A stretch of 64,000 nucleotides of DNA from a virus. The stretch is taken from positions 1 to 64,000 of the IMG/VR virus record IMGVR_UViG_3300010400_000002; one strand, written 5' to 3'. A model generated the notes under the pieces. That model saw nothing but the letters and a program-made list of their open reading frames with translations. It ran no database searches and was not told where the DNA came from. Both the position numbers and the translations under genes were made by a program. Below are positions 1-64,000 of this stretch, piece after piece (positions within the stretch are counted from its first letter, which is position 1; each line of letters begins with the position of its first letter).

Positions 1-2
1 AG

Positions 3-137
3 TTTGTGGAGACGGAAGAACTGGATCAGGCAGGAAATAAAATCAAGAAAGCGGTGTTGAAGGAAGGGCATACCGACGAACAGCACGACGAGGAGATGAT
101 GGCATTCTTAAATGAGTTAGTGGAGATTCATGTATGA
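3..137 (+). CDS. Partial hypothetical protein (3' end; truncated by the window)
   Basis: Open frame FVETEELDQAGNKIKK...ELVEIHV ending in TGA that overlaps the next ATG (ATGA). Confidence 0.6.
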   Translation, partial: FVETEELDQAGNKIKKAVLKEGHTDEQHDEEMMAFLNELVEIHV

Positions 138-457
138 GTGACAAGTCTGGAATATCAATAGCACTACTTGAGCAGTTCATCAAAGATTTTGGTGGCACTG
201 CGGTAGTGTATAAGCGCACCGATGCAGAAGTGGAGGTGATGCTTCATGACAACCTGAGTTACTATGATCGCATTCTCGATGGATACCTGTACTACATAAA
301 TGAAAAACTGCACACTGGTGCCGGTGGCGCACGAATGTTCTATAAAGCGGCACTTAGGCAGGGATTAAGTCACGCTGAAGCTGTGGAAGGAATATTGGTT
401 ACTGTTGACGGTAATAGTTACAAACTATCTTCTCTCACCGTTCAAAAATCAAAATGA
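134..457 (+). CDS. Hypothetical protein
   Basis: 107-aa ORF with ATGA coupling at both ends. Confidence 0.6.
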   Translation: MSDKSGISIALLEQFIKDFGGTAVVYKRTDAEVEVMLHDNLSYYDRILDGYLYYINEKLHTGAGGARMFYKAALRQGLSHAEAVEGILVTVDGNSYKLSSLTVQKSK

Positions 458-804
458 GTATGAAGAAAAATTGGAAAACTGTTAATGTTGAATCTGCCTT
501 AGGCGAGAACCTTGGAACAGTCAGCTATATTCCAATGCCTAAAATTTATTCTAATTCAATCATTAAAAAACCAAGAAGTCTTGGTGCAACTACTACATTT
601 TTTGAAACTATGGAAAGTTTACCAAAAGACCTCTATCAATTTTACGTAAAAGTTGTAATGCAGCGTATTTCAAAATCATCATATCCCCTTCTTGGTGGAA
701 CAGAATATTTATCAATAAAAGAAAAGTATCCCAACGCTTTTGAAGAAAATGGTGAGTTAAAGGAACTATCCAAAATTCCATACAAAATAGACAATAATAT
801 TTAA
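454..804 (+). CDS. Hypothetical protein
   Basis: 116-aa ORF coupled to its neighbours. Confidence 0.55.
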   Translation: MSMKKNWKTVNVESALGENLGTVSYIPMPKIYSNSIIKKPRSLGATTTFFETMESLPKDLYQFYVKVVMQRISKSSYPLLGGTEYLSIKEKYPNAFEENGELKELSKIPYKIDNNI

Positions 805-1220
805 TGGAACCAATCACGCTATCCTTCGCAATAGTAAATACAGAACTACTCGAAATCCTTGAGTCAAACATAAATGAGTTTGTACTTCATGAGCATCACA
901 TAGAATTCAACGTAAGGTGCCGGTGTAAGTTTAAGGATGATGAAGATGATGATTGGAAAGAAAAAACTGTCAATCATTCCATATCCGCACTCAAAAGAAA
1001 TATTGCAGGAATTGATGTGTATTGGCAGTACAAAGAAAAGTCGTGGCAAATATCAATTTCCATCTCAGGAAAGTCAGGTGATATGTGGTCATCCGTTGCC
1101 TCTAAGAAAGAAGGAATGGAATTTAGAGATAAAATTTATAGTTGGCTGTTTAATAATCAGGACGGCTACTCTTTAGAGATGAAATCACAAGGACTTCAAA
1201 TACCTAAACCAAGACCATAA
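804..1220 (+). CDS. Hypothetical protein
   Basis: 138-aa ORF with TAATG coupling. Confidence 0.6.
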   Translation: MEPITLSFAIVNTELLEILESNINEFVLHEHHIEFNVRCRCKFKDDEDDDWKEKTVNHSISALKRNIAGIDVYWQYKEKSWQISISISGKSGDMWSSVASKKEGMEFRDKIYSWLFNNQDGYSLEMKSQGLQIPKPRP

Positions 1221-1222
1221 CC

Positions 1223-1462
1223 ATGTTCAGCAGCATTAAGGATGCCTTGCAGCTTTCCGAATATCAGTTGAGTGAACTCACGCGATTGATGTGGCATCAG
1301 ATAGAAATGGGTGATGTGAAAATTACCAACGTGATTTTAACTGACTCAGGATACTTGCGAGTCATTTATTTGGAAGCTGACTTTCCACCTACAAAACCTT
1401 TTTGTAAAGAGAACGAACATCAGTTCACGCAAAGGTGTGTTGATATTCCACAGTTCAAATAA
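1223..1462 (+). CDS. Hypothetical protein
   Basis: 79-aa ORF in a tightly packed operon. Confidence 0.55.
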   Translation: MFSSIKDALQLSEYQLSELTRLMWHQIEMGDVKITNVILTDSGYLRVIYLEADFPPTKPFCKENEHQFTQRCVDIPQFK

Positions 1463-1467
1463 TTACT

Positions 1468-2019
1468 ATGTTGTACCGCTTCAACCAATCAATGGGTTTT
1501 GAATTCTTTCAAAGTGCGATAGCATTGATACCCGCCTTCGCGAAAATACTTGCCGACAAAGATTATGGACAGGATGCAGCAATATGGTTGCTCGCTATTC
1601 ATGACCCGCGAAGCCCTTATCAGGAAAAGTACCTAAAGGAACAAGAGCGCATTGCCGCTATCAACTACGATATGTTCAAGCGCACGACAATAGGATGGCA
1701 GGATGATGAGCTGATGGAAGCAGCCTGTGATGCGCTTCGTGAACACTATTGGGATGAAGATGTGTACCAACTCAATGCCGTGAACATTGCTATCAGAGAG
1801 GAAACGAAAACACTCTCTATTGCGCCCACAGCGACGGAAAGAAATAAGTGTGCTGACTCCCTTGCATCGCTCAACAAACTTCGAACGACACTACTTGAAA
1901 ATATCGGTGGCAAGATTCGCACGAATGAATTTGATAAGATAAAGTTGAAAAGTGGAAAACAGATTTCTTTCCTGATGAAAGATCAGCAGGCAGAAAAAAT
2001 GGCTGACGCAAACGCATGA
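1468..2019 (+). CDS. Possible terminase small subunit / conserved pre-terminase protein
   Basis: 183-aa helical protein two genes upstream of TerL; call rests on position and size only. Confidence 0.4.
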   Translation: MLYRFNQSMGFEFFQSAIALIPAFAKILADKDYGQDAAIWLLAIHDPRSPYQEKYLKEQERIAAINYDMFKRTTIGWQDDELMEAACDALREHYWDEDVYQLNAVNIAIREETKTLSIAPTATERNKCADSLASLNKLRTTLLENIGGKIRTNEFDKIKLKSGKQISFLMKDQQAEKMADANA

Positions 2020-2213
2020 GTAACTCTATTTTTTCCGATAAGGTTAAGTGTAATCTTTGTGATGAATTAATTGAAAGAGGTATTCTTAGAATGATTGTTC
2101 ATCATGAAGAAAAGCATGGGCTACATTTCACTATGAATAATTTGATGAAGGCTCGTACTGAGAAAGGAAGTGCGCTCACGTTGGATGAGGCTTACATAGC
2201 AATTAGAAAGTAA
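2016..2213 (+). CDS. Small C2H2-like zinc-finger protein
   Basis: CNLC...HHEEKH pattern. Confidence 0.4.
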   Translation: MSNSIFSDKVKCNLCDELIERGILRMIVHHEEKHGLHFTMNNLMKARTEKGSALTLDEAYIAIRK

Positions 2214-2216
2214 CAC

Positions 2217-4196
2217 ATGCTTCACGAAAACGCTAAACCTAAACCGGAATATAAATACCAGCCTATCCTAAAATACGGCATTCCCAATATGTCACCGGAG
2301 TCGTTAGACTACGACAGGTTTTGGAGTGAAGAGAAGCGCCGCTGCATGGAAGGGTATAAACCACCGGACGGCGTTTGGATCCCGGGAACATATTATTACC
2401 ATCTCAACCACCGACCAATATCACGGCTGCGTTATGAGTTTGACCCGAAGGGATTGAATAAAACGATTGTAGCGCGACCACTGTACCGTGACGGTAATCA
2501 TTTCATCCATGAGAACGTAGATCGCAGGCGCAAAGAAAATAGAGGCGGTATCATCATCCTAAAAGGAAGGCAGATGGGTGTGACCGACGATATGGTAGGC
2601 ATCGTAGATCACACGTCACGATTCTTTATCTCAGCACAGTGTTGTTACGGCACTCCGGACCCTGACCAGTTGGCAAACTTCTACGTAAAGTTTGGGATAG
2701 GAAATGACGGCGTATCGGAAGCATTCTCGCAACCACTGAAAGTAAAAAATGTTGACCAGCGACAAATGGGGTTGGAGTATGACACCCCTTTCGGGAAGAA
2801 AACACTTGGCTCAGAGTCTATAATATTTACATCTGCTATTCCTAAGTCGGCAGTATTCAAAGGAAAGAACTTTGTACTCAGTGTTATTGATGAAGTGGGA
2901 ATGTTCGGCAAAGGCAAGAAAGAAAAAGATTTAGGAAAGGGAAGTCGCGCTGTAACGCTCTCACAATTTTGGGGTGACACCGTGGACTGTTGGAAGCGTG
3001 GTGACTCATGGTACGGGTTTCCGATTCTGCTCGGAACGGTAGATCAGATCAACTACGCTAAGAACACCGACCTCGAAAAGTTTTGGATGAATTGCGACCT
3101 ATATGATTTGGAGCGACTGCTACTGCCTGCCGACTATATGTATGGTGACTGCATAGACCTGCTTACAGGAATAAGTGACAGACCACGGGCACGAAACATA
3201 ATTCTGAAGAAGAGAAAGAAACTTGACCAGCTTGAAGATAAAACGGACTACTGGAAAGAAGTTCAGAACCATCCTCTCAATGAAGATGAACTGTTCCTTA
3301 TCACTATCAACTCGTTTGTCAATGCGATACGGGTGAAGGAGCAGATTATCCGCGTGAACAATAATCGCGCACTGCAAGAGCAGTGTATGGAAGGGGAACT
3401 GATTTGGGAGCGGGTGAATAATGACGGTAAGTTGGAATACACAGGAAAAGTTTTGTTCCTGGAAAAGCCTGGTGGGTTGTGGCGCAAGAATTTTGACCCT
3501 ATCAACTACCTGTATCCTGATACCGACATCGTGTGTGTGGATGACTTTATGAAAGATGATGCACCCAACTCAGAATCACTTGGTGCTATCGTGGCGTGGC
3601 GACGGTTTATCAACCTCGATCAGATTTGGAACATACCCACCATGACCTATTTAGGCAGACCGAAGGTGGAAGAGTTTCATGATGAAGCGTTGAAGTGTGC
3701 TGTATTCTGTCAGGCGCGGGCGGCGGTGGAAAAACTGAATGAGATGATGAAGAACCATTTCCTCAATTCAAAAAAAGTTGTTGGCGCTGACTACCTCAAG
3801 ATATTTCCGTTCGTCAATGGAAAGCATGTGAAACCAAGTGATGCCTATGGTTATGATATGCAGGCACTCAAGCCACAGTCAATACAACGAATTTGCAATT
3901 GGACGGATTCACCGTACATCGAAAACTGTTTTGATATCCGTTACCTCAAGAACATTGCAATCTTCGGAAAGCAGAACTCTGACTTAGGAAGTGCCACCGC
4001 TGTTGCTCTCGCGTGGGTAGATGACATGGCTGCTGTTCCGGTGCAGAAAGCCGATGAAGTTCAGGACGGGGCACAGGTGGGGTTGCAGTACCAATTCAAG
4101 AAGGACGGGCATTTGATCCAGATGGTGAACCGCAATGTGAATGATGGACGTGAGAAATTTCCTAAACTAAAATGGTTGAAAACTCAAAACGCATAA
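2217..4196 (+). CDS. terL: Terminase large subunit (crAss-related type)
   Basis: Walker A-like IIILKGRQMGVT, Walker B LSVIDEVG, C-terminal RNase H-like nuclease motifs (IVCVDD, SLGAIVAW, YLGRP); upstream of portal. Confidence 0.9.
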   Translation: MLHENAKPKPEYKYQPILKYGIPNMSPESLDYDRFWSEEKRRCMEGYKPPDGVWIPGTYYYHLNHRPISRLRYEFDPKGLNKTIVARPLYRDGNHFIHENVDRRRKENRGGIIILKGRQMGVTDDMVGIVDHTSRFFISAQCCYGTPDPDQLANFYVKFGIGNDGVSEAFSQPLKVKNVDQRQMGLEYDTPFGKKTLGSESIIFTSAIPKSAVFKGKNFVLSVIDEVGMFGKGKKEKDLGKGSRAVTLSQFWGDTVDCWKRGDSWYGFPILLGTVDQINYAKNTDLEKFWMNCDLYDLERLLLPADYMYGDCIDLLTGISDRPRARNIILKKRKKLDQLEDKTDYWKEVQNHPLNEDELFLITINSFVNAIRVKEQIIRVNNNRALQEQCMEGELIWERVNNDGKLEYTGKVLFLEKPGGLWRKNFDPINYLYPDTDIVCVDDFMKDDAPNSESLGAIVAWRRFINLDQIWNIPTMTYLGRPKVEEFHDEALKCAVFCQARAAVEKLNEMMKNHFLNSKKVVGADYLKIFPFVNGKHVKPSDAYGYDMQALKPQSIQRICNWTDSPYIENCFDIRYLKNIAIFGKQNSDLGSATAVALAWVDDMAAVPVQKADEVQDGAQVGLQYQFKKDGHLIQMVNRNVNDGREKFPKLKWLKTQNA

Positions 4197-4209
4197 TACC
4201 TTCACCGCT

Positions 4210-4488
4210 ATGAATAGAAAAACTTTTCTCCAATCAATACTCTCTCTCGTAGCATTGCAAGTGTTGAAACCAATTCGGTCACTGTATAGCGAATCAAATT
4301 TATTCAGAGGATATGAGGAAGGGAAAACGTATCCATATTTTCCGCCGAATCTAATATGTGGCTATCGCTTTAAAACCTATGAAGGTGATAATACTGTTTG
4401 GTATGCTATGGGTGAATTAGAGTTTGAAAATAATATTTGGGAACCTGATGAAATAGAAGTTGTTGGAACTTACGCCTACCTAAAATAA
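4210..4488 (+). CDS. Hypothetical protein with N-terminal signal-like sequence
   Basis: MNRKTFLQSILSLVAL resembles a Tat-like leader; lies between terL and portal. Confidence 0.5.
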   Translation: MNRKTFLQSILSLVALQVLKPIRSLYSESNLFRGYEEGKTYPYFPPNLICGYRFKTYEGDNTVWYAMGELEFENNIWEPDEIEVVGTYAYLK

Positions 4489-4493
4489 TCTCA

Positions 4494-6692
4494 ATGATAC
4501 CTGATCTTGAAATTCCGGAAGGAGATGTCGAGCGCAACCAATGGTCGCAGAACATACTCGACTCAGTAAGCCGTTACAGCATGGGCAAGCGATGGAATCA
4601 GATTCGCTACGGCTACATGGATAACTTCCGTAAGTTCCTCGGTGATCTTGAGCTTTCAGATTATGAACACATCCACTCTACCCTCGGCAAACCAAAGCCG
4701 ATGCTGTTTGCTAACTACCCTCTCTTTGAACCTCTCATACAGCAACAGGTAGGTGAATACACTTCGCGTCCCGTTCCGTTCGGGATAAACCGTATCAACA
4801 AAAATGCGTACTCCGACAAACTGCACATGGAGAGCGAGCTTGCCTCAGAGAAAATATTGGAACCGATTTGGGCGCGTATAGAAAAGGAGATGGGAGTGAA
4901 ACTGCCGATAGAGAAAAAGATGCAGTTGATACCTCCACAATTTCAGGGTATGCCTTCTAAGTCTATCCGCGACTACATCGAAGTGAATGTGAAGTATGGA
5001 CTCAACTATTTATACAACACCTATAAATTCGGAAGTCAGTTCTCATTGAACTTATATGACATCATGATTAATGATGACTGCTTTTCTAAGATTGATATTA
5101 TAGGTAATGACCCCGTTATCCGTCACATACCCATTCAGAACGCGATCTTTCAATATGGCGAGGACAACTACATATTCGATGAAGTGCATAACCGCAGTCC
5201 CTTCATGGGCAAAGATGTGTGGATGACCATTGATGCTGCTATTGCGCGATACGGTTACCGGCTGTTACAGAAGCAACGGGAGAAGCTGTTGCAAGATCAA
5301 AAGGGGATGCTGAGTGACACCACTTACATGACATTCCTGAATAACCAATGTGATAACGGGTGGATTGCATATCGCAAAAATGATGGCGGACAATTTCTAC
5401 TCCACGTTATTGACATCGAAGTGAAGGCTATCAACAAAAAGAAATTTCTGAACTCTCCATACACTCCTGACAGAGATGACATCTACGAATCAAAAGATGT
5501 GACTGAGATTTGGGAACTATTCAAAGCCGGTACACAATACGGGCAACCACGGCGACGCAAGAATCAGATTCCCCTTAAAGGAAATTATTTCGACAATCAG
5601 TTTTCTTATTTTGGGATGCTGTCACGGCACTCGTTCTTCCGCAAAGCGTGGCCTGTTCAAATGCTGTGGAACACTTCATGGATGACACTGGAATTTTTGC
5701 TCAACCAAAGTGGTGGCAAGGCAATGCGTTATGCTACCGAACGCAAGCCGGACAATTATGAATATGAAGATGTGGCGTGGATGGGTAAAGTGCTTGGACT
5801 GGTGGTAGAACAGATTCGGGCGGGTGATATTCCCGGGAGAAGCACTGCATCGGGTGAAGTTGACTTTGGTCCTTCCCAATCCATTCAGTATATCGTAGCC
5901 ATGATTCAGTTGCTCAAGCAGACGGCAGCGGAGATGACAGGAGTAAGCAAAGCGCGACAGGGACAGTCAGCTACAACATCTGCTAACAGTTCATTACAGA
6001 CGAGCATAGTACAATCATCATACACTACCAAACCTATTTATGATGTGCTCACGATGCATACGCAAACTGGACTACAGCGATGTGCTGATCTTATTACTTT
6101 TCTATGGGAGGGAGATGAAACTAAGAGTTACATAGGGGGTGACGGTATGCCAGTTGTGTTTAAAGTAGCAAAGGATTTAGGGTTACAAGAACTTGGAATC
6201 TACGTTGATTCCGCTATGCAAGCTGCACAGGAGAAAGAAGTGATACTTGATTTGATGCGACCCCTTACAGCAACAGACCCTCTGATGATTTTGGAGGTGG
6301 TGAAAGTTTTCAATTCTGAAAGTGGTGCTGAAGCAGAACAAATATTGGAACTTGGAATTTCAGCATTGCGGCAGAATCAGCAAGCGATGGAGCAAAGTAA
6401 GATTCAGATTGGCGCTGCTGCCAATGAACTTAAGAAGCGTGAATTGGATATGAAAGAAGAAGAACTGTTCATCAAGAAAACTGTTCCTGTTAAAGTTGCG
6501 GAAACACAAAAAGAGGCAAGTGAAAATGTTCAACTCCTGAAGAATGAGGGAGAAATAAATGCGACAGTTTTAAGCGAGAGAGCTGCATTAGACAGGGATA
6601 TGCTTAACGCTTCGAATGATGAGCAATTACAACAATCACAGATGCAGCAAGAACAAGAGCAACCGCAAGAATCAGAAGCCGTACCAGCATAA
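4494..6692 (+). CDS. Portal protein (podovirus/crAss type)
   Basis: 732 aa after TerL; AEMTGVSKARQGQ motif; long C-terminal Q/E-rich coiled coil as in P22/crAss-like portals. Confidence 0.85.
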   Translation: MIPDLEIPEGDVERNQWSQNILDSVSRYSMGKRWNQIRYGYMDNFRKFLGDLELSDYEHIHSTLGKPKPMLFANYPLFEPLIQQQVGEYTSRPVPFGINRINKNAYSDKLHMESELASEKILEPIWARIEKEMGVKLPIEKKMQLIPPQFQGMPSKSIRDYIEVNVKYGLNYLYNTYKFGSQFSLNLYDIMINDDCFSKIDIIGNDPVIRHIPIQNAIFQYGEDNYIFDEVHNRSPFMGKDVWMTIDAAIARYGYRLLQKQREKLLQDQKGMLSDTTYMTFLNNQCDNGWIAYRKNDGGQFLLHVIDIEVKAINKKKFLNSPYTPDRDDIYESKDVTEIWELFKAGTQYGQPRRRKNQIPLKGNYFDNQFSYFGMLSRHSFFRKAWPVQMLWNTSWMTLEFLLNQSGGKAMRYATERKPDNYEYEDVAWMGKVLGLVVEQIRAGDIPGRSTASGEVDFGPSQSIQYIVAMIQLLKQTAAEMTGVSKARQGQSATTSANSSLQTSIVQSSYTTKPIYDVLTMHTQTGLQRCADLITFLWEGDETKSYIGGDGMPVVFKVAKDLGLQELGIYVDSAMQAAQEKEVILDLMRPLTATDPLMILEVVKVFNSESGAEAEQILELGISALRQNQQAMEQSKIQIGAAANELKKRELDMKEEELFIKKTVPVKVAETQKEASENVQLLKNEGEINATVLSERAALDRDMLNASNDEQLQQSQMQQEQEQPQESEAVPA

Positions 6693-6709
6693 TAAAAAAA
6701 CCAAAATAT

Positions 6710-6961
6710 ATGACTTTAAATGACTTAAAAAAATACATTGACAATGAAGTTTCATTGCATCCTGAAAGATTAGATAATGAAGTAATGATATGGCAACATA
6801 TTGATGATCTTGAAAGAGCCGTTGGCGGTAACGTTGAAAAGAAATATATCCCTACTCAAATTATCAAGTCATTGACAATAGGTGGCAATGCAAAAGAAGA
6901 GTTTGTTTTAGTTCAGGTTCAATCTGCCAATAAATTATATTGGTATGAAAAAATCACATGA
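6710..6961 (+). CDS. Hypothetical protein
   Basis: 83-aa ORF. Confidence 0.55.
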   Translation: MTLNDLKKYIDNEVSLHPERLDNEVMIWQHIDDLERAVGGNVEKKYIPTQIIKSLTIGGNAKEEFVLVQVQSANKLYWYEKIT

Positions 6962-7233
6962 TCGTAATAACCCAAGGTGCAATAATCAAAGTGGTGGATA
7001 TTGATTCCGAATACTACATCGGATTCAATATGATTACGGAGTCCTATGTAAAAGTTCCGCAGTCGATATGTGTTGAACTGACGGAGAATGTAGCCAAAGA
7101 GTTGTTGTCCAATGAAAGCCTGAGATGGAGAATCGCAAATGACTTCACTGAGAAGGTAAATAAAATGGGTGCGCTGATGGGTGTTTCTAATAGAACTGTT
7201 CACAGGATTCAAAAAGATTGTATAACAGCATGA
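6958..7233 (+). CDS. Hypothetical protein
   Basis: 91-aa ORF with ATGA coupling. Confidence 0.5.
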   Translation: MIVITQGAIIKVVDIDSEYYIGFNMITESYVKVPQSICVELTENVAKELLSNESLRWRIANDFTEKVNKMGALMGVSNRTVHRIQKDCITA

Positions 7234-7682
7234 TTCAAACAAATGAATTGAAGGTTGGGAATAAAATACATTCATCTTTTGATGAGAAAGTTCACACTGT
7301 TTTAGGTGTTATCGGAAAATGGGATGCTCCACAAAATACCTTAAATGATTCTGTGATGATAGAATCAAGTTGGCTGAAATCAGAGAACTGCATCCCTATT
7401 CCTCTTACCGAAGAATGGCTGAATAAGTTCGGCTTCACATGGATTAAAGACGCGAATACATTTGTGATACCCATTGCAAAAATGAAGTTGCAGAAGATGG
7501 TAATTACATTTGATGGTGATCGTCCCATTATATTTTCAATCGCGGATTATTATACAGGAAAGGAAATGATAGCTATTTACAAAGATGTTTCGGTTCAGTA
7601 TGTTCATCAACTCCAAAATCTCTACTTCTATCTCACAGGTGAGGAACTCGTTTTAAAAGAAACAGCAACAGCAACAGCATGA
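7230..7682 (+). CDS. Bacteroidota-phage conserved hypothetical protein (paralog of ~43010-43463)
   Basis: ELKVGN...IPLTEEWLNKFGF...VHQLQNLYFYLTGEEL; likely start is the ATG at 7230 (ATGA coupling). Confidence 0.7.
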   Translation: MIQTNELKVGNKIHSSFDEKVHTVLGVIGKWDAPQNTLNDSVMIESSWLKSENCIPIPLTEEWLNKFGFTWIKDANTFVIPIAKMKLQKMVITFDGDRPIIFSIADYYTGKEMIAIYKDVSVQYVHQLQNLYFYLTGEELVLKETATATA

Positions 7683-8104
7683 CCATTGAGATGCGCGAAA
7701 TATTTGAGGGATGGAAAAACTTTCTGCAACAGAAAAGTTTATCACCCGATCAACTGCGTGTTGCTGAAATGCGATTGGAGTCATGTTCAAATTGTGTGTA
7801 TGCTCGTAAGCTGATGGTGCGCAAAGTGATTGACTGGATTTACGATGTGTTCACGAACAAGAATAAAGCGGTGAAGGGAAAAGTGTTCAGTGGATTCTAT
7901 TGTCAAGTTTGTTCATGCCCTCTTGACGTAAAAGTTTTAAGCCCTGCGACGAAATGTCCGCTACCAATTTTTGAAGGAAAGCAATATCCCCATAAAGAAA
8001 GATGGAGTTATGTACACTTCAACGAGAACGGAAAACTCACTACACCCGAAAATGTTTTTATTACTTCAAGTACAGATTCTCCTGAATCATTAATCACAAC
8101 CTAA
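7679..8104 (+). CDS. Cys-rich zinc-binding phage protein (DUF6171-like)
   Basis: CSNC...CQVCSCPLDVK...SPATKCP. Confidence 0.55.
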   Translation: MTIEMREIFEGWKNFLQQKSLSPDQLRVAEMRLESCSNCVYARKLMVRKVIDWIYDVFTNKNKAVKGKVFSGFYCQVCSCPLDVKVLSPATKCPLPIFEGKQYPHKERWSYVHFNENGKLTTPENVFITSSTDSPESLITT

Positions 8105-8116
8105 ATTTAAACTACT

Positions 8117-8404
8117 ATGAAAATGACAAACAAATACGACTGCCCCTCAAAGATATGGCGCAAATTCAGTGATGCGGCAAAGAAGATTTACAATGAAGTA
8201 ATGAGTCAATCTCTGAAAAATCAGGACATCACATGCCATCCCAAAGGAGACGAAATAGGTAAGGATGAATGGCACACCATCTGTCATAACTTTTCGTGTT
8301 ATGCTGCATGGGCTTTTGATGGTGAATCGCTTCGTAAAAATGATGAAGTAATTGATATAAGAACTTCAACAGGAAAAAAAGTTAAGAGAAGGAGAGTGGC
8401 ATGA
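8117..8404 (+). CDS. Hypothetical protein
   Basis: 95-aa ORF. Confidence 0.55.
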   Translation: MKMTNKYDCPSKIWRKFSDAAKKIYNEVMSQSLKNQDITCHPKGDEIGKDEWHTICHNFSCYAAWAFDGESLRKNDEVIDIRTSTGKKVKRRRVA

Positions 8405-8676
8405 AACAGCCTAACCTATACTTCAATGTAAAAACATTCTGCCCTGAAAATATAGCAGAAAAAGCCGTGAATTTTTTTGCTGCCTGTCATAAGTGTACCT
8501 ACACGAAGTTGCTTCACCAACTGGGATTAAACAACGAGACATTCAAAGATGCTATTGAAGAACAGATAAAAAATGTAGCGAGAATCAAAGACACTACACA
8601 GCGCCTTGAAATTAGTGGAGTACATTTCAGATTGAAGATTAGAAAGGACGGAGTCGCTAAACTGATTAAAGAATGA
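8401..8676 (+). CDS. Hypothetical protein
   Basis: 91-aa ORF with ATGA coupling. Confidence 0.55.
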   Translation: MKQPNLYFNVKTFCPENIAEKAVNFFAACHKCTYTKLLHQLGLNNETFKDAIEEQIKNVARIKDTTQRLEISGVHFRLKIRKDGVAKLIKE

Positions 8677-8936
8677 GTGAGAAACTAAAACAACTTCAGG
8701 TTGACATCGCCGCTTTCTTCGATCACCCCCGTGGTAGCTCACGCATGGTAAGGGCGAAGCGGGTGCTCAATGTTATGAATAATCATTTGGAAGAACTCAG
8801 CATAAAATCATTTCAGATTGGAAGGGAAACAGATGACATCTTTGAATTGGAGAGACAGTTGAAAACTGATGGGCTGCTTCCGCGCTCATGCGACCTTAAC
8901 TCACGCTTTGAAAAAATACTTTCACGATATGAATGA
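8673..8936 (+). CDS. Hypothetical protein
   Basis: 87-aa ORF with ATGA coupling. Confidence 0.5.
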   Translation: MSEKLKQLQVDIAAFFDHPRGSSRMVRAKRVLNVMNNHLEELSIKSFQIGRETDDIFELERQLKTDGLLPRSCDLNSRFEKILSRYE

Positions 8937-9285
8937 TGTAGCAGAAAGAAAAAAACAGACTTCATTTGATGTTATCATTGTAAACCTTCCACCAAATTTT
9001 AGTGAAAATCCATTGAACATAATTGCCAATGGAATTATGTCTTTCAAAAGACAATCATATAATCACAGTCGTATTGACCCAATAGTATTGCTTCATCCAG
9101 AAGAGTACTACTTAGTTGAACGGCATATTGTGAGTAATAATTACTTTATACCAAAAGAGGATTCTGTTGGCTGCTACCTACCTATAATGAATAGTAGAAT
9201 TTATGCTCATCGCGCTATGCCAAAAAGTGTAATGCAGATTAGCGTATTACCAATAGTTGATGATCTAACCTTAGAAAAAATTTAA
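8929..9285 (+). CDS. Hypothetical protein
   Basis: 3' part of ORF 8869-9285; probable start at MNDVAE, overlapping the previous stop. Confidence 0.5.
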   Translation: MNDVAERKKQTSFDVIIVNLPPNFSENPLNIIANGIMSFKRQSYNHSRIDPIVLLHPEEYYLVERHIVSNNYFIPKEDSVGCYLPIMNSRIYAHRAMPKSVMQISVLPIVDDLTLEKI

Positions 9286-9294
9286 GGCAATACG

Positions 9295-10470
9295 ATGCAG
9301 TACAAAAATTCTCTTTTCAGTGCGGTAGATGCAGCCTTAAATGATCTGCGTAACTACACCAACAAAACAAGACTCAAACGTGTGGTGAGTGCATTCATCC
9401 CCTATGCCGAAGAGTTGATGTACACTGCATGGGTTGAGAGTAGAAAGAATGGAGCATCATATCTTGACTTCAGAAACAACCTCGCCAAAATAGGATTGCT
9501 GCCACAGCAACTTGGATTCACCCCACCAGCGGAATATCTGAAATCGGCACTGATACCGATTGGACAAACAATGTTGATTGACTCATCGAAACTGATACAG
9601 TCATTTCCAGTAACCGATGGCAAGAAAAGAGATGTTGAGTTGTGGTTTAACTGTTCTGCGATAAAGTATCACGACAAAATTTATTTCGCCTACCGCATGG
9701 ACTTTCAGCCGTGGGCGACGGAGATGAAGATTGGGCTATGCCTGCTTAACGAAGATTTCTATGTTGTGCCGAACAGTAATGTGTTGCCGAAACTTCACAG
9801 CAGTTACAATGGGTGGCATGTTGAGGATCCACGATTGTTCATTCACCAGGATAAACTTTACCTGAGTTACACCGATGGCTACCAGATGGCGCAGGCAGAG
9901 ATTGACCCGATCACATTACAGGCGAAGGAATCATTCTACTTGCGCAAGCGCATGAATGCTATCACTGAAAAAAATTGGGTGTTCTTCTCTGCCGACAGTA
10001 AACTGTACTGTATCTATAATTCTGTTCCCTACACGATCTTTGAGATGAACGGTGACAATTATAAGAAGGTGCATGTAGGACAGATACCGCCGTATTGGGC
10101 GTATGGCAAAATAAGTGGTGGCGCTTCTCCCGTATTACATGGTGACTATTACTACCACTTCTTTCACTCCTCACTCACCCGTGAAGATAATGACCGTTCA
10201 CCGGTGCGCCGTCAATACTTCTGTGGCTGCTATCTGATGGAAAAAACGTTCCCGTTCAATGTTGTGGCTATTACTGAGAAGCCGCTGCTTGCTGGTGAAT
10301 ACATTCCTACTTCTATACCACGACTGAGCAATGAGATATATGTAGTTTTTTCTGGTGGTGCTTATCATGAAAATGATAAGTGGATTGTCTCATTCGGCTA
10401 CAATGACTATCAATGCAGGATTGCAAACATTAATGATGACTTACTCAACAAATCTTTAAAATGGTTTTGA
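9295..10470 (+). CDS. Five-bladed beta-propeller glycosidase/phosphorylase-like protein (GH130/GH43 superfamily)
   Basis: Motifs FNCSAI, EDPRLF, EKNW, SGG, VVFSGG, SFGYND. Confidence 0.7.
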   Translation: MQYKNSLFSAVDAALNDLRNYTNKTRLKRVVSAFIPYAEELMYTAWVESRKNGASYLDFRNNLAKIGLLPQQLGFTPPAEYLKSALIPIGQTMLIDSSKLIQSFPVTDGKKRDVELWFNCSAIKYHDKIYFAYRMDFQPWATEMKIGLCLLNEDFYVVPNSNVLPKLHSSYNGWHVEDPRLFIHQDKLYLSYTDGYQMAQAEIDPITLQAKESFYLRKRMNAITEKNWVFFSADSKLYCIYNSVPYTIFEMNGDNYKKVHVGQIPPYWAYGKISGGASPVLHGDYYYHFFHSSLTREDNDRSPVRRQYFCGCYLMEKTFPFNVVAITEKPLLAGEYIPTSIPRLSNEIYVVFSGGAYHENDKWIVSFGYNDYQCRIANINDDLLNKSLKWF

Positions 10471-11063
10471 TAATGAATGACTGGTCGCATATACTTCCCT
10501 TGTCAGGATGGTGTACTGAAGAAAAGATGCAACGCCTCTATGACTTGGTGACAGAATCAGATTCTATGATTACCGTAGAGCTTGGGGTATTCGGGGGGCG
10601 CAGTCTGTTTCCTATGGCAATAGCTCATAAGGACAAAGATTCAGGAAAAGCATTTGGCTTTGACCCCTACGTGAAGGAAGCCTGTGTGGAAGGAACTAAT
10701 GATCCAAAGAATGATGAGTGGTGGCAGTCTGTTGACCTAGAAGGAATCTATAAAGATGCAAACGATTTCATTGTTACCAATCACCTTGAGAATTACTGTG
10801 CGCTTATCCGAGAACGCAGTGACGAAGCGTATAAACATTTTCAGGATGACACTATTGACATTCTACACCAAGACAGTAACCATAACACTGAAACGATTAC
10901 TAAAGAATTGGAGTTGTGGATACCAAAAATAAAAGTTGGTGGCTATTGGATTAATGATGACTGCGACTGGAAGGAAAGCCAAACTGGTTATGCAAAACTT
11001 CCTGACTACGGATTGGAATTAGTAGAAGATTTTATCAAGTGGCAAATCTGGAAAAAGAAATGA
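10461..11063 (+). CDS. Class I SAM-dependent methyltransferase (Methyltransf_24-like)
   Basis: VELGVFGGRS, GFDPY, IDILHQDSNH, KVGGYWINDD. Confidence 0.85.
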   Translation: MVLIMNDWSHILPLSGWCTEEKMQRLYDLVTESDSMITVELGVFGGRSLFPMAIAHKDKDSGKAFGFDPYVKEACVEGTNDPKNDEWWQSVDLEGIYKDANDFIVTNHLENYCALIRERSDEAYKHFQDDTIDILHQDSNHNTETITKELELWIPKIKVGGYWINDDCDWKESQTGYAKLPDYGLELVEDFIKWQIWKKK

Positions 11064-11725
11064 AGATAGGAAATTACAATTTAAGAGTGGTTGCACCATA
11101 CCTTCCTGATGATGAAGAATGGGTTTTGAGAGACATGGAGGGAATGCGATACTTTAAAGATCAGGGAATAGAAGATATTATTTGGATAGCTGGTGTGCAT
11201 GCAGAAAAGTGGGGCGTAATGGGAAGGCATATTTACTTACTCGACGGAAAGCCTGAGCAACAATGGTACATCGGTGATGGGAAAGTGGGTTGTTTTCTCA
11301 CTCAGTATATTGTGTATTCGTGCATGAATGTAATGGAAGATTCACATTTCCTTTTTCTCGAAACGGATTGCAGGTTCAATGATGGCTGGAAAGAAAAACT
11401 TGAACAGGCTCTTAAGGACGTGCCGGAAGATTTTGATTTCCTTTTTGCCGGGAATTGTTGTTGTGAAGATAAGGAACCCGTACACGTAAAGGGGGACGTT
11501 TATGAATTCCCTTATCGTGGTGAATCAAAAAAATATCACTATCCTCAATGCGCTCACATGATGATTATTGCAAAGAAGGCAATACCATTATTGATAAAGA
11601 CGCAGAGAGATGTTGCTAATCCTCCTGATGTTTCTCTGATAAATTTTGCATTCCCATCACTAAAAATATTTGCTATCATACCCCGGATTGCTACACAAGG
11701 AGGAAAAACATTTTTACCTAAATGA
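11060..11725 (+). CDS. Glycosyltransferase family 25-like
   Basis: GCFLTQY...FLFLETD...DFDFLFAG...CAHMMII; paralog of the next gene; start probably the ATG at 11060. Confidence 0.7.
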   Translation: MKIGNYNLRVVAPYLPDDEEWVLRDMEGMRYFKDQGIEDIIWIAGVHAEKWGVMGRHIYLLDGKPEQQWYIGDGKVGCFLTQYIVYSCMNVMEDSHFLFLETDCRFNDGWKEKLEQALKDVPEDFDFLFAGNCCCEDKEPVHVKGDVYEFPYRGESKKYHYPQCAHMMIIAKKAIPLLIKTQRDVANPPDVSLINFAFPSLKIFAIIPRIATQGGKTFLPK

Positions 11726-12336
11726 GAACGATTTCTATAACATTATTAGAACATGCCGATCGTCGCGCCGCCGCAGAGCAGCACTTTGCTGAGATCGGAA
11801 TGGAGGTAGAATTCTATGAAGGCATCAATGCGCAGAAAATGGGAGTGAAGTGTGATCGCCCGTACATGCGCGACCGCGTGGAAGGAGATGAATTATTTTT
11901 CGGAGGTTATCATGTGACCGGAATATTTCTAAGCCACTACTCACTATGGTCAGCACTCACTCTGATGCCACAGGAGCATACGTTGATACTTGAGATTGAC
12001 GCACACTTTAACCCGGATTGGAAGCAAAGGTTGGAGCAGGCGATGAGAGATGTACCACCGGATTTTGATTGGCTGTTTGTAGGTTCTTGTTGCGCTGGTA
12101 AGATGGAGTCAAATTACGATCGCAATGTGAAGGGTGATATTTATGAAGTGAAGTGGCCAATGTGTATGCATGCTTACGTGGTTGCCAAGAAAGCTCTTCC
12201 ACATTTATTAAAAACAAGTAGAGACTGCTACTGCCCAATAGACATCAGTACGAAACTCTACTCGTTTCCAGAGATGAAGGTGTACACGTTACTACCAAGA
12301 TTAGCTAATCAAAGAAATACTGAAATTCCGGAATAA
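11722..12336 (+). CDS. Glycosyltransferase family 25
   Basis: ISITL...DRR, FYEGIN, GIFLSHYSLW, LILEID, HAYVV, PID. Confidence 0.8.
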   Translation: MRTISITLLEHADRRAAAEQHFAEIGMEVEFYEGINAQKMGVKCDRPYMRDRVEGDELFFGGYHVTGIFLSHYSLWSALTLMPQEHTLILEIDAHFNPDWKQRLEQAMRDVPPDFDWLFVGSCCAGKMESNYDRNVKGDIYEVKWPMCMHAYVVAKKALPHLLKTSRDCYCPIDISTKLYSFPEMKVYTLLPRLANQRNTEIPE

Positions 12337-12842
12337 TGTATTTGACAGCGCCACAGATAACACAACTCGGATTCAAGCATGTCGGTGTGGCTGTAAGAAT
12401 TTCTGATAAAGCATCATTTTATAATGCACCTAATATTTCAATCAGTGATGGTGTCAGAATAGATGACTACACAATTTTTTCAGCGGGAATGGGTGGAATT
12501 GAAATTGGAAAACTTGTTCATGTAGGATGTTTCACGTCACTAATCGGAGCAGGTAAAATTATCATAGGCGATTACACCGAACTGAGTGGACGCGTTTCCA
12601 TATACAGTTCAACCAATAACTTCGATAGTGACAGTTTTTTTATTGATGGCAATAGAATCAATATTATAGAAGGTGATGTCAAAATAGGTAACAGGGTAGT
12701 AGTAGGTTGCTCAAGCATTGTGCTGCCAAATGTGAGTATCGGTTTTGGTTCTCGCGTGGGAGCACTAAGTTTGGTTAAGAATAATATTCAACACAAACAA
12801 TTGTGGGCTGGTGTGCCTGCAAAAAAAATCAGAGACCTATGA
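12336..12842 (+). CDS. Hexapeptide-repeat (left-handed beta-helix) O-acyltransferase
   Basis: Hexapeptide repeats; VKIGNRVVVG...VGALSLV...WAGVPAKKIR. Confidence 0.85.
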   Translation: MYLTAPQITQLGFKHVGVAVRISDKASFYNAPNISISDGVRIDDYTIFSAGMGGIEIGKLVHVGCFTSLIGAGKIIIGDYTELSGRVSIYSSTNNFDSDSFFIDGNRINIIEGDVKIGNRVVVGCSSIVLPNVSIGFGSRVGALSLVKNNIQHKQLWAGVPAKKIRDL

Positions 12843-13468
12843 GCGAACGTGATCCTTACCTCGTAACCGAAATGTTCGAAAAGAAACTTGCTGACTTCTG
12901 TGGTAGTAAGTATGCAGTGGCAGTGGATAATTGTACCAATGCACTTCTACTGTGCCTACTCCATGAGAACGTGAAGGGGCAAACGATTTCAATTCCTTCA
13001 CGCACTTACCCTGGTGTACCGTGCTCAATCATTCAGGCTGGTGCAAAAGTTCAGTTCCTGTCAATGGAAAGTGAAACGATTGTCGGAGCATACCAATTAT
13101 TCCCTACACGCATTTTCGACAGCGCCTTACGGTTCACGCGGGATATGTTTGTAGGCAATTCACTGATGTGCCTTTCCTTTAGTGGACCGTACAAGAGACT
13201 GAAACTTGGAAAGGGTGGCGCTATACTCACCGATGATGAATCTGCATACAAGTGGTTAAAGCGCATGCGGTTCTCAGGACGGAATGAATGCAGTTATCAT
13301 AAAGATCATTTTGACATGATTGGCTATAATTTCTATTTACTCCCGGAGCTTGCAGCACGCGCCCTTGTGTTGATGAATGAATTCTACAATGCTGACGGCA
13401 GCAAAAAAGAGATGGCTGACTTATGTTTGCCATATCCTGATTTGAGTAAGCACCCCGCTTACAAGTAG
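12839..13468 (+). CDS. Short DegT/DnrJ/EryC1/StrS-family PLP-dependent sugar aminotransferase
   Basis: FEKKLADFCGSKYAVAVDNCTNALLL, DSA, SFSGPYK...GKGGAILTDD, GYNF; lacks the C-terminal domain; start likely 12839. Confidence 0.85.
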   Translation: MSERDPYLVTEMFEKKLADFCGSKYAVAVDNCTNALLLCLLHENVKGQTISIPSRTYPGVPCSIIQAGAKVQFLSMESETIVGAYQLFPTRIFDSALRFTRDMFVGNSLMCLSFSGPYKRLKLGKGGAILTDDESAYKWLKRMRFSGRNECSYHKDHFDMIGYNFYLLPELAARALVLMNEFYNADGSKKEMADLCLPYPDLSKHPAYK

Positions 13469-13559
13469 CCAAAGTGTCATGCACAGAACTGTGTGAATAA
13501 CTCTTTTTTGTATTTTGTAGATTTTATTTCCACCTTTGACCTGACATAATGTCATATCT

Positions 13560-14189
13560 GTGGCAGTAAATCTAATCCTACCCGTTGAAACCGGAATCAT
13601 AGCACACTCAGGTGGCGGATTCGCAAGTGGCTACAAACTCACCAAATCAGTAAACTACATTTTGACATGCGCGGCAGCGGGTGACAGCGTTATCTTACCT
13701 GATGTTGTAATTGGTCAACCTGTGTGGGTCTACAATGCCGGACTCTATGCCTGTGACGTTTATCCTGTAAGTGTTGAAATTGATAATGGCACTCCTTCAA
13801 CCGCCGTAAGACAACAACCAGGGAGATGGGTTTGTTATACCCCAGTTGATGCCTTGAATTACAAGTCTAATGACATGGCGAGCGTATCAGTATCTCAGGG
13901 TACGAGTATTACTACTGGTGTTACCTGCGATGCTATTAGAGGTATCATCACAACGCAAGCTGCAAGTGCAGGCGCATCAGGCGCAACTCCAAATACATTT
14001 ACTGTTACTTGCAAATATGCAGAAGCAGATTCAAATATTGAACTTACTATACTGAGTCAAGCCGGAACAGGCAATGCAACCGCAAGGGTTAATAACCGTA
14101 CTCGCGGTGCATTTGATATTGTGCTTTCAAGTTTCAGTGCTGCCGCCCTAAACGGCGTAATCATAATCGGATTCGAAATCAAGAATTGA
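13560..14189 (+). CDS. Putative virion structural/decoration protein
   Basis: Ala/Gly/Thr-rich beta-type sequence just upstream of scaffold and capsid genes. Confidence 0.5.
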   Translation: MAVNLILPVETGIIAHSGGGFASGYKLTKSVNYILTCAAAGDSVILPDVVIGQPVWVYNAGLYACDVYPVSVEIDNGTPSTAVRQQPGRWVCYTPVDALNYKSNDMASVSVSQGTSITTGVTCDAIRGIITTQAASAGASGATPNTFTVTCKYAEADSNIELTILSQAGTGNATARVNNRTRGAFDIVLSSFSAAALNGVIIIGFEIKN

Positions 14190-14193
14190 TAAT

Positions 14194-15348
14194 ATGGCTA
14201 AAGGAAAAAATAAACCCCAAGCAAGCGATAACGGTGTTGACACCGACGTGATGGAGCTTCCTAATAATGAAACTCAGCAAGAGCCAATTAATGAGGAGAC
14301 GCCAACAGGTACTATCGAAGATTGGGGAGTATCATTAGCCAAAGGTGAAGAAAAGAAAATTGACCCAAGAAACGGAAAATCTGATAAGCCTCTCGATAAA
14401 GATTCAGCCACAGTTAAAGATGATGAACAGTTGCTTGCGGCGGCACAAGAGAAAGAGGAATCACAAGGCACACCGTCAAGTGTTCTCGACGCTATGACCA
14501 AAGGTGAGGATAATGACTTCTCACTGGACGAACCGGAAAAGAAAGAAGGTGAAGCGGAACTTGGTAAAGACGGCAAGCCTGTTGAAAAAACAAAAGAAAA
14601 AATCATTGATGCCACTGAAGTAGTCAGTCGCATCGCTAAAGAACTTGAGATCGGCGACGCTCAGACTCCTGAGCAACTGATCTCTTCTATTAAAGAGAAA
14701 TTGTCCACTGCAAAGGCGGGAGCGGACGCTCCTGTTGCGGGTATTGACAAGGTTCTCGCATTAAGTAACCGTGACCTGTATAAGGCTTTTCTTATGCGGA
14801 ATTCAAACTTTACTGACGAACGGGCAGAGAAATACATTACCGAGCGCATGGAAACATTGGGCGACGAATGGATTGATCTGAAAGCCGAAGATGTCAGGAT
14901 TGATTTGGAGGCTGCAAGGGCAAAGATCGTATCAGACCACGTTTCGCGTGAAACAGCTAAAGTAAATGAAGCTGCACAGTTCGCTACAACGGCGAGGAAC
15001 ACTGTTAAAGAGATCAAAACAATCTTTGGCAAGATTCCTCTCAAAGAGCATGTCGCTCAGTTGAAAGAATTCCAAGCCCAGATCAGCACCGAAGAAGGTC
15101 TTAATGCTATGCGTAATGACCCTAAGAAACTGACCGAAGCCATGTTCATGCTCAATTTTGGTGAGCAGATTCTTGAAGCCTTTTTGGACAAGAAACTGTC
15201 GGAAGCCGAAAAGCAGGGATGGAGGAAATCTTACAAAGCGAATGTTACGGACAAAATCATCAATCAGTCCAAGCAGCGTGAGCAAACTGAATTTCCTAAT
15301 GAGCCAGTCAAGCCCTCCGCCTACCAAGAAGGAGGTTGGGAAAACTAA
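14194..15348 (+). CDS. Putative capsid scaffolding protein
   Basis: Acidic, disordered N-terminus plus helical C-terminus, directly before the MCP. Confidence 0.6.
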   Translation: MAKGKNKPQASDNGVDTDVMELPNNETQQEPINEETPTGTIEDWGVSLAKGEEKKIDPRNGKSDKPLDKDSATVKDDEQLLAAAQEKEESQGTPSSVLDAMTKGEDNDFSLDEPEKKEGEAELGKDGKPVEKTKEKIIDATEVVSRIAKELEIGDAQTPEQLISSIKEKLSTAKAGADAPVAGIDKVLALSNRDLYKAFLMRNSNFTDERAEKYITERMETLGDEWIDLKAEDVRIDLEAARAKIVSDHVSRETAKVNEAAQFATTARNTVKEIKTIFGKIPLKEHVAQLKEFQAQISTEEGLNAMRNDPKKLTEAMFMLNFGEQILEAFLDKKLSEAEKQGWRKSYKANVTDKIINQSKQREQTEFPNEPVKPSAYQEGGWEN

Positions 15349-15443
15349 GTAAGTTCCTACCGTAGCCTATCACGTTCACTGCACATGGTGTATGCCGTGT
15401 GATCGTCATTTTTCTTTCTTCATCTCAAACAAAACTCTAAAAC

Positions 15444-16880
15444 GTGAAACAAGGTGGTTTAACCATATCTAAAGGTACTTTTGACAAGGACGCTATCACG
15501 ACCCAAAACTCGTTGTATGCGAACTCTCTTCAGTATCCTGAAATAGCGCGGACGCTCCTGATGTTGCAGCCTCAATACTCGCTGACCAACATCACAGCCC
15601 CGTTCATCCAGTCCGAAGAAATGGCTGTCGGCGATCTCAAATTTGAGTATCCCGTTATCGGACGTACAGACAAGCCTCTCACCTGCACCGGTACGGCTCC
15701 CACGGGCGACGGCAAAGGCGACTCCATCGTTTACATCGAAGTGGAAGAAAATTATGCACACCCGACATGGGAATACAAACTTGGTGAAGATGTGCTCCTT
15801 CGTGTTGACTCCACCGTTCTGGTGAAGAAAACGGTGAAAGGATACCTCGTTCCCTTCAAGATCATGGGCAACGACAATACCGATACCATCTCCTCTTCCG
15901 ACATCTACGCACAACGCAGACTCGGAAAGGTAGCCAACTCCAACACCGAATACTCCGAAAGGGGCTACGGCGCACAGCAGTATCCTGACTGGCTGGCGAA
16001 TTACCTCACCACCACTCGTAAGCAACAGACCGTTACCGGGGACGCAGCTACCTCAATCCTGTGGTTGCAGAAAGGTGACTACAAACTGTGGGCTATCGGA
16101 GCATCACCGGATGAACTGATGAATGAACTTGGTCAGCGTGACGGTGGATTTCTGTGGGACATGGAGAAAGACGCATGGTTTGGACGTACCACCATGGATG
16201 AAAATGGCATTTGCACCAAAACAGATAATGGAAAGCCGTTGGTTCGTGGTAATGGATTTCTGCAGCAGATTCAAAGCAATATGACCGACGAGTTTTCGAA
16301 AGGTCAGTTGACACAGAAAATGTTGCTCAACCATATCCGTGACTTCAAGATTGCAGCCGGTATCAATGGTGGCAAGATTACCGTTCACACCGGCGCGGGT
16401 GGAGTAGCAGCATGGTATGAACTTCTCGCCAATTTCTACCTGCACCAAGGCAACCAGGGTATCGTTTATACCATGGACAATGGACGCAAGGTGACGGTGG
16501 GTGAAGATATTCCTACGGTGCATCTGCTTAACTGCGACATCACCATCTTCGAGAATCCGATTCTTACTGACCCATTGAACAATGACACCGATGATGAAGG
16601 GCTGTCACTTCTTGGACAGTCATACTTCTTTGTTGATGGCAATACCACCATGGGAACCGATGGGAAGCAGATTCCTACCGTTCAGAAGATGGTCCGTAAA
16701 GCCAATGGCATTGACCGGAGCATGATCGTAAAGGTTGTTGACGGGATGGTAAACCCTGTTGACCCGATGCGCATTTTCGCTGCTTCTGCCCGTGATGGGT
16801 ACACCATTGAGTGGCTGTCACAGTGGATGCTGACGTTACGCAAGATCAATGGAGTGTCAGCATTGTTCTGTACCGGATGA
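15444..16880 (+). CDS. Major capsid protein (crAss-related, HK97 fold)
   Basis: 478 aa; synteny; motifs NYLTTTRKQQTVTGDA, EKDAWFG, RGNGFLQQI, VHTGAGG; C-ending codon bias typical of highly expressed genes. Confidence 0.85.
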   Translation: MKQGGLTISKGTFDKDAITTQNSLYANSLQYPEIARTLLMLQPQYSLTNITAPFIQSEEMAVGDLKFEYPVIGRTDKPLTCTGTAPTGDGKGDSIVYIEVEENYAHPTWEYKLGEDVLLRVDSTVLVKKTVKGYLVPFKIMGNDNTDTISSSDIYAQRRLGKVANSNTEYSERGYGAQQYPDWLANYLTTTRKQQTVTGDAATSILWLQKGDYKLWAIGASPDELMNELGQRDGGFLWDMEKDAWFGRTTMDENGICTKTDNGKPLVRGNGFLQQIQSNMTDEFSKGQLTQKMLLNHIRDFKIAAGINGGKITVHTGAGGVAAWYELLANFYLHQGNQGIVYTMDNGRKVTVGEDIPTVHLLNCDITIFENPILTDPLNNDTDDEGLSLLGQSYFFVDGNTTMGTDGKQIPTVQKMVRKANGIDRSMIVKVVDGMVNPVDPMRIFAASARDGYTIEWLSQWMLTLRKINGVSALFCTG

Positions 16881-16888
16881 TTTCAACA

Positions 16889-16904
16889 TGGTCGAATTCG
16901 ACCA
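16889..16904. repeat. Perfect 16-bp palindrome after the MCP stop
   Basis: TGGTCGAATTCGACCA. Confidence 0.7.
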
Positions 16905-16949
16905 CTTTAAATAATATTCATTTTTTCACAAACTTTCAACAAAAACATC

Positions 16950-17783
16950 ATGGCAACTAACACAAAAGGTCTGGGGCAGAAAGCCAAAAACGCCGCTGCC
17001 GCCTCCGACGATGAAACAATCGTAATCTCTTGGGTTGAGAACCAGTACTCAAAATTTGCCGGAAACCACACTTTACGCGCTTACCGCGATCCTGTGGAAC
17101 GGCATAAACTGATTGAACTGCGTGACCCCACTACCGCTACCAAAGAAGAGCCGTTAGGACAGAAAAAGCCTTACGTCATTCTTGGTGGCAAAACCATGAA
17201 ACTGTACATATCCAAGAACCCTTGGCACATGGCAGTTTACAAATTCATCATCGGTAACACCGAAGAGGAAGGACAGTGGCGTGGTCACCCCCGTTTCAAC
17301 CCGGGCAAGAAGATTTTCACTATTGAAAACGTCACCGAAAAGGCTAAGAAAAATAACCTGAATCGCAAGCAGATTCGTGCATTGCAGACGAAAGTCGAGA
17401 CAATGAACCAAGATGCACTCATGCAGTTCGGGTTACTGTTTGGCTTCGACGGTAAGGAACTATCTTACGATGATGTGCTCGACGGTATCGAGGCTATCAT
17501 TGAGACTCCGGCTGACAATAGCGAAAGTTTCTTCACTTGCGCAAACGTGAAAGAGGCTATCGAGAATCCAGACTTCGACTATATTGTGTTAGTTGCTGTT
17601 TTGAAGCATAAGAAGGTGTTTATCTCGAATGATGGTGTATACAAGTACAATGGTGCTACCATCGCCGTCACCGACGATCAACTCGTAAAGTGGCTGAAGG
17701 ATAACTCTACCGTCTATATGACGCTGAAAGAAAAATACCTGGCGCAGACCAAGGTGGAAGAGCCTGACCCTGCTAAAGAATGA
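16950..17783 (+). CDS. Conserved post-capsid protein (crAss gene-75-like position)
   Basis: Synteny; C-terminal KKVFISNDGVYKYNG...LVKWLKD pattern. Confidence 0.55.
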   Translation: MATNTKGLGQKAKNAAAASDDETIVISWVENQYSKFAGNHTLRAYRDPVERHKLIELRDPTTATKEEPLGQKKPYVILGGKTMKLYISKNPWHMAVYKFIIGNTEEEGQWRGHPRFNPGKKIFTIENVTEKAKKNNLNRKQIRALQTKVETMNQDALMQFGLLFGFDGKELSYDDVLDGIEAIIETPADNSESFFTCANVKEAIENPDFDYIVLVAVLKHKKVFISNDGVYKYNGATIAVTDDQLVKWLKDNSTVYMTLKEKYLAQTKVEEPDPAKE

Positions 17784-18454
17784 CGTGGCAACAGATTGCA
17801 GATAATGTGAATCGTAAGCTGGTTCAGTTTGCCTCCCCTCCTGTATTACCTGCGGAGATGGTGGGTTTACTGAATGAGGCTTACGATGCACTATTGACAC
17901 AGTGGTGGCAGATGACTTTCGAAAGAGACGAGTTTGCTATCCAGTTGCTCACGCCGCTGAAGCAAGGTCCAATCTCCCCCACTTTAACAAGCGCCAATCA
18001 CATTTCTACGTTCGAAATTGATACGACGGTATTCCCAGGTGGATTAAGAGCAATTGCCTCCTTTCGTGGATATTTCAAGCAGTCATGCAGTGGGCTGTCA
18101 GCATGGAGGATGATCGAGTTTCTGTCAGACAATGACCTATCAGACCTCGAAAATCCATTGCGAATGCCTACCAATGACTTTCCACGCTATCGTATGTGGT
18201 TCAACACTACTTCCTCAAAGAAGAAAGTGTCAATCTATTACGATGGGGATGCTCCGACCACTACTGAACTGTTTTATTACCGGCAGCAAACCATCCTCAC
18301 TTCCATAACTGGAAGCCCGGAGGTGGACCAAACAGGACACCGGCTGATAGTGAACAAAGCGGTAGCTATACAGTCAGGCACCAACGAGGATCAGCGTGAA
18401 GAGATATTTGAACGTGAAACCAACAAAGATTTACAAGTGGAGAATGCCTCATAA
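17780..18454 (+). CDS. Head-tail adaptor / tail ring protein
   Basis: LLNEAYD...YYRQQ...HRLIVNKAV pattern; size and synteny. Confidence 0.6.
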   Translation: MTWQQIADNVNRKLVQFASPPVLPAEMVGLLNEAYDALLTQWWQMTFERDEFAIQLLTPLKQGPISPTLTSANHISTFEIDTTVFPGGLRAIASFRGYFKQSCSGLSAWRMIEFLSDNDLSDLENPLRMPTNDFPRYRMWFNTTSSKKKVSIYYDGDAPTTTELFYYRQQTILTSITGSPEVDQTGHRLIVNKAVAIQSGTNEDQREEIFERETNKDLQVENAS

Positions 18455-18507
18455 GCTTCTCCTGATAAAACATGATTAACTAACTTTTTCAAAAAAAACT
18501 CTTAAAA

Positions 18508-19416
18508 ATGAACAGAAACAATGTGCATTGCAGTCCGGTGAATGAAATTCCCGGGATGCCCGATTACTGGATGATCGCCAATGATGGGGGCGACATGGGC
18601 GCTAACAGTTACAGTATCGCCAAAGGCATACTGAACATCAATAACGGAACAAGCCCTGTTTTGGCTAAAAAGGCTATTAACATCGCATGGAACCTGATTG
18701 ACCGTGAGAATGGTGTCAAGGTTCTTTGTCCGCAAGACCCAACAGCGCAGGTGGACACGGTGACAACTATTACTGTTCCTAATGCTGATTGTTGCGGAGA
18801 TCAGTTGTGTTATTATGTAACCCTGACATGGCATGATGCTACTTCAGGTCAGGAAATGACACATACCTATTCCGCATGTTTTACCACAGGTTCTACGTGG
18901 ACCAAAACACAGGTGAGTGCTGCCTTGATTGCAGATATAAATGCTGATCCCAACCGTATTGTTACGGCTGCTGCAGTAGGTGAAACATTTACCCTTACTG
19001 CTACTACTGCATTTGTAGGGCATCCATTTCTTACAAAGACGAACACGGCTTTACAGACCGTTGCTCACACCACTCCGAATGTTATTTCTTGGGGTGACGG
19101 TGATGACCTTCTTGCTATGGGATTCACCGCTGCTGACGGAATTGATGCTACCAACGAATACGCTATCGTAGAGATTCCTTATTATACCGTTCGCGAAGGT
19201 GACATTCCTTCTGACAATGCTTACTCAGGACAACGGGTATTAAGCTGGCATAAGTTCTGGCTGATCGTAGAAACCGGAGGAACGGCTGAAGATGCTGTCC
19301 TCGGAACTTCCATCAGCGACAATACGCCTACCGATAGCCTGTGCTACATCCTTGCCGGAAGCTCGACGGCATCGAAGTACCTCGGTGTCATCAATGACGG
19401 CTGTCCTTGCAGCTAA
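18508..19416 (+). CDS. Virion structural protein (auxiliary capsid / vertex)
   Basis: Thr-rich; followed by a strong hairpin; synteny with crAss-like structural genes. Confidence 0.55.
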   Translation: MNRNNVHCSPVNEIPGMPDYWMIANDGGDMGANSYSIAKGILNINNGTSPVLAKKAINIAWNLIDRENGVKVLCPQDPTAQVDTVTTITVPNADCCGDQLCYYVTLTWHDATSGQEMTHTYSACFTTGSTWTKTQVSAALIADINADPNRIVTAAAVGETFTLTATTAFVGHPFLTKTNTALQTVAHTTPNVISWGDGDDLLAMGFTAADGIDATNEYAIVEIPYYTVREGDIPSDNAYSGQRVLSWHKFWLIVETGGTAEDAVLGTSISDNTPTDSLCYILAGSSTASKYLGVINDGCPCS

Positions 19417-19442
19417 GAGTATCTGAGTGATTAACAAAATTT

Positions 19443-19473
19443 AGCAGGCGGGACATAAGTTCCTGCCTGCTTT
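19443..19473 (+). terminator. Hairpin / probable intrinsic terminator
   Basis: AGCAGGCGGGA-cataagt-TCCTGCCTGCT-TT. Confidence 0.6.
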
Positions 19474-19485
19474 AAAACTTTCACT

Positions 19486-20214
19486 ATGGTTCCTCTCCGC
19501 ACGTTATCCAAAGACATTTTGAGCATCGCCAACCGACTCGGCACTGCCGAACCACGGCGTAATGATATTAGTGAGCGCCAGGTGGAACTATGGATACATC
19601 AATACAGAGAATGGTGGATCAATGACCGCTTCAACCGGAAGAGGCAAACATATTACGAAGCAAAGCAGGCGCTCGTTCAGGATTTGGGGTGCATGCTGTT
19701 ACAGTGTGTTGACCAAGCGGAATGTGATGCCTTACCTGTTGGATGCTTTGTAGCCAAGGTAATTATCCCGACACCGGTGGAAGTAGAAGGATGCCTTGAT
19801 TATGTGGGTAGCATCAGTAAAAGGAAGAAGTTCATAGAATGCAAGAATGTGAATGAACTGGAAGGAAAACTATCCGCACCGTATGGGCGCAACTTCCTGT
19901 ACTACTTTCGGATTGGACCAACCAACCTTTACGTAGCCACCTCTGACAGCGACACCTTCTTTGACCTGTGCTATATTAATGTACGGGGCATCTTTGGTGA
20001 CCCAACGCAAGCCTGCTACAAGAAAAGCCTGACTACTTCGACATGCTGTTATGATCCGGTAAACACCAATTATCCGGCTACGGGGGATATGATGGAAGAA
20101 GTGAAGATGATGATACTTACGAAAGAATTCAACATTTCCATGCACTATATCAGGGATTGGAAAGATACCAACCGTGATGACAGGCAAGTTCAAAACTTTC
20201 AACCGATTCACTAA
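19486..20214 (+). CDS. Tail ring (tubular) protein
   Basis: ISERQVELWIHQYR, QDLGC, INVRGIFGDP, YP motifs; synteny. Confidence 0.7.
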   Translation: MVPLRTLSKDILSIANRLGTAEPRRNDISERQVELWIHQYREWWINDRFNRKRQTYYEAKQALVQDLGCMLLQCVDQAECDALPVGCFVAKVIIPTPVEVEGCLDYVGSISKRKKFIECKNVNELEGKLSAPYGRNFLYYFRIGPTNLYVATSDSDTFFDLCYINVRGIFGDPTQACYKKSLTTSTCCYDPVNTNYPATGDMMEEVKMMILTKEFNISMHYIRDWKDTNRDDRQVQNFQPIH

Positions 20215-20864
20215 TGAGATTCCGTTCAATCACGTCCATATTGCCAATGCTGAAACTACAGTCAGGCTATCCGAATGTAGATCAGTTGAAGCCGGAGCTT
20301 GCCCAGATGGTTCCGATGGTGGAGCGTAACCTTGGACTCACCAACAAAGCACTGCATCCACATAAAGCACTTGGAATAGAAGTATCCGGTTCCGTGGCTC
20401 AGTTACCAAGCGGATTCTTTGAAGAAGATCAGATTCTTGATTTCTGTATTCCGCCCAACTTGTGCAACATGACCAGTTGCAGTTGCAACAATGATCCGTG
20501 TCGCTGTGGATACACGCTATGGCAGACACAATGTGGTGACTTTACATTTGGAGATACGATACTAAGGTGTCCATTCAAAACCGGAAGTGTGAGTTTCAGC
20601 TATTGGAGTTTGGAACTGGATGAAGAAGGGTTGCCGATGATACTGGATAGTCACGTAGAAGCATTTGTAGCCTATGCCATTCAGTTGATGAAGAAAGGAG
20701 AGATGAATGCAGGGCTGATTTCACCGGCGCTGTACCAGATAAATAAGCAAGACTGGCACGATCAATCACTATGGACACGATCACGCGATAATGTGCCCAG
20801 TAAAAAGAGTGTGCGCATTGCCGATTACATCACTAATAACGCCTACAAATTTTACCTCAAATAA
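20214..20864 (+). CDS. Tail ring/tubular protein (P22 gp4-like position)
   Basis: FKTGSVSFSY...LDEEGLPMILD...EAFVAY. Confidence 0.7.
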   Translation: MRFRSITSILPMLKLQSGYPNVDQLKPELAQMVPMVERNLGLTNKALHPHKALGIEVSGSVAQLPSGFFEEDQILDFCIPPNLCNMTSCSCNNDPCRCGYTLWQTQCGDFTFGDTILRCPFKTGSVSFSYWSLELDEEGLPMILDSHVEAFVAYAIQLMKKGEMNAGLISPALYQINKQDWHDQSLWTRSRDNVPSKKSVRIADYITNNAYKFYLK

Positions 20865-23800
20865 TTGCCCTTCAAGAAAAATATAGCGACCAACACTTTT
20901 ACCCTTGGAATGCGCCAAGATCGGACGGTATTTGCACAAGATCGTCGCTCTTATCGCTCGGCACTAAATGGTAACATCATTTTCTCCGGGGCTGGTGATG
21001 CACAGTACTGTAATGAACCGGGTACTACACTACTCGATAACTCCGTTCCAGATGGATACTATATTGTAGGCAGCAAAGAAATACGGGATAAAACTGTAAT
21101 CATGTCCACCAATGATACCTTCAGCGAGATTGGATTATTGGAGTTGGATGTGACGGGAACGGTGGCTACCTACACAACTTTATTCAATGATGAATTTGAT
21201 CCCAATGGTGATAAACTAAATTTCGCCTCACAGGATTTTATCTTTCCTGCAGAGTCATGTTTCGAAACCATTGACAAGAACAGGGTCTATTGGCTCGAAC
21301 CGAACAATGAACCCAGGTGCTTCAACACACGGTTAGGAGATCAAGAAGTTTCACCTGAGTTCATTGATGGTTCCTATACTCCGCTTATCGCCACAGGAAA
21401 GTATCCTCATTTTTATTCAGTCCATTCCATGTCACTACAGGCAGATTTTAAAATGGGGAGATTGAAATTAAAAAACACAACGGCGGGAGGCTCATTAAAA
21501 ACTGGGATGTATGAATTGTGTTATCGTCCGGTTACAAGAGATGGATATGCGCCGCCGTGGACTCCATTGACGCGACACTTCTTTGTTACTCTCGACCCTA
21601 CTATTCCTGATCCGCTTACCAACTATCATTACCGTTCTATGTATGCTTCAAATGTGATGACCAACAAAGGTTACACATTTACGATTCATGGTGTAGATAC
21701 ACGGTTCTATCAGTTGGAAGTAGCGTATGTGTATAGCACCGACAAAGATGTAACGCAGGAAGCAAGCATTTTCTACCGTGAAAAAATTGATCCGGCACTC
21801 ACTGATGTTGACGTTGTATTTTCTTCTACTACTGGCATCGCTGTTTCATTCGCTGAATTTAATAGATACATTGTTCCGATTCGAAGAGGTAAGGCAATAG
21901 GGCAAAAAGATAAGCGACTGTGGGTAGGTGCGCCGGAAACTTACGGACCGTTCGAACTGGATTTATCAGGAGTAACAATTGCTCCGTTTATCCGTGAGAT
22001 GACTGTTGACACTCGCGAAGGCGCAACAACATTGCCGCTTACTAATATGAGTCCTACATCGAACGGAACCATTTCTATCGAGTCATATAAAAATAATGTG
22101 GGCGCGGCAGTCAATGAATCGTATGCAGTAATTGATGACTTTCCGAATTACAAAGGAGTACAGGGGGAACATTTACTTGCCTCGTATTGGGGTGGAGAAA
22201 CATATCCCCTATCGGTAGTAGTTTTTGATTTAAAGGGGAATCCATTTTATGCACAGCATATCATTGACTACACTTTTCCTAACCGTTATGACGATCCGTC
22301 GTATCACCTGATGACAACCATTGACGGAAAAATCAATATCATGGGAATGAAAATCTCAGGTATTGATTTGACCGACATATTATATGATGCGGATGGAAAA
22401 TTACAAGTAAGCGGTATTGCGATATGCCGTGGAAAAAGAATTCCGCAAACTCTCTTTCAGGGAGTGATACTTCCGGCAACGATTGAAGATAACCCTGATG
22501 CCACACATCCTATTGAACATACGAGTAACGACTTTCACGGTGCCGGTGCAGGCTTCGCCGATTCACTGAAGTATTGGGGGGGGGCAAGTATAGGGCAACA
22601 GATTAATTCACGTCCCTACACTTCGATGATTTATGCACCTGATATTTTGTTCGGGCGCAACATATATGAAGGAACAAGTCAGGATGACGTGAACGAAGAA
22701 ACCGATCAGCTTGAGTTGGTATCATTGTATGACTGTCCCTTTCAGGATAGCATCTATCCACGCACCATTGACCTGAACCCGGGACTCTCTGGCGGCATTG
22801 ATGGACTCGAAAAATTCTATACCAAGAATTATGAACTCAATGTTGACAACAAAAATTTCGAGTACGGATCAAAGTCACGTATAAAAAGATTACTGACGAT
22901 AGAGACCTTTAAAGAACAGGACACTGAATGGGATCACTACGATCAGGATGACCCTGATTTATTTTTCACCGACGACTCCAACTTCGACCCGCAAGATGCT
23001 TCAGGCTTTCCGAATATGCACTCACGCGGGGTAACATTATCGTGGCTGATTAAGAACAAAGACTTTAAGAATACCACGTACATGCCTTCTGACACGACTG
23101 GAGTAAATATTGACCGTCCCCGTTACTACACCGTCAACTACAAAATCAACAACGAAAAATATTTCACATCGCCTACACAGAAGTCACTTGCTGAACGGTT
23201 GTATATTGGAACCGGACATTTTCAACCTATCAATCAGGATGTGCTCGATGATATTGTAGATAGTGACGGACGCTATATTCTCAATGATGTAGAAGTGTGG
23301 GGCGGTGACTGCTACCCGTGGATTTTTGAATTCGTGCGTAACTATCCTGCATTTAGTGGTGACTGCTCAGAAGGTGACTATGCTATTGCGCACGTAGTAC
23401 CATTAGAAAGTTCGATGAACTTCGCACTGCGCCGTGGCAGAAGTTTCGGTGGTGACGGAATACGTAGTGAGCATGAAGCCTGCAATCCTCCACCTGCAGC
23501 ACAGTACTTTCCTAACGGAATTATGGAAGGGCAACCGGAAGAATTTAATCTCAATTCAGTGGTGATGCACGAAGGCAACGTGCAGATGTTTATTGCAAAA
23601 CCAGAAGTGATAGACCCTGAGATCACGCAATTCGACTATCGGTGGTTGTACAGCAACCTGAAAATATTTGGTGAGATCACCGACCAGTACCGCACATTCC
23701 TTACCAGCAACTACGGGGATATGGAACCCAACTACGGAAGGATTGTAGGACGTGGGTATTTATTCGAACAGATGTATTGTCTGCAGGAACGCGCATTCTC

Positions 23801-24974
23801 TATGTTGCGCATCAATCAGATTCGCGCTATCAGCACTGCCGATGGTGAACCTATAGGTACCGGAGTGACGGAAGTGTGGCAGAAGCCGGATGAAAGGAGC
23901 ACCATACACGGAACGGTTTATCCGTATGGAACTATCAATACCGACAAAGCAATCTATTGGGCTGACTACTACAATAAATGCTTCTGCCGTTTTGCCCAAG
24001 ACGGAGTTACCAATATCAGTGATGACTGTGAGATCAAAGAACTGTCGTATGAGCTTCTGAAATTTTTCGATAGTGAGCAGCCGTTAAGTTTGAGTGGCTA
24101 TCAGCACGTAGCGGCGGGATGGGATAGTGTGCGCAACATGATCTACTGGACTGCGACGGAGCAACATGGGCTTGTGCAGGTGAAGAAAACATTAGCGTAC
24201 AGCGCCAATCCGCACGTACATTCTTTCGTGGCAGAAATGGATTTCTACCCTAAGATTTATCTCAACTGCAAAGGATGGTTACTGGATTCAAGATACATTG
24301 ATGATGGCGGCGATGCTACTACACTGTGGTCACACTACACAGGCGAACGCGGAAAATATCATGGTAGTTACAGGCACACAAAAATTGCGTTCATCGTAAA
24401 TGATGTAGCCAATGTGGACAAACTATTTGATAACTCATGGGCTTCATTCAATCCTGATGCGTACGCGTTGCTTGAAAAACTCACGCTCACTACCGATACG
24501 CAGTCGGCAATCATTACACCTATAAATGGAGATTTACGCAGTGATTACCGCAATCTCATCTTCCGCAATGAAACAGTGGCGCGTCCTGCACCCGACAACT
24601 GCGACTACACAATCAATGTAGGTACACCAACATTTCCGTTGAACAATTTCACTTACGTGAAGAACGGTAATACTGTGGTGATAGCGCAGGTCGTGAATCA
24701 GGTTGCATTGCAGGCATTCTTTGTAGCACAAGGATTTGTTGACACCTATCCGATATTCACAATCACGCAAACACCTGATACGTGGACTTCAATTACATGG
24801 AATGGACTGGTTGCTCCGATACTGTTTACACAGTCTGGTTGCGTGTCACCGATACAAAATCATTTGAGTGGTAAGTACCTGATGACAGAATATGATTTCT
24901 TAAATGCAGACAATAAAATCATTCAGTTCACAAGTTGCGATCAAAGTTTTAGATTGATTCCTAAAGTCAGATAA
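20865..24974 (+). CDS. Tail muzzle / stabilisation protein (P22 gp10-like position)
   Basis: 1369 aa; NTFTLGMRQD...YRSALNG N-terminus, VWGGDCY, IYWADYY; TTG start abutting the previous stop. Confidence 0.75.
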   Translation: MPFKKNIATNTFTLGMRQDRTVFAQDRRSYRSALNGNIIFSGAGDAQYCNEPGTTLLDNSVPDGYYIVGSKEIRDKTVIMSTNDTFSEIGLLELDVTGTVATYTTLFNDEFDPNGDKLNFASQDFIFPAESCFETIDKNRVYWLEPNNEPRCFNTRLGDQEVSPEFIDGSYTPLIATGKYPHFYSVHSMSLQADFKMGRLKLKNTTAGGSLKTGMYELCYRPVTRDGYAPPWTPLTRHFFVTLDPTIPDPLTNYHYRSMYASNVMTNKGYTFTIHGVDTRFYQLEVAYVYSTDKDVTQEASIFYREKIDPALTDVDVVFSSTTGIAVSFAEFNRYIVPIRRGKAIGQKDKRLWVGAPETYGPFELDLSGVTIAPFIREMTVDTREGATTLPLTNMSPTSNGTISIESYKNNVGAAVNESYAVIDDFPNYKGVQGEHLLASYWGGETYPLSVVVFDLKGNPFYAQHIIDYTFPNRYDDPSYHLMTTIDGKINIMGMKISGIDLTDILYDADGKLQVSGIAICRGKRIPQTLFQGVILPATIEDNPDATHPIEHTSNDFHGAGAGFADSLKYWGGASIGQQINSRPYTSMIYAPDILFGRNIYEGTSQDDVNEETDQLELVSLYDCPFQDSIYPRTIDLNPGLSGGIDGLEKFYTKNYELNVDNKNFEYGSKSRIKRLLTIETFKEQDTEWDHYDQDDPDLFFTDDSNFDPQDASGFPNMHSRGVTLSWLIKNKDFKNTTYMPSDTTGVNIDRPRYYTVNYKINNEKYFTSPTQKSLAERLYIGTGHFQPINQDVLDDIVDSDGRYILNDVEVWGGDCYPWIFEFVRNYPAFSGDCSEGDYAIAHVVPLESSMNFALRRGRSFGGDGIRSEHEACNPPPAAQYFPNGIMEGQPEEFNLNSVVMHEGNVQMFIAKPEVIDPEITQFDYRWLYSNLKIFGEITDQYRTFLTSNYGDMEPNYGRIVGRGYLFEQMYCLQERAFSMLRINQIRAISTADGEPIGTGVTEVWQKPDERSTIHGTVYPYGTINTDKAIYWADYYNKCFCRFAQDGVTNISDDCEIKELSYELLKFFDSEQPLSLSGYQHVAAGWDSVRNMIYWTATEQHGLVQVKKTLAYSANPHVHSFVAEMDFYPKIYLNCKGWLLDSRYIDDGGDATTLWSHYTGERGKYHGSYRHTKIAFIVNDVANVDKLFDNSWASFNPDAYALLEKLTLTTDTQSAIITPINGDLRSDYRNLIFRNETVARPAPDNCDYTINVGTPTFPLNNFTYVKNGNTVVIAQVVNQVALQAFFVAQGFVDTYPIFTITQTPDTWTSITWNGLVAPILFTQSGCVSPIQNHLSGKYLMTEYDFLNADNKIIQFTSCDQSFRLIPKVR

Positions 24975-24984
24975 CTTTACTGCG

Positions 24985-26712
24985 ATGCTGTTCAACGAAG
25001 AAGTTCCTGAATCACAGTTTGAAATTGACCCGACATATCTGCCGGAGAATAGAAAGTTTCTTGCTTCTATACTTGGATTCAAGCCAACGGGTGAGCGAAA
25101 TAACTGGGGTAATACGATGCGGTTTCTTCCGGTGCCTCTTCTTCCTCCTGGTAGTGGTGCTATTGCATCAAACATCGCCGCTCGTCAATTAGGAACAAAG
25201 AGTAGTGACTATGGACAGCATGTAAAAGAGAACTTGTCGGGTGATATATCAGGAACATTAGTGGGACAGGGTGCAGGTGCGATAGCAGGAGGCATACTAA
25301 GTGGCAATCCGGCTATGGTAGGTAGCGGTGCTGAAAGTGTTTTATCAAATGTACCTAATGCTTTCAATTTTAAAGACGTGAATCTGAATGGTGATTGGGA
25401 AACAAAATATTATCGCAAAGGTGGCATAATCCATTACGATGAAGGAGGCAAAATCATTATGGTCAACGGCAAAAAACCTTGGTGGGATGGTGGTGAGGAC
25501 ATCGCCATGCTCGACAAAAAGACAGGCGCTCATGTAGGTGATGTTTCCTATGGTGAACGTATAATGGACAAGGGAGCAAATAAAAAGATGAAGGAACTGG
25601 CTGATAAAAAATCATTCTATAAACTGGGTAAGTATATCGCTGATGAAATGGAGACGCAGAATGATACCGATAATGAGACAGAGGAATTTAAAGAAGGTGG
25701 TGAGTTGACCGCAGATAAAGCGAAACTGATTCTCAAAGACGGCACTATAAGAGGAAAGAAAATAACTCCGAAACAAAAAAGATTCTTCGGATTCATTGCA
25801 GGTGGTGGGCATCCTTCTCAATATAAAAGTGGTGGTACTATCGAAGTAAAAAAGTATGATACTGGTGGAGACATTCTTTCTCCTGACGGTGATGTGCAAG
25901 ATATATTGAACAATCAAACAGATCAAAATTTATTCAACCTTGTAAAGCAAAATAATTGGGGAATACCTGCTGGCAAAACCTCAGATGCTCCATCCACACC
26001 TTTCAACTGGGATGAACTTGGCGGACCGGAACAACTATTCAACATAGGTCAATTAATCACAGGAATCACCGGAGCAAATGATAAACTTCCTTCCTATCAT
26101 AAACCCGATGAATGGAATCGCTTTCTTCTCGACCAACGTGCTCGTTCCTTATATGGTATGACCAACGCTGAACGTGCCGATCTGCAACGCATGAATGACC
26201 GCGCACTCACGACAGGATTAAATAATGCAAGAGAGATTTCCGGTGGTAACAGTTCCTTCGCAGTAGGGGAAGCGTCGAAGTTTGCAGGTGACTACATGGA
26301 CAGAGCGTTAAAACTTGCAGTGGCAAACGATAAGATCAAGCAAGACGCTACGGCTCGTTATGGCAATACGCTGATGCACGACATTGCTTATGACAAAGAT
26401 GCTTTCGATCAGAAGTATCAGGAAGCATTAATGAAGAAATCTGCGGCTGCCAAACTTGCACATACAGGATTACAGAATACCATTGACCAAGCTGACTACG
26501 AAAAAAATTATGGAAAAAATTCTGTGAACCAACAGTACTTGCAGGCGCAGTTGGATTTGGTGAAGAAACTTACAGGAATGGATTACAGTCAGTTTGTGAG
26601 GGGATTAATTCCTGATGTTGCAACACCGACAACAGATTCTTTCGGCGCACCTATCGCAACAGAATTTACAGGTGGAAGTAATCAGGATTGGTGGAATAGC
26701 GTAAATCAATAA
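24985..26712 (+). CDS. Cargo/ejection protein
   Basis: Gly-rich hydrophobic segment, five [FY]xxGG motifs, helical C-terminus; follows the muzzle gene. Confidence 0.6.
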   Translation: MLFNEEVPESQFEIDPTYLPENRKFLASILGFKPTGERNNWGNTMRFLPVPLLPPGSGAIASNIAARQLGTKSSDYGQHVKENLSGDISGTLVGQGAGAIAGGILSGNPAMVGSGAESVLSNVPNAFNFKDVNLNGDWETKYYRKGGIIHYDEGGKIIMVNGKKPWWDGGEDIAMLDKKTGAHVGDVSYGERIMDKGANKKMKELADKKSFYKLGKYIADEMETQNDTDNETEEFKEGGELTADKAKLILKDGTIRGKKITPKQKRFFGFIAGGGHPSQYKSGGTIEVKKYDTGGDILSPDGDVQDILNNQTDQNLFNLVKQNNWGIPAGKTSDAPSTPFNWDELGGPEQLFNIGQLITGITGANDKLPSYHKPDEWNRFLLDQRARSLYGMTNAERADLQRMNDRALTTGLNNAREISGGNSSFAVGEASKFAGDYMDRALKLAVANDKIKQDATARYGNTLMHDIAYDKDAFDQKYQEALMKKSAAAKLAHTGLQNTIDQADYEKNYGKNSVNQQYLQAQLDLVKKLTGMDYSQFVRGLIPDVATPTTDSFGAPIATEFTGGSNQDWWNSVNQ

Positions 26713-26713
26713 G

Positions 26714-28045
26714 ATGCCAGATTTTGCTTTGTATGATTCTTTAAATGTTGCTCCTCACTTCGATGTGAGGCGGCGCGATGCTATGGCAAACCTGACTATT
26801 GCCAAGCAGATGAAAGATGATGCCATTGCACAGATGCAGGAGCGCATGAAAGCAATGGCATCAATAAGCGATGCACTCAATGAAACTACCGATGCAGAGA
26901 AAACATTTCTTGATCCCGATGCAGAAAGATTGAAGGCAAAAGAAAATGAGATCAGGAGAAAGAATATCATTGAACCATTACAATCAAATAATAATGATGC
27001 GCTGATGTTTGAGATGAGCGGAGGTGATGCGTTCAAAAAAAAATATCACCGTGAGTTGGTTGGTAGTGAAGAATTCAGGAATGGTGTAGAGAATGCACAG
27101 AACTATAAGTTAGGAGTAGCAGCTACTATGAAAGGAGAAATCCTTTCTCCTGTGGAAGTGGAATTCCCGGGTGGGACAAAACAAACTGTTCCGTGGCATG
27201 ACGCTGTTGACCTCTACAATCAGAAGGTGATTAAAAAACTTCCTTTCAAGTCCAGTGCGCCACTTGCTGAATTCGATCCGCTTGACTTCATGAAATTTGA
27301 AATCCCTGATGCTGACATGAAGCACAAAGGATTTGTGGGACTGAAGTATCTCGCTGATCGGATACAGGCAGGAAATCCGAAACTCAACCTAACTGATGAG
27401 CAGGCGATGGAGCAGGCGAAGTTGTATCAGAATAAAGATGTGCAGGGTGCTTCTATGTTTACGTGGGGAAGGAGGTTGCCACACAGTTCGGGATTAAGTT
27501 CCTTCTATGCAAAGCAGGGTGAGCAGCAGCAAAATACATTGCAACGCTATCAGTATTTAAAGCAGGGAATAAAAACCAATCCTGCATTGATAGGACAGAT
27601 TGTGATGAATCAACCATATAACGGAGGTATCATTACCGGCTTTAAAATTCATCCACAAGGTGTTCCCATTAAAGCAATAGGAACAAATAAAATGTTCACG
27701 CCATCCAGCCCAATTGCCTTGATAGAATACACTACTAAAAATAAACATGGAAATTTCATAAAAGAACAAGACGAGATACGATTAACAAAGGAGAATGATT
27801 ATGGTTTCCAGTTGTTCAACAAACTCGCAAACATTAATCGTGAAGGAACAGCGCAGTTCGTAAATCCTGAAGAACTGAATGCTATCTACCAAAGTGATCC
27901 TGAATATTTTGGTGGTGGAAGTACACCGCAGCAAACAGCAACAAAATCAAATGCTCAATATACAGCCACAATGCCTGATGGCTCATTAATTTATTCTCTT
28001 GATGGTCAAAGTTGGGTAGATGAAAAAGGAAATCCTGTACAATAA
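26714..28045 (+). CDS. Cargo/ejection protein
   Basis: 443-aa helical protein; synteny. Confidence 0.5.
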   Translation: MPDFALYDSLNVAPHFDVRRRDAMANLTIAKQMKDDAIAQMQERMKAMASISDALNETTDAEKTFLDPDAERLKAKENEIRRKNIIEPLQSNNNDALMFEMSGGDAFKKKYHRELVGSEEFRNGVENAQNYKLGVAATMKGEILSPVEVEFPGGTKQTVPWHDAVDLYNQKVIKKLPFKSSAPLAEFDPLDFMKFEIPDADMKHKGFVGLKYLADRIQAGNPKLNLTDEQAMEQAKLYQNKDVQGASMFTWGRRLPHSSGLSSFYAKQGEQQQNTLQRYQYLKQGIKTNPALIGQIVMNQPYNGGIITGFKIHPQGVPIKAIGTNKMFTPSSPIALIEYTTKNKHGNFIKEQDEIRLTKENDYGFQLFNKLANINREGTAQFVNPEELNAIYQSDPEYFGGGSTPQQTATKSNAQYTATMPDGSLIYSLDGQSWVDEKGNPVQ

Positions 28046-31000
28046 TGCCAAATGGACAAGATATAAAATTACCAAAGGGAGCGACACTTGTTACTTCGCC
28101 TCCTGTGTCCGGCATTAAATTACCGAAAGGTGCAACGCTTATAAATAATAAATCCGATGAATCACAAGCGAAAGTGCCGCAAGTGCAAGAAGAAAAAAAT
28201 GGTGTAAATGCGCAACCAACAGACGCTACGGCAGCGAATAGCACTACGGAAGTACCGCAAAAAGAAAATAACAGCATTCCAAAAAATTTGGACAATCACA
28301 TTAAGGCGCTTCAAAATGTTAAACAGAATATTAGCATCTACTCGCAATCAATTCCAAAGAATGCTCCATTAACATTACCTACCAAAGAACAAGAGGCGCA
28401 GATAGAACCTGCAATTGTAGCAAGCGGAGGAAGAAATGCTACAATAGAGGATGATGGAAATATTATTGACTATAGTAAGCCAAACCAAATTACTCAGTGG
28501 GCACAATCGCAACTTGAAAAATTAAATGCGATTCCTGCATTTGATGGAACACCAACCGGAATGGGTATTCCTGATGTTACACCAATTACACCAATTATTG
28601 TTGCTGGTAAAGAAGTTGCAAAATCAATACTTGGAAGTATAAGCGGACTGGGCGAAGGAATTCAGCAGGCAACAAAAGGAAGTGAGGATATAAGAATACC
28701 ATCTTCACAAAATAGATTAGCTGCATTGGAACTTCCGGCAGGATTAGTAAAATCAGGATTTAGCGGATTAAGTTTGGTGGTGCCGCAAGTTGCTGCATTT
28801 AATCTTGGAATACAGGAAGCGGGAAATGTACTTCCTGAAAAATGGGTGCAAGCAGCGATGTCACCCGTGTCAACTATTTTGCAAGAAACACATGGCATAG
28901 TAAACTTCAATGGTAAAATTTATGATCTCGGAAATAGCGATGGAGTAAAGGCTGCTGCTGAATTAACTGACCTTGTATGGGATATATTTTTATTCAAGAA
29001 AGCGGAAGGGTTGGGTAAAAAGATAATTCATAATGAAGTTCTCACTCCTATTGAACAAGCTGAGGCGAATAAGATTATTGATGAAGGTATCAAAGATTTT
29101 GGAACACCATTCAAGAAAGAAACTTTAAATAAAATTCCTCCTGAATTACCGGATGCAGTAAAGATAAAAGTTGCTCCATTGATTGAGGAGAAAGAAAAAA
29201 TAATTGATGGAAAGCAAAATATTGATGTTGGATTACATCAGTTAGAAGATCAAAAAATTGCTGACATCAATGAACAAATAATTGACCACGTTGCGCCACA
29301 ACCATTTACTGTTTCTGAATTTGAAGTTCACCCAAAAGAAAACATCTCTGCTGTTGTTGGTAAAGATGCTGAATACAAAGGAAAGATCGGTGTGATCGAA
29401 AAAGACGATGAAGGCAATTTTGTTTTCAATGATGGCAAACGACAACAGATACTTCCGGTAGAAAATAAAGTAGAGCCGACAGAAACAATTTCCGACTCGG
29501 GATTGACAGTAGCCAAAGAGAAAATTTTCAAAGGAGAAATTCCGGTAATCGTGAAGCAAGGTGATGTTGAATATCGTAACAGGAAATACTTTGTATCGTT
29601 CACCAATGATCCGAAAGATGCAACAGGAACGAGAGTATATGAATATACTAAGGACAAAAATTTACTTCCTGTTGGCAAGCCTAAAAAAGTCAATGAAATA
29701 ATTCAACAGTTCAAAGACGAGAATGGAATTGCAACGAAGCAATCACCATTTGAATTTCCGAAGTCAAAAGAAGGAGAACCAACAATCTCAGAGGGTGACG
29801 GGACTGCTAAAGGGGAGTTGCAAGTTCCGTTATCCTCTGAACCTAAAACGACCGACAATGTTTCCGACAAACCACCAGTGTCAGATGAGCGACAACAGGA
29901 GTCAGCACCAATCGGTGAAGCTCCCAGTGCCGAAACCGTCGTTAGCGAAGAGGTTAAAGCGCCGGAGGAAAAAGTAGATGAAGCCAAACAGTTCGCTATT
30001 GACATGGTGAACAATGATCTTGTTGAGCCAGGGAATACTTCTCGAAGTGAAATGACAATCAAGGGTAGTGGCAAGAAAGCAAGTGCGAACATCGAACCAC
30101 GACTTGACTTAGGAATGAGTAGTGCCGATAAGAACAAAGCTATTGCTGACATCAAAAAAGGAAACTACGAAACAGCACCAGCTAAGAAGTTAATTCAAAA
30201 GTTAAGTGAGTTCCATAAGAATGATGCGTTTGAGATGATACGCGGAACGGGTGGTAATGCTGATCGGTTTATGGAACTGACGCTCGAAGAAATGCGTCAT
30301 CAGATTGAGGACATGAAAGAATTCAAGGCAGCCGAAGCCATGAAGGGAATACCGGATGAAGAAGCGCAGGCGATAGAAGATTTTGTCAGACCTTTTGAAG
30401 ATGAGCATGGAAACATTAATTTTGAGGAAGCGATAAAACATCTTGATGAAATCGGATGGACATTACCTGAAGGACATGAGGAAAGAATTTCGGACTTAAT
30501 CAAAAAAATAAAAGATGAAACAGGAAAGCGAGAAGTCCAAAAAGGCGAAGCAAATTCTTCTGGGTCTGTTAGCAGCGAAGCGCCGGAAGGAGTCATCAAA
30601 GATGAAAAGCCCCGCACAAGAGAACAAATCCTCCAAGAGTTAGAGCAGGCTAAAGCGGAGCACGCTACCGCAGAGAGTGACTACAACAAAGCCAAAGATG
30701 CTCTCGACAAAAATCTACAAGGCAAGCAGGGTGATTTACTACAAGGTAATGAGCAGAAGTTGTTTGATGACACTTCTGAAATGAAGTCCAAAGCGGATGC
30801 AGCTAAGAAAACTCTTGACGCTGCAAAAGAAAAACTCGATGCCGCACAGAAGTTGGCTGATGATAATTTACCAGGGCAACAGGAGATACTTAGTCTTTCA
30901 CATGGACTCACCCCTGAGCAAATAAATGAAAGTGCCCAATTCGTTGTTAAGTTTGAACGGGATGAATTACCTACCGATATAAAACTTGCAAAAGAACAAC

Positions 31001-34000
31001 AAGAAAAAGCGTTTGGTCGCGATAAAGAATCTTACAATGAAAAAATTAAGTATTTAGAAGATCGGCTTAAATATCTATCTGATCAGAAAAATTTTGATGC
31101 TGAGGTCGAGAAAATAAAAAGCAAGTATGATCAACCAACTTCCTTAGAACACGAAGCTAAGAATCTCGCTGATAAAATTCGCGGACTGAAAGGAAAACCA
31201 CTAATGGTTCGTGATTCTGTCACTGGTGAAATGGTGGAAGTAAAATCAAAATCATTCTTTGATGAAGCCATTGACATAGTTGCTAACCTCATTGAGAAAG
31301 CAGGCAAGGAACTGAATCACACAAAACTTGGTGATGCAATTGTCGCGGGACTAAAGCATATCCGCTCTTCTGAGTGGTACAAGAAACTTAAATTCTCCGA
31401 AAAGCAGGGTGTGATAAAAGAATTCAAAGCGATGTTTGCTCCGATGCAGGAAGCATTAGTGAAGGGAAGGAAGGAAGATTTGAAGAAGCGAACAGAGAAC
31501 ACTACCGGACAGCGTGACCTTTCTGAAAAAATTAAGACCACGGCGCGACGCATATTCCGACAGAATGAAATTTCATTCAAGCGTGGTGTGGGCGCAGAGA
31601 GAAAGGGACAGTCAATACAGCGCAAAGAATTCGCTGCGGCAATCGCTGACCTACTAAAGTCAAACCAGCTAAAAGGTGAAATAACTCCAGCACAATTCAA
31701 GACTATTATTAAAGCCGCTACCAACATTGGCACAGAAGCGCAACTCAATCGTTTCCTCACATTTTCCGACCGTGTTATCAGTGATGCTAACTATGCACAG
31801 CGCATATCTGACATCTCTGCCACAAGAAAGAAACTTGGCTCACGCGATTATGGTACGTTGACAAATACTGTCAAGTCATTTCTTGCTATCAACCCGCGCA
31901 GTGTTCCTCTCGACAAACTGGATTTGTATGAGCGTGTGATAAATGGGCTTGCACAGAAGCGTGTTCCGTCAGCAACAGAGCTGGTACGCAACTACAATGA
32001 GATTGCAGATGCAGTGCAGAGCAAAACATTTCCGTCTGAAGGTAAGTCGTATAATGATATTGAAGATGGACTTGCCGAACTCACACAGGCGAAATTTGAT
32101 AATGTTGATGACTACATAAAAGCACGTCAGCAATTAGCAGCACTCAATCGGGGGTTACAGAAACTAATTAATGAGGGAAGCATAACACCGGAAGAATCGG
32201 CACAGGCGCAAGACCTGTTTATGCAGACTGGAAAAACATTGGAAGAGCATGCAGCAGAAAATCTTCTTGCCGAAGAAGTGAAACTGAAAGATGAAATGAT
32301 TACAGAAGCGAAAATGATTGCTTCAAATCAGGAGCTTGCCGATTTCACGCCGGAGCAGAAGAAATACATTGAGAAGTTTCAGTCAATTCCTGAATCACTA
32401 CTAAAGCAAATGCCGATTGAAGATGTAGATGCTTATGTGAAGGTGATGGATGGACTGGATGATGGGTTGGTGAATAGTAAAATGTATGAGTTGCTGAATA
32501 AAGCAGGGCTGATGAAAGCCACCAACGAAATCAAAGGACAGGTGCTCGATCAGGCGATCAACAAAACCGGAAAGGCAATAAAGGTATTAGGACAGAAAAT
32601 AGAAGTACCTAATCCGAAGAAACTATTTGGTGATCTAACTACAAGAGGGAAATATTTCTGGGATGAATACTTTGGACTGGGTGGGCAGAAGCCGATATGG
32701 AAAACAATAGTAAGCCCAATCCTTCGCGCCTACAATCACATGCAGTTGGATGCAATTAGGTTGCGGAGTGAATATCATACAGCGTCCAAAAAAGTAAACA
32801 GTGTTGATAAAGCCAAAATATCTATTGTGCTGAATCAACTCGACTACCAAAGTAACCCTATTCGTCTTGAAGATAAAACGGTGCATGACTTTGCCGATCT
32901 TCCAAATCAGGAGAAAGATTATTTCAAAGTGATAAACAATCCTGACAATGCGATGCTCGGACTCAACAATGTCCGTATCGCCGATCAGAAGATTGCGCGT
33001 GAAGCGTATACTGAATTACCAAAGGACTCTTATGGCAACATTGACACGCAGAAGGCACTCGATGAATTGAATGGTGATCCTGACATAAAAGCGTTACTCG
33101 ATACTGTTCAAAAAATAAAAGATGCGCTGGAAGATAAGAACCGTGTAGCAACGGAAAAGCGTGGTGATGTATATGTACCGCGCGAAAATTATCATCCTCG
33201 CATGGTGCGACAGTCACGACCTCGTGGAGGGCTATTCGATACCGAACCACTTACGGCGGAACAGGCAGTAGAATCATTACTCGGTAAGCCTGTAAATAAT
33301 GTGACAGCAAGGGCAGGCTCTACTCATGCACGTACCGACTACCGCTACTATGTTTCTTACAACCTTGACCATGTAATCGGTAACCACATTCAGGATGTGT
33401 TGCGTGATTACCATTTGGGTGATCCCATGAAGCAAAGGTTGGGAGCACTTGGCTCGCTGATGCTATCACAGACGGGAGGAAAGCAAGCAACAGCGAGGGC
33501 ACTGTATGAAGCGATGAAAGATGGTGTGGTGACTTCATTTCATCTCGACAATAAAGTTGCGAATGATGATATGAAGCTGATTGAAAAAGTTCTCTCCACT
33601 ACACGAACACTTGCACTTGCGCGACCTACTCGCTTGATAAATGACTTCGCCTCCAACTTCGTGAGAGAAACATTATCAAGCGGTCAGATTAATCCGGGAC
33701 GACACGAAGCATATAAGCAACTGCTCGACAATTCATATTCATCATTGATGTTTAAAGCGGGCAAGTACGCTGAAGAACGGTATGAAACAAATCAGGGTGC
33801 AATGCGTAAACTCGCTGATGCTATCATTCCGTTTGCTGATACACCGGTTACTCGTGCTGCATTTGCCGGAGCATTCGACACGAGATTCGAAACACTCACA
33901 GGAGAGCGATTTAATCCAGACGAGTATGTTAAATCAGAAGCGTATCGTGATAAATTCGCTGCACAGATTGATGATGCCTCATCCCATGCTGAAGCCTCCA

Positions 34001-35151
34001 TGTCGCAGAAGTTCAATGCTCAAACACCTTTTGCGGCTGCTTCAAAAACGAAATGGACACCACTTGGTTCGCCGAAAGAAAAATATAGTCTGATCTCACA
34101 GGCGCTTGGATTTCTGAATTCATGGAATGCAAATGATACTCGTAATCTTCTTACTAAAGCAAAACAATTGTATGATGGCTCAGGAACGGGGCGTATGGAT
34201 GCGCTCAGAGATATTTCTGGTGTGTTAGCATCTAACTATGTTTACACCACGACTGCTATTCTTGTAGCTAACATCATCAAAAATGGAATTGCTTCAGCAC
34301 TCGATGATGATGAAAAAGGATGGTGGCAGGAGTTGGGTGATGATTTTGAAAAAGGATTTTCAGACACTTTCAATACAGAGACGCAAGGTGAAGTTGGTGT
34401 AGGTACGGTGCTGTCACTTGCTATGGGGCGTTACGGAAATTTGTTCCGTGGAATGTATGCACTCATATCAGGTATTCTCGCCAACGGTCTTAAGGATAAT
34501 CCGGCAGCACTGTCGAAACTCGATGCTGTTAATGGTGGCATGACGCGCACATTCTATGCTGATCCTATAAAGAGCGATAGTCGAACAGTGGATATGTTGC
34601 GACTTATCCCGGCTATGGGAGAAATAGCTGCACAAGTTTATCAAGGTAGTTCCTCAGCAATAGCCTTAACAAACAAGGTGGCTAATGATGGCTTTGAATC
34701 TCTCAACGCTTCTGATAAAGATTTATGGACTACGATTCAGGCTACAAATTATCTGATCGGCGCCGCTTTTCCAAATCCTATCTCTCCTGAGTTTCATACG
34801 GAGTCACGACGCATTGCATCTGCTGTCATTCAGGATGAAAAGAATGATCGTATGAGAGCAATCGGTGTGTACGACATTTATGAAAAGGCAAAAGCCAATG
34901 AACTTATTCCACCCATTGCGCCAAATACCGTTACTATTGATGGAGAGAAACGAACACTGACTTACAAGGAACATGAAGAATTTAATGACCTTGTGATGAA
35001 GTACCGGAAAGAATGGGTTGATGACCTTCGCAAAAATGATCCTGAATTTAAGAAGGCACCACAGAAAGAAAAGATCAAAATGATTAAATCAGCTTACGCG
35101 AGTGGATATAATGAGGCTAAAGATGAATTTTTTAACACAGAAGAAAAATAA
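28045..35151 (+). CDS. Very large virion-associated (ejection/polyvalent) protein
   Basis: 2368 aa, mostly helical/coiled-coil, in the cargo locus; no RNA-polymerase catalytic motif recognised. Confidence 0.6.
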   Translation: MPNGQDIKLPKGATLVTSPPVSGIKLPKGATLINNKSDESQAKVPQVQEEKNGVNAQPTDATAANSTTEVPQKENNSIPKNLDNHIKALQNVKQNISIYSQSIPKNAPLTLPTKEQEAQIEPAIVASGGRNATIEDDGNIIDYSKPNQITQWAQSQLEKLNAIPAFDGTPTGMGIPDVTPITPIIVAGKEVAKSILGSISGLGEGIQQATKGSEDIRIPSSQNRLAALELPAGLVKSGFSGLSLVVPQVAAFNLGIQEAGNVLPEKWVQAAMSPVSTILQETHGIVNFNGKIYDLGNSDGVKAAAELTDLVWDIFLFKKAEGLGKKIIHNEVLTPIEQAEANKIIDEGIKDFGTPFKKETLNKIPPELPDAVKIKVAPLIEEKEKIIDGKQNIDVGLHQLEDQKIADINEQIIDHVAPQPFTVSEFEVHPKENISAVVGKDAEYKGKIGVIEKDDEGNFVFNDGKRQQILPVENKVEPTETISDSGLTVAKEKIFKGEIPVIVKQGDVEYRNRKYFVSFTNDPKDATGTRVYEYTKDKNLLPVGKPKKVNEIIQQFKDENGIATKQSPFEFPKSKEGEPTISEGDGTAKGELQVPLSSEPKTTDNVSDKPPVSDERQQESAPIGEAPSAETVVSEEVKAPEEKVDEAKQFAIDMVNNDLVEPGNTSRSEMTIKGSGKKASANIEPRLDLGMSSADKNKAIADIKKGNYETAPAKKLIQKLSEFHKNDAFEMIRGTGGNADRFMELTLEEMRHQIEDMKEFKAAEAMKGIPDEEAQAIEDFVRPFEDEHGNINFEEAIKHLDEIGWTLPEGHEERISDLIKKIKDETGKREVQKGEANSSGSVSSEAPEGVIKDEKPRTREQILQELEQAKAEHATAESDYNKAKDALDKNLQGKQGDLLQGNEQKLFDDTSEMKSKADAAKKTLDAAKEKLDAAQKLADDNLPGQQEILSLSHGLTPEQINESAQFVVKFERDELPTDIKLAKEQQEKAFGRDKESYNEKIKYLEDRLKYLSDQKNFDAEVEKIKSKYDQPTSLEHEAKNLADKIRGLKGKPLMVRDSVTGEMVEVKSKSFFDEAIDIVANLIEKAGKELNHTKLGDAIVAGLKHIRSSEWYKKLKFSEKQGVIKEFKAMFAPMQEALVKGRKEDLKKRTENTTGQRDLSEKIKTTARRIFRQNEISFKRGVGAERKGQSIQRKEFAAAIADLLKSNQLKGEITPAQFKTIIKAATNIGTEAQLNRFLTFSDRVISDANYAQRISDISATRKKLGSRDYGTLTNTVKSFLAINPRSVPLDKLDLYERVINGLAQKRVPSATELVRNYNEIADAVQSKTFPSEGKSYNDIEDGLAELTQAKFDNVDDYIKARQQLAALNRGLQKLINEGSITPEESAQAQDLFMQTGKTLEEHAAENLLAEEVKLKDEMITEAKMIASNQELADFTPEQKKYIEKFQSIPESLLKQMPIEDVDAYVKVMDGLDDGLVNSKMYELLNKAGLMKATNEIKGQVLDQAINKTGKAIKVLGQKIEVPNPKKLFGDLTTRGKYFWDEYFGLGGQKPIWKTIVSPILRAYNHMQLDAIRLRSEYHTASKKVNSVDKAKISIVLNQLDYQSNPIRLEDKTVHDFADLPNQEKDYFKVINNPDNAMLGLNNVRIADQKIAREAYTELPKDSYGNIDTQKALDELNGDPDIKALLDTVQKIKDALEDKNRVATEKRGDVYVPRENYHPRMVRQSRPRGGLFDTEPLTAEQAVESLLGKPVNNVTARAGSTHARTDYRYYVSYNLDHVIGNHIQDVLRDYHLGDPMKQRLGALGSLMLSQTGGKQATARALYEAMKDGVVTSFHLDNKVANDDMKLIEKVLSTTRTLALARPTRLINDFASNFVRETLSSGQINPGRHEAYKQLLDNSYSSLMFKAGKYAEERYETNQGAMRKLADAIIPFADTPVTRAAFAGAFDTRFETLTGERFNPDEYVKSEAYRDKFAAQIDDASSHAEASMSQKFNAQTPFAAASKTKWTPLGSPKEKYSLISQALGFLNSWNANDTRNLLTKAKQLYDGSGTGRMDALRDISGVLASNYVYTTTAILVANIIKNGIASALDDDEKGWWQELGDDFEKGFSDTFNTETQGEVGVGTVLSLAMGRYGNLFRGMYALISGILANGLKDNPAALSKLDAVNGGMTRTFYADPIKSDSRTVDMLRLIPAMGEIAAQVYQGSSSAIALTNKVANDGFESLNASDKDLWTTIQATNYLIGAAFPNPISPEFHTESRRIASAVIQDEKNDRMRAIGVYDIYEKAKANELIPPIAPNTVTIDGEKRTLTYKEHEEFNDLVMKYRKEWVDDLRKNDPEFKKAPQKEKIKMIKSAYASGYNEAKDEFFNTEEK

Positions 35152-35160
35152 CTTTACGCT

Positions 35161-36081
35161 ATGAGTCTATCACTGAAGGCAACAGTTCAATTACAATTCA
35201 CGAGCGAGTCGGTCCAAAACGAATTATATTTCGATGACTCCACCGGAGACTATGACGCAAGTACTAATCCAGGAGGTTACGGAACCCCCAATCCAACCAA
35301 AGCAAGCATTACTTCGACCTCATTACAGATGATTGCCCCTGGTTCCGATGATGTGGCTGTACTTACACCGTGGACATATCTGCCAACCGATGCCAACCCT
35401 GCCACTATCACTTGTGATATGTATGTTCCGATAGAAGAAGAAACGTGCGACTACGCTATTAATATTGGCAGTCCCGCTTATCCTCTCGCTAACTTCACAG
35501 TAATAAAAAATGGTGAGTCAACTAATATTGGCTCTATGTTGAATCAGGCGGCAGTATCGGCTTACTTCGTTTCACAAGGATTCACAGATGCTTACCCCGC
35601 ATTCTCCAAACTACAGACCGAAGATGTATGGACATCGGTAGCATGGACGGGACAATCGGCAATAACATTTACTCCTGACAACTGTGTTGACGATGATCCT
35701 ACAACAGATGGTTGCGCTGATTGCCCTGATGATATTTTAGAGACTGACTGCGATGATGAAGAAACGACGTGCTTTGTAGATGGATGCTGGACATTTATCT
35801 ACACGGTATTTACTGGAAGCACCGTAATTGCCACTACTACATTCACACAATTTTTCTATGGACAGACATTGAAGAGACTGGAAGATTTGTTTTCTCTTTA
35901 TTACAGCAACCAGCTTCCGAATGTTGAGAATATAAACTGGCAACTACAACTCAATATTCTCAAAAATGATTTCGACAATGCTTTGGTGAATGCAAGCGTG
36001 AATGACTGTGACTGTTTGTGCATGACCAACATCCTTGCTTCGATACAGAAAAGGTTAACAGAGTACGAAAACAAAATATAA
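35161..36081 (+). CDS. Tail hub / fibre-attachment protein
   Basis: FDDSTGDYDASTNPGGYGTPNP and DGCWTFIYTV motifs; contains an ~80-aa insert shared with the muzzle. Confidence 0.6.
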   Translation: MSLSLKATVQLQFTSESVQNELYFDDSTGDYDASTNPGGYGTPNPTKASITSTSLQMIAPGSDDVAVLTPWTYLPTDANPATITCDMYVPIEEETCDYAINIGSPAYPLANFTVIKNGESTNIGSMLNQAAVSAYFVSQGFTDAYPAFSKLQTEDVWTSVAWTGQSAITFTPDNCVDDDPTTDGCADCPDDILETDCDDEETTCFVDGCWTFIYTVFTGSTVIATTTFTQFFYGQTLKRLEDLFSLYYSNQLPNVENINWQLQLNILKNDFDNALVNASVNDCDCLCMTNILASIQKRLTEYENKI

Positions 36082-36084
36082 CTT

Positions 36085-36345
36085 ATGATACAAAAACAAA
36101 AAATTTCATTCTGGAAAAACAACCAATCAAAGGGCGAATTTGATCTGCCTTTTAATATTGCCGACATGAGAGGTATTGATAAGATTGCTGCTGACAACAA
36201 AATTGAATGGGATTCTTACTACATAATAAAATATTGGGAGGAGGGTATAATACTCCGACGCGAATCAATAGAATCACATTTACAGGATGAAGGTCCAAAT
36301 ACTTGGAAGGAAACATTCAAATTTGATTATCCAACAAAATCTTGA
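36085..36345 (+). CDS. Hypothetical protein
   Basis: 86-aa ORF. Confidence 0.5.
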   Translation: MIQKQKISFWKNNQSKGEFDLPFNIADMRGIDKIAADNKIEWDSYYIIKYWEEGIILRRESIESHLQDEGPNTWKETFKFDYPTKS

Positions 36346-36347
36346 CT

Positions 36348-36596
36348 ATGGGAAATATCATCCCGACACTCTACCTTATCGCTGCCAACGCCACGGCTGA
36401 CAAGCTCGCCTGTGATGTACAAGAACGGCTTAACAAAATGTTTTGCCGTGAGATGTACTACCGGCGCATTGGAAAGGACTGGCAGTCGTCGTATGGAAGG
36501 AGAATGGATTTACTAAATATCAATTGGCTGCTTCAGTACAATCCATCTATTGCTTTTGTTGATGTAATGAACTGTTGGTATCGCAACGTGTATTAA
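36348..36596 (+). CDS. Hypothetical protein (possibly tail-associated)
   Basis: ~82-aa ORF in the tail locus. Confidence 0.45.
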   Translation: MGNIIPTLYLIAANATADKLACDVQERLNKMFCREMYYRRIGKDWQSSYGRRMDLLNINWLLQYNPSIAFVDVMNCWYRNVY

Positions 36597-36599
36597 CCT

Positions 36600-38309
36600 A
36601 TGAACAAACTTCCGGGCATATCAGTTCAGCAACGCAATGTGTCTGTCACTAAGACTGCCACTATTCCGGCTATCCGTGTGGATGCTGAACCCTGTGATGA
36701 CGACTGCAACACCAGCGGAAGGTTGCCTGCAATAAAAGTTATTGGGAGTTGCCATGAATGTCCTGATGAGGGGCAAGTTCCTGACGTGATTAGCGAAGAT
36801 TATGAGTGGATAACATATCGAGCTGCGCTAAGAACTTACACTTACACTATCAACTGGATTTATGATGGCGGATTTTGGATTGTGGTGGACAATAATGTGA
36901 AGTTTGTGGGTGAGCCAACAAGTGATGATGAATTGCTTGAGATGCTTAATGAAATGGACTTGGGTGTGTTCACACTTGACGGCACTACGATAACGGTGAA
37001 GGGGTATCACATCTATGGGGATATTTTGGAGACGGATAGTGATGCGCCGACGGTGATTACTCCGGTGGTTGGTTGCATGAATCCGTCTGCACTTGACTAC
37101 AATCCAAATGCAAATGTTCCGGGTGCATGCACTTTTGCCATTCCAAATACAGTCACCTTCAATATAGCATCTAAGAAGGCAGTGGAAACCCAAATCGGGG
37201 CAAATCTTTTTGAACGCGATGTAACTAAGTTCGCAGCATGGACGGCAAAGACAATTGAATTAGGATTACAGATGCTTTACTACACGCCGATTACCGGAAT
37301 GTCGAATAGCCATGCAGCCACGTTAGTTACAATGTTAATTGCAACGGGGTGTGATCTCGGAATATTCTATCCAATTCGCGACAACAACACAGCCGTAAAC
37401 TTTCCCACTTTCTACGATTGGATTAAATTGAAGTTCGGTGCTTACTTAACTTTTGTTCAATTGGATGATGAGTCGCAGTTGAAAAACAAACATCTTGACA
37501 CACTAAATCCTCCATACTCTGCTTTGTATATCTCCCGCGCTCAACAGGTGATGAACTATGATCCAGCGATGCAATTCTCTTGGGACACAGCACCCATTTA
37601 CAGAACAACGACAGCTTCCGTAAACCGGAATCAAGCACTCAAAGATTTGAATGATACCGATTGGGGACGGCAGTACGAACAAATTTCTCCTGATCGTTGC
37701 ATATTTAGTCCAACTGATTCTGCCCACAATCTTATGTTGGTGAATTATTATTATGACACTCAATTACCAGGGGACTTAGTTGCTTTCTTTGCATTGTTCA
37801 CACACATAACAAAGCAAACGATAAATCAATTTCACAACAACGACACTGGCACCACAGAACTTTCACATCCACTTCGAAATTATTCGATAGGGCGCATGGC
37901 AATATTTACGCTTGCCAACACAGAGAAGTTTGCAAACGTATTGTATATGCAGCTTTCAGAATTAGTAAGGGGTGTGCATCCTGAGTTTGATTCGATGAAA
38001 CGGATTGCAAAATGTTTCTACTTCACTTATACGATGCCTGTGACAATTCCGTATGCAGGCTGTTTAGCGCAAGGGTTTCAGACAGGATCAAATTCATTTG
38101 GAATTCTTATCACCAACCAAACAGCAACGGAAGTGACTATTGCAGCATCGGATATTGCTATCACCGGAAAAACTGTATCGGGATTGTTTACTTATGATCG
38201 GGGATATTCAGACAGCATTGATGGAGTAATGACGAATGAAACCGGAACGGCGGCTACAATAGATGTGAAACCATTTAGTGTGACCTGGGTTACGTTCACT
38301 ACCGTGTAA
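36600..38309 (+). CDS. Tail spike-like protein with putative glycoside hydrolase (clan GH-A-like) domain
   Basis: N-terminal attachment region; GCMNPSALDYNPNA repeat; VQLDDES; C-terminal ILITN...IDVKPFSVTWV beta-sandwich signature. Confidence 0.5.
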   Translation: MNKLPGISVQQRNVSVTKTATIPAIRVDAEPCDDDCNTSGRLPAIKVIGSCHECPDEGQVPDVISEDYEWITYRAALRTYTYTINWIYDGGFWIVVDNNVKFVGEPTSDDELLEMLNEMDLGVFTLDGTTITVKGYHIYGDILETDSDAPTVITPVVGCMNPSALDYNPNANVPGACTFAIPNTVTFNIASKKAVETQIGANLFERDVTKFAAWTAKTIELGLQMLYYTPITGMSNSHAATLVTMLIATGCDLGIFYPIRDNNTAVNFPTFYDWIKLKFGAYLTFVQLDDESQLKNKHLDTLNPPYSALYISRAQQVMNYDPAMQFSWDTAPIYRTTTASVNRNQALKDLNDTDWGRQYEQISPDRCIFSPTDSAHNLMLVNYYYDTQLPGDLVAFFALFTHITKQTINQFHNNDTGTTELSHPLRNYSIGRMAIFTLANTEKFANVLYMQLSELVRGVHPEFDSMKRIAKCFYFTYTMPVTIPYAGCLAQGFQTGSNSFGILITNQTATEVTIAASDIAITGKTVSGLFTYDRGYSDSIDGVMTNETGTAATIDVKPFSVTWVTFTTV

Positions 38310-38684
38310 TCACCTATTCCAAACATACCCATAAAGAGTATCGGTAGCAGAGTGCTTGATCGCATAGATTTGTTTCTGCAGCCTCTCCTTTGCTGTTCTC
38401 TGTATTGAATAAAAGCTGGGCATGATAAACCAACTGTTCAACAACCGATCATAAGAAACAAAAGCAGTATCGCCAACGTGACCTCTTGGCTGTGGCATTC
38501 GTATCGCTCCCGTCTGCCACTTGTTATCCAAACTTGTAGCTTGCCAAATGTAATCGTTATCCTGACGTTCAATTGAGGTGACTCTCATATCGCAGTAGAT
38601 CATTCGAGCCATATGCTTGTTGTAACTTGATGCGGCAATTATCACTGTAATAAGCAGGGAGAAGGAGAGAAGTATTTTCTTCAT
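38310..38684 (-). CDS. Antisense moron-like exported protein
   Basis: Start MKKILLSFSLLITVIIAAS is a signal peptide; TACGTTTG box lies immediately upstream. Confidence 0.6.
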   Translation of the reverse strand: MKKILLSFSLLITVIIAASSYNKHMARMIYCDMRVTSIERQDNDYIWQATSLDNKWQTGAIRMPQPRGHVGDTAFVSYDRLLNSWFIMPSFYSIQRTAKERLQKQIYAIKHSATDTLYGYVWNR

Positions 38685-38691
38685 GAGCGCA

Positions 38692-38769
38692 CAAACGTAC
38701 AGATAATTTTCCTTGTGAACAATAAACCAAATAACATTGTGCAATCGGTAATTTTTGCAATTAACTTTG
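38692..38769. promoter_or_regulatory. Divergent Bacteroidota-type -7 promoter boxes
   Basis: TACGTTTG on - (38692-38699) and TAACTTTG on + (38762-38769), each 6-7 nt before a start codon. Confidence 0.55.
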
Positions 38770-38775
38770 GACGCT

Positions 38776-41562
38776 ATGGTTCCTGCAACTGCGAGCTATA
38801 TTAGTAGTGGTGCTTTCGGAAAAACGACTGACGTTTTTGATGCGCTCAATGCAAGAATTCATGATCCATTCCGTCGTGAATTTCTCCAACTTGATTTACA
38901 ACTTACAGGCAACGTCACAACCTTCGTAGCGGGAACAGCCGTTGACTACACTTCCGGTTATGATGTGATTGTAAATATCGGCGGTGATAATTATTCCATC
39001 GGTGATCCTGTCGATGCGAATGACCTCGAAGCGCGATTAAATAATTTGGATATTGGTCAATGGTACTTTGATGCTGACGACAATCTTGCTATCAGAAGCC
39101 TGCACAATATCGGTGACATTACACAGAATGGAAATACCATTTTCTCTACGAGTAGTGTTGTGGATAATATTGATGAACCGGAGATAACGGATGCAATTCG
39201 TGAACTTGCATTACGAATTCACAAACTCTCTACTACGGTAGCTTTGCCGTGGACTGAAATTGGTTTTGGCAGCATTGACAACACAGCGATTGTTTCATCT
39301 CCGAAACTGACGTACAATGATCTGACTGATACCTTAACCATGACCGATGTGCATGGCATTGATTCATTGAAGATAGCACCAGGGATATTTTACCCATTTG
39401 CTAATAACGGTTGGGATGCGGGTATTACTCTCTATAAAAATACAAGTGGTGGGCAATTTGTTGCCGGTGCCACTGATTCTGATTCCACATTTGCTCTATG
39501 GCAGTCTTTCCATCTTTCGGATGACCTGACTACACAATATATTACAGAGGCGATGTTATGGTCTTGTGGCACTTATGATAGGGGAATTACAGGTAATGAA
39601 TTGGGTACTCATTTTAAGATTAATGATTACGACAGGATTTATATTAATGATACCTATGTCAGACTGTACAATGCTGACCCATCTTCCAGTGCTGCCTACG
39701 TCCAACGATTCTACGGAGCATACACAGCTGGAATACCACATTATGTAGGACTGCAGGCATCGAATTCAGTAGCGGCTGACAGCACATACATTTTACCGAC
39801 AAATTACCCGGGAGTAAGCGGTTACGTTCTATCTTCTACAACATTTGGTGTGATGAGTTGGATTGCTCCGGCAACTGGAAGCGTTACATCTGTTAGTGTA
39901 GCCACTGCCAACGGATTCGCCGGTTCATCAAGCGGAGGCGCAACACCGATACTTACTTTATCCACCACCATCACCGGCATCCTCAAAGGCAACGGAACAG
40001 CGATCAGTGCAGCGACCGATTTAGACATAACAGGAAAACTATTAACAGGGTATGTAAGTGGTGCAGGAACGGTAGCGGCAACAGATTCTATTTTACAAGG
40101 GATACAAAAATTAAATGGGAACACGGCGGCATTGGTGACAGGCGTAAGTTCTGTAAATGGAGGAACAGGCGCAGTAACAATTACCGTAACTGGTACAGCA
40201 AATAAAATAGATGTAAGTGGTGGAACTGGATTAACGCCAACGATAACCATATCACCAACCTATGTTGGACAAACAAGCATCACAACATTAGGAACGGTAA
40301 CAACCGGAACATGGAGTGCCACGACCATAGGTACCACAAAAGGAGGGACCGGATTAACGAGTTATACGACAGGCGATATTATTTATGCAAGCGCTTCTAA
40401 TACACTATCAAAATTGGCAGTTGGAACCACTGGTCAGGTGTTGACATTGGCGGCAGGGATTCCGTCATGGGCAACACCGACAACGGGGACGGTTACTTCT
40501 ATTGCTACGGCGGGATTAATTTCTGGAGGCACTATCAATACTACCGGAACGATTACTACCGCGATTGCCACTAACAAACTTGTTGGCAGGGCAACGGCAG
40601 GAACAGGAGTGTTTGAAGCGATCACTTTAGGGACGGGGCTTTCTTTTTCGGGAACTACGCTTAATGTCACCTTTCCGGCTGATTATATTTCATCAATAGC
40701 AGATACGGCTACGATAGATTTAAGTGTAAGTGGTGGAGGACAGTTGACAGCATCATTCGTTTCATTGGATATATCGCAGTTTGCTAATGATGTTCCTTAT
40801 GCTAATCTTGCAGGAATTGATAAACAAATTATATTTAATGATGGTGGAAGCGCCTATAATGGCGATGCAGGATTACAATATAGCAAGACCGATACGCAGA
40901 TACTTTTAGCTAATGGAAGTGACAAGAATCCATCCTATGCTTTTGTGAGTGATGTAGGAAGCGGAATGTATAGTAATGGAGCTAATGGGATTGTATTGGC
41001 AACAAATGGTATAAATGCGTGGCAGATAGATAGTAGTCAAACTTTATTCCCCATGGGGGGTCAGTCATTGGGTTTGAATACTAACCCCATTAGTAAGGCA
41101 TATGTAGATTTAATAAATGCGGTAGGAAACGATGGGGTTACTGGAAGCGGAAATACAATTACAACAATCGGCGGAGTTGTAACAGGAATAAGCAATGCGG
41201 TCGTTGCAACAATAGTGGCAGACAATGACCTAACAGGACAAACAACCGCCGTAGCAAATATAACAACGTATACTCCAGGCGCTGATGGAACGTATAGAGT
41301 TGGAGGCTATCTTACTACGACTGCAATATCAGCAGGAACACTTAACTTCCAAGTTACTTATACTGATGAAACAAGTGTGACAAGAACCCAGACATTTGCA
41401 ATCATGGGAACGACTACCCAAAATATTACCACAACCGGAAGCTTTACCTTTCCTGACATACAGATAAGAGTAAAGAGCGGAAGCGCAATAACAGTTAAGA
41501 CTACATTTGTAGGAGTTTCGACTACTTACGACGTTGGAGCCACAATAGAATTTTTACGATAA
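38776..41562 (+). CDS. Tail fibre protein
   Basis: Gly/Thr/Ser-rich fibre repeats (GSVTSVSV, GGTGLTSYTTGDIIYAS, NKLVGRATAGTG); start likely the ATG at 38776. Confidence 0.85.
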   Translation: MVPATASYISSGAFGKTTDVFDALNARIHDPFRREFLQLDLQLTGNVTTFVAGTAVDYTSGYDVIVNIGGDNYSIGDPVDANDLEARLNNLDIGQWYFDADDNLAIRSLHNIGDITQNGNTIFSTSSVVDNIDEPEITDAIRELALRIHKLSTTVALPWTEIGFGSIDNTAIVSSPKLTYNDLTDTLTMTDVHGIDSLKIAPGIFYPFANNGWDAGITLYKNTSGGQFVAGATDSDSTFALWQSFHLSDDLTTQYITEAMLWSCGTYDRGITGNELGTHFKINDYDRIYINDTYVRLYNADPSSSAAYVQRFYGAYTAGIPHYVGLQASNSVAADSTYILPTNYPGVSGYVLSSTTFGVMSWIAPATGSVTSVSVATANGFAGSSSGGATPILTLSTTITGILKGNGTAISAATDLDITGKLLTGYVSGAGTVAATDSILQGIQKLNGNTAALVTGVSSVNGGTGAVTITVTGTANKIDVSGGTGLTPTITISPTYVGQTSITTLGTVTTGTWSATTIGTTKGGTGLTSYTTGDIIYASASNTLSKLAVGTTGQVLTLAAGIPSWATPTTGTVTSIATAGLISGGTINTTGTITTAIATNKLVGRATAGTGVFEAITLGTGLSFSGTTLNVTFPADYISSIADTATIDLSVSGGGQLTASFVSLDISQFANDVPYANLAGIDKQIIFNDGGSAYNGDAGLQYSKTDTQILLANGSDKNPSYAFVSDVGSGMYSNGANGIVLATNGINAWQIDSSQTLFPMGGQSLGLNTNPISKAYVDLINAVGNDGVTGSGNTITTIGGVVTGISNAVVATIVADNDLTGQTTAVANITTYTPGADGTYRVGGYLTTTAISAGTLNFQVTYTDETSVTRTQTFAIMGTTTQNITTTGSFTFPDIQIRVKSGSAITVKTTFVGVSTTYDVGATIEFLR

Positions 41563-41671
41563 AAGAAATCATAACCCACATTTGTGAACTCTCATTGTTC
41601 ACAATTTCAGGTAATGATGTTGTGACAACATAAAATAGCAGAGTAATTTTCACCAATTAAAAACCATAAAC

Positions 41672-41905
41672 ATGAAAATCGAAATCGTAGAAGGGCAAGA
41701 CACCAAGAAAATTGCACCTCACAATCTGAAAGTGAGTGTGACACGCACCAAAGAAGTCGCCGAAGAATTATCGTTATCACAGATTGATGATCGGATTAAA
41801 GGTGAAGAGGGTGCAATTAAGAACTATGAAAATGAGATCATCAAGCACCAAGCATTGATTGAGGAATACAAGGCATTGAAAGAAGAAATTGAAAAGGCGC
41901 TGTAA
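41672..41905 (+). CDS. Hypothetical coiled-coil protein
   Basis: 77-aa ORF. Confidence 0.55.
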   Translation: MKIEIVEGQDTKKIAPHNLKVSVTRTKEVAEELSLSQIDDRIKGEEGAIKNYENEIIKHQALIEEYKALKEEIEKAL

Positions 41906-41906
41906 G

Positions 41907-42452
41907 ATGGCAAAGAAAACAATCAAGCAGGCTATTGACTTCATAGAAATGAGCAATCAGTACTCGAAAGTGCTGACGAATATTTCTGAGAAGAAACGAC
42001 TGCAGGAACGCTCTGACGCTATCAAAAATAAATGGCCATATTCACACAGTGAGCAAAAGCAACTTGCCGCACGTAACAAATTGGAGTATGCAGCGAATAA
42101 GGTCAAGAGCCAACTGAGCAAGAAACTGAATCCTTACAATGAGACGGTGGAGGATATTAACAATGAATTTGCATTGACAGGGGAAGATAAAGCGTACGTC
42201 CTCGACGCCAACGGAAATAAGAAATACACTCCTGAGAATGAGAAGAAGCGCCTTGACAAAATCCGTGAACTGCAAAAGGGAGAGATTGAGTTTGAGCCGC
42301 ACATGGCTACGCAAGTTCCTGATGATCTCAATGAAGTTATCGTAGATGCGTTCAGGGGATTTGTGCTACCGGAAGATTTCGAATTGAAAGAACCAGAAGG
42401 TGAAGCTGTAAGTAGCAATGGAGTAGAAAAACTTGAACCAACAGAATCATGA
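41907..42452 (+). CDS. Hypothetical protein (possible fibre chaperone)
   Basis: Charged helical protein after the fibre gene; start MAKKTI. Confidence 0.5.
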   Translation: MAKKTIKQAIDFIEMSNQYSKVLTNISEKKRLQERSDAIKNKWPYSHSEQKQLAARNKLEYAANKVKSQLSKKLNPYNETVEDINNEFALTGEDKAYVLDANGNKKYTPENEKKRLDKIRELQKGEIEFEPHMATQVPDDLNEVIVDAFRGFVLPEDFELKEPEGEAVSSNGVEKLEPTES

Positions 42453-43024
42453 CAAAATATTTCGGAAAAATCCTAATGCTCCTCACCGCCCTACTTGGTG
42501 CGATGCTCATTGGCGTATTAACATCAGATGCCCAAACGTACAGTTCAAGCAATATCCTGCATGCTCTTTTTCTTAAACAGGATTCAAAGACATGGCTGCA
42601 ACATTCATGGGTGTACGTGTTGCATGATAACTACAACACCGACACGGTGACGTATTGGAGTGATAAGCAGACATTGATACGTCAGATGAAGCACATGGAT
42701 ACGACGATCAATTGGTATGATAGTTCTGCAAAAAAATACTATAAGCCATTGTACATACACGACAAGGGTTATCTTAATGACAGCACCTTTAAAGGACCGG
42801 GAATACAATATCGAGTAGGAGAGATTGCAATTAACCCGTGGCAGTTGAAAGATATTTCAGATGCAGCTATTGATAAGGCTACACAGACGGTAGTGCGGTG
42901 GTTTAGTCAGAATTATTACCCTTATGATGCAAAACACTATTGGGTTAATCCCGCTAAGTCGGGAGCATACCTGAAGATAATTTACCCTAACATTGTTAAT
43001 GGAAAGTTTTATGGAAGCAAATGA
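42449..43024 (+). CDS. Secreted/periplasmic protein
   Basis: N-terminal signal peptide ending ...TSDA-Q. Confidence 0.6.
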   Translation: MTKYFGKILMLLTALLGAMLIGVLTSDAQTYSSSNILHALFLKQDSKTWLQHSWVYVLHDNYNTDTVTYWSDKQTLIRQMKHMDTTINWYDSSAKKYYKPLYIHDKGYLNDSTFKGPGIQYRVGEIAINPWQLKDISDAAIDKATQTVVRWFSQNYYPYDAKHYWVNPAKSGAYLKIIYPNIVNGKFYGSK

Positions 43025-43463
43025 ATTGAGAATTAAAAATCTTGTCAATTACGACGAGGATAATACCGTATTTGAAGTAATCGAAATAAGCGAAAGTGGA
43101 ATAAAAGTTAAAGATAGTGAAGAAGAAACTTGGATTGAATTAGATCAATTTTCAGGAATTCCACTCACTGAAGAATGGCTATTGAAGTTTGGATTTAAAA
43201 AGCAAGATGATGGTTGGTTTTATCCTAATAATAATTTCAGAAATCAACTTAGGATTTGCTTACCAGATGGCGGTGAATGGTGGAATTATTCATTAGGATA
43301 TAATGATTTTCCAAAACGAAAAGAAGATGAACAGCCTGTACAGGAATGGTTGGTAATTAAATTATTCAAACACGTTCACCAACTTCAAAATTTATATTAC
43401 GCATTAACAGGTGAAGAATTAACCATAAAAGAATTAGCAACTTCAAATAAGTACCTCAAATAG
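43010..43463 (+). CDS. Bacteroidota-phage conserved hypothetical protein (paralog of 7230-7682)
   Basis: MEANELRIKN...IPLTEEWLLKFGF...VHQLQNLYYALTGEEL; start coordinate approximate. Confidence 0.7.
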
Positions 43464-43488
43464 TTATCACTTAAAACAATACTTTCTT

Positions 43489-44889
43489 ATGAAGCCAATG
43501 ATGAAAATTTATACCAACCCCGCCAAGTTCTCCGGCAAACCGAAGCCCATAAAAATGAAGTATGGCGTTTCTATGCTCCCACAGAATGGCGGCAATGGAC
43601 CTGCTCCGTATCTCGACACCCCGTGGATGGATAAGATGAAAGAACTTTACAACCTTTCATACATAAGCGGCGCGGCAGGCAGTATTGTTATCTATACCAA
43701 TTACATCTCTCCTCCCGGCGTAAGCATAGGATTCAATGGCAATCACCAAGATTGTATTGACAGGCATGTTGACTTTAACACCGTTGTCTCTGGAAGATTG
43801 GCAAAGCCATTTTCTTACGGCTGCTTCGAGAGTGACATTCAGGTAGCGGGGCAATTAGGGAAAGCATACTTGCCGGGAATAAATTGCAGCACACCCATTC
43901 TTGATGGTCGCCGTACCACGCCACCGGCACCATACAACTTCAACCGCTTGCACAGCCAAGTAGATTACATCCTGAGTTTAGCAGCTACAAAAGGAGTAAA
44001 GATTATCGGGATAAAGTGGAATGAAGAATCACAGGGAAAGGGTAATGCTGACGTGTTCCCCACTATTCAGTCACTCGTAGATGTAACGGCAGAAGGCGCT
44101 CGTTATGTTCATGGAAAGAATTCTTCCATCATTAACATCACCGATGCACAAATCACTGATGATCCGAATTGCAGATTCATAAACATGAATGCAACGATGG
44201 GCACTATTCCGTTTGCAAGCTGTCACCGAAACTATTTTCAGGTGCAGAAGCAGATGAATGACTGGACGGATATCATCACCCGCGTAAGAGAATTCCATTC
44301 TGTTACTGATAAGTTCCGTCAACAATTCCCCGGTGGTCAGGAAGAACTTGCACAGCAACAATTTGGAGACATTGATGGCATGGATGTCAGTTTAAATATC
44401 TATTCCGGCAAAGTGGGGCAGGGAATTGTGATGAGCAGTATTCTCCTTCGCGCTATTATGGAAACGGCAACAGATGATGTGATTGCTTTCTTCACACATT
44501 CACAGTCTAATGGACTCATGAGCGGCACCGGAAGAAACTTTTCTGTGAAGCCTTGTTTCTATATGATCAAAGCATTACAGGGCGCATTGGTGAATGACGG
44601 ACTGATTGATGTGCAATTACAGAGTATTGAAGGCGCAGAAAATCTTGTGTATGCAGGAGTGCAACGCGGTTCTGTTTCTGAAATCTATTTTGTGAATGAA
44701 GGCAAGCCGGGAGTTGACCGCGATATAGTGATACCCACTGTTCAGGTGAATGATCACCACAAATCCGTCGCAGTAGTTGATGGGTGGGGTGGAGATTTAG
44801 CAAGCGATACAGCAACACAATACACACAGCCTACTGGTGATTCTATTACTATCAAGGCGGGATATTGCATAAAGGTTGTGACTCAATAA
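43489..44889 (+). CDS. Putative glycoside hydrolase (GH-A clan-like barrel plus beta-sandwich)
   Basis: IIGIKWNEES, IYFVN, SITIKAG C-terminus; architecture parallels the C-terminal part of 36600-38309. Confidence 0.45.
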   Translation: MKPMMKIYTNPAKFSGKPKPIKMKYGVSMLPQNGGNGPAPYLDTPWMDKMKELYNLSYISGAAGSIVIYTNYISPPGVSIGFNGNHQDCIDRHVDFNTVVSGRLAKPFSYGCFESDIQVAGQLGKAYLPGINCSTPILDGRRTTPPAPYNFNRLHSQVDYILSLAATKGVKIIGIKWNEESQGKGNADVFPTIQSLVDVTAEGARYVHGKNSSIINITDAQITDDPNCRFINMNATMGTIPFASCHRNYFQVQKQMNDWTDIITRVREFHSVTDKFRQQFPGGQEELAQQQFGDIDGMDVSLNIYSGKVGQGIVMSSILLRAIMETATDDVIAFFTHSQSNGLMSGTGRNFSVKPCFYMIKALQGALVNDGLIDVQLQSIEGAENLVYAGVQRGSVSEIYFVNEGKPGVDRDIVIPTVQVNDHHKSVAVVDGWGGDLASDTATQYTQPTGDSITIKAGYCIKVVTQ

Positions 44890-44928
44890 TTTGTTACTTC
44901 AATAAGTTTCACTTTCAAACTAAACGCT

Positions 44929-45192
44929 ATGACTACCCTCAACAGAATAGAAAGCGACCGATGGAAAATGTATATCCAGCAGGTTAACGAAACCGGAGAT
45001 CACGGTGACTTCTGGGAAATGATGTTGAATAGCTCAAGCATTTCAGCACCATTATATAACTCATGGAGATCGGAGTTTCTAACGTGGAAAGGGATCTACG
45101 ATGATGACAGAAAATTGTACATCACCAAACCTGATGATACCACATACAAGGAAGATGGTATCTCCAATTTTCCGGTACCACCTTCAAAATAA
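44929..45192 (+). CDS. Hypothetical protein
   Basis: 87-aa ORF. Confidence 0.55.
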   Translation: MTTLNRIESDRWKMYIQQVNETGDHGDFWEMMLNSSSISAPLYNSWRSEFLTWKGIYDDDRKLYITKPDDTTYKEDGISNFPVPPSK

Positions 45193-45197
45193 TCCTG

Positions 45198-45578
45198 ATG
45201 CTTATAACAGACATTGCCCATGAGATAGTATTTCAGTGGAATACCCACATCAAAAAATCGGTGTTGCTTATGACTCCACTAAGTGCTACAACATTTTTGG
45301 TGACACTAATTGTAGGGCAAGTTCTCTCTGTCAATGATGCTTTTCCTAATTGGCTTGTAGGAATACTAACCGCAACCATTACTGTTCTTCTTTCTATTAT
45401 TGCCTTTGTCGCTGTACAGGTTTATCTCATTGTGAAAAAAGAGATCAGCAGTAATAATGTCAGAATGGATAAGCTTCTTGAAGTGCAAATAAAACATGGC
45501 AATGAGCTAATTCGATTGAGTACTGAAGTAGAAAACTTAAAAGAGGATGAGCAACCAAAGAAAAAAAGACTGGGATGA
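45198..45578 (+). CDS. Membrane protein, holin-like
   Basis: Two hydrophobic helices, then a coiled coil and basic tail. Confidence 0.5.
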   Translation: MLITDIAHEIVFQWNTHIKKSVLLMTPLSATTFLVTLIVGQVLSVNDAFPNWLVGILTATITVLLSIIAFVAVQVYLIVKKEISSNNVRMDKLLEVQIKHGNELIRLSTEVENLKEDEQPKKKRLG

Positions 45579-46042
45579 AAATTACTTACATCGTTGGAGT
45601 ATTTCTGCTCACATCACTACTTGAAATGTGGTGGCACATCAAAACATATCCTGCTACTCTCACTCCAATGGAACTGTATCAAGCGCGGGTTCATACATAC
45701 AATCTATCTATGAGTATGGCACAAGAGCTTCTTTACATTACTATGCTGATTTTTATTCCAGGGCTGTATGAAAAGACATTGGCAATTATCTGTATTGTGT
45801 TTCAAGGACTGAATGTTGCAGACTGGTATTTCGATTTCAATTGGAGAACAACAAACTATGACTTTGCGCTCTTCACTGTTTCAATTACGCTCATTATTTT
45901 GATGATGCGATTCAAAGTGTATGAACGAATAGACATCTTCACTCATAATATTTTGCATATACTCTTCAGGAATGGAACGATACAAATTGCGGGGAGGGTG
46001 ATTAACATTGAGCGAAAGAAGAAAAATAAATCATCATTGTAA
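45575..46042 (+). CDS. Multi-pass membrane protein
   Basis: About four hydrophobic segments and a basic C-terminus. Confidence 0.6.
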   Translation: MKITYIVGVFLLTSLLEMWWHIKTYPATLTPMELYQARVHTYNLSMSMAQELLYITMLIFIPGLYEKTLAIICIVFQGLNVADWYFDFNWRTTNYDFALFTVSITLIILMMRFKVYERIDIFTHNILHILFRNGTIQIAGRVINIERKKKNKSSL

Positions 46043-46051
46043 ACAACCAGT

Positions 46052-46453
46052 ATGGAGGAAGATCACTTAGAAGCAGCCGCGGCAGAAGAGAAATTTTCAT
46101 TCGATCTTCTTTTGGCAGTGTTTCAGAAGTTGCCGGATGCGATAGTTATCCTTAATGAGGACAGAAAGATATTCAGGGTAAACCCACAGGCAGAGCTATT
46201 GTTTGGGTATAATGAAATAGAATTAAAAAATAAACCCATTGAAATTCTTGTACCGGACTCACTGAAAGAACGCCACACTACGCATACTCAAACCTATGTA
46301 GATTCACCCTCATTACGTGCGATGGGAAGCGGTATTGAGTTGAAGGCAAAGAGAAAAAACGGAACAGAAATTCCTGTTGAAATAAATCTTAGTCCTGTGT
46401 CTACGGTTCGTGGTTTGTATGTGATTGCTGTAATCAGAAGAAAAGTAAAATAA
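46052..46453 (+). CDS. Stand-alone PAS domain (S-box) protein, FixL-like
   Basis: LPDAIVILNEDRKIFRVNPQAELLFGY...EILVP...RH...RAMGSGIELKAKRKNGTEIPVEINLSP. Confidence 0.9.
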   Translation: MEEDHLEAAAAEEKFSFDLLLAVFQKLPDAIVILNEDRKIFRVNPQAELLFGYNEIELKNKPIEILVPDSLKERHTTHTQTYVDSPSLRAMGSGIELKAKRKNGTEIPVEINLSPVSTVRGLYVIAVIRRKVK

Positions 46454-46462
46454 GTTTCTTGC

Positions 46463-46804
46463 ATGATAAGTTCCGTTTGGATTGGAATTACGGCAATAGC
46501 ACTTGGCTTGATAGGTGGTTATATCTCTTTGCGAGAACGATTAGTGAGATTGGAAGTGAAGATTGATGTATTCTGGCGTGACGTAAGTTATAGTTCTGCA
46601 AAACTTCTCCACAAACCGCACCCTGACAGTGCACGTATGGATTACCTCATAGATAAATACCTTGATGACAAACTGAATCAATCGGAGATAGTAGAATTCA
46701 TTGGCAAACTAAAGGAACTTTTTGAAAACAAAGACGCAGAAACAGCAGAAAGACAATCGGCAGCGATACTTCTTGCGGCACTGAGGCAGCGATACAAAGT
46801 GTAA
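46463..46804 (+). CDS. Membrane-anchored protein
   Basis: N-terminal TM helix followed by LRERLVRLEVKID coiled coil. Confidence 0.6.
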   Translation: MISSVWIGITAIALGLIGGYISLRERLVRLEVKIDVFWRDVSYSSAKLLHKPHPDSARMDYLIDKYLDDKLNQSEIVEFIGKLKELFENKDAETAERQSAAILLAALRQRYKV

Positions 46805-46833
46805 ATTTGATTACTAACTTTAAAACCAAAACT

Positions 46834-47079
46834 ATGAAACTACTTTCAATCTTACTCGCAATCTTCGCTGCACCATTCATGCAGGTAATCGGATTCTTCA
46901 TCGTCATCTGTATTGTTGCATGGGCATTATGGTGGCTGCTTACCACGGTAATCATTCCTCCGGCTCCGGCACCGCCGCGACCATTTAAGAACCTGGGCTA
47001 CATCATCTATGTGATCGTGGTGGCACTTATGTTTATTTGGTGGGTCAGTTTCGCCTTCGGGTTGGGGATATTTAATTAG
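46834..47079 (+). CDS. Small membrane protein
   Basis: Two to three TM helices around a Pro-rich linker; start approximate. Confidence 0.6.
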   Translation: MKLLSILLAIFAAPFMQVIGFFIVICIVAWALWWLLTTVIIPPAPAPPRPFKNLGYIIYVIVVALMFIWWVSFAFGLGIFN

Positions 47080-47115
47080 TGGTGGCAAATTTTTTAATCC
47101 TACATTTACAATCTC

Positions 47116-47487
47116 ATGGAGAAAGAAAACATCATCATTCACGTTCACAATGAAGGAATCATTGAGATAGGAATGATGTTGCAGAAGATTCTCCACTCAC
47201 AAGAAATTATTCTTCAAACTCTAAAACAAATTCAAATGACAAACGAAGAACTCAAAAAAGGACTCGATGATGTAAAAGCTACTCTCGACAGTATCGGTAC
47301 AGAGGTTGACAAAGTTGCAACCGAAACCAACACATTGAATTCAAAGATCGCTGATCTCGAAACTCAAATCGGGAATCTCGGTACTGTACCACAAGAATTA
47401 CAGGATGCTTTCAATGCGGTAAAAGATCAAGCCGGTGTTGTTGCATCTAAGGTTCAGGCGGTGGATGCTCTTGTGCCTGACGCGTAA
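47116..47487 (+). CDS. Coiled-coil protein
   Basis: Heptad-rich; last gene of the + strand block. Confidence 0.6.
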   Translation: MEKENIIIHVHNEGIIEIGMMLQKILHSQEIILQTLKQIQMTNEELKKGLDDVKATLDSIGTEVDKVATETNTLNSKIADLETQIGNLGTVPQELQDAFNAVKDQAGVVASKVQAVDALVPDA

Positions 47488-47514
47488 AGATTGTGTGTGT
47501 ATGTGTTTAGGAGA

Positions 47515-47546
47515 GCGGGGTGGCAAATCAGCACCCCGTTTTTTAT
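47515..47546 (+). terminator. Intrinsic terminator of the late (+) block
   Basis: CGGGGTG-loop-CACCCCG followed by TTTTTT. Confidence 0.85.
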
Positions 47547-47608
47547 TGAGGCAACTCAATCTGAAAGAGAAGTTTCTTTTGCTTCGGCGCAGTATCAATT
47601 CGGGGGGC

Positions 47609-47641
47609 AAAAAAAATGGATGATGTTTAGTCACCCATTTT
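47609..47641 (-). terminator. Intrinsic terminator ending the RAMP-array transcript
   Basis: On -: AAAAUGGGUGA-CUAAACA-UCAUCCA-U8; the G-U pair and U8 tract work only on the - strand. Confidence 0.8.
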
Positions 47642-48241
47642 AAACAGTACCATAGCGGTGCGAACCCAACCATGCCAGCGCCTAACAGAACCATATCCAA
47701 CAATACCGAGCCTTACACGATCACACCATACCGGCTTTCCAGCCCGTTCCATGCCATACCTCTACTTACATCAGCCAACCATACAGGACTAAAGCAAGCC
47801 ATTGCTAACCTATCCCGACCATACCGACTCTTTCGAGTCCGTACCCAACCGAACCATACCGAACACAAGCGAACCGCGCCGACGCCGAAGCTAACAATAC
47901 CATTCCCGATACTACCGCGCTCGACATAAGCTGACCAATCCATACCAAACCGGAGATAATTTTCCCGTTCCTTACCATACTCAACCGAACATTACCTAAG
48001 CCAGCCGTACCCTGCATAACCGAAGCTGACCGAACCGACTGAAATTAATCAGTCCGTACCACGCCGTACACTACCATTCCAAACAAAATTGAACCGTATC
48101 CCGCCATGCCGAATCGAACCTTACCACAACACACGGAACACCACCATGCACTACCATACCGGCTTTTAAAAAGCCCGCACCAAACCAAAACTCAGCTAAC
48201 CGGACAAAACCGAACTCCACATAACCCCGCCCCGGCAAACC
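47642..48241 (-). ncRNA. GGY-NN pentamer array: six putative guide-RNA units separated by five hairpins
   Basis: About 104 in-register pentamers (55 exact GGT/GGC by manual count; two 6-nt units); hairpins at 47733-47744, 47826-47839, 47952-47965, 48037-48054, 48161-48175. Confidence 0.85.
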
Positions 48242-48246
48242 GGAAT

Positions 48247-48873
48247 TTAATCTTCAATGACATCATAATTCTTAATAGCAAATCTTCCATATGACGGTCT
48301 GAAATCTCCAACGCCGCACAATCTTCCTGCCTGTACCAACGTGTCAATAAACAATGCCACATCAATATACTCAGGCAACTGAATCATGAATTGACATTTG
48401 CAAGTCCATCCTGATTTTAATGCAGGACGAGTGCGATTAATGCCTGACCGCTGAATAACAACACGCCGACGATCTTCATAATCCCATTCTTTCTTTCCTA
48501 AAGAGCAAAGTGGAGTTAATGAGATTACTCCTGCTTTGAATAAGTCCATTGCCGACTTACGAGGCGAGCGAGGGTCTTGTTTGAACTTTGATGCAGCGAT
48601 ACAACTCATGCGAAAATATTCACCCGGGATACAGAGAAATCCTTTATCATCCCGATAGACGTAGCTTTCGAGATCATCAGTTTTTTTAGCAGCAGAATTT
48701 TTTTTCGCTTTCGCTTTTTCATCTACTGCCTCTGCATTCCATCGGTGAAACAGCATGTCGGCTGTACCTTGAAATGTTACTTCAATCATGAACGGTTCTG
48801 AATGTTCAATGACTTTCTTTGCGCCGTTTGTTGGCTCACTCACATTCTTAGCGAGTGTTTTTGCTGTACTCAT
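48247..48873 (-). CDS. Stand-alone RAMP/Cas7-like RNA-binding protein
   Basis: IEVTFQGTADMLFH (beta-1), LCIPGEYFRMSC (cf. IPGSSLKG of Csm3/Cmr4-type RAMPs), RTRP, C-terminal Gly-rich loop AGRLCGVGDFRPSYGRF. Confidence 0.8.
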   Translation of the reverse strand: MSTAKTLAKNVSEPTNGAKKVIEHSEPFMIEVTFQGTADMLFHRWNAEAVDEKAKAKKNSAAKKTDDLESYVYRDDKGFLCIPGEYFRMSCIAASKFKQDPRSPRKSAMDLFKAGVISLTPLCSLGKKEWDYEDRRRVVIQRSGINRTRPALKSGWTCKCQFMIQLPEYIDVALFIDTLVQAGRLCGVGDFRPSYGRFAIKNYDVIED

Positions 48874-48889
48874 AATTATGAAATTAAAA

Positions 48890-48991
48890 AGCCCCTACGA
48901 CAAATGGTTCAAACCTTCACCGTTAGGAGAAAGTACATCTGCTTTCAGGGCTGTTTGGAAATGTCGTGATTGACACGATGAAAGTTTGAAC
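48890..48991 (-). promoter_or_regulatory. Structured 5' leader of the RAMP gene
   Basis: 16-bp stem GUUCAAACUUUCAUCG/CGGUGAAGGUUUGAAC plus alternative pairings AGCCCU/GGGGCU and ACGACA/UGUCGU. Confidence 0.7.
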
Positions 48992-48995
48992 GAGG

Positions 48996-49028
48996 CAAAT
49001 ATAAGGTGAGGGTATTACTAAATGCAAA
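48996..49028 (-). promoter_or_regulatory. Bacteroidota primary-sigma promoter for the RAMP-array unit
   Basis: TTTG (49028-49025), 21-nt spacer, TATATTTG (49003-48996); matches TTTG-N19-21-TAnnTTTG. Confidence 0.75.
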
Positions 49029-49135
49029 TCAGGATATAAACATTCGATTCACATAAATTGTCCTTTGTCAATCCATAGTGGCTTGTCGCCGTTCATCATG
49101 GAAAGATACTTCTGCTTAATTTTTTTGGCTCTCAT

Positions 49136-49732
49136 TTATATTTCAATTGAGTTATTCACTTCATTGCCTAATAAATCCCATCCCTCATATTCATAATTAG
49201 GGAACATTCCTTCACGTTCCCTTGCGAATAACTCCAATCGTTTAGGCTCTTCGAAAACCCTGTCAGTGACCTTCATTATCAATTCGCGGAAGTAATGCGG
49301 TTTCTGTGAGTGCTTACCAACTTTCTGTTCGTGAAGATCACCGAAGTCAAATTCCGAAGCATAGAAATTACAGGTTTGTTCTCTGAAGGCAGTAACATTT
49401 CCTTTAATTCCTAATAGCAGATGTTCGCATTGACCACGAAACCAATATCCCATTCCCTGACTCATTACCTTTCGCCACGTCATCATTGTCTTATACTTAA
49501 ATCCCCACGCAGCCATTACCTCAAAGGCTTCCGGCAATAGCGGAACGGTTGCCCCTAAGAACAACACCGAATTTTTCTCAGAAGGAATTTGCATTGCCTT
49601 GATATCATCAAGCGGCATCGTTTCATATTTTGTATGAGCGCCACTTCCTTCCGGCTGATCTCCATTAGTTCGCCCTGTCTTTTTATTCTCGTAAGACCAC
49701 GGCGGATCTGCGTAAATGACATTGTACTTCAT
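49136..49732 (-). CDS. MT-A70 family adenine methyltransferase
   Basis: YNVIYADPPW, AWGFKY, MGYWFRGQCEHLLLG, HSQKP, LELFAR. Confidence 0.9.
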   Translation of the reverse strand: MKYNVIYADPPWSYENKKTGRTNGDQPEGSGAHTKYETMPLDDIKAMQIPSEKNSVLFLGATVPLLPEAFEVMAAWGFKYKTMMTWRKVMSQGMGYWFRGQCEHLLLGIKGNVTAFREQTCNFYASEFDFGDLHEQKVGKHSQKPHYFRELIMKVTDRVFEEPKRLELFAREREGMFPNYEYEGWDLLGNEVNNSIEI

Positions 49733-49948
49733 GCCGAAAGTTTTTTCACTCTAATATCCACAATCCACCTGAAAAAGCACAGGGAGAGAATCTTAAATTT
49801 CCCGTCCTTACAGTGATGGACTCCGTGGACGAGGCTGAACTTTAGGATGGAGGGGTTGGGTAATAATTTCATGGTGTATATTTAGTGATCTTAAACGTAA
49901 AAAACTCCTTCCCCTTCGCCACGATCTCCTTCTCCACGACAAGCCGGA

Positions 49949-50686
49949 CTAACACACTTTCTTCTGAACATGAATACCATAAGAGTCCGTTATTTTATGG
50001 CATGGCTTACATAATGTTAATCCGTTATCCACATCCCATAATAACTTACAGGAAAGAGCATCAATAGTGTCCTTCAAATTGAATTGATAGATAATATTTG
50101 CTAAACTTATTTTATGATGGCATTCCAACCTAACATTATTTTTACCACAGTTTTGGCAAGTGAAATTATCTCTCTTATAAACACTCAATCTCCATTGATT
50201 ATATTCAACCAATCTTCTTATCTTATCTTTAATAATATTAAACCCTTTTCCCTTCCCATATCTCCAATGATTCGTTCCGCTAATTCTAAGCCTCGCTTCT
50301 AAAGTATACTTTTTGTTTCGGGTGAACGCCTTTCCTTTCATAAAGGCACTGTGCGCTGGTCTCTGTCTACCTAATTTAAAAACATGATAGCATTGTTGAG
50401 AACAGAATTTTCTTTTTAGTGATTTGGAAAATTTAATATCTCTATTACAGATGGAGCATTTTGATTTCACCTTTCCTTTTCCAAAATCATTAGTCATACA
50501 TATGACGTCACAATATATCCGCTTACATTTCTTTTTACAGTACCTACAATTATTTAGAATAGTTATCTTTCTTTTTCTTCTTTTTCTTATTCTTGAGCAT
50601 GTTTCCGAACAAGTTGTTCTGTTATTAAGTTGACATGGAAATACTTTGAATGGTGCATTACAAACAATACAGTTCTTAGTAATCAT
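49949..50686 (-). CDS. HNH endonuclease with N-terminal Cys-rich zinc-finger repeats
   Basis: WRLSVYKRDNFTCQNCG...LECHH...NGLTLCKPCH; true start likely MITKNC at 50686. Confidence 0.85.
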   Translation of the reverse strand: MITKNCIVCNAPFKVFPCQLNNRTTCSETCSRIRKRRKRKITILNNCRYCKKKCKRIYCDVICMTNDFGKGKVKSKCSICNRDIKFSKSLKRKFCSQQCYHVFKLGRQRPAHSAFMKGKAFTRNKKYTLEARLRISGTNHWRYGKGKGFNIIKDKIRRLVEYNQWRLSVYKRDNFTCQNCGKNNVRLECHHKISLANIIYQFNLKDTIDALSCKLLWDVDNGLTLCKPCHKITDSYGIHVQKKVC

Positions 50687-50699
50687 CTTAAAAAAGATA

Positions 50700-50813
50700 G
50701 CCGCTGGCAATGGTGGCTTATCAACACAATCCGTAGGGAAGGAGTTGCACCAAAGCAGCGGCGTTTTTTGTTGAAGATGTTCATGGATTGAATTGATAAG
50801 CATTGCAAATTTA
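50700..50813 (-). promoter_or_regulatory. Promoter plus structured leader of the HNH gene
   Basis: TAAATTTG (50813-50806); long stem GCUUAUCAAUUCAAUCC/GGAUUGUGUUGAUAAGC; alternative pairing GCCGCUG/CAGCGGC. Confidence 0.65.
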
Positions 50814-50814
50814 A

Positions 50815-51318
50815 TTAAACTTCTTTTATTTCAATTTTATTAATTGCAAACATCAACTTCTTCTTCAGTCGGTAAACTGCTAACTTCCTTGTCATCTTCG
50901 ACTTTACATCTTCAACAACCTTAACTCCTTTCTCAAAATAACTGAAGTCACTCCGATAATAGCACACCTGTTGACCATTGATTATTAGCGGAAATTCTTC
51001 CTGTAACTGCAAATCCGTAATCTCACGATTCTTCTGCATATCGGATAGAATCAAGTAACGGCGGTACTCTTTCTCCGAATCGAATTTCAATCCTTCTTTG
51101 GTGACTACCTTCTTGTTTCGGTACTTGGGTAATTTCTTTGATTCCTGCACCCTTGCTTTAACGCTGTCAGGCGACTTCGCTTTGGAGATAGCAGCGGTGG
51201 GTTTGGGGCTTGCGTGGCTCAGAGGGCTTGTTTTGACGTTCTTTCTGTCCAACAAGATTTCATCGAGGGATTTGCCCTTGTGGTATTGGTGATACTCTTC
51301 AACCGACAACACTGTCAT
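50815..51318 (-). CDS. DUF1064-family PD-(D/E)xK endonuclease
   Basis: KYRNKKV...FDSEKEYRRY...LQLQEEF...YRSDFSY...VVEDVKS...YRLKKKL. Confidence 0.85.
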   Translation of the reverse strand: MTVLSVEEYHQYHKGKSLDEILLDRKNVKTSPLSHASPKPTAAISKAKSPDSVKARVQESKKLPKYRNKKVVTKEGLKFDSEKEYRRYLILSDMQKNREITDLQLQEEFPLIINGQQVCYYRSDFSYFEKGVKVVEDVKSKMTRKLAVYRLKKKLMFAINKIEIKEV

Positions 51319-51569
51319 ATCCCAAAAGTTTTATTCCTGGAATCAATCTGCTTACAAGCCAAGTCAACTTGCACAGATTCATCATCACGCAATGAATCGT
51401 GATAGCGGATAATAAATTCTCGCAGTGATTCATTAACCTCCTGTTCAAATAACACTTCTTCCATATTGTCACTTCTTACCTGCCATAGCCCAGAATCTTT
51501 GTACAGGGGTCTGTTTTCAGGAAGTGCATCAATCAGGTCTTGTGTTGAGAATGTTGTGTAGTCGTTCAT
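51315..51569 (-). CDS. Hypothetical protein
   Basis: 84-aa ORF with ATGA coupling. Confidence 0.5.
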   Translation of the reverse strand: MNDYTTFSTQDLIDALPENRPLYKDSGLWQVRSDNMEEVLFEQEVNESLREFIIRYHDSLRDDESVQVDLACKQIDSRNKTFGI

Positions 51570-51716
51570 AGTTTCGGTATTTGCTTTGTCATTAACTGAA
51601 ATCGTATTCTCTCCTTCTCACTCTCCGGCAATGCAGCCCAATGATCTACGGGCTGAGTGCGGTAGTGCTTCTCAATCCACCGTGTGAAGTCGGACTGAAA
51701 CTTCTTGAGCATTTTA

Positions 51717-52169
51717 TCATTCTTCATCTTCATTTATTTTCACTAAAACCTCTTCAACTTCAGGTTGCATATAGTATTGATATTTCAGTACGTTGTCACG
51801 AGGCACAAGCGCAGTGATTAATTGCCTTTCCATCAGTTGAGCTATCTCAGCACTCGCGCAATTTATTATCCCCACTTCGTAACGTTTCCAATAATATTCT
51901 GTTTCGGCATTGTAACTGTTGAGGCGAATGTACTCTCCGTACCCAATCCACCTTACGTCCGTCCATTGTTGGAAGTGCCTGTACAGTACCCGCCATGCAT
52001 TAGTTGAACTGAATCCTATGTAAACGATTATGCCGTCCTCTTTTATAATGTAACATCCCGGCTTCTCTACTTTATCGCTTCTCTTGATGCCACAAATACG
52101 ACGCTGCCCGCGCTTACCCGTGTAGACAGGATGGAAAGTGAATTGCTTTAGGAGTTCACACATTTTCAT
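51717..52169 (-). CDS. GIY-YIG nuclease-like protein
   Basis: PGCYII...IVYIGFS...R...HF...E.QLI...P.DN. Confidence 0.75.
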   Translation of the reverse strand: MKMCELLKQFTFHPVYTGKRGQRRICGIKRSDKVEKPGCYIIKEDGIIVYIGFSSTNAWRVLYRHFQQWTDVRWIGYGEYIRLNSYNAETEYYWKRYEVGIINCASAEIAQLMERQLITALVPRDNVLKYQYYMQPEVEEVLVKINEDEE

Positions 52170-52771
52170 TCAATTTCATCTTTATCATTCGTCCAATCCT
52201 TCAATCTCTTCTCCTCCCGCTCCTGGTTGCGTTGCATCTTTGAATCATAATCATCATTGTCAGGATTACGGAGAATGTCAAATATCCCTGTGCGATGATC
52301 TTCTAAGTTTTGCTTGCGTTCAAAATAATCATCGGTCTTATCGGCGTACAACTCTTTGTCGGCGTTGCTACGGTTACATAGTTCATCGAGGGCATTGTCA
52401 TCTTCAGGTGGCTTGATCGCAATAGCGAGTCCTGCTTCTATTAATCCGAATAAGTCGAATGACTTTTTCAAACGATGCGCTGTTATTCTTGCGCAATGTT
52501 CAGCGCCAGTGATTTGCTCACCCCATGATTTTGAAAGTGACAGTTCTTCAAGTTGTTCTTCTCTGGTTTGTGAAGAAAGCGGGCGAAGGATGGGCTTAAA
52601 GGGGTAGTGCCATTGCTTCAATAAGATATGACGCAATAAATCAGGAGTTAAAGTTAATTCTCCTTCTTTATGCCCATTGCTCGTAATGCCCAAACACCCT
52701 AAATACAAGTGTAGATAATCTTCAATTTTATTTTCCATCGTTGTTGGTTTTATATTCAGTTTGTGGATCAT
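52166..52771 (-). CDS. Bacteroidota-phage hypothetical protein
   Basis: KPILRPLS...FDLFGLIEAGLAI motif. Confidence 0.6.
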   Translation of the reverse strand: MIHKLNIKPTTMENKIEDYLHLYLGCLGITSNGHKEGELTLTPDLLRHILLKQWHYPFKPILRPLSSQTREEQLEELSLSKSWGEQITGAEHCARITAHRLKKSFDLFGLIEAGLAIAIKPPEDDNALDELCNRSNADKELYADKTDDYFERKQNLEDHRTGIFDILRNPDNDDYDSKMQRNQEREEKRLKDWTNDKDEIE

Positions 52772-52925
52772 CCGTTACAGGTAACTCCTCTTGCAGCATC
52801 TTGTGTATCGCCCATCTCACTCCCTCTCTCCAATAGTAGCGTTCATCATCGGTGAGGTTTTCTTGCGCTAAGGATGCGTTCATTATTTCGTCGGATGTAA
52901 TTAGCATGGTTAATCATTTTTTAGA

Positions 52926-53303
52926 TTATTCAACATGGTTTACAACTCCATTAACTTGTGGCTTACCCCATTTTCTCTTTTTGTTCTTAGCAAGTTTCTT
53001 ATACGTGTCACTAAGTAATTCTTCGGCGGTGAGTCCATACTTTGCCGCAGCCCCTATTAGCAACATAAAACAATCTGCAAATTCCTCTCGTATTTCTTCG
53101 CTTCCCAACTCCTTATAATTTTTTGGCTCATGCTTGTTTGGATTAACCCAAAACATATCTACTAATTCTTTTAACTCACCAACCTCTTCTTCTAAATGAT
53201 TCATCATAGCAACGATAGTTCGGTTGTAGCTAAATTTATCGTGACCGAATGTCTTTATCTGCCATTCATCAACTTCAGTCATTAGTTTTTGTAAGTCGCT
53301 CAT
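52926..53303 (-). CDS. MazG-like / DUF550 dNTP pyrophosphohydrolase
   Basis: WQIKTFG...HLEEEVGEL...EEFADC...KLAKNKKRKW. Confidence 0.8.
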   Translation of the reverse strand: MSDLQKLMTEVDEWQIKTFGHDKFSYNRTIVAMMNHLEEEVGELKELVDMFWVNPNKHEPKNYKELGSEEIREEFADCFMLLIGAAAKYGLTAEELLSDTYKKLAKNKKRKWGKPQVNGVVNHVE

Positions 53304-53347
53304 AGGTTTACTTTTTAGGAGTCAAAGGGTGCTGTTCAAAGTAGCGT

Positions 53348-54454
53348 TTAAAAAGGAAATTCTTGTGCTTCATCAGTTTCTTTAACAAGGGGCACTAATC
53401 TGCTCGGCGGTGCATAATCATCTTCTGTCGGTAATCCCTTTTCAGGAAATCTACTCCAGTCACAATTATAGGTTTTTTCAGTCAATGGATTCCAATTGTT
53501 GCGATCAACAAATCCAACATTGCCTTTTATCATCTGCAATAACACAGGTGAATCTTTCATCGTCGGAAATCCACCGGTTTCGGTTTCTTTTATCTTGCGC
53601 ACATGAAGCTGTGTCACACGCCAATCCAATTCATGGTTGGTTAATCGGTGAATAGTGAGAAAATCATCTGCCTTGCTTGCGAACTTCGTTCCTCCCTCGG
53701 TGTCGGCTTTATTCGGAGCAACAGCATAACCATTATCTAATTTCCTGAACGCTCCGGTAACAGCATGGCAGTTAAGATAAATGCAACAATCATTTTTGCG
53801 GGTGAAGTGTTGAAAGGCTAAACATGCTTCGTAATGGTATGAATGTGAATTGCTGTTCGTGGCTTCATGCAGTGAATTGTATGGGTCAATCAGGATTCCA
53901 TCAATTTTTACTTTCTGCATTTTTCTTAACGAGATGTCAAGGATATTTCTATAGGTATAAGCCTCGTCATTGCGCATGAGAAAAAAATGTTCACGTATAA
54001 ATTGCCTGCTCTTTTTATCATCCTCTTCAGGAATATATTTTATCCAATTAGCATTTAGGTACTCAACACAATGGCGGGTGAAACTTCCCTTTGAATTTTC
54101 TCCGGTAAAAACAATCCACTTCCACCCATATTTTTTTGCCGTTAACAGAATCATGAACCATAGTAGCGTTGACTTACCTACATTGTCATATCCATTGATT
54201 ACATTGAAGTGGGCACGTTTAAACCGGAAGTTAGAATCAATGCTTGGTGATCCTGTACTAAGCCCCATTTGAAAGGTATCATCACGAATTGAGTCAAGGT
54301 ATTTATCTACTCCATCAAGACTAAAGATCGCTTCATCATCAATTTCCTTTGGGGTGATTACCTCCTCTGGAATATGGTTTACATACTTAGGCTTTATCCC
54401 GGGTTGAGATATTGTGACCGGACGAAAGATTATTCGCTTGCTGGTGCTTTCCAT
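53348..54454 (-). CDS. SF4 (DnaB/T7 gp4-like) replicative helicase without a primase domain
   Basis: GLSTG, Walker A GYDNVGKST, Walker B ILIDPY, LNCHA, KADDFLTIHR, VRKIK. Confidence 0.85.
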   Translation of the reverse strand: MESTSKRIIFRPVTISQPGIKPKYVNHIPEEVITPKEIDDEAIFSLDGVDKYLDSIRDDTFQMGLSTGSPSIDSNFRFKRAHFNVINGYDNVGKSTLLWFMILLTAKKYGWKWIVFTGENSKGSFTRHCVEYLNANWIKYIPEEDDKKSRQFIREHFFLMRNDEAYTYRNILDISLRKMQKVKIDGILIDPYNSLHEATNSNSHSYHYEACLAFQHFTRKNDCCIYLNCHAVTGAFRKLDNGYAVAPNKADTEGGTKFASKADDFLTIHRLTNHELDWRVTQLHVRKIKETETGGFPTMKDSPVLLQMIKGNVGFVDRNNWNPLTEKTYNCDWSRFPEKGLPTEDDYAPPSRLVPLVKETDEAQEFPF

Positions 54455-54750
54455 TTAGAAGTTAATTCTTCTACTTGTGTTAGAATCTCCAATGCTTCCT
54501 TCACGGTTTCATCACGATCCTGTTTTACAAGTTCTATTTGCTCCATCAGGATTTCGGTGGTATTGATGTAACGGGCGATTGTATCTAAAAATTTATTCTC
54601 TCGGTCAACATACGCTTTATTTGCTCCTTCCTTCGCAGCGTAATCTTTCAGGTACAATTCCTTTCGCTTTATTTCGTCAGCCACTTCTTCAAAAACTGAT
54701 AACTGAATATGCTTGGCTCTCAAGTAATCGGTAGTGTCAAATTGCTTCAT
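54430..54750 (-). CDS. Hypothetical protein
   Basis: 106-aa ORF between initiator and helicase. Confidence 0.55.
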   Translation of the reverse strand: MKQFDTTDYLRAKHIQLSVFEEVADEIKRKELYLKDYAAKEGANKAYVDRENKFLDTIARYINTTEILMEQIELVKQDRDETVKEALEILTQVEELTSKWKAPASE

Positions 54751-55604
54751 CGTGGTTTATCCTCCTCGGCTATTTGTGGTGCTCCATGAATCATTTCGTT
54801 CATTTGATGGTATCGCTGCGTGGCTGAAGTAATCTGGGTTTCATAGTGAATGCCGTTCGTGGTAAGCGGTCTTGTTTCTTTTGGGGACTCCTCCTCCCAG
54901 CACCTTTGATTAATCCATGTCTGTAGGTGCTTCCATTCCGGAATAAATTTTCCAGGAATTGCAGAATCTTGTTGGCGTCGGAAAATTTGGTTTTTTAAAG
55001 CTGGCTCAAGTAGCGGTAGGGCTGTTTCCCAATCCGCATGCTTTTTCTTGAAGTTGTCAAACTCGGTTTTATTGCCGCGTTTATTTCCTTCGTATAATTT
55101 TCGGAAACTATCAAACACTATTTCACTATTATCTAATCTATTCTTATCTAATCTATTCTTATGTTGCCGTTCCGTTGTCCCTTCCGTTGCAGTTCCGTTG
55201 GCAACGGAATTTTCAGTATTATTATTTTCCGTTGAATTATATTGTTTTTTTCTTTTTTCGGCACTTTTTTCTCCTGCCTTCTTTGCAGACTCCCATGTTT
55301 TCAATCTCTTTTGAAGTCCTCTTGAAGTGAATTTGCCCCGAAACTCCTGAAACAAATCTATACGGATTGCATCCCGATACCATGTTAAAAAACGCGGTTC
55401 GTCCTTACATCCAATAGTTCCACAAAGCATCTGTAAATCGCCGTCTGTGCTGCTCCAAGAATAGTCCTCTTGGTTGCGCAGAACTTCAATCACATCCCAA
55501 TAAATTCCCTTTGCCCAGTGGGTATGTATTTGCACCATCTTGAGGAGTTTTAGATCCCTCCCTGCGTTTGATTCGTGCCTGAACCAGTATGAGTCTGCAG
55601 CCAT
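54747..55604 (-). CDS. Replication initiator protein (DUF4373/Lin1244-like N-terminus)
   Basis: YWFRHESNAGRDLKL...GIYWDVIEVL; low-complexity linker; C-terminal FDSFRKLY...KHLQTWINQRCWEEE. Confidence 0.75.
   Translation of the reverse strand: MAADSYWFRHESNAGRDLKLLKMVQIHTHWAKGIYWDVIEVLRNQEDYSWSSTDGDLQMLCGTIGCKDEPRFLTWYRDAIRIDLFQEFRGKFTSRGLQKRLKTWESAKKAGEKSAEKRKKQYNSTENNNTENSVANGTATEGTTERQHKNRLDKNRLDNSEIVFDSFRKLYEGNKRGNKTEFDNFKKKHADWETALPLLEPALKNQIFRRQQDSAIPGKFIPEWKHLQTWINQRCWEEESPKETRPLTTNGIHYETQITSATQRYHQMNEMIHGAPQIAEEDKPR
55129..55234. repeat. Iteron-like repeats; putative replication origin inside the initiator gene
   Basis: TTATCTAATCTATTC x2 tandem; TTCCGTTG at 55170, 55182, 55193 and 55227, plus an inverted copy at 55202; AT-rich flank. 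Confidence 0.65.
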
Positions 55605-55614
55605 TCTTTAAATG

Positions 55615-55754
55615 CGAAAACCCTCGGATGCCGCCGAGGGTTTCGTTTAGAGGTTGAGGTTCGATACCATCAAACCTCTTATCTTAACTGTTACTTTTCG
55701 GCATCAAAGTAACAAATTGCTTTCCATTATTTCAAATCAATGGGCACAAACGTA
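55615..55754 (-). promoter_or_regulatory. Promoter and three-hairpin leader of the replication operon
   Basis: TACGTTTG box at ~55747-55754; hairpins AAACCCTCGG/CCGAGGGTTT, AGAGGTT/AACCTCT and TGTTACTTT/AAAGTAACA; loops 1 and 3 are complementary. Confidence 0.65.
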
Positions 55755-55802
55755 ACTGTTGCGGTCGCATCGGAGAAACTTTTGGAAGGGAAGTTTTCAA
55801 CA

Positions 55803-56762
55803 TTATCGTGTTCTTATGAAGTTTTCCAATTCCTCAATATCCCCCTTCTCCCGTGTAACCATCTCCTTATATTTCTCAACATCAATCTGCTGCTGTATGT
55901 GAGATTCGATAATCGAAGTAAGAACCTGGGGCTTCAGCGCATCTACTTCCCAGCAGGTCTTTCCAAATTTAGCAATGTACTTATCACTTCGTGAATCAGT
56001 AAGTTTCGTAGGGTTAGGTGGCAGTTTGTATTTTTTGATTTGCTGCATCGTCAAACCAATCTGGATGATTTGAAAAATGTCAGAAGCAACCAAATGGTAC
56101 TCTCCCTGCTCAATCATGAAAGTTAATCGTTCACTTATATCACGAACCATATCTAACCCACTTGGGTCGTGATCTCCAAAATAAAGAATCGTAGTCATCC
56201 CTTCGTGAAGGCTGTTATTTAAAATGCGATTGTAGGCACTATACATCGCACTGGAAGAACTGTAACCTTTGTTAATGATTAGTTGGATGTGATACTTTTC
56301 GGTACTGCGTCGTAGTATTCCTGCAAGTGCATCTTTCTCGCTCCAAAGTTCAACGTGATTTGATTGTCCTTCTTGTCGGTCTAACCTATATTGGTCAATC
56401 GTGTCCTGTAACGCATGTTCAACACTGTTAACCGAATAAGGAATGTACGGTACTCTTCCGCGATCTTCAATAGCACCCCAATCAATGGTTCCACTGTAAC
56501 GGCAATCATCAACAATATCTCCCAATTTTTTATACGCTGTGATATGGTTTATGAATCCTTCTACGTGACCTACGAATTGATAATGAAGCTGCCGGAGAGT
56601 TAGAATATAACCTTCTGCTGCGTACTCATCTACGATGGATATTATGTTGGCTACAACATCCTCCTTTCTTGTGCGCCACCATTTGATACTGCCGTCATCA
56701 AATTTGCAGCATACATTTATAGCGCCCGTTAATTTCCTATCTTCAAATTTCTCTTTAGCCAT
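55803..56762 (-). CDS. TopoVI-A/Spo11-like winged-helix plus Toprim protein
   Basis: LTLRQLHYQ, ELWSEKDAL, GYSS, YFGDHDPSGLDM, WEVDAL; start MAKEKF at 56762 (the longer ORF overlaps the tRNA-like gene). Confidence 0.8.
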   Translation of the reverse strand: MAKEKFEDRKLTGAINVCCKFDDGSIKWWRTRKEDVVANIISIVDEYAAEGYILTLRQLHYQFVGHVEGFINHITAYKKLGDIVDDCRYSGTIDWGAIEDRGRVPYIPYSVNSVEHALQDTIDQYRLDRQEGQSNHVELWSEKDALAGILRRSTEKYHIQLIINKGYSSSSAMYSAYNRILNNSLHEGMTTILYFGDHDPSGLDMVRDISERLTFMIEQGEYHLVASDIFQIIQIGLTMQQIKKYKLPPNPTKLTDSRSDKYIAKFGKTCWEVDALKPQVLTSIIESHIQQQIDVEKYKEMVTREKGDIEELENFIRTR

Positions 56763-56766
56763 TTCG

Positions 56767-56852
56767 AAGCGAAGGGGGAACTCGAATCCCCGACCTATGC
56801 AGACCCACTCCACGTAGAAACTGCGTCGCTCTACCAACTGAGCTACTTCGCT
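56767..56852 (-). tRNA. tRNA-like gene with an enlarged anticodon arm (anticodon uncertain; UCU/Arg in the standard register)
   Basis: Acceptor AGCGAAG/CUUCGCU, D-arm GCUC-AGUUGGUA-GAGC, T-arm GGGGA-UUCGAGU-UCCCC; 18-nt anticodon loop; no encoded CCA. Confidence 0.7.
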
Positions 56853-57088
56853 ACAGGTTAGCTTTGCCTGTATTCATCAGAGAGTTTCCTTCTCCTCACT
56901 TTCAACGTTACAGGTGACGCGCCTTGCTTACATGAGTTCGCTTCGGACTCCATCCAATCTTACGATTGCTCATACGGAAAAAATCTTTAAAAAGAAGGAT
57001 GCGAATGGTCACGGCAAAACTGTAATCTGTTCGCTGCAGTCGCACCCTCAACCGGAGTGCTTAACCTCCGGTGTATGGTTTGTAAGTT

Positions 57089-57694
57089 TCAAGATTTTAA
57101 AAGTTCTGGATTTTCGTAAATATTTCCGATCACTTCCATTCCATTTACTTGTTTAAAAAAATCTTCGAAGTCTTTTGCTTCAATTTCAAGTTGCTCACAA
57201 CAATACTCCACTGACTCCCATAACTCTCCGTCATCACCATTTCTTAGTGAGCATACCTCCATCATTCTTTGTTTATCATAATCACCAAAACCGCCAATAG
57301 TTCCAGTAAAAGGAGCGTATTCACCTTCATGGTCATCTGTCACAAATCCATTGAAATTATATTTGACAGATTTAATTTTCCAAGATGCTTTTGTGTCAAT
57401 TGGCTCGGTATAACTTCCATTTGGAATATTATCACCCGTATGGGTTTGATACTCCGTTTTGATTTCAGCCCACCTCAAAATATCTCCCTCATAAATTTCC
57501 TTTCCGTTCTTGTCATGGAGTCCGGTGAACTCAACAATTTCAACATCTTCTCTATTGAGATAGTCACCATTATAATTTGTTGACTTTAAAGTGAAGCATC
57601 CCCCCTCATCAGAAATATAAACTGTATCATGGTCAGTCAAAAATCTATTCTTCTTTTTATCCCATGCGCGAAACTTTATTTCTCTGTTTTTCAT
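57089..57694 (-). CDS. YopX-family protein
   Basis: REIKFRAWDK...FTGLHDKNGKEIYEGDIL...EVIGNIYENPELL. Confidence 0.9.
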   Translation of the reverse strand: MKNREIKFRAWDKKKNRFLTDHDTVYISDEGGCFTLKSTNYNGDYLNREDVEIVEFTGLHDKNGKEIYEGDILRWAEIKTEYQTHTGDNIPNGSYTEPIDTKASWKIKSVKYNFNGFVTDDHEGEYAPFTGTIGGFGDYDKQRMMEVCSLRNGDDGELWESVEYCCEQLEIEAKDFEDFFKQVNGMEVIGNIYENPELLKS

Positions 57695-57721
57695 TGGGTC
57701 AGTTCGATTGGTTCAGGTTCA

Positions 57722-58126
57722 TTAATTGGAATTAACACGGTTAAACTCATTCTTCAAGGCACTAACAGAAGTCCTCACAAAATCCAACTGGTGAGTAATA
57801 GTCCGGCTTAATCTCTCTGCAACATTGTAAGCATACTCCGATTCGCTGCACTTAGCGGTGATATAATCCTTCACCACACTTGCCGGAACCCACTCCAACC
57901 GTCGCGCCTCCACGTTGAAAACAAATTGCTCATACGCTTTTGCTTTCTTATCACTCCACACCTTTTTGAATTCTGCCATCTGCGAATTGGTATAAGCCAT
58001 GTAACCGGATAACTGAGCTCCGTACTCTATCCATTGGTCAATAGTGGATAGTGACTGCATCGTTTCGGAGCAGAGGATACTTTCGATCTTTTTTAATTCT
58101 TCCAGGTGGTCAATCATCGGATTCAA
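57722..58126 (-). CDS. Helical protein in the recombination operon (UvsY-like?)
   Basis: 134-aa coiled coil next to exonuclease and Sak4-like genes. Confidence 0.4.
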   Translation of the reverse strand: MNPMIDHLEELKKIESILCSETMQSLSTIDQWIEYGAQLSGYMAYTNSQMAEFKKVWSDKKAKAYEQFVFNVEARRLEWVPASVVKDYITAKCSESEYAYNVAERLSRTITHQLDFVRTSVSALKNEFNRVNSN

Positions 58127-59357
58127 CTTTAGAGGAATAGAAATTAGACCATTCTTCTTGTGACTTAAACTTACTGTGATATTCCTTACCGTTCCAAATT
58201 AATTTCCAATCATTCCAATCAACATCATCAGATGGAAGATCATAAGCATCTACACCGAAAGTATTAGCACCTAATGAGGTTGCAAATTGTAATGTAAAAG
58301 GAAAACATTTCAGGTTGTTTGCTGCAAGTATTTTAAAGCCATGCTCTAAAATATCAATAACTTCTTTCTCAGATTTGTCATTTCCTAAAATCATTTTCAA
58401 TCGTCCTGAGTGAATGAAGTTATGACAGTAATGACACAATGGTTCAATGGAAAGTATCTCACATATACCAGTGCGATAGTCAATTTTCCAAAACTCATGT
58501 GCTTCTAACCACTCATGTTTTTTTGCTTGGGATTTATGAATGCCGCAGGCAGCGCAATGATAGTCAGTTGAAGCATATACTAATTGGCGTTCACTATTCC
58601 ACCAATCATCTCCCATAATTTCTCTTGGGGCAACTCCATGAAGCGGTTTAGGGATATGAGGGTGGCACAGTATTTCAGGTTTAAGAATTTTCCTTACCGG
58701 CGTTCCTGATTTTACGATCTCATTCCAATCATCAATCATTCCATGCACTTTGATGAAGTCCACAAATCCTTTAAGTGAATGGATAAGTTTCGTTTCGTAA
58801 GCTGCATCCCACTCGAAAGGAAATTCTTCATGGGTGATGGTAGCTGATAGTTCTTTCTTCTCCTGAATGAAAAATACATCGTAACAGAACATCGGAACAT
58901 CAGCCATGAACATATACCATAGGTGCTGTGTCTTATCCATGTACGCTTCATAGGAAGGCTTGGTGCGCGTTGTTTTAAAGTCGTGAATAATCCCGGGGCA
59001 CAAGCAATCTACTTTCCCCCTCACGTTGCAGATGATTCCGTTGACCTCAATTTCTTTGTTCACCCAAACTTCTGTCGCATTGGGTGTTGGTAGCGTTTGA
59101 TGGAAGTCAGTGAGAACTTTGAGAACATCATTTGAAAGAAATTCTGCCTCTACGGTAATCCCTCCATACGCTTGCGCATATTCGTCGAATGGGTTTTCAA
59201 GAAACTTATGTACCGCCGTTCCAAAGTCTTTCTCAAAAGTTTTCTGATCTCTCCCTTCAAGGTAGTCAATAAACTTCTGTTGGTCAAGTCCCCACTTTTC
59301 AGCAAGGAAGTCATCGAACCGTTCCAACTTAGACACGGAGATATTAAGCGATAGCAT
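58110..59357 (-). CDS. PD-(D/E)xK exonuclease-like domain fused to an HNH endonuclease domain
   Basis: ISVSKL, FGTAVHKFLE, RGKVD, DFKT, QHLWY; then CAACG...LEAHEFW...LCHYCHNFIH. Confidence 0.75.
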   Translation of the reverse strand: MLSLNISVSKLERFDDFLAEKWGLDQQKFIDYLEGRDQKTFEKDFGTAVHKFLENPFDEYAQAYGGITVEAEFLSNDVLKVLTDFHQTLPTPNATEVWVNKEIEVNGIICNVRGKVDCLCPGIIHDFKTTRTKPSYEAYMDKTQHLWYMFMADVPMFCYDVFFIQEKKELSATITHEEFPFEWDAAYETKLIHSLKGFVDFIKVHGMIDDWNEIVKSGTPVRKILKPEILCHPHIPKPLHGVAPREIMGDDWWNSERQLVYASTDYHCAACGIHKSQAKKHEWLEAHEFWKIDYRTGICEILSIEPLCHYCHNFIHSGRLKMILGNDKSEKEVIDILEHGFKILAANNLKCFPFTLQFATSLGANTFGVDAYDLPSDDVDWNDWKLIWNGKEYHSKFKSQEEWSNFYSSKVESDD

Positions 59358-60276
59358 CGGCGGTGTTGTTGATTAGCTCATAGGATGAATTGGCTTTGCT
59401 GTACACCAGTCCGGCTTTGGCGGCTGCTTCTGTCAGCATCTTGCGACAAATAAGTTGAGAATTTTTATCCATTGCCGCTACCTGTGTTACTGCAGCATTG
59501 AACTGCCCAATCTCTGTTGCCTGCTTAATGAATGTTTCGAACTCTGAAACGACGGAAGTAGTCTTAGAAAGAATGCGTGTACGGTCCATAATCTTATCCT
59601 TCGTTCTCTGAATCACCTCAGCCATGAAGTTGGTAAATTTTGGATCCGCCAAATCAGGAACAGAAATAGTTGAGAGCATTGCCGTATCCTTACCAATGTT
59701 TTTATCAGTAGGGGTAAAGCGAATCATACGCTGCTTGTTGGCAATATGCACATAACCCACTTGGTCCGCAAGTCGCATGAGAAGGGCATAGCTTCCACCG
59801 GTGATGTCAGGATATTTAATGATGGTATCACCTTCCTTTTCATCTTTAGCGTGGGCAATCACAATAATATCTTTCCCCGCTTGACGGTAACGGTTATTCC
59901 ACGACTTGAACGCTTCACCCATTGCACCATATCCGGCAAGGGAAAGAGCGCCATTTGATTTCTTATTCTTGTAATCCTCTTTGATTACAAACTCAGCGAT
60001 CACATCATCAAGGGCTGCTTTCGCAGTGTCAATGATGATGGTGTCGTAAGCCATTATCTCTTTCTCCAATGACAGAACTTCATCCCAACCTTTTGTAATG
60101 GAGAAAGTGTCTTTGATTAATCCGGCTCGATCATAACCGCGATCAAAGTCCAACAGGATTGGATTGGTAGAGGTCAGGGATATTGTAGTCTTGGAAGAAC
60201 CTGGTTCTCCGTACAGGACTGTGAAGATGGGGCGAGATTTAATCTCCGTCATTTGGTTTTGCTTAATTATGGGCAT
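59344..60276 (-). CDS. Sak4-like AAA_24 ATPase (single-strand annealing protein)
   Basis: LYGEPGSSKTT, LLDFDRG, TIIIDT, IVIAHAKD, ADQVGY. Confidence 0.85.
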   Translation of the reverse strand: MPIIKQNQMTEIKSRPIFTVLYGEPGSSKTTISLTSTNPILLDFDRGYDRAGLIKDTFSITKGWDEVLSLEKEIMAYDTIIIDTAKAALDDVIAEFVIKEDYKNKKSNGALSLAGYGAMGEAFKSWNNRYRQAGKDIIVIAHAKDEKEGDTIIKYPDITGGSYALLMRLADQVGYVHIANKQRMIRFTPTDKNIGKDTAMLSTISVPDLADPKFTNFMAEVIQRTKDKIMDRTRILSKTTSVVSEFETFIKQATEIGQFNAAVTQVAAMDKNSQLICRKMLTEAAAKAGLVYSKANSSYELINNTADAIA

Positions 60277-60374
60277 AGTATTTCGATTTTAAGTTTACGC
60301 TTTGATCGCGGCAAGAGCGACAAGGCAGGCGAAGATCACCAGTGCCGCAATGATGTTTTCGATGGTTCTGGGTT

Positions 60375-60947
60375 TTATTTTATTTTAGATGCCATTACGG
60401 ATTTCTCTAAAGCTGTCAAGTTCCAACCAGCCACGGCTACAAACATTCTCTCATTGATTCGCTTGAGCAGCCACGGGTCTGTAGGTGGAATCATTTTCCA
60501 TTCATCCACTTCCCAAAGGATATAGTAATCATCAGTTAGTTTCGCCGGAAGAACAGATGGAGGAATTATAGGAACGGGGGCTGTTAATTCAAAACTCCAA
60601 TTGGTATTCGCTGGACGTGGCAAGCACTTTTTAAGAATAACTTGTTCTGAAGTTTTTTTCCAATTTCTTCTCTCCATAAAAGTAATATCTCCCTCTCTTG
60701 TAAAGTAGCAATATACTTCTTTAAATGTCGCTTTACATACTGCCAACTTAGGATAAAAGTTTTCATGCAGTCCACCTTTTTGAATCACCTCAAAGATGTC
60801 AATGAGTTTTTTTCCAAGATACAGTTGGCGGTACAACTGCTTTAAATCCTTGTATGCGGGATCGTTTCTTTTCTTCACAGCCTCACGATATTCCAAGTAC
60901 TTTTGTTTTGCTACTTCCGCAGTTTCGCTTATGAAGTCAAGTGTCAT
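60375..60947 (-). CDS. Conserved phage hypothetical protein
   Basis: APVPIIPP...YYILWEV...PTDPWLLKR...WNLTALE. Confidence 0.6.
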   Translation of the reverse strand: MTLDFISETAEVAKQKYLEYREAVKKRNDPAYKDLKQLYRQLYLGKKLIDIFEVIQKGGLHENFYPKLAVCKATFKEVYCYFTREGDITFMERRNWKKTSEQVILKKCLPRPANTNWSFELTAPVPIIPPSVLPAKLTDDYYILWEVDEWKMIPPTDPWLLKRINERMFVAVAGWNLTALEKSVMASKIK

Positions 60948-60990
60948 GGTTTTCTATTTTTAACTACTGCTGTCTGCAATTCAGTGTCAA

Positions 60991-61188
60991 TCACTTTTTC
61001 TTTTTCAACTGTGAAAGTTCGCGCTCCAATTCCGCTATCTTAGTTTCACGCACTGTCATTTCTTTCACATTTTTAAAATAGTGATTTACCACTATTCTCG
61101 TATTGTCAAGTCCGTGCTTTTTAATCATTCCTGCTAATCTGGAATTGATAGCATTCTTTGTTCTGGTAGGAACATTTTTGATTGTCAT
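60991..61188 (-). CDS. Hypothetical protein
   Basis: 65-aa ORF. Confidence 0.5.
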   Translation of the reverse strand: MTIKNVPTRTKNAINSRLAGMIKKHGLDNTRIVVNHYFKNVKEMTVRETKIAELERELSQLKKKK

Positions 61189-61190
61189 GA

Positions 61191-61379
61191 TTATTTTGGT
61201 TTACGGTTTTTGAGTCCTATACGAATCAGTTCAGTTGCAAGATGTGGCATTTTTAATCCTTCCTGATAACAGATGCGCCTCATTTGCTGATTCAATTCGA
61301 GTGGAAGTTCTCTAACTTTTAATTCGACTGTAATCTTATCTTGTTTCATAGGGTGCGAATTTACATACACTTTTACCAC
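61191..61379 (-). CDS. Possible ribbon-helix-helix DNA-binding protein
   Basis: LKVRELPLELNQQMR...GLKM..LATELIRIGL beta-alpha-alpha pattern. Confidence 0.45.
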   Translation of the reverse strand: MVKVYVNSHPMKQDKITVELKVRELPLELNQQMRRICYQEGLKMPHLATELIRIGLKNRKPK

Positions 61380-61415
61380 TTTACGCTATTAGGGTAAACT
61401 AAATTTATGAACATT

Positions 61416-61634
61416 TTAATCACTTTCCACCTTCAGCATCTTATCCCCTGCCTCCTCCTTAGAATAGTTCAGCAACTCCAATCGTATCATCCGGCAAATC
61501 TCAGCCCCGGAGTATCGCTCTTTCTTTTTGATCTTACGGCTGAACTGCAACAGCGCCCTGTGTTGGAACTGTGATACTTTGCTCTCTACTATTTTCTTCA
61601 GGACGGACTGGTTAATCAGTGAATCATATCTCAT
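61416..61634 (-). CDS. Hypothetical protein
   Basis: 72-aa ORF. Confidence 0.45.
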   Translation of the reverse strand: MRYDSLINQSVLKKIVESKVSQFQHRALLQFSRKIKKKERYSGAEICRMIRLELLNYSKEEAGDKMLKVESD

Positions 61635-61652
61635 TATTTGGAGTAGTTGGTG

Positions 61653-62369
61653 TCATTTTACAATAACCGCTTCTGTTTCACTGATCGGTTTGATGGATAC
61701 TCTTTCGCCTATCTTGGGTTTTTTGGATTTAATGTATAGGTCAAATAATTCTGCGGAAGAAAGACAATCTTCAGTAACAACACCTAAATACCATCCGCAT
61801 ACTTCATTCGGGTTTTCATAATCACCAGCATGAATATAGTTTTCTTTCACAATCCACTCAGCGAATCCAATCATATCCGATTCAGAGAAGGTGTGTGTTT
61901 GTTGGTGGGATTGTTCTTCGAGCCAATGGGTAACGCATTTTTTATGCTCCTCAATTCGTGTTGCCTGACTCATTCCTAAAGTCCACCATTCGCCTTCTAA
62001 CACTTGATTCTCTATCGCTTTCTTATTTGACCAATCAAGACTTTCATTAACCTTCGGTCTATACTGAGCCATCATCGGTATTCTGCCACCTACAAGAATA
62101 AAATGAATCGTAGCAAAATCAGGTAATCTTTCATTCACATCCACAGCAACAAAAACTCTTTGCTTCCCCTCAACAACCCTATATTCCTTTCTGGATTGTT
62201 CCCAAATTTTATGTGCATCAGAAAACAATTTAAACTCTTCATCTAACGTAAGACCTTCCATATCAGAAAAGTCATTACGCTGCGGTTCTTTGGCGAAATC
62301 TAAAAGCGTTTTCACGGTAAGCGGTTCAAGGGAAGTTACCACTGCATCTATTGTTTCGAGTCCTGTCAT
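61653..62369 (-). CDS. Hypothetical protein (DUF551-like elements)
   Basis: VDVNERLPD...VTHWLE; likely start MTGLET. Confidence 0.55.
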   Translation of the reverse strand: MTGLETIDAVVTSLEPLTVKTLLDFAKEPQRNDFSDMEGLTLDEEFKLFSDAHKIWEQSRKEYRVVEGKQRVFVAVDVNERLPDFATIHFILVGGRIPMMAQYRPKVNESLDWSNKKAIENQVLEGEWWTLGMSQATRIEEHKKCVTHWLEEQSHQQTHTFSESDMIGFAEWIVKENYIHAGDYENPNEVCGWYLGVVTEDCLSSAELFDLYIKSKKPKIGERVSIKPISETEAVIVK

Positions 62370-62797
62370 GATTTTTTTGTTTGATTGTACCATTTGATGA
62401 ATTCAATTACTGATTTATAAACAGCTTCATGTTTAGTTTTACAGAAACCGCTATATAATTGTGGGAGTTCAAAGTTTTCATACTTAGATGTCATTCCTAA
62501 TTGAGTACTAAATTCCATGAAGCATCTGGTATCTTTGATAATAACTGATATTCCACCATCATATAATAATTCAATCTTCTCCACCACTGGCATAAGCCAA
62601 TCCCAAGAGGAATGATATTTAAGACTCTTAACATCAATTGTATCATACCAATTTTCATACTGCTTAGGTGAACCCCGTTTATGTCCCATTGATTTTTTAC
62701 CGGGCATCAACTCCCGACCTTCGTAAAAAATATCAATTAGGGTATTGCCTTGTTCAATAGTTACTTCGGCTTCAATTACTGTTTTGGATTCTGTCAT
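62366..62797 (-). CDS. Bacteroidota-phage hypothetical protein
   Basis: LKYHSSWDWLMPVVEKIE...AVYKSVIEFIKWYN motif. Confidence 0.65.
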   Translation of the reverse strand: MTESKTVIEAEVTIEQGNTLIDIFYEGRELMPGKKSMGHKRGSPKQYENWYDTIDVKSLKYHSSWDWLMPVVEKIELLYDGGISVIIKDTRCFMEFSTQLGMTSKYENFELPQLYSGFCKTKHEAVYKSVIEFIKWYNQTKKS

Positions 62798-63000
62798 GAT
62801 GTATAGCATTTAATCAGTGAAATTATTTTACCGATAGCAACATTGTTAATGTCCATTTGTCCTGATTCAATTTGTGATAGGTAAGAATTACTCACTCCTG
62901 TAAGTGATTCAACTTGTCTGAGTGAAAGATTTTTTTTCTTTCTTAGCTTCTTTAATCCAGCAGCACTTTTAAAAAAGTCAATGTCTATTTGTAAACTCAT
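62794..63000 (-). CDS. XRE/Cro-type HTH protein
   Basis: LKKLRKKKNLSLRQVESLTGVSNSYLSQIESG. Confidence 0.9.
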   Translation of the reverse strand: MSLQIDIDFFKSAAGLKKLRKKKNLSLRQVESLTGVSNSYLSQIESGQMDINNVAIGKIISLIKCYTS

Positions 63001-63425
63001 GATGATTTGGTTTGAGAGTTAATTAATAGCACAACAAACTTCCCCTTTGATGGGTCTATTCCGTGACTTCGCAGTAAGGAGAGGAAGGAATCATTTTTAT
63101 TTAGAAACCATCCGCCGCCAAGATATTTTGTATAATCTTGATACCACGTTTTTCCAAGATCGTTATGACTATAACAAAACTCACTGCAATCAAAATCAAT
63201 TACTCCATGATCTATTTTCCCAAGAATTTTGTAATCTTTAGCAAGAGGTAATTCTTTTGTAATTAGTGTTTCATCTCCCGTACATTCCTCAACATCTAAA
63301 TCATCCAAATCAATCATATAAATTAATTCCTGCTTTGTAGTATAGTTCTGAATATCATAACCAAAACTATTTGACGGAACTTCCACGACGATAATATTTT
63401 CCCTTGCAGTTTTAATCTGTTTCAT
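62997..63425 (-). CDS. Hypothetical protein (tandem paralog of the next gene)
   Basis: Shares YKILG.I..G.IDFDC, DYTK, DSFLSLL..H.ID.SKGKFV with 63422-63841. Confidence 0.65.
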   Translation of the reverse strand: MKQIKTARENIIVVEVPSNSFGYDIQNYTTKQELIYMIDLDDLDVEECTGDETLITKELPLAKDYKILGKIDHGVIDFDCSEFCYSHNDLGKTWYQDYTKYLGGGWFLNKNDSFLSLLRSHGIDPSKGKFVVLLINSQTKSS

Positions 63426-63841
63426 AGTTTATTATTTTTCAATAAGCAAACAAATTTTCCTTTACTTACATCAATGTGATGATGCAGAAGCAATGATAGG
63501 AAGGAATCTTCTTTAGATAAATTCCAATCATTTCTATTTTTTAAATTGGGGGGACGTTTTGTATAATCAGGATACCACCAACTATCGTCATCGCGTGCCC
63601 TTAAAAGAAACTTGCCACAATCAAACTTCACCTCTCCATTCCAAATCTCTCCCAACACTTCATAATCCTCTTCCTTCCCTTCCAACCCGATCATATAATC
63701 CGGTGTATCATTATCATGACACATCACCCACAGGTATGTTGTTTTACCGTCGTTTCTGATTTGGTATTCGTAGGCGAAGTCGAATACTGAAATGACGAGG
63801 ATGTTTGCTTTGGGGGTTGGGATTTTGGTGGGGTTATTCAT
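63422..63841 (-). CDS. Hypothetical protein (tandem paralog of the previous gene)
   Basis: Same shared motifs as 62997-63425. Confidence 0.65.
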   Translation of the reverse strand: MNNPTKIPTPKANILVISVFDFAYEYQIRNDGKTTYLWVMCHDNDTPDYMIGLEGKEEDYEVLGEIWNGEVKFDCGKFLLRARDDDSWWYPDYTKRPPNLKNRNDWNLSKEDSFLSLLLHHHIDVSKGKFVCLLKNNKL

Positions 63842-64000
63842 TCGGTAGATGATTTAATTGTTTGCAAAACCTCAAGCCATAATTCTAATTCATCAATGTA
63901 ATTCATATCTCTCCTTTTTTGATTAAGTTTAATCTGTGTATCCAATAACTATAAGCCCATTCTGGGGTATTGAATAGCTTTGACACCTTAACTATTAAAT

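What the first reader, a model, noticed from the sequence alone, without database searches (positions are those of the whole stretch)
47609..49028. Minimal phage RNA-guided system: lone RAMP/Cas7-like gene plus a GGY-NN pentamer array in one transcription unit
Seen: on the - strand, in order, a TTTG-N21-TATATTTG promoter, a structured leader, a 208-aa ORF, a ~600-nt non-coding array starting 5 nt after the stop, and a U8 intrinsic terminator. Known: the protein carries RAMP hallmarks found in Cas7/Csm3/Cmr4 backbone subunits (beta-1, IPG helix motif, C-terminal Gly-rich loop GVGDFRPSYGRF), and these subunits polymerise along guide RNA at a fixed nucleotide step. No cas1/2/3/5/6/8/10 gene or repeat-spacer CRISPR array is recognisable in the window. 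Inference: the protein coats RNA cut from the array at one subunit per pentamer, gripping the constant GGY and displaying the variable NN for target recognition, probably against competing phages or host genes. From memory, which I cannot verify here, a similar architecture has recently been reported as VIPR; this should be checked before claiming novelty.
Basis: partly seen in the sequence, partly recalled or inferred. Interest (0 to 1): 0.97.

Follow-up and report, generated by a model that had tools for sequence, protein, structure and literature searches.

The report
VIPR RNA-guided system in soil crAss-like phage
This is a real but already described kind of phage RNA-guided silencing system (VIPR, first reported in 2026): one Cas7-like protein plus an array of five-base repeats, and two of its guides read as antisense copies of conserved motifs in genes of rival mobile elements.

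Summary
On the minus strand, 47609-49028 carries a promoter-like site, a folded leader, a 208-aa ORF, a ~600-nt array with a strict 5-nt register, and a hairpin plus T8.

The array's register score is 20 sd above dinucleotide shuffles. It is the only such array in the complete 78-kb phage genome.

The protein is a Vipr:
- Its family profile matches the solved SUSP1 Vipr structure over nearly the full length (E 2e-18).
- The AlphaFold2 model (pLDDT 94) is Csm3/Cas7-like.
- All SUSP1 residues that hold the GGY bases are kept or conservatively replaced.
- 54 of 60 related loci carry a same-strand pentamer array beside the gene.

So this is a member of the VIPR family published in 2026, not a new kind of system.

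Features specific to this locus:
- The phage is a soil crAss-like phage.
- No vap gene is present.
- The array lies downstream only and is divided by short covarying hairpins into six tracts.
- About 45% of the pentamers are degenerate.
- Tract 1 is the antisense of codon positions 1-2 of the DUF2188 C-terminus (27/28).
- Tract 3 is the antisense of the HExxH site of a Bacteroidota HTH-M78 (ImmA/IrrE-like) protein (up to 25/28).

Other readers of this scan noted the same stretch of this genome and supplied the decoding lead. Expression and binding are untested.

The parts
48996..49028 (-). Promoter-like site TTTG-N21-TATATTTG (Bacteroidota -33/-7 type)
   Evidence: Exact match, but 5 matches in the window against 3.1 expected, so a consensus match only. 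The type is plausible because the phage is crAss-like.
48874..48995 (-). 5' leader with a long imperfect hairpin
   Evidence: MFE -29.5 kcal/mol, z = -2.7 against shuffles. No pentamer array and no Rfam family.
48247..48873 (-). vipr gene, 208 aa (stop codon 48247-48249)
   Evidence: phmmer to PDB 36pp 'SUSP1 Vipr protein' E 3e-5; family profile E 2e-18 over nearly the full length. AF2 pLDDT 94.4. Foldseek top hits are Csm3/Cas7. GGY-contact residues are conserved.
48177..48246 (-). Guide tract 1, 14 pentamers; antisense of the last 14 codons of DUF2188 genes
   Evidence: A 9-unit core gave 51 IMG/VR hits, 50 of them in frame at '...SYGNDPYPPKG*'. The full guide matches 20-27 of 28 positions. 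Pfam DUF2188 E 1e-18 to 3e-28.
48161..48175 (-). Junction hairpin J1 (6-bp stem, loop of 3; outer stem extends it to 48157-48180)
   Evidence: -11.3 kcal/mol, z = -3.3.
48056..48160 (-). Guide tract 2, 21 pentamers; target not found
   Evidence: Register parse. A 9-unit seed gave 0 IMG/VR hits.
48037..48054 (-). Junction hairpin J2 (6-bp stem, loop of 6)
   Evidence: -11.8 kcal/mol, z = -3.8.
47967..48036 (-). Guide tract 3, 14 pentamers; antisense of the HExxH region of a Bacteroidota HTH + Peptidase_M78 protein
   Evidence: 24/28 in three related IMG/VR contigs, in frame over 'SLMHELYHVLYDLE'. Pfam Peptidase_M78. 21-25/28 in Pontibacter and Hymenobacter plasmid homologues found by protein homology.
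47952..47966 (-). Junction J3, weak hairpin in register
   Evidence: Shares the flanks of the other junctions, but its fold is not better than shuffles.
47841..47951 (-). Guide tract 4, 14 + 8 pentamers with a 1-nt register shift at 47881; target not found
47826..47839 (-). Junction hairpin J4 (5-bp stem, GAAA loop)
   Evidence: -12.4 kcal/mol, z = -5.2.
47746..47825 (-). Guide tract 5, 16 pentamers; target not found
   Evidence: Three seeds gave only chance-level matches.
47733..47744 (-). Junction hairpin J5 (4-bp stem, GGAA loop)
   Evidence: -8.8 kcal/mol, z = -2.9.
47647..47732 (-). Guide tract 6, 11 + 6 pentamers with a 1-nt shift at 47677; target not found
47609..47641 (-). Terminator-like hairpin plus T8
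   Evidence: 11-bp stem, z = -2.6. T8 at 47609-47616. The simple scanner did not list it.

Best explanation
This is a VIPR (Viral Interference Programmable Repeat) locus of a complete 78-kb crAss-like phage from soil.

Shown here:
- The 208-aa protein is a Vipr, a minimal single-RRM RAMP homologous to SUSP1 Vipr.
- The downstream ~600 nt are a vrRNA array of GGY/NN pentamers.
- Tracts 1 and 3 obey the published 1-nt-skip rule against genes of other mobile elements. Tract 1 matches the last 14 codons of DUF2188 genes. Tract 3 matches the zinc-site motif of an HTH-M78 (ImmA/IrrE-like) regulator or protease found on Bacteroidota plasmids and proviruses.
- The phage itself carries neither gene.

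Inferred from the solved homologue: one Vipr protomer binds each pentamer. It buries G1, G2 and Y3 through H43, R149, D190, F191, R192, E85 and C186, and exposes N4 and N5. The exposed dinucleotides pair with target DNA while every third target base is skipped.

Inferred, not shown:
- The gene and array form one transcript.
- The transcript is cut or bounded at the short hairpins, giving six guides of 14-22 units.
- Binding represses transcription of the target.
- Because each guide reads only codon positions 1-2 of a conserved motif, it should tolerate synonymous drift and reach many family members.
For: Protein:
- PDB 36pp SUSP1 Vipr, E 3e-5 for the single sequence and 2e-18 for the family profile.
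- AF2 model pLDDT 94.4 / pTM 0.86.
- Csm3 and type VII Cas7 are the best folds, E ~1e-7, TM 0.5-0.56.
- SUSP1 H17, E71, R138, C173, D177 and R179 are identical here, with W178 replaced by F and M72 by Y. The functional roles of these residues come from 10.64898/2026.04.26.720927.

Array: z = 20 for the 5-nt register, and unique in the genome.

Linkage: 54 of 60 related loci have a same-strand array within 1.5 kb of the gene.

Targets:
- Tract 1 matches 27/28 on DUF2188 C-termini, with 50 of 51 seed hits in frame.
- Tract 3 matches 24-25/28 on HTH-M78 genes, including a Hymenobacter plasmid reached by protein homology rather than by pattern.
- There is no self-target and no DUF2188 or M78 gene in the phage.
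- NN composition fits 'reverse complement of codon positions 1-2' best of six models.

Context: a viral record with terminal repeats, a Crass_capsid match, and no cas genes or CRISPR repeats.
Against: - No RNA data exist for this phage, so transcription, processing, RNP formation and silencing are untested.
- Only 55% of pentamers carry GG, fewer than in most relatives and in SUSP1 vrRNA1.
- The ~40-nt pseudoknotted tail of SUSP1 vrRNAs is absent. Short hairpins stand in its place, and their exact flanking motif was not found in ~80 related loci.
- No vap gene is present.
- Targets for tracts 2, 4, 5 and 6 were not found.
- The two identified targets lie on different elements, and neither element is known to co-occur with this phage.
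- The promoter and terminator are predictions only.
Confidence: 0.93

Rival explanations
1. A decaying or inactive VIPR relic. The array has drifted (45% of pentamers lack GG, two 1-nt register slips, no canonical tail) and no longer makes working guides.
For: 68 of 124 pentamers have GG. Register shifts occur at 47881 and 47677. Targets are missing for four tracts.
Against: In tracts 1 and 3 every degenerate pentamer still carries target-matching NN, which drift would erase; the seed for tract 1 included 5 degenerate units and still hit DUF2188 51 times. Y at position 3 is kept in 105 of 124 units. The ORF is intact with all contact residues. SUSP1 vrRNAs also contain degenerate units.
Confidence: 0.04
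2. An RNA-targeting variant. The guides are antisense to coding sequence, so the complex binds mRNA, as type III Cas7 filaments do, rather than double-stranded DNA.
For: Both identified targets are antisense to the coding strand. 7 of 8 sub-tracts fit the antisense codon model better than the sense model. The nearest solved CRISPR folds are the RNA-binding Csm3 proteins.
Against: The solved homologue binds dsDNA as a triplex and silences from either strand. The antisense compositional signal is modest and may reflect scaffold constraints on N4 and N5, which are G-poor. Only two targets are identified.
Confidence: 0.07
3. The pentamer tract is a DNA-level element (protein-binding repeats or a replication or packaging signal), or an accidental G/T-rich repeat, unrelated to the upstream gene.
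For: No expression data. The whole tract does not fold better than shuffles, z = -1.4.
Against: Strand-specific linkage to the gene holds in 54 of 60 loci, with only 5 opposite-strand runs in 313 kb. Homologous arrays are transcribed and co-purify with Vipr. The NN bases decode two conserved protein motifs. Weak global folding is expected for a protein-coated RNA.
Confidence: 0.02

Closest known systems
VIPR type II of Escherichia phage SUSP1 (Vipr + vap1 + four vrRNAs; bioRxiv 10.64898/2026.04.26.720920 and 10.64898/2026.04.26.720927; PDB 36pp)
   Same: Homologous Vipr protein (profile E 2e-18, 25% identity, same GGY-contact residues). GGY/NN pentamer arrays on the gene's strand. Degenerate units occur inside the guides. 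Guides follow the 1-nt-skip rule, with the skipped base on the codon wobble position. Targets are genes of other mobile elements. Phage-borne and without cas genes.
   Different: No vap1 gene here or in the close clade. The array lies downstream only, with six contiguous tracts (SUSP1 has one vrRNA upstream and three downstream). Tracts are separated by 12-19-nt covarying hairpins, not by ~40-nt pseudoknotted tails plus conserved 5' flanks. GG occupancy is lower. The host phylum is probably Bacteroidota and the phage is crAss-like.
Other published VIPR array architectures (staggered arrays, hammerhead-interspersed arrays, single vrRNA; types I and III-VII)
   Same: Head-to-tail guides with no long spacer resemble the 'staggered' description. 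Seven types but only six vap genes implies that vap-less loci are already catalogued.
   Different: No hammerhead or other Rfam family is present. The type could not be assigned because the paper's figures and data tables are not held.
Cas7 backbone subunits of class 1 CRISPR-Cas (Csm3/Cmr4, type VII Cas7)
   Same: RRM core, thumb hairpin and glycine-rich loop. One subunit binds per fixed step of guide RNA (for the comparison).
   Different: 5-nt rather than 6-nt step. No match to the Pfam RAMPs model. No cas1, cas2, other cas genes or repeat-spacer array. Sequence identity to Csm3 chains is 8-15%.

Membership tests
VIPR | Vipr protein: a minimal RAMP (RRM core, thumb, G-loop) homologous to described Viprs | tested here: met
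   PDB 36pp SUSP1 Vipr, E 3e-5 (single sequence) and 2e-18 (profile, nearly full length). AF2 pLDDT 94.4 with a beta-hairpin thumb at 132-152 and a G-loop at 187-197. Csm3/Cas7 are the top folds.
VIPR | Residues that hold G1, G2 and Y3 (SUSP1 H17, R138, D177, W178, R179, E71, C173) | tested here: met
   They map to H43, R149, D190, F191, R192, E85 and C186. R149, D190 and R192 are nearly invariant in 67 family members.
VIPR | Adjacent same-strand tandem GGYNN (YNNGG) pentamers, at least 4 units | tested here: met
   124 in-register units, z = 20. 54 of 60 related loci show the same linkage.
VIPR | Constant GGY with hypervariable NN | tested here: met
   Within the array, positions 1-3 are G 73%, G 73% and Y 85%, while positions 4-5 use all bases.
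VIPR | vrRNA made of 9-16 repeats followed by a conserved structured 3' tail | tested here: inconclusive
   Tracts of 14-22 units are bounded by short covarying hairpins. No ~40-nt tail like SUSP1's is present. RNA ends are unknown.
VIPR | Targets found by NN-x-NN (1-nt skip) matching, with the skipped base on the codon wobble position | tested here: met
   Tract 1 matches 27/28 on DUF2188. Tract 3 matches 24-25/28 on HTH-M78. Both are in frame with the skip at codon position 3. Four tracts remain unresolved.
VIPR | vap accessory gene next to vipr (typical, not universal) | tested here: not met
   There is no ORF between vipr and the array. No vap1 homologue exists in the genome or in ~80 clade loci, and no neighbour gene is conserved.
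VIPR | Viral or proviral context without cas genes or a CRISPR array | tested here: met
   Complete viral record with terminal repeats and a Crass_capsid match. No Cas1, Cas2 or RAMPs model match and no CRISPR-like repeats.
VIPR | vrRNAs are expressed, co-purify with Vipr and repress matching DNA | not testable with these tools
   Only the source DNA metagenome holds this sequence.
CRISPR-Cas class 1 (Cas7/Csm3) | RAMP fold | tested here: met
   Foldseek E ~1e-7 to Csm3 and type VII Cas7.
CRISPR-Cas class 1 (Cas7/Csm3) | Partner cas genes and a repeat-spacer array | tested here: not met

The most novel reading that the evidence does not exclude
This may be a vap-less VIPR sub-architecture in a soil crAss-like phage, made of one polycistronic array cut at minimal covarying hairpins. 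Even pentamers that keep only the Y of GGY would present working NN bases. The guides would be built as antisense copies of codon positions 1-2 of highly conserved protein motifs (the DUF2188 C-terminus and the HExxH site of an HTH-M78 protein), so that one guide covers a whole gene family across hosts. If so, DUF2188 and HTH-M78 modules on Bacteroidota mobile elements would be functions the phage needs to silence, either competitor regulators or anti-phage defences. The consistent antisense orientation could also mean action on mRNA.
Probability: 0.3. Interest if true: 0.6.

Novelty: new member of a known kind. Interest (0 to 1): 0.42.

Why it matters
The locus adds nothing categorically new, because VIPR was described in 2026 from 667 representative systems.

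It is a clean natural example outside the studied E. coli and Pseudomonas systems, in a crAss-like phage whose host is probably a soil Bacteroidota.

Two points are useful to people working on VIPR:
- Pentamers lacking GG still carry target information, which bears on how vrRNAs should be called and on how strict scaffold recognition really is.
- The decoded guides name concrete, testable targets. DUF2188 has no known function but is widespread on plasmids and prophages. The HTH-M78 protein is ImmA/IrrE-like. Both point to genes that matter in conflicts between mobile elements.

Tried and rejected
- Pfam gave no family for the protein. PHROGs gave only an unnamed family, phrog_4652.
- Rfam with permissive thresholds gave no hammerhead or other family in 47300-49300.
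- Guides were first scanned in the sense orientation. Canonical-only patterns of tracts 3 and 5 in IMG/VR gave a 24-25/28 match of tract 3 in a capsid-like ORF of four related contigs. I rejected it as chance. About one or two seed families are expected for 18 fixed bases, assuming a collection of order 1e10-1e11 positions (my estimate, not measured). The skipped base falls on codon position 1, and no other tract converges there.
- Seeds for tract 5 and tract 2 gave nothing beyond chance.
- No guide matches the phage's own genome or the 22 related loci held at that point (L001-L023) above shuffled-guide nulls.
- In five complete or partial records carrying a tract 1 or tract 3 target, the guides do not converge on one element.
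- HNH (49949-50803) and MT-A70 (49136-49732) were considered as possible vap genes and rejected, because nothing next to vipr is conserved across relatives.
- No RNA holder was listed for this sequence; only the source soil DNA run holds it.
- The profile alignment was too diverse for the genome-contig scan. The single-protein scan found one MAG.
- The VIPR type (I-VII) could not be assigned, because the paper's figures and data files are not held.
Full report
**What is in the sequence**

On the minus strand, 48247-48873 is an intact 208-aa ORF. From the first base after its stop codon (48246) to about 47647 the DNA keeps a 5-nt register.

- G autocorrelation is 0.27-0.35 at every multiple of 5.
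- A dynamic-programming parse gives 124 in-phase pentamers. G occupies position 1 in 90, G occupies position 2 in 90, and a pyrimidine occupies position 3 in 105. Positions 4-5 use all four bases.
- The parse score is 20 sd above 200 dinucleotide-preserving shuffles, and the lag-5 autocorrelation is 9 sd above them.
- No other stretch of the 78,308-bp genome behaves this way, and neither do shuffles.
- Only 68 of the 124 units have a full GG.

The flanking signals are weaker evidence:

- The TTTG-N21-TATATTTG site is at 48996-49028 as stated. Such sites are no commoner in the window than chance (5 against 3.1), so it stays a prediction.
- The 122-nt leader folds into a long hairpin (z = -2.7).
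- The unit ends in an 11-bp hairpin and T8 at 47609-47616.
- The array as a whole folds no better than shuffles (z = -1.4). That fits an RNA meant to be coated by protein.

**The protein**

- Pfam finds nothing, and PHROGs finds only an unnamed family.
- The family is very large: 6,629 clusters at 90% identity and 1,056 representatives at 50%.
- The single sequence matches PDB 36pp, 'SUSP1 Vipr protein', at E 3e-5 through the glycine-rich loop.
- A profile of 67 family members matches that chain over nearly its whole length at E 2e-18.
- The AlphaFold2 model is confident (pLDDT 94.4, pTM 0.86). It shows an RRM core, a beta-hairpin thumb at 132-152 and a G-loop at 187-197.
- Its best solved neighbours are Csm3 of type III-A and Cas7 of type VII, with E about 1e-7 and TM 0.5-0.56. 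That Foldseek library predates the Vipr entry.

I located the SUSP1 locus in NC_028808: vipr at 28474-29061, vap1 at 28031-28471, and arrays on both sides. After adding the SUSP1 protein to the family alignment, the residues that the cryo-EM paper assigns to G1, G2 and Y3 map as follows:

| SUSP1 Vipr | This protein |
|---|---|
| H17 | H43 |
| E71 | E85 |
| M72 | Y86 |
| R138 | R149 |
| C173 | C186 |
| D177 | D190 |
| W178 | F191 |
| R179 | R192 |

D177 and R138 are the two positions whose alanine mutants abolish silencing, and both are identical here.

**Linkage of gene and array**

Across 60 related loci from IMG/VR and metagenomes (51-67% identity), 54 have a same-strand pentamer array within 1.5 kb of the gene. 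It lies upstream only in 36, downstream only in 8, and on both sides in 10. Several of the six loci without an array are cut at a contig end. Only 5 opposite-strand runs and 3 distant runs occur in 313 kb. The downstream-only layout of this window is a minority arrangement, but it is not unique.

**Comparison with the literature**

VIPR was reported in April 2026 (bioRxiv 10.64898/2026.04.26.720920; structures in 10.64898/2026.04.26.720927; phage-satellite biology in 10.64898/2026.10.15.759431). An independent language-model survey also recovered 5-nt arrays next to Vipr-like folds (10.64898/2026.10.21.760802). The published system has these properties:

- One Vipr protomer binds each pentamer.
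- GGY is buried and NN is exposed.
- Double-stranded DNA is recognised with one skipped base per unit.
- The outcome is transcriptional silencing of competing mobile elements.
- The skipped base usually falls on the codon wobble position.

The locus here meets the tested defining features, so it is a member of a known kind and not a new system.

**How this locus differs**

- *No vap gene.* Vipr is followed directly by the array. SUSP1 vap1 has a homologue next to the Medea1 vipr (E 2e-13), but none in this genome or in about 80 clade loci. No neighbour gene is conserved across the clade. The paper lists seven types but only six vap genes, so vap-less loci are probably already catalogued.
- *Hairpin punctuation.* The array is divided by short hairpins with common flanks (GGWAC-G ... 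G-GTWYGG) and different, compensating stems. J1, J2, J4 and J5 fold with z from -2.9 to -5.2, and J3 is weak. SUSP1 vrRNAs instead end in a ~40-nt tail and have conserved 5' flanks. The exact junction motif was not found in the related loci. No hammerhead or other Rfam family is present.
- *Degenerate pentamers.* About 45% of the units lack GG.

**What the guides aim at**

Scanning the guides in the sense orientation gave only chance-level results.

Notes from other first-stage readers of the same stretch suggested reading the reverse complement of the NN bases as codon positions 1-2. I tested that idea in three ways.

*1. Composition.* Of six codon-register models built from the phage's own ORFs, 'antisense positions 1-2' fits best. 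It scores +5.6 bits over background, the next best model scores -3.4, and sense positions 1-2 scores -22.3. Seven of eight sub-tracts prefer antisense to sense.

*2. Tract 1 (48246-48177).*
- A 9-unit core gave 51 exact IMG/VR hits, against the one or two I would expect by chance for 18 fixed bases. That expectation assumes a collection of order 1e10-1e11 positions, which I estimated and did not measure.
- Fifty of the hits lie in frame on the last codons ('...SYGNDPYPPKG', then stop) of 74-87-aa ORFs.
- The full 14-unit guide matches 20-27 of 28 positions, with 27/28 in two complete proviruses.
- Four of these ORFs were checked and all are Pfam DUF2188, E 1e-18 to 3e-28.
- DUF2188 genes are common on plasmids of many phyla.

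*3. Tract 3 (48036-47967).*
- It matches 24/28 in frame over 'SLMHELYHVLYDLE' of a 408-aa protein with a Peptidase_M78 (ImmA/IrrE-type) domain and a weak N-terminal HTH, in three related viral contigs.
- Homologues of that protein in PLSDB occur only in Bacteroidota (Hymenobacter, Pontibacter, Persicobacter, Bacteroides).
- In three homologues reached by protein homology, not by pattern, the guide matches 21, 22 and 25 of 28 at the same HExxH site. The Hymenobacter sp. BRD128 soil plasmid reads 'ALMHELYHVLYDW'.

In both tracts every degenerate pentamer matches its target, and the mismatches sit in the terminal units. Two conclusions follow: non-GG units still carry guide information, and the guide tracts fill the intervals between the hairpins.

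The phage itself has no DUF2188 or M78 gene and no self-target.

Tracts 2, 4, 5 and 6 remain unassigned. The two targets do not sit on one element in the records I could read.

**Host and genome**

- The record is a complete viral genome with a 123-bp terminal repeat, 41.7% G+C, from a soil metagenome.
- Its major capsid protein matches Pfam Crass_capsid (E 1.8e-13).
- The ORF at 2217-4196 resembles the terminase large subunit of crAss-like phages.
- A Bacteroidota host is therefore likely. That fits the promoter type and the Bacteroidota distribution of the tract 3 target.

**Mechanism and confidence**

I put 0.93 on this being a functional VIPR locus that works as the solved homologue does. 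Homology, conserved contact residues, the array, its linkage to the gene and two rule-conforming targets are shown. Transcription, processing at the hairpins, RNP assembly, DNA rather than RNA binding and silencing are inferred.

The rivals are each unlikely:
- a decaying relic (0.04);
- an mRNA-targeting variant (0.07);
- a DNA-level repeat unrelated to the gene (0.02).

**Verdict**

Its value lies in the particulars: a crAss-like soil phage, no vap gene, minimal hairpin punctuation, informative degenerate units, and guides written against conserved protein motifs.

Noticed in passing
window 15444-16880 (+), 2217-4196 (+); whole genome: The phage is a distant crAss-like phage. The major capsid protein matches Pfam Crass_capsid (E 1.8e-13), and the ORF at 2217-4196 resembles the terminase large subunit of crAss-like phages at 23-37% identity. 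The genome is complete at 78,308 bp with a 123-bp direct terminal repeat, 41.7% G+C, from soil.
   Followed up: partly
window 46052-46453 (+): A 133-aa phage ORF consisting of a PAS domain alone (Pfam PAS, E 4e-13) lies among small membrane-like ORFs just downstream of the convergent VIPR unit. A PAS-only sensor domain is unusual in a phage.
   Followed up: no
window 49136-49732 (-), 49949-50803 (-), 50815-51318 (-): Upstream on the same strand are an MT-A70 adenine methyltransferase (E 5e-19), a Cys-rich 284-aa protein with a weak HNH_2 match, and a DUF1064 protein. None of them is linked to vipr in relatives.
   Followed up: partly
window 9295-10470 (+): A phage ORF matches Glyco_hydro_130 (E 4e-10), possibly a structural or depolymerase module.
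   Followed up: no
window 20865-24974 (+) and 28045-35151 (+): Two very large ORFs of 1,369 and 2,368 aa. They were not searched against any family.
   Followed up: no
L206 2929-4661, L207 2974-4696, L208 2917-4757: In Bacteroidota plasmids the HTH-M78 gene targeted by tract 3 is always followed by a ~165-200-aa gene (a P63C domain in one case). It sits near toxin-antitoxin and recombinase genes (RES/Xre, Fic, integrase), so it may be a two-gene regulatory or defence module.
   Followed up: no
L007 3200-4000, L017 3460-4000, L012 2910-3180: Relatives show varied array layouts. Some have ~12-unit tracts with ~45-nt tails like SUSP1. Others have nearly continuous arrays of 270-480 nt with few interruptions. 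Arrays lie upstream of vipr in most loci.
   Followed up: partly
L001 (Phage DSL-LC04, OR003939) 3998-4615: The GenBank record annotates the Vipr homologue (65% identical) as a 'helix-turn-helix transcriptional regulator', which appears to be a misannotation. A ~300-nt pentamer array lies directly upstream.
   Followed up: partly
L089 (SUSP1) 28474-29061: The cryo-EM preprint names 'T175' as a Y3-pocket residue, but the RefSeq SUSP1 protein has V at position 175 (C173-G-V-G-D177). This is probably a slip in the text or a construct difference.
   Followed up: no
window 47490-47600: A G+C-rich hairpin followed by a T-run lies after the convergent + strand gene (47116-47487). The VIPR unit therefore ends in a convergent terminator zone.
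   Followed up: no

Follow-up and report, generated by a model that had tools for sequence, protein, structure and literature searches.

Results

A strict five-nucleotide register on the minus strand

What does a stretch of viral DNA encode when it falls into pentamers, each made of a nearly constant trinucleotide and a freely varying dinucleotide? An original prediction, made by reading the sequence of IMG/VR record IMGVR_UViG_3300010400_000002, had described a strict 5-nt register of this kind and had proposed that phase and scaffold are conserved while the information sits in the dinucleotide. The window that we analyzed is the first 64,000 nucleotides of this record. Base autocorrelation of the array gave an identity of 0.41 to 0.43 at lags 5, 10, and onward to 30 versus 0.19 to 0.30 at other lags. 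The period-5 spectral power rose to 10 at the array, ∼15 times the window median of 0.68 (99th percentile, 2.5), and nowhere else in the 64 kb did it come near that value. A phase-tracking parse placed 103 GGY-NN pentamers on the minus strand, in six tracts of 13, 21, 14, 22, 16, and 17 units. The register is thus borne out by lag identity, spectral power, and parse, and the tract lengths are the plus-strand run lengths given earlier (18, 16, 22, 14, 21, and 13) in reverse, with 17 units for the 18. The scaffold triplet is exactly GGY in 55 of the 103 units and one base off in 43; the earlier count had been about 55 of 104 exact ACC/GCC triplets, with most others differing by one base. Two 6-nt units were found, at 47677–47682 and 47881–47886, precisely the slips that had been claimed, and the remaining phase breaks are short hairpins between tracts. 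Read modulo 5 on the minus strand, pentamer positions 1 to 3 are G/G/T with entropies of 1.30, 1.33, and 1.35 bits, and variability is concentrated at positions 4 and 5, which are nearly free (1.84 and 1.95 bits).

The array sits in a 760-bp noncoding gap between convergent genes: the plus-strand late block ends at 47487, and a minus-strand gene, named vipr below, occupies 48247–48873. No ORF longer than 85 aa runs across it. Because two positions in each pentamer are free to vary, the array gave no repeat in Tandem Repeats Finder. A blastn search of positions 47000–49000 against GenBank phages gave no match, and no second array was found upstream of vipr or elsewhere in the 78-kb genome. In Rfam, neither the array nor eight related loci matched any family, apart from one tRNA in locus L097. 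The features of the region are as follows, in the order of the minus strand.

48247–48873, minus strand: vipr gene; 208-aa Cas7-like RAMP protein, putative RNA-binding and DNA-targeting subunit
47647–48246, minus strand: predicted VIPR guide-RNA array; six GGY-NN tracts with inter-guide hairpins
48177–48246, minus strand: vrRNA 1 repeat tract; 13 guide units plus tail unit GGTGC, beginning directly after the vipr stop codon
48161–48176, minus strand: inter-guide hairpin 1 (tail); −8.3 kcal/mol by RNAfold, 6-bp stem, closed by AC...GU of the flanking units
48056–48160, minus strand: vrRNA 2 repeat tract; 21 units including tail unit GGTAC
48037–48055, minus strand: inter-guide hairpin 2; −10.3 kcal/mol by RNAfold, z −4.0
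47967–48036, minus strand: vrRNA 3 repeat tract; 14 units including tail unit GGAAC
47952–47966, minus strand: inter-guide hairpin 3, weak; −4.1 kcal/mol by RNAfold, no better than shuffles
47841–47951, minus strand: vrRNA 4 repeat tract; 22 units, one of 6 nt at 47881–47886
47826–47840, minus strand: inter-guide hairpin 4 with GAAA loop; −9.1 kcal/mol by RNAfold, z −3.1
47746–47825, minus strand: vrRNA 5 repeat tract; 16 units including tail unit GGAAC
47733–47745, minus strand: inter-guide hairpin 5 with GGAA loop; −8.1 kcal/mol by RNAfold, z −2.4
47647–47732, minus strand: vrRNA 6 repeat tract; 17 units, one of 6 nt at 47677–47682
47609–47646, minus strand: terminal hairpin followed by a run of eight U; 11-bp stem by RNAfold, −13.3 kcal/mol for the 57-nt stretch folded, z −2.0

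At their 3′ ends the tracts close with a GG(T/A)(A/G)C unit and then a hairpin of 13 to 19 nt. The stems differ in sequence and the flanks AC-G...G-GU are kept; by RNAfold, four of the five internal hairpins reach −8 to −10 kcal/mol. Each repeat tract is thereby capped by a structured 3′ tail. The terminal hairpin with its U run is likely to be the end of a vipr-array transcript; a scan for consensus terminators called neither of the hairpins that flank the array. Since the first tract begins one base after the vipr stop codon, gene and array look, from their position and strand, like one transcription unit.

The neighboring gene encodes a putative Vipr protein

VIPR (Viral Interference Programmable Repeat) is a viral DNA silencer that resembles CRISPR and was first reported in preprints of 2026 (bioRxiv 10.64898/2026.04.26.720920, 10.64898/2026.04.26.720927); a third VIPR preprint is bioRxiv 10.64898/2026.10.15.759431. 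Vipr is a lone RAMP protein that polymerizes on vrRNAs of GGY-NN pentamers, one protomer per unit, burying GGY and presenting NN for gapped pairing with DNA (10.64898/2026.04.26.720920; 10.64898/2026.04.26.720927). According to the VIPR preprints, double-stranded DNA is read by the NN pairs with a skip of one base in each unit, usually at the wobble position, and this binding leads to repression of transcription. vrRNA genes are recognized there as at least 4 tandem GGY-NN (YNNGG) pentamers in intergenic DNA on either flank of vipr. The residues that hold GGY in SUSP1 Vipr are H17, R138, D177, W178, and R179, with K33 for the skipped base, and silencing by SUSP1 is lost on GGY substitutions. 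Type II VIPR, found in Escherichia phage SUSP1 and in a Pseudomonas fulva prophage, consists of Vipr, vap1, and vrRNAs; the published account also includes stand-alone vipr genes, vap being typical, not universal. As natural targets, the preprints give satellites, prophage regulators, and rival VIPR loci.

A profile of 32 homologues of the 208-aa protein, run with hmmsearch against PDB sequences, matched 36pp_D, "SUSP1 Vipr protein", with an E value of 6.5e-10 (profile positions 59–201 to chain residues 36–188); the relation was not detected by tblastn, the identity being too low. In this alignment of the profile with SUSP1 Vipr, the G-loop GVGDFRP.YGRF is matched to GVGDWRPRFGRF residue for residue. 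SUSP1 R138, D177, and R179 correspond here to R149, D190, and R192, each invariant among the 32 homologues, and W178 aligns to F191, also aromatic. H17 and K33 fall outside the aligned stretch. The AF2 model (pLDDT 83.4, pTM 0.76) has an RRM core, a thumb hairpin, and a G-loop, the thumb corresponding to beta-hairpins 132–152 and the G-loop to helix 172–185 with the loop before strand 198–206; it is a RAMP fold without a second RRM. Its best Foldseek matches are type VII Cas7 and type III Csm3, with E values of 6e-7 to 1e-5 and a TM score of about 0.55. On profile and model together, the product of 48247–48873 is a predicted Vipr protein with a Cas7 fold. It belongs to phrog_4652, of unknown function, and Pfam, NCBIfam, and PADLOC have no family for it. 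Its homologous clusters number more than 6,600, none of them named. This Vipr clade is very large, very widespread, unnamed, highly conserved, and distant from SUSP1 Vipr.

Among GenBank phage records, a single close homologue was found, at 22435–23043 of OR003939.1 (Phage DSL-LC04), with 65% identity; it is annotated "helix-turn-helix transcriptional regulator", which looks like a misannotation. We considered and rejected a CRISPR-Cas identity for the locus: there is no direct-repeat array, and the lone vipr is the only RAMP gene. A weak PHROG match to "CRISPR/Cas system associated" at 58110–59357 lies within an HNH protein.

Related loci keep the scaffold and exchange the dinucleotides

We examined 89 loci with a vipr homologue, 19 from IMG/VR and 70 from GTDB genomes, whose Vipr proteins are 50 to 67% identical to that of the phage. 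Their hosts include Pseudomonadota, Planctomycetota, Cyanobacteria, Acidobacteriota, Bacillota, Bacteroidota, Patescibacteria, and one archaeon, among others. In 86 of the 89 loci, a GGY-NN array on the same strand lies within 400 nt of vipr (upstream in 31, downstream in 15, and on both sides in 40). The pooled logo of 112 arrays from these relatives is G 0.82, G 0.74, and Y 0.83 for the scaffold, followed by 1.98 and 1.99 bits for NN. No guide is common to the phage and any of the 89 relatives, and none of the relatives' vipr loci is a target of the phage guides. NN therefore turns over with GGY retained, and a scaffold that recurs with unrelated NN beside vipr upholds the earlier view that this is not a decayed satellite. 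Substitutions by phase in related Phycisphaerae arrays (G1 0.03, G2 0.09, Y3 0.14, N4 0.13, N5 0.11, with gaps of ∼10 nt) carry little weight, as the fixed windows used for counting partly overran the arrays.

The tails of the relatives vary by clade, being longer hairpins or ∼55-nt spacers, and in the relatives tested the guides had no hammerhead between them. Their vipr neighbors are AAA_24/Sak4-like, RusA, and helicase genes. In the phage, vipr closes the early replication block and its neighbors encode an MT-A70 methylase and an HNH protein. None of the relatives' neighbor families (89 loci) has a member in the phage, and tblastn of their representatives against the phage genome returned nothing; hence, no accessory vap gene was recognized.

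Several of these loci have peculiarities of their own. At L002:2445–3212, and also in L003 and L004, all from IMG/VR, the guides are parted by structured ∼55-nt spacers instead of short hairpins, with no ribozyme or other family found in Rfam. L116, on the Bathyarchaeia MAG contig CAYNQC010000002.1, holds at least eight separate same-strand GGY-NN arrays over ∼5 kb, far above the number at bacterial loci. L102:2306–2861 is a 555-nt GGY-NN array on the strand opposite to vipr, the only such locus of the 89; it could represent a second unit in inverted orientation or a solo array. L060 and L061, from a Stenomitos rutilans MAG, are two vipr loci of identical array layout that share one cyanobacterial scaffold at a distance of ∼100 kb, perhaps as a pair of related prophages or through a duplication.

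The phage genome

The large terminase (2217–4196, plus strand) is 23 to 37% identical to terminases of crAss-like phages, and the late block contains two giant genes, of 2368 and 1369 aa. A tyrosine integrase was not found in the genome. The phage looks like a soil relative of the Crassvirales, with a possible host among the Bacteroidota. Of the sequencing runs, one DNA run, a soil metagenome, lists this sequence and may be its source; no run of RNA does. Two further genes caught our attention. Where the late block ends, in a group of genes for small membrane proteins, positions 46052–46453 (plus strand) encode a 133-aa protein that consists of little more than a PAS domain (Pfam PAS, E 4e-13), a sensor-type domain unusual for a phage. 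At 56766–56852 (minus strand), ARAGORN called a tRNA-like gene with a four-base anticodon (tcta) that overlaps the start of the topoisomerase-like ORF 55803–56837; it may be a false call or a frameshift-suppressor-like tRNA.

Predicted targets of the guides

We sought targets under the published 1-nt-skip rule, and the results given here are computational matches. Within the phage's own 78,308-bp genome, the best NN match of any guide was 0.73, giving no self-target. At an NN match of 80% or more with the skip on the wobble base, as defined for natural targets, we found matches for guides 1, 3, and 5 (26/26, 25/26, and 27/30, respectively). In the matches of all three guides, which are in frame, the skipped base is codon position 3.

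Read antisense, guide 1 spells A-K/N-K/N-S-Y-G-K/N-D/E-P-Y-P-P-K/N. An 18-base seed of this guide found 10 IMG/VR loci versus ∼1 expected (scaled from 19 chance hits of a 16-base seed), and all 10 are at the 3′ end of genes ending ...SYGNDPYPPKG. The 13 NN pairs correspond to positions 1 and 2 of the last 13 codons of DUF2188 genes, with 26/26 in loci L041 and L049, a count that takes in one unit 5′ of the boundary first drawn. We estimate the chance expectation of a 26/26 match in IMG/VR at near 2e-5. In 6 of the 13 units the scaffold is not GGY, and all six lie within the perfect match. The target genes match Pfam DUF2188 (E 1e-24) and the PADLOC candidate PDC-S16 (E 4e-38). DUF2188 has been linked to defense operons with HTH and metallopeptidase regulators (10.1101/2022.04.27.489752). 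The phage's own genome has no DUF2188 gene, and guide 1, with up to three mismatches allowed, matched none of 121 genomes from the order to which the genome with the guide 5 match (see below) belongs. In the GC-rich proviruses L041 (3902–5111) and L049 (182–1389), the DUF2188 gene is short, AT-richer, and directly downstream of a gene with a Bro-N domain (anti-repressor-like), and it looks like a moron-type insertion.

For guide 5, we found 27/30 NN in one of 401 Bacteroidota genomes, in frame within a gene for a 97-aa HTH_17 protein; the reversed control pattern gave 0 matches, and the estimated chance expectation in the genomes searched is ∼3e-4. IMG/VR gave 0 matches for this guide, and no other guide matched within the 80 kb around the site. 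Together with the guide 1 result, this makes the C-terminal motif of DUF2188 and the Bacteroidota HTH_17 gene the predicted targets of guides 1 and 5.

Guide 3 matched 25/26 and 24/26 NN in six metagenome contigs, on the stretch ...LMHELYHVLYD... of 400-aa Xre/M78 peptidase genes, which is the HExxH catalytic block of one peptidase family. One of the target proteins passes the Peptidase_M78 cut-off, and two resemble PD-lambda-2B (E 1e-18 and 1e-21), which in an abortive-infection system is the toxic Xre-peptidase component (PMC9519451). We regard the guide 3 match as no more than suggestive, since ∼0.06 chance matches at 25/26 are expected in a database that large by our estimate. A 9-dinucleotide seed of guide 3 in IMG/VR and an 11-dinucleotide seed in GTDB genomes each gave 0 matches.

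The remaining guides yielded no convincing target: the 68 matches of guide 2 did not extend beyond about 0.6, guide 4 had 0 matches in IMG/VR, and all 19 matches of an 8-dinucleotide seed of guide 6 in IMG/VR were at chance on extension. No contig was matched by two guides. The matched genes come from organisms other than the host of the phage, those for DUF2188 being in GC-rich proviruses.

Discussion

Taken together, the register, the neighboring Vipr homologue, and the related loci indicate, with a probability of roughly 93%, that a soil phage of 78 kb, with direct terminal repeats, carries in this region the vrRNA array of a VIPR system. VIPR as a kind is already known, and the locus adds another system to it. 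The idea that the information resides in NN is supported by the Vipr homologue next door, the relatives' logo, the lack of common guides, and a guide 1 that spells a protein motif base for base, and it matches the experimentally shown mechanism of VIPR vrRNAs. The code proposed in the original prediction therefore stands; the system and its protein partner had not been named there.

We infer transcription, processing sites, and RNP formation in the phage. Judged by position and strand, the minus strand would be transcribed with vipr or just behind it. As read directly from the sequence, the transcript would carry six guide RNAs, each a GGY-NN run with a closing GG(U/A)(A/G)C unit and a short hairpin, the last followed by the hairpin with its U run. 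By homology to SUSP1 Vipr, seen by cryo-EM, one protomer would sit on each pentamer with GGY buried and NN exposed. The exposed NN would pair with double-stranded DNA, passing over one target base in each unit, usually that at the wobble position, and the bound complex would repress transcription, as has been shown for SUSP1. The reading of DNA by NN is supported here because three guides decode in frame to conserved protein motifs.

Several points count against this assignment. The scaffold triplet is not exactly GGY in 48 of 103 units, while GGY substitutions abolished silencing in SUSP1. Published type II vrRNAs have 9 to 16 repeats; by our parse three tracts are inside this range and three are above it, the longest with 21 and 22 units. 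Further, the phage has no recognized vap gene, the matched genes come from other organisms, and guides 2, 4, and 6 are without a target.

What the system would act on is a separate matter. Since the code reads only codon positions 1 and 2, a guide directed at an invariant protein motif can reach a whole gene family across divergent alleles. Guide 1 would spell the C-terminal signature of DUF2188 (PDC-S16), guide 3 the HExxH site of Xre-M78 peptidases like PD-lambda-2B, and guide 5 the region of the recognition helix in an HTH_17 regulator from Bacteroidota elements. From these decoded motifs we tentatively suggest that the phage VIPR may act as an RNA-guided counter-defense that silences host- or island-borne genes of immunity and mobile-element control, as opposed to one rival phage. 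Defense genes as targets of phage-borne VIPRs are not described in the three VIPR preprints (10.64898/2026.04.26.720920, 10.64898/2026.04.26.720927, 10.64898/2026.10.15.759431). It is also possible, with a chance well short of even, that the array is a genuine VIPR array for which the DUF2188, M78 peptidase, and HTH_17 matches are not working targets, the real ones being unsampled rival phages or host satellites. Such targets would agree with the satellites, prophage regulators, and rival VIPR loci of the published systems, with the foreign origin of the matched genes, with the statistically borderline match of guide 3, and with the failure of any two guides to converge on one contig; they are harder to reconcile with matches as improbable by chance as the 26/26 of guide 1 and the 27/30 of guide 5.

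Readings in which no guide is present fare far worse. A DNA-level element, such as a replication origin, a packaging site, or a two-tier G-quadruplex tract, would suit a junction of late and early modules, and a GG every 5 nt could, in principle, form two-tetrad quadruplexes. However, the relatives' arrays keep the strand of vipr and move with it, upstream or downstream, inside replication modules, and neither a quadruplex nor an origin explains the conserved pyrimidine at position 3 or the codon-like NN series; we regard this reading as very improbable. Bacillus TRAP binds the (G/U)AG-NN repeats of the trp leader with one subunit per 5 nt; the spacers of this leader are without information, and it acts as a regulatory target rather than as a guide. 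The triplet with a 2-nt spacer in our array resembles these repeats, and a sponge or ring-binding site could be imagined in which a protein sits on the triplets and the spacers mean nothing. We give this little credence, as the partner has a Cas7 fold and is a Vipr homologue, not TRAP, and the spacers are informative, with three guides decoding in frame to conserved motifs. Lastly, a decayed or drifting pentanucleotide satellite without function would fit a noncoding gap between convergent late and early operons and the deviation of half of the triplets from GGY, but it is scarcely credible given the blank Tandem Repeats Finder result with two of five positions unconstrained, the recurrence of the scaffold, with unrelated NN, beside vipr and on its strand in 86 of 89 loci of many phyla, and an NN series that spells a protein motif at 26/26.

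VIPR is a newly described form of RNA-based DNA recognition, and bench study has so far covered only the type II systems of SUSP1 and P. fulva. With the array read as vrRNAs, a protein with only a remote relationship to SUSP1 Vipr appears to follow the 1-nt-skip, wobble-aligned code, and units that depart from GGY still carry in-code NN, as in 6 of the 13 units of guide 1. If the counter-defense suggestion is true, the role of VIPR widens from conflict between phages to counter-defense.

Comparison with known systems places the locus as follows. It shares with TRAP a conserved triplet plus a 2-nt spacer and, by homology to SUSP1, one protein subunit per 5 nt, whereas the Vipr protein is unrelated to TRAP. 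[quoted passage not shown] In contrast to class 1 CRISPR, the period is 5 nt and not 6 nt, three guide bases per unit would be flipped out and not one, and the window has no repeat-spacer array, cas1/cas2, Cas6, Cas5, or other cas gene. Compared with SUSP1, the protein is distant, being found by profile only and not by tblastn, W178 is replaced by Phe, and the structured 3′ tails differ in form, being 13- to 19-nt hairpins of variable sequence with conserved flanks in place of an invariant pseudoknot of ∼40 nt. Unlike type II VIPR, the locus parses into tracts of 13 to 22 units versus 9 to 16, nearly half of its scaffold triplets are one base off GGY, no vap gene is recognized, and its predicted targets are defense-linked and mobile-element gene families, not satellite or prophage switch genes. 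Like type II VIPR, it combines a small stand-alone RAMP protein bearing the conserved G-loop and thumb arginine with same-strand GGY-NN arrays beside the gene and a structured 3′ tail on the repeat tracts; it likewise shows no self-targeting, its predicted code skips one base at the wobble position, and it is carried by a phage.

Follow-up and report, generated by a model that had tools for sequence, protein, structure and literature searches.

A pentamer guide array beside a minimal RAMP gene in a 78-kb soil-metagenome phage: very probably a VIPR system

VIPR (Viral Interference Programmable Repeat) is a CRISPR-like class first described in 2026. In its discovery preprint (bioRxiv 10.64898/2026.04.26.720920), it consists of a phage-borne minimal RAMP, Vipr, and of vrRNAs with 9-16 YNNGG units followed by a structured tail. 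The preprint states that the NN dinucleotides recognize double-stranded DNA by base pairing according to a "1 nt skip rule", the skipped base usually being the codon wobble; that the natural targets lie in satellites and prophages and the effect is a CRISPRi-like repression; that there are seven VIPR types, with vap accessory genes; and that internal degeneracy is frequent in working vrRNAs. In the structural work (10.64898/2026.04.26.720927), each unit is bound by one Vipr protomer, with GGY flipped out and held by H17, R138, D177, W178 and R179, while the NN of SUSP1 take part in a gapped hybrid that lies inside the R-loop triplex seen by cryo-EM. Codon-periodic targeting is reported to prevent escape (10.64898/2026.10.15.759431).

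The locus studied here was found in a stretch of 64,000 nucleotides, called the window below (positions 1 to 64,000 of IMG/VR record IMGVR_UViG_3300010400_000002), which belongs to an assembly of one phage contig of 78,308 bp. The sole public run containing the sequence is a soil-metagenome DNA run, which is probably its source, and the phage encodes a terminase with a distant resemblance to crAss-like phage terminases. Among the other contents of the window, a row of very large ORFs (1369, 575, 443 and 2368 aa) on the plus strand at 20865-35151 presumably encodes structural or injected proteins. At 56766-56852 on the minus strand ARAGORN calls a tRNA-like gene, to which it assigns no identity; its anticodon has four bases (tcta), and the gene overlaps the end of a 344-aa ORF (55803-56837).

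When compared with the type II reference, the VIPR system of Escherichia phage SUSP1, the present locus shares a ~20-kDa single-RRM RAMP with a G-loop and a thumb, GGY-NN guide RNAs beside the gene on its strand, a 1-nt skip on the codon wobble, targets in mobile elements and the lack of self-targeting. The differences are that there is no vap between vipr and the array and no upstream vrRNA, that the tracts have 13-22 units compared with 9-16, that the tails are short variable hairpins closed by GUAC/GUAU terminal units instead of a conserved pseudoknot, and that the host is probably a member of Bacteroidota, the source being a soil metagenome. The RAMP fold is also that of Cas7 in class 1 CRISPR-Cas (Csm3, type VII Cas7), and the protein would likewise form a multimer along the guide RNA with a thumb flipping bases periodically, a behavior established for Cas7 and published for Vipr. 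On the other hand, the locus has no repeat-spacer array and no other cas genes, its guides have 3 displaced bases in each 5-nt period (1 in 6 nt in class 1 systems), its guide information is noncontiguous, and its protein is not detected by Cas7 profiles. A check for class 1 membership found the neighbors to be phage DNA-metabolism and structural genes. TRAP, the trp RNA-binding attenuation protein, which binds triplets 2-3 nt apart, is similar in its constant triplets, 5-nt period and multimeric protein, but its fold is unrelated, and in our case it is the spacers, not the triplets, that carry information matching other genes.

The vipr gene and its protein

The gene on the minus strand at 48247-48873 encodes a protein of 208 aa (P0001). 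The AF2 model, built on 69 homologs, has a pLDDT of 92.6, and its top PDB matches in Foldseek are Csm3, the Cas7 of type III-A, and type VII Cas7 (E ~1e-7, TM ~0.5). As modeled, P0001 folds as a Cas7/Csm3-like RAMP, namely a small single-RRM protein with a glycine-rich loop and a thumb as described for Vipr. The profile of the 69 homologs matches the Vipr ORF of phage SUSP1 (KT454805.2, 28495-29070, minus strand) with an E value of 2.3e-20 over positions 26-205 of 212. Pairwise BLASTP between P0001 and SUSP1 Vipr gives an E value of 1e-9, with ~32% identity across the C-terminal 74 residues. The G-loop reads GVGDFRPSYGRF in P0001 and GVGDWRPRFGRF in SUSP1.

The residues that contact GGY in SUSP1 Vipr have counterparts here. 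In the BLASTP alignment R138, D177, W178 and R179 are aligned with R149, D190, F191 and R192 of P0001, so that an aromatic residue is retained at the one changed position, and R149, D190 and R192 are each at least 90% conserved in the family alignment. H17 lies outside the BLASTP alignment and was paired with H43 by eye from the two sequences. Pfam, NCBIfam and PADLOC hold no family for P0001, and no Cas7 profile matches it; PHROG assigns it to phrog_4652, function unknown.

Homologs of P0001 are numerous, with more than 6,600 in a word-indexed search and ~1,000 representative clusters in an exhaustive one. GGY-NN arrays were found on the strand of the gene, upstream or downstream, in 18 of 19 IMG/VR loci with a homolog, and therefore the pairing of gene and array is conserved; base composition differs widely among these 19 loci. 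The SUSP1 locus itself showed one upstream and three downstream pentamer arrays, in agreement with the publication. The position of the array relative to the gene is variable, since in related contigs arrays lie upstream of vipr (L002-L005, gene at 3001, with up to ~750 nt of array), downstream of it, or past one or more intervening ORFs (L010, 3857-3986; L013, 4381-4450). A tblastn search with Vipr found one phage, the lake phage DSL-LC04. Its homolog (L020 3001-3609; OR003939.1 22429-23046) has 65% identity and is labelled 'helix-turn-helix transcriptional regulator', probably a misannotation.

The interval from vipr to the array contains no ORF, and the upstream neighbors (MT-A70 methylase, HNH and resolvase) are absent from 21 related loci; thus no vap gene was found. 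The VIPR preprint says that the loci 'typically' include vap, so a missing vap does not exclude membership. The MT-A70 family DNA methyltransferase gene (49136-49732, minus strand) is directly upstream of the probable promoter region of vipr.

Anatomy of the pentamer array

The array begins 6 nt past the vipr stop codon, on the same minus strand, and lies between two convergent genes, vipr (48873-48247) and a plus-strand coiled-coil phage gene ending at 47487. A parse in a 5-nt register, in which single extra bases are allowed at 47682 and 47886, resolves 47647-48241 into 103 GGY-NN pentamers in six tracts. On the plus strand the constant positions 3-5 are A in 76%, C in 78% and C in 78% of the 103 units, and all 16 dinucleotides are present at the NN position. 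The exact ACC occurs in 43 of the 103 pentamers and RCC, which is GGY on the RNA, in 53. The GGY period-5 score over ten units reaches 26/30 solely in the array region on the minus strand; elsewhere in the 78,308-bp genome it stays below 25, with a genome mean of 9.1 (sd 2.4). The locus thus has a vrRNA region of tandem YNNGG units in which GGY is conserved and NN is hypervariable, as VIPR is defined. Within the window no Rfam family matched at gathering thresholds, a check for a CRISPR array found no tandem or interspaced repeats, and a blastn search with the array region met no match among 50,697 phage records.

The first-pass annotation had noticed that the NN of the plus strand are asymmetric and had read them as the first two positions of sense codons. 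Our counts agree for GA (16 vs 3 TC) and CA (7 vs 2 TG) and for the 5 TT, and correct AA from 11 to 10. Models of the codon positions were built from 68 long ORFs of the same phage genome. It was found that the 103 NN fit best to sense codon positions 1-2 of these ORFs, by 10 bits over the genome dinucleotides, by 15 bits over codon positions 2-3 and by 30 bits over the antisense of positions 1-2.

The tracts have 13-22 units, are parted by hairpins of 13-19 nt, and the last is followed by a hairpin and U8; two of them are split by a 1-nt register slip. In RNA folding of the minus strand, the short hairpins after five of the tracts are of variable sequence, four of them with z scores of -2.7 to -3.5 and one weak. 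From the 5' end of the RNA they lie at 48161-48176 (-11.8 kcal/mol, z -2.7, with flanking GUGC/GUAU extending the stem), 48037-48055 (-15.0 kcal/mol, z -3.5), 47952-47966 (the weak one, -6.9 kcal/mol, z -1.0), 47826-47840 (-12.4 kcal/mol, z -3.4) and 47733-47745 (-13.0 kcal/mol, z -3.5). They are lengthened by the last unit of one tract (GGWAC) pairing with the first unit of the next (GGUAU), as at 47826-47840, where GUAC of the preceding tract is paired with GUAU of the following one. Neither a conserved tail sequence nor a SUSP1-like pseudoknot was found by RNA folding of the 3' tails of the tracts. At the end of the array, 47609-47641 on the minus strand folds into a terminator-like hairpin with an 11-pair stem and the U8 run; the consensus terminator scan did not call it.

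Upstream of vipr, the intergenic region at 48874-49135 (minus strand), with no pentamer array within it, is the probable promoter region for vipr and the vrRNAs. At 49003-48996 there is a TAnnTTTG motif, which is the -7 consensus of Bacteroidota and may mark the promoter. A sigma-70 consensus scan of 48874-49135 gave nothing above shuffled sequences.

The register is shifted by the single extra bases at 47682 and 47886, each inside a tract. The latter lies just where a perfect 13-unit target match, described below, comes to its end. Such slips may be guide boundaries without a hairpin, and the layout may correspond to the staggered arrays that the VIPR preprint mentions.

Guide matches and the skipped base

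For the target searches, the NN strings of the plus strand were written with one wildcard base between pairs. The search with vr5 (47746-47825, minus strand, 16 units) led to an HTH_17 family. A first seed of its central 9 NN gave 8 matches in IMG/VR that were judged to be chance. A nine-NN seed gave 55 matches in 185,579 species genomes, 32 of which belong to one HTH_17 family of Bacteroidota (ISFSQIGNKIYYRM; PF12728, E 3e-9), and the remaining 23 look like chance with 19-24 of 32 bases. Members of the family match over 25-30 of 32 bases, the best at 30/32, with 28/28 over 14 NN. In Winogradskyella the target gene adjoins a tyrosine integrase with an Arm-DNA-bind_5 domain.

The guide vr1 (48177-48241, minus strand, 13 units), whose NN spell (A/E)KNSYGNDPYPPK, points to DUF2188. 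All 10 IMG/VR matches of its ten-NN seed are to DUF2188 genes (PF09954, E 1e-24) in IMG/VR proviruses, and each is in frame and at the 3' end; these genes encode ~75 aa ending in ...SYGNDPYPPKG, and the best match of the whole guide, at this C-terminus, is 25/26 bases. One seed from the fourth tract gave no match in IMG/VR. The 5' part of this tract, vr4b (47887-47951, minus strand, 13 units), matches DYIIRLARYCNMK in frame with all 26 NN bases, and a ten-NN seed from this part was found in two metagenome contigs carrying one sequence. The target there is a 387-aa BT4734-like_N protein whose gene adjoins a DUF5906/Pox_D5 (D5-type) primase-helicase gene. Nine further units, vr4a (47841-47886, minus strand), follow the slip at 47886, and no target was found for them. 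Beside the perfect vr4b site they match 4-6 of 18 bases, which is chance level, so the slip probably separates two guides.

The weakest of the four assignments is vr3 (47967-48036, minus strand, 14 units), whose probable target is a Peptidase_M78 gene. The gene encodes a Peptidase_M78/IrrE-like protein of 401 aa, and 24 of 28 bases match, in frame, where it has its SLMHELYHVLYDLE (HExxH) site; the match is to one sequence carried by three contigs, one a provirus and two metagenome viral contigs. Outside the seed 6 of 10 bases are matched in this one independent sequence, and seven other seed matches look like chance.

Targets were not found for the other tracts. The seed of vr2 (48056-48160, minus strand, 21 units in the 5-nt parse and possibly more than one guide) had four IMG/VR matches, at a chance level of 21-24 of 42 bases and without extension though 4/4 were in frame, and a 13-NN pattern had none in 401 Flavobacteriaceae genomes. 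The four matches are on E/DVPIDDLTT-like peptides of four viral contigs (L064-L067), the remaining tract being unmatched, and are either chance or a sign of more than one guide in vr2. The last tract, vr6 (47647-47732, minus strand), consists of a 10-unit and a 7-unit block around the slip at 47682; the only two matches of its seed (L068 and L069) do not keep the codon phase and look accidental. Sense is favored over antisense in the three tracts without a target too, by 6.7 to 11.5 bits (7.1 bits in vr2). In all, the array contains at least six and probably eight guide RNAs. No match of the other guides was found in the contigs or 8-kb neighborhoods bearing the vr1, vr3 and vr5 targets, and the best self-matches in the 78-kb phage genome outside the array cover 57-73% of NN bases, the same as with shuffled guides.

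The spacing of the matches was examined in a single sample of 121 Flavobacteriaceae genomes, with the 14 NN of vr5 and at most 3 mismatches allowed. With a 1-nt skip 4 of the 121 genomes were matched, two of them perfectly, one of these two being the center genome that had been chosen beforehand from the earlier seed match. None of the 121 genomes was matched when the skip was set to 0, 2 or 3 nt or when the guide was written backwards. The ten NN of vr1 in reversed order likewise had no match in IMG/VR, compared with 10 in the native order. The four guides match their targets at 86-100% of NN bases, and the threshold for natural VIPR targets is at least 80%.

The skipped base is codon position 3 in the family matches of all four guides (vr1 10/10, vr5 32, vr4b 2, vr3 3). 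Among the 32 vr5 sites there are 31 distinct DNA sequences, in which the wobble string inside the seed takes 29 forms, and the skipped positions are the most variable ones. Codon-like seeds also land in frame by chance, as with vr2, and therefore the frame alone is weak evidence; what counts is that the matches converge on families and extend beyond the seed, and that the controls were empty. The idea of the first-pass annotation, that each RNA pairs 2 nt and skips 1 along the sense strand of a gene so that synonymous mutations are tolerated, is thereby borne out: four guides match in-frame mobile-element genes at 24/28 to 26/26, the excess belongs to the 1-nt gap, and a single vr5 seed covers all 29 wobble strings. 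The protein-like strings it had read from the NN agree with the target peptides wherever these were found (ISFSQIGNKIYYRM, (E)KNSYGNDPYPPK, LMHELYHVLYD-E, DYIIRLARYCNMK). Its suggestion that the terminal NN are structural holds for one end only. The 3'-terminal NN of the RNA mismatches the target in vr1, vr3 and vr5, and the 5'-terminal NN matches it in vr5 and vr4b; thus only the 3' end looks structural.

The targets are placed in mobile-element settings, namely proviruses (vr1, vr3), next to an integrase (vr5) and next to a primase-helicase (vr4b), which is consistent with the competing mobile genetic elements that VIPR is described to attack. Each match falls on a motif conserved throughout a large family, so the genes found may be homologs of the actual targets in the host of the phage, and we do not take the four to be a deliberately broad panel.

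Competing readings and biological meaning

A strictly periodic array with a constant triplet would also be expected of an RNA that binds or titrates a protein at TRAP-like 2-nt spacing, or of a DNA G2N3 quadruplex or i-motif, with no guide role and an NN bias that is only compositional. This was the initial reading and was dropped on the target matches. The NN match real genes at 26/26, 28/28 and 25/26 with one spacing only and empty controls, and the neighboring protein is a RAMP homologous to Vipr, so we give this account hardly any credence. It is somewhat less far-fetched, and still very improbable, that the locus is a decaying or orphan VIPR remnant whose guides spell old targets and which no longer works. 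The degenerate constant parts (43/103 exact ACC, 53/103 RCC), the fact that no vap gene was found and the three tracts without a target are compatible with decay. Nevertheless, the vipr ORF is intact with its contact residues conserved, guides containing degenerate units match over their whole length (30/32 and 26/26), and the VIPR preprint notes frequent internal degeneracy in working vrRNAs (10.64898/2026.04.26.720920).

The strand of the targets bears on another account, in which Vipr and its vrRNAs act mainly as antisense on mRNA, or strictly prefer the coding strand, instead of recognizing double-stranded DNA on either strand. In 4/4 identified targets the vrRNA is complementary to the sense strand, the pooled NN favor sense over antisense by 30 bits, and the untargeted tracts lean the same way (6.7 to 11.5 bits). 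These four targets and the sense-like untargeted tracts hint at a strand preference, but 4/4 on one strand has a probability of ~0.06-0.12 even without any preference. Moreover, the SUSP1 RNP binds double-stranded DNA, with a cryo-EM R-loop triplex, and its silencing works with either strand as target; the residues that contact GGY are also conserved here. We thus hold this account to be improbable, a little less so than a remnant. A broader version is more probable, while still being unlikely: the guides of this clade of Bacteroidota phages may be chosen only against the coding strand, with a particle that acts also or instead on mRNA, combined with a layout that would be undescribed (hairpins closed by the terminal GUAC/GUAU, slips as guide boundaries, no vap).

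The explanation in which we have high confidence is a VIPR system of the 78-kb phage, organized as one minus-strand unit and predicted to silence competing mobile elements. The probable transcription unit would run from vipr (48873-48247) through the guide array (48241-47647) to the hairpin-U8 terminator, with the transcript then processed into guides. By analogy with SUSP1, one Vipr protomer would bind each GGY-NN unit, with GGY flipped out and sequestered and the NN presented, and the NN pairs would engage a DNA strand in steps of two bases, every third target base being skipped. From the SUSP1 work we infer both the assembly of this RNP and that DNA rather than RNA is its target. In the matches found, the guides encode codon positions 1-2 of conserved motifs, and the genes concerned are regulator and replication genes that belong to prophages and integrative elements, so a synonymous change could not break the match. 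The outcome would be a CRISPRi-like silencing of rival mobile elements in what is probably a Bacteroidota host.

The idea of a gapped, codon-based guide is thus valid, but it is already published as VIPR; as the mechanism and its rationale were described there, no new question is opened. What the locus provides is an independent and purely computational confirmation of the 1-nt-skip, wobble-skipping code of VIPR. The clade is remote from the systems of E. coli and Pseudomonas that have been tested, its Vipr having ~32% identity across no more than the C-terminal third. The locus is also compact, no vap gene having been found in it, which suits it for testing, and it puts names to concrete candidate natural targets, the HTH_17, DUF2188, BT4734-like and Peptidase_M78 genes of integrative elements and prophages. 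The picture of warfare between mobile elements would in this way be extended to a soil phage that probably infects Bacteroidota.

What the first reader, a model, noticed from the sequence alone, without database searches (positions are those of the whole stretch)
47726..48181. Sequence-variable, structure-conserved hairpins punctuate the array (candidate processing sites)
Seen: five stem-loops with different sequences. On -: GGCUUU-UUA-AAAGCC; GACUGA-UUAAUU-UCAGUC; GGAAA-AUUA-UCUCC (one mismatch); GACUC-GAAA-GAGUC; GGCU-GGAA-AGCC. Two have GNRA tetraloops. All share the context GG(U/A)(A/G)CG-[stem]-GGU, followed by AUGG in three of five. Inference: they act like CRISPR repeats, delimiting ~85-125-nt guides and capping filaments; no Cas6 is present, so a host RNase or the RAMP itself may cut them.
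Basis: partly seen in the sequence, partly recalled or inferred. Interest (0 to 1): 0.75.

Follow-up and report, generated by a model that had tools for sequence, protein, structure and literature searches.

The report
Hairpin tails between VIPR guide RNAs
The five small stem-loops are real and most likely mark the ends of six consecutive guide RNAs of a phage VIPR system, a CRISPR-related DNA silencer first described in 2026, so this is a new example of a known system with an unusually short guide tail.

Summary
Each is larger than noted. The conserved flanks pair into a 2-4 bp lower stem, separated by a G.G mismatch from the 4-6 bp upper stem.

The surrounding system is already published. 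The 208-aa gene at 48247-48873(-) is a Vipr protein: it matches the solved SUSP1 Vipr by sequence and has a Cas7/Csm3 fold. The 600-nt stretch downstream is its GGY-NN vrRNA array (bioRxiv 10.64898/2026.04.26.720920 and .720927). In the model phage each guide ends in a structured 3' tail that caps the Vipr filament. The hairpins here best fit that role, in a minimal form of 12-18 nt that varies in sequence and has no pseudoknot. An intrinsic terminator closes the last guide.

Whether the hairpins are cleavage sites is untested. No RNA data exist for this soil phage, and no close relative could be fetched. The complete 78-kb phage has no Cas6 gene, no accessory gene was found, and the region holds no ribozyme.

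This scan has already met VIPR loci in at least 71 other genomes, some with short hairpin tails. Verdict: a new member of a known kind, of modest interest.

The parts
48247..48873 (-). vipr gene, 208 aa (P0001): a Cas7-like RAMP protein that reads GGY motifs
   Evidence: phmmer matches PDB 36pp_D 'SUSP1 Vipr protein' at E=3.1e-5, with the G-loop LCGVGD(F/W)RP aligned. BLASTP against SUSP1 Vipr gives 32% identity over 74 aa, E=1e-9. The AF2 model has pLDDT 92.9. Foldseek top hits are Csm3/Cas7 at E~1e-7.
47642..48243 (-). vrRNA array: about 101 in-register pentamers of the form (G/U)(G/C)Y-NN. It is the only such array in the 78-kb phage.
   Evidence: GG recurs every 5 nt. Position 1 is G in 77%, position 2 is G in 80% and position 3 is a pyrimidine in 91% of pentamers; 60 of 101 have GG. 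70 of 79 loci (78 fetched relatives plus this window) carry such arrays on the gene strand.
48232..48243 (-). small hairpin CCGG/UUUG/CCGG directly after the vipr stop codon, at the head of the array
48156..48180 (-). H1 bipartite helix (upper stem-loop 48161-48175); closes tract U1 (48177-48231, 11 pentamers)
   Evidence: dG -11.8, z -3.0
48034..48057 (-). H2 bipartite helix (upper stem-loop 48037-48054); closes tract U2 (48056-48160, 21 pentamers)
   Evidence: dG -11.8, z -3.1
47947..47970 (-). H3 bipartite helix (upper stem-loop 47952-47965, one mismatch); closes tract U3 (47967-48036, 14 pentamers)
   Evidence: dG -6.8, z -1.1 (the weakest of the five)
47821..47844 (-). H4 bipartite helix (upper stem-loop 47826-47839, GAAA loop); closes tract U4 (47841-47951, 22 pentamers with a 1-nt register slip near 47881)
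   Evidence: dG -12.4, z -5.3
47730..47747 (-). H5 bipartite helix (upper stem-loop 47733-47744, GGAA loop); closes tract U5 (47746-47825, 16 pentamers)
   Evidence: dG -8.8, z -2.6
47609..47641 (-). 11-bp hairpin followed by a U8 run: an intrinsic-terminator-like end of the last tract U6 (47647-47732) and of the whole vipr-array transcript
   Evidence: dG -10.7; sequence. The consensus scan did not flag it, because its stem has too few G-C pairs.

Best explanation
The five stem-loops are the structured tail modules that end consecutive vrRNAs of a VIPR array. Vipr (48247-48873, minus strand) and about 600 nt of GGY-NN pentamers are transcribed together and stop at the hairpin plus U8 at 47641-47609.

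Shown in the model system: Vipr protomers polymerise one per pentamer, hold each GGY and expose NN for gapped pairing with DNA.

Inferred here: each hairpin begins at the second G of an in-register GG, so it ends the readable repeat tract. It stops and caps the filament and marks the 3' end of one guide. It probably also protects that end from 3' exonucleases after the long transcript is cut. The result would be six guides of about 11-22 pentamers, the last using the terminator hairpin as its tail.

The tail is recognised by shape and by its flanks (WRC-G / G-GUW lower stem, G.G mismatch, G-C closing pair), not by stem sequence. It is a minimal counterpart of the 40-nt pseudoknot tail of phage SUSP1.
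For: Membership of VIPR:
- Vipr homology by sequence and by fold.
- The residues published as reading GGY align: D190, F191 and R192 in the G-loop, C186, V188 and thumb R149, from the alignment read against the residue numbers.
- The pentamer statistics fit.
- The gene and the array are associated on the same strand in 70 of 79 loci, counting this window.

The hairpins are real and under selection:
- Enrichment over shuffles.
- Stable local folds that persist in the global fold.
- 92.5% pairing with changes on both sides, against 17-43% in slid controls.
- G-U pairs in the lower stem exist only in the minus-strand transcript.

The 3'-tail role rests on analogy and layout:
- Published vrRNAs are repeats followed by a structured 3' tail, which caps the filament.
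- In the SUSP1 locus the tail stem also starts right after the last GG.
- Relatives L023, L028 and L037 end each tract with a hairpin plus a U-run.
- In the window every tract, including the last one before the terminator, ends in GG(U/A)(A/G)C, and most start with GGUAU.

Other processing devices are absent: no ribozyme (Rfam) and no Cas6.
Against: - There is no expression or RNA-end data for this DNA.
- No relative above 67% Vipr identity could be fetched, so conservation rests on five paralogous copies in one array.
- A covariance model of the hairpins finds nothing comparable in 69 related loci; the best hit is 19 bits.
- H3 is weak (z = -1.1).
- Only 60 of 101 pentamers keep GG, so part of the array may be decaying.
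- Tracts of 21-22 pentamers exceed the published 9-16.
- The lower stem joins the last pentamer of one unit to the first of the next. That fits an uncut junction as well as a tail.
- No target was found for the one guide tested.
Confidence: 0.68

Rival explanations
1. The hairpins are 5' handles. Each one nucleates Vipr assembly on the tract that follows it and belongs to the downstream guide.
For: The pentamers just after the hairpins are conserved: GGUAU GGU in 3 of 5. A small hairpin also precedes the first tract, at 48243-48232.
Against: The published vrRNAs have their structured element at the 3' end. Relatives end tracts with a hairpin plus a U-run. The last tract here ends in a hairpin too, and its final pentamer GGUAC matches those before H2 and H4.
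Confidence: 0.12
2. The array is never cut. The hairpins are insulators inside one long RNA that only interrupt Vipr polymerisation, giving several filaments on one molecule.
For: No nuclease, ribozyme or U-tract lies at the internal hairpins. The lower stem bridges neighbouring units.
Against: In SUSP1 and other types the arrays yield separate RNAs of about 100 nt in small-RNA sequencing.
Confidence: 0.1
3. The palindromes act at the DNA level. They would be cassette borders for recombination or exchange of guide units, in the manner of structure-conserved, sequence-variable integron attC sites.
For: Variable stems sit between conserved flanks, and guide units differ in length.
Against: G-U pairs in the lower stem are valid only in the minus-strand RNA. 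There is no recombinase next to the locus. The stems are short, at 4-6 bp.
Confidence: 0.04
4. The hairpins are functionless remnants of longer tails, or arose by chance in a G/U-rich sequence.
For: The array is degenerate, with 59% GG. H3 is marginal.
Against: None of 2000 shuffles reaches the observed count. All five share the same bipartite geometry and the same start at the second G of a GG.
Confidence: 0.04

Closest known systems
3' tail of type II VIPR vrRNAs (Escherichia phage SUSP1; bioRxiv 10.64898/2026.04.26.720920 and 10.64898/2026.04.26.720927)
   Same: A structured element follows each GGY-NN tract. Its stem starts directly after the last GG with a G. Base pairs covary between copies. 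It lies in an array next to vipr on the same strand.
   Different: The SUSP1 tail is about 40 nt, is called invariable within its clade, and forms a hairpin plus pseudoknot. A further spacer of roughly 40 nt follows it before the next tract. Here the element is a hairpin of 12-18 nt, or 18-25 nt with the lower stem. There is no pseudoknot, the stem sequences differ within one array, and the next tract starts at once. No vap gene was found in or beside this locus.
CRISPR repeat hairpins cut by Cas6 (types I-E, I-F, some III)
   Same: Short stem-loops punctuate a multi-guide transcript and stay on the guide as a handle that ends a RAMP filament.
   Different: CRISPR repeats are identical in sequence within an array and are 23-50 nt long, and a dedicated Cas6 gene is present. 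Here the stems differ, only the flanks are shared, and no Cas6 exists in the phage. The guides are pentamer-coded rather than contiguous spacers.
Other published VIPR array architectures: hammerhead-interspersed arrays and staggered arrays (legends of figs S18, S19)
   Same: Several vrRNAs lie head to tail in one array, and some device must separate them.
   Different: No hammerhead or any other Rfam family is found here at E<=1, and the separators are too small for any self-cleaving ribozyme known to me (my own knowledge, not tested). Staggered arrays are described as units abutting with a 1-nt overlap. No hairpin is mentioned in the held text, and the figures are not held, so identity with that class cannot be excluded.
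Intrinsic (Rho-independent) terminators
   Same: The final hairpin at 47641-47613 plus U8 fits this class and doubles as the last guide's end.
   Different: The five internal hairpins are followed by GGU(A/U)(U/C)GG, not by a U-run.

Membership tests
VIPR system (Vipr + vrRNA) | Vipr protein: a small single-RRM RAMP with a G-loop and a thumb | tested here: met
   phmmer to PDB 36pp_D 'SUSP1 Vipr protein', E=3.1e-5. BLASTP E=1e-9. The AF2 model, pLDDT 92.9, matches Csm3/Cas7 chains at E~1e-7.
VIPR system (Vipr + vrRNA) | Residues that read GGY: G-loop Asp, aromatic and Arg, Cys/Val of the pyrimidine pocket, and the thumb Arg | tested here: met
   The alignment puts C186, V188, D190, F191 and R192 on SUSP1's LCGVGDWR, and R149 on R138. 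The roles of these residues are as printed. D190, R192 and R149 are at least 90% conserved in 68 homologues.
VIPR system (Vipr + vrRNA) | Tandem GGY-NN pentamers next to vipr on the same strand, with variable NN | tested here: met
   for the window. In relatives position 3 is a pyrimidine in 88% and positions 4 and 5 are near random. 70 of 79 loci carry arrays on the gene strand. The window's repeats are relaxed, with GG in 60 of 101.
VIPR system (Vipr + vrRNA) | 9-16 repeats per vrRNA | tested here: inconclusive
   The tracts between hairpins hold 11, 21, 14, 22, 16 and about 17 pentamers. Two 1-nt register slips could subdivide U4 and U6. The true RNA ends are unknown.
VIPR system (Vipr + vrRNA) | A structured 3' tail after each repeat tract | tested here: met
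   Five bipartite hairpins and a terminator hairpin follow the six tracts. That they lie at the 3' end of the mature RNA is inferred, not shown.
VIPR type II, SUSP1 clade | A conserved tail of about 40 nt with a pseudoknot, plus a vap1 gene after vipr | tested here: not met
   The tails here are 12-18 nt with no downstream pseudoknot partner. The array starts 4 nt after the vipr stop. No homologue of the 147-aa gene that follows vipr in phage DSL-LC04 is found in the complete genome. Vipr is only 32% identical to SUSP1 Vipr over 74 aa.
VIPR system (Vipr + vrRNA) | vrRNAs are expressed, bound by Vipr, and match targets by the 1-nt skip rule | not testable with these tools
   No RNA holder is listed. 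One exact-match target scan for tract U3 in IMG/VR found nothing, which says little.
CRISPR array with Cas6 processing | Identical direct repeats of 23-50 nt, contiguous spacers and cas genes including Cas6 | tested here: not met
   The stems differ in sequence. No Cas6, Csy4 or CasE family matches in the complete phage.
Hammerhead-interspersed VIPR arrays | A self-cleaving ribozyme between guides | tested here: not met
   cmscan of 45000-51000 at E<=1 gives no ribozyme family.

The most novel reading that the evidence does not exclude
In this Vipr clade the guide tail is reduced to a shape-only hairpin, and Vipr itself recognises it and cuts at its base. One ancestral RAMP would then do both the Cas6 job (processing) and the Cas7 job (coating), and tails that differ in sequence would make the guides hard for rival elements to copy.
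Probability: 0.1. Interest if true: 0.7.

Novelty: new member of a known kind. Interest (0 to 1): 0.3.

Why it matters
VIPR is a months-old field, and the held text of its papers does not say how multi-guide arrays are separated, apart from arrays that carry hammerhead ribozymes. This locus has one protein gene, six candidate guides, 12-18-nt hairpins and one terminator. It would be a compact test bed for what defines a vrRNA end, and for whether Vipr or a host RNase makes it.

The published satellite work shows that rivals hijack Vipr by copying the conserved SUSP1 tail. A tail defined by shape rather than sequence would bear on that arms race and on the design of minimal guides. None of this changes the class: the system, its repeat code and the idea of a capping tail are already in print.

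Tried and rejected
The contigs of the closest Vipr relatives (P0002-P0008, 72-85% identity) could therefore not be fetched, and orthologous hairpins could not be compared.
- No RNA holder is listed for this DNA. The only run is the soil metagenome it probably came from.
- blastn of the locus against the phage collection found no match.
- The Rfam scan found nothing relevant.
- Single-sequence AF2 gave a useless model, pLDDT 41. It was replaced by the alignment-based model.
- The flank-pattern scan GGTACGG-N(9-16)-CGGTATGG in IMG/VR returned over 100 unspecific hits, none a hairpin inside an array.
- The covariance model R1 of the five hairpins scored only its own training copies. The best hit in 69 related loci was 19 bits, E 0.08.
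- An exact-match target scan for tract U3 (11 dinucleotides, 1-nt skip) in IMG/VR found nothing.
- A family-wide parse of array interruptions gave only a modest hairpin excess, 17 against 9.3 expected, and the parser swallowed three of the window's own hairpins. It is not used as evidence.
- Ideas considered before the literature was found, then dropped: a G-quadruplex array, a TRAP- or CsrA-type protein sponge, a Rho or DNA-level iteron array, and a tRNA 3'-end sponge.

Full report
**The observation**

On the minus strand of 47725-48183 all five stem-loops are present as described:

| Hairpin | Stem / loop / stem | Coordinates |
|---|---|---|
| H1 | GGCUUU / UUA / AAAGCC | 48175-48161 |
| H2 | GACUGA / UUAAUU / UCAGUC | 48054-48037 |
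| H3 | GGAAA / AUUA / UCUCC (one A-C mismatch) | 47965-47952 |
| H4 | GACUC / GAAA / GAGUC | 47839-47826 |
| H5 | GGCU / GGAA / AGCC | 47744-47733 |

The 5' contexts are GGUGCG, GGUACG, GGAACG, GGUACG and GGAACG. Every hairpin is followed by GGU, and three by GGUAUGG. GAAA and GGAA are GNRA loops.

The hairpins are not chance. Perfect-stem hairpins in the CG[stem]GG context number 4 in the 606-nt array. In 2000 dinucleotide shuffles the mean is 0.05 and none reaches 4. Elsewhere in the window the rate is 0.02-0.03 per 606 nt.

The conserved flanks are themselves base-paired. Strand folding gives the same bipartite helix for all five:
- a lower stem of 2-4 bp, where (U/A)(A/G)C pairs with G(U)(A/U);
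- a 1x1 G.G mismatch;
- the upper stem of 4-6 bp.

The energies are -6.8 to -12.4 kcal/mol and the z-scores -2.6 to -5.3. H3 is the exception at -1.1.

On the alignment A2, 92.5% of pair cells are standard pairs and three pairs change on both sides. Sliding the 3' partners drops pairing to 17-43%. The G-U pairs in the lower stem are valid only in the minus-strand transcript, so the structure acts in RNA. All five helices persist in the MFE and the centroid of the whole 651-nt fold. The rest of that fold is no better than shuffles, z = -1.4.

In every case the upper stem starts at the second G of a GG that is in register with the pentamer repeat.

**The surroundings**

The hairpins lie in a 600-nt non-coding stretch in which GG recurs every 5 nt. 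There are about 101 in-register pentamers. Position 1 is G in 77%, position 2 is G in 80% and position 3 is a pyrimidine in 91%. Positions 4 and 5 are variable.

The stretch begins 4 nt after the stop codon of a 208-aa ORF (48247-48873, minus strand; P0001). It ends in an 11-bp hairpin followed by U8 at 47641-47609. It is the only such array in the genome, which is a complete 78,308-bp virus record with terminal repeats. The neighbouring genes are ordinary phage genes: an MT-A70 methylase, an HNH endonuclease, a DUF1064 resolvase and a MazG-type enzyme.

P0001 has no Pfam family but more than 6600 homologues. In 70 of 79 loci (78 fetched relatives plus this window) a GG-5-nt array lies on the same strand as the gene, upstream, downstream or both. 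Only 6 show one on the opposite strand.

**Identification**

A full-text search for the motif found the system in print. It is VIPR, Viral Interference Programmable Repeat: a Vipr RAMP protein plus vrRNAs of alternating GGY/NN (bioRxiv 10.64898/2026.04.26.720920). The structures are in 10.64898/2026.04.26.720927, and the biology of competition with a phage satellite is in 10.64898/2026.10.15.759431.

Evidence that P0001 is a Vipr:
- phmmer finds the solved 'SUSP1 Vipr protein' (36pp_D, E=3.1e-5), with the G-loop LCGVGD(F/W)RP aligned.
- BLASTP against the SUSP1 gene product gives 32% identity over 74 aa, E=1e-9.
- The alignment-based AF2 model (pLDDT 92.9) matches Csm3/Cas7 chains at E about 1e-7.
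- The residues published as holding G1, G2 and Y3 correspond to D190, F191, R192, C186, V188 and R149, which are conserved in the family.

**What the hairpins are**

In the papers a vrRNA is 9-16 repeats followed by a structured 3' tail. [quoted passage not shown] I fetched the SUSP1 locus (L200). There the tail stem also begins right after the last GG (GG-GUGG..., GG-GUAG...). That tail is about 40 nt and includes a pseudoknot.

Relatives of P0001 show other tails:
- L023, L028 and L037 have AT-rich tails of about 45 nt with a GCAA-loop hairpin and a U-run.
- L002, L011 and L067 have two hairpins plus a ttccgagtgc-like motif.
- L007 and L024 have complementary AT-rich flanks.

In the window each of the six tracts ends in GG(U/A)(A/G)C, including the last one before the terminator. 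Five are closed by the bipartite hairpin and the sixth by the terminator hairpin.

The best reading is that the hairpins are minimal, shape-defined 3' tails. They end the Vipr-readable tract, cap the filament and delimit six guides of 11-22 pentamers. Shown here: the structures, their non-randomness and their covariation, and the identity of the protein and the repeat code. Inferred: that the hairpins sit at the 3' end of mature RNAs, that they cap filaments, and that the transcript is cut.

**Processing**

- The complete phage has no Cas6, Csy4 or CasE family member.
- The region has no Rfam ribozyme. Hammerhead-separated arrays are a published VIPR variant.
- The internal hairpins lack U-runs, so they are not terminators.
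- The held text of the discovery paper contains no word on maturation, RNases or biogenesis.
- A plasmid with only vrRNA1 and vipr silences in E. coli. Vipr and/or host enzymes therefore suffice in that system.
- No RNA data exist for this soil phage.

**Limits**

- A covariance model of the hairpins finds nothing similar in 69 related loci. The module is specific to this clade, or at least diverges fast.
- The array is relaxed, with GG in 59% of pentamers, and two tracts are longer than the published range.
- Two 1-nt register slips after GGCGY, near 47881 and 47677, may be further unit borders without hairpins.
- One exact-match target scan failed.

**Verdict**

The system itself is already known. 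This scan has reported VIPR loci in at least 71 other genomes, among them a 78-kb soil-type phage said to have simple hairpins between guides and no accessory gene, and a freshwater phage with a short hairpin tail. The locus is therefore a new member of a known kind. What may be useful is that its guide tail is about the smallest yet seen and varies in sequence within one array. That makes it a clean substrate for asking how vrRNA ends are made.

Noticed in passing
window 47881 and 47677 (minus strand): There are two 1-nt register slips in the pentamer array, both right after a GGCG(U/C) pentamer (GGCGU-C-GGCGC and GGCGC-U-GGCAU). They split the long tracts U4 and U6 and might be unit borders without a hairpin, perhaps akin to the published 'staggered' arrays.
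   Followed up: partly
window 47967-48036 (tract U3): Read by the published 1-nt skip rule on the reverse complement, the 14 dinucleotides are compatible with V-(F/L)-(I/M)-(H/Q)-(D/E)-(F/L)-Y-(H/Q)-V-L-Y-(D/E)-(C/W)-(D/E). An exact-match scan of IMG/VR with 11 of the dinucleotides found no target.
   Followed up: partly
window 46052-46453 (+): A 133-aa ORF among the late or structural genes is a clear PAS domain (PF00989, E=4e-13). That is an unusual domain for a phage gene at the end of the tail module.
   Followed up: no
L007:2680-2800 and L008, L024:2360-2445: In some relatives a repeat tract is enclosed by complementary AT-rich segments such as UUUUAUUGGAAAAA and UUUUUCCAAUAAAA. Between L007 and L008 there is a compensatory change (U-A to C-G). 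This suggests a long-range stem that closes the guide as a loop, a different tail architecture.
   Followed up: partly
L023:2190-2235, L028:355-410, L037:85-130: Relatives with 63-65% Vipr identity end each tract with an AT-rich module of about 45 nt. It contains a covarying GCAA-loop hairpin and a U-run, followed by an AT-rich stretch. Each guide may therefore have its own terminator and promoter.
   Followed up: no
L199:2498-3555 (Phage DSL-LC04, OR003939.1): The Vipr homologue of this cultured-collection phage (65% identity) is annotated as a 'helix-turn-helix transcriptional regulator'. It is followed, with overlapping stop and start, by a 147-aa hypothetical gene of the same size as SUSP1 vap1 (146 aa). 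This is a candidate accessory gene that the window's phage lacks.
   Followed up: partly
window 47520-47552: A G+C-rich hairpin followed by a T-run on the plus strand looks like the terminator of the convergent plus-strand operon that ends at 47487. The two converging units thus each have their own terminator, about 60 nt apart.
   Followed up: no
window 48875-48903 (minus strand): A promoter-like site (TTGTCG, 17 nt, CATAAT) ends only 2 nt before the annotated vipr start codon. That would imply a leaderless mRNA or a different start, or it may be a chance match.
   Followed up: no
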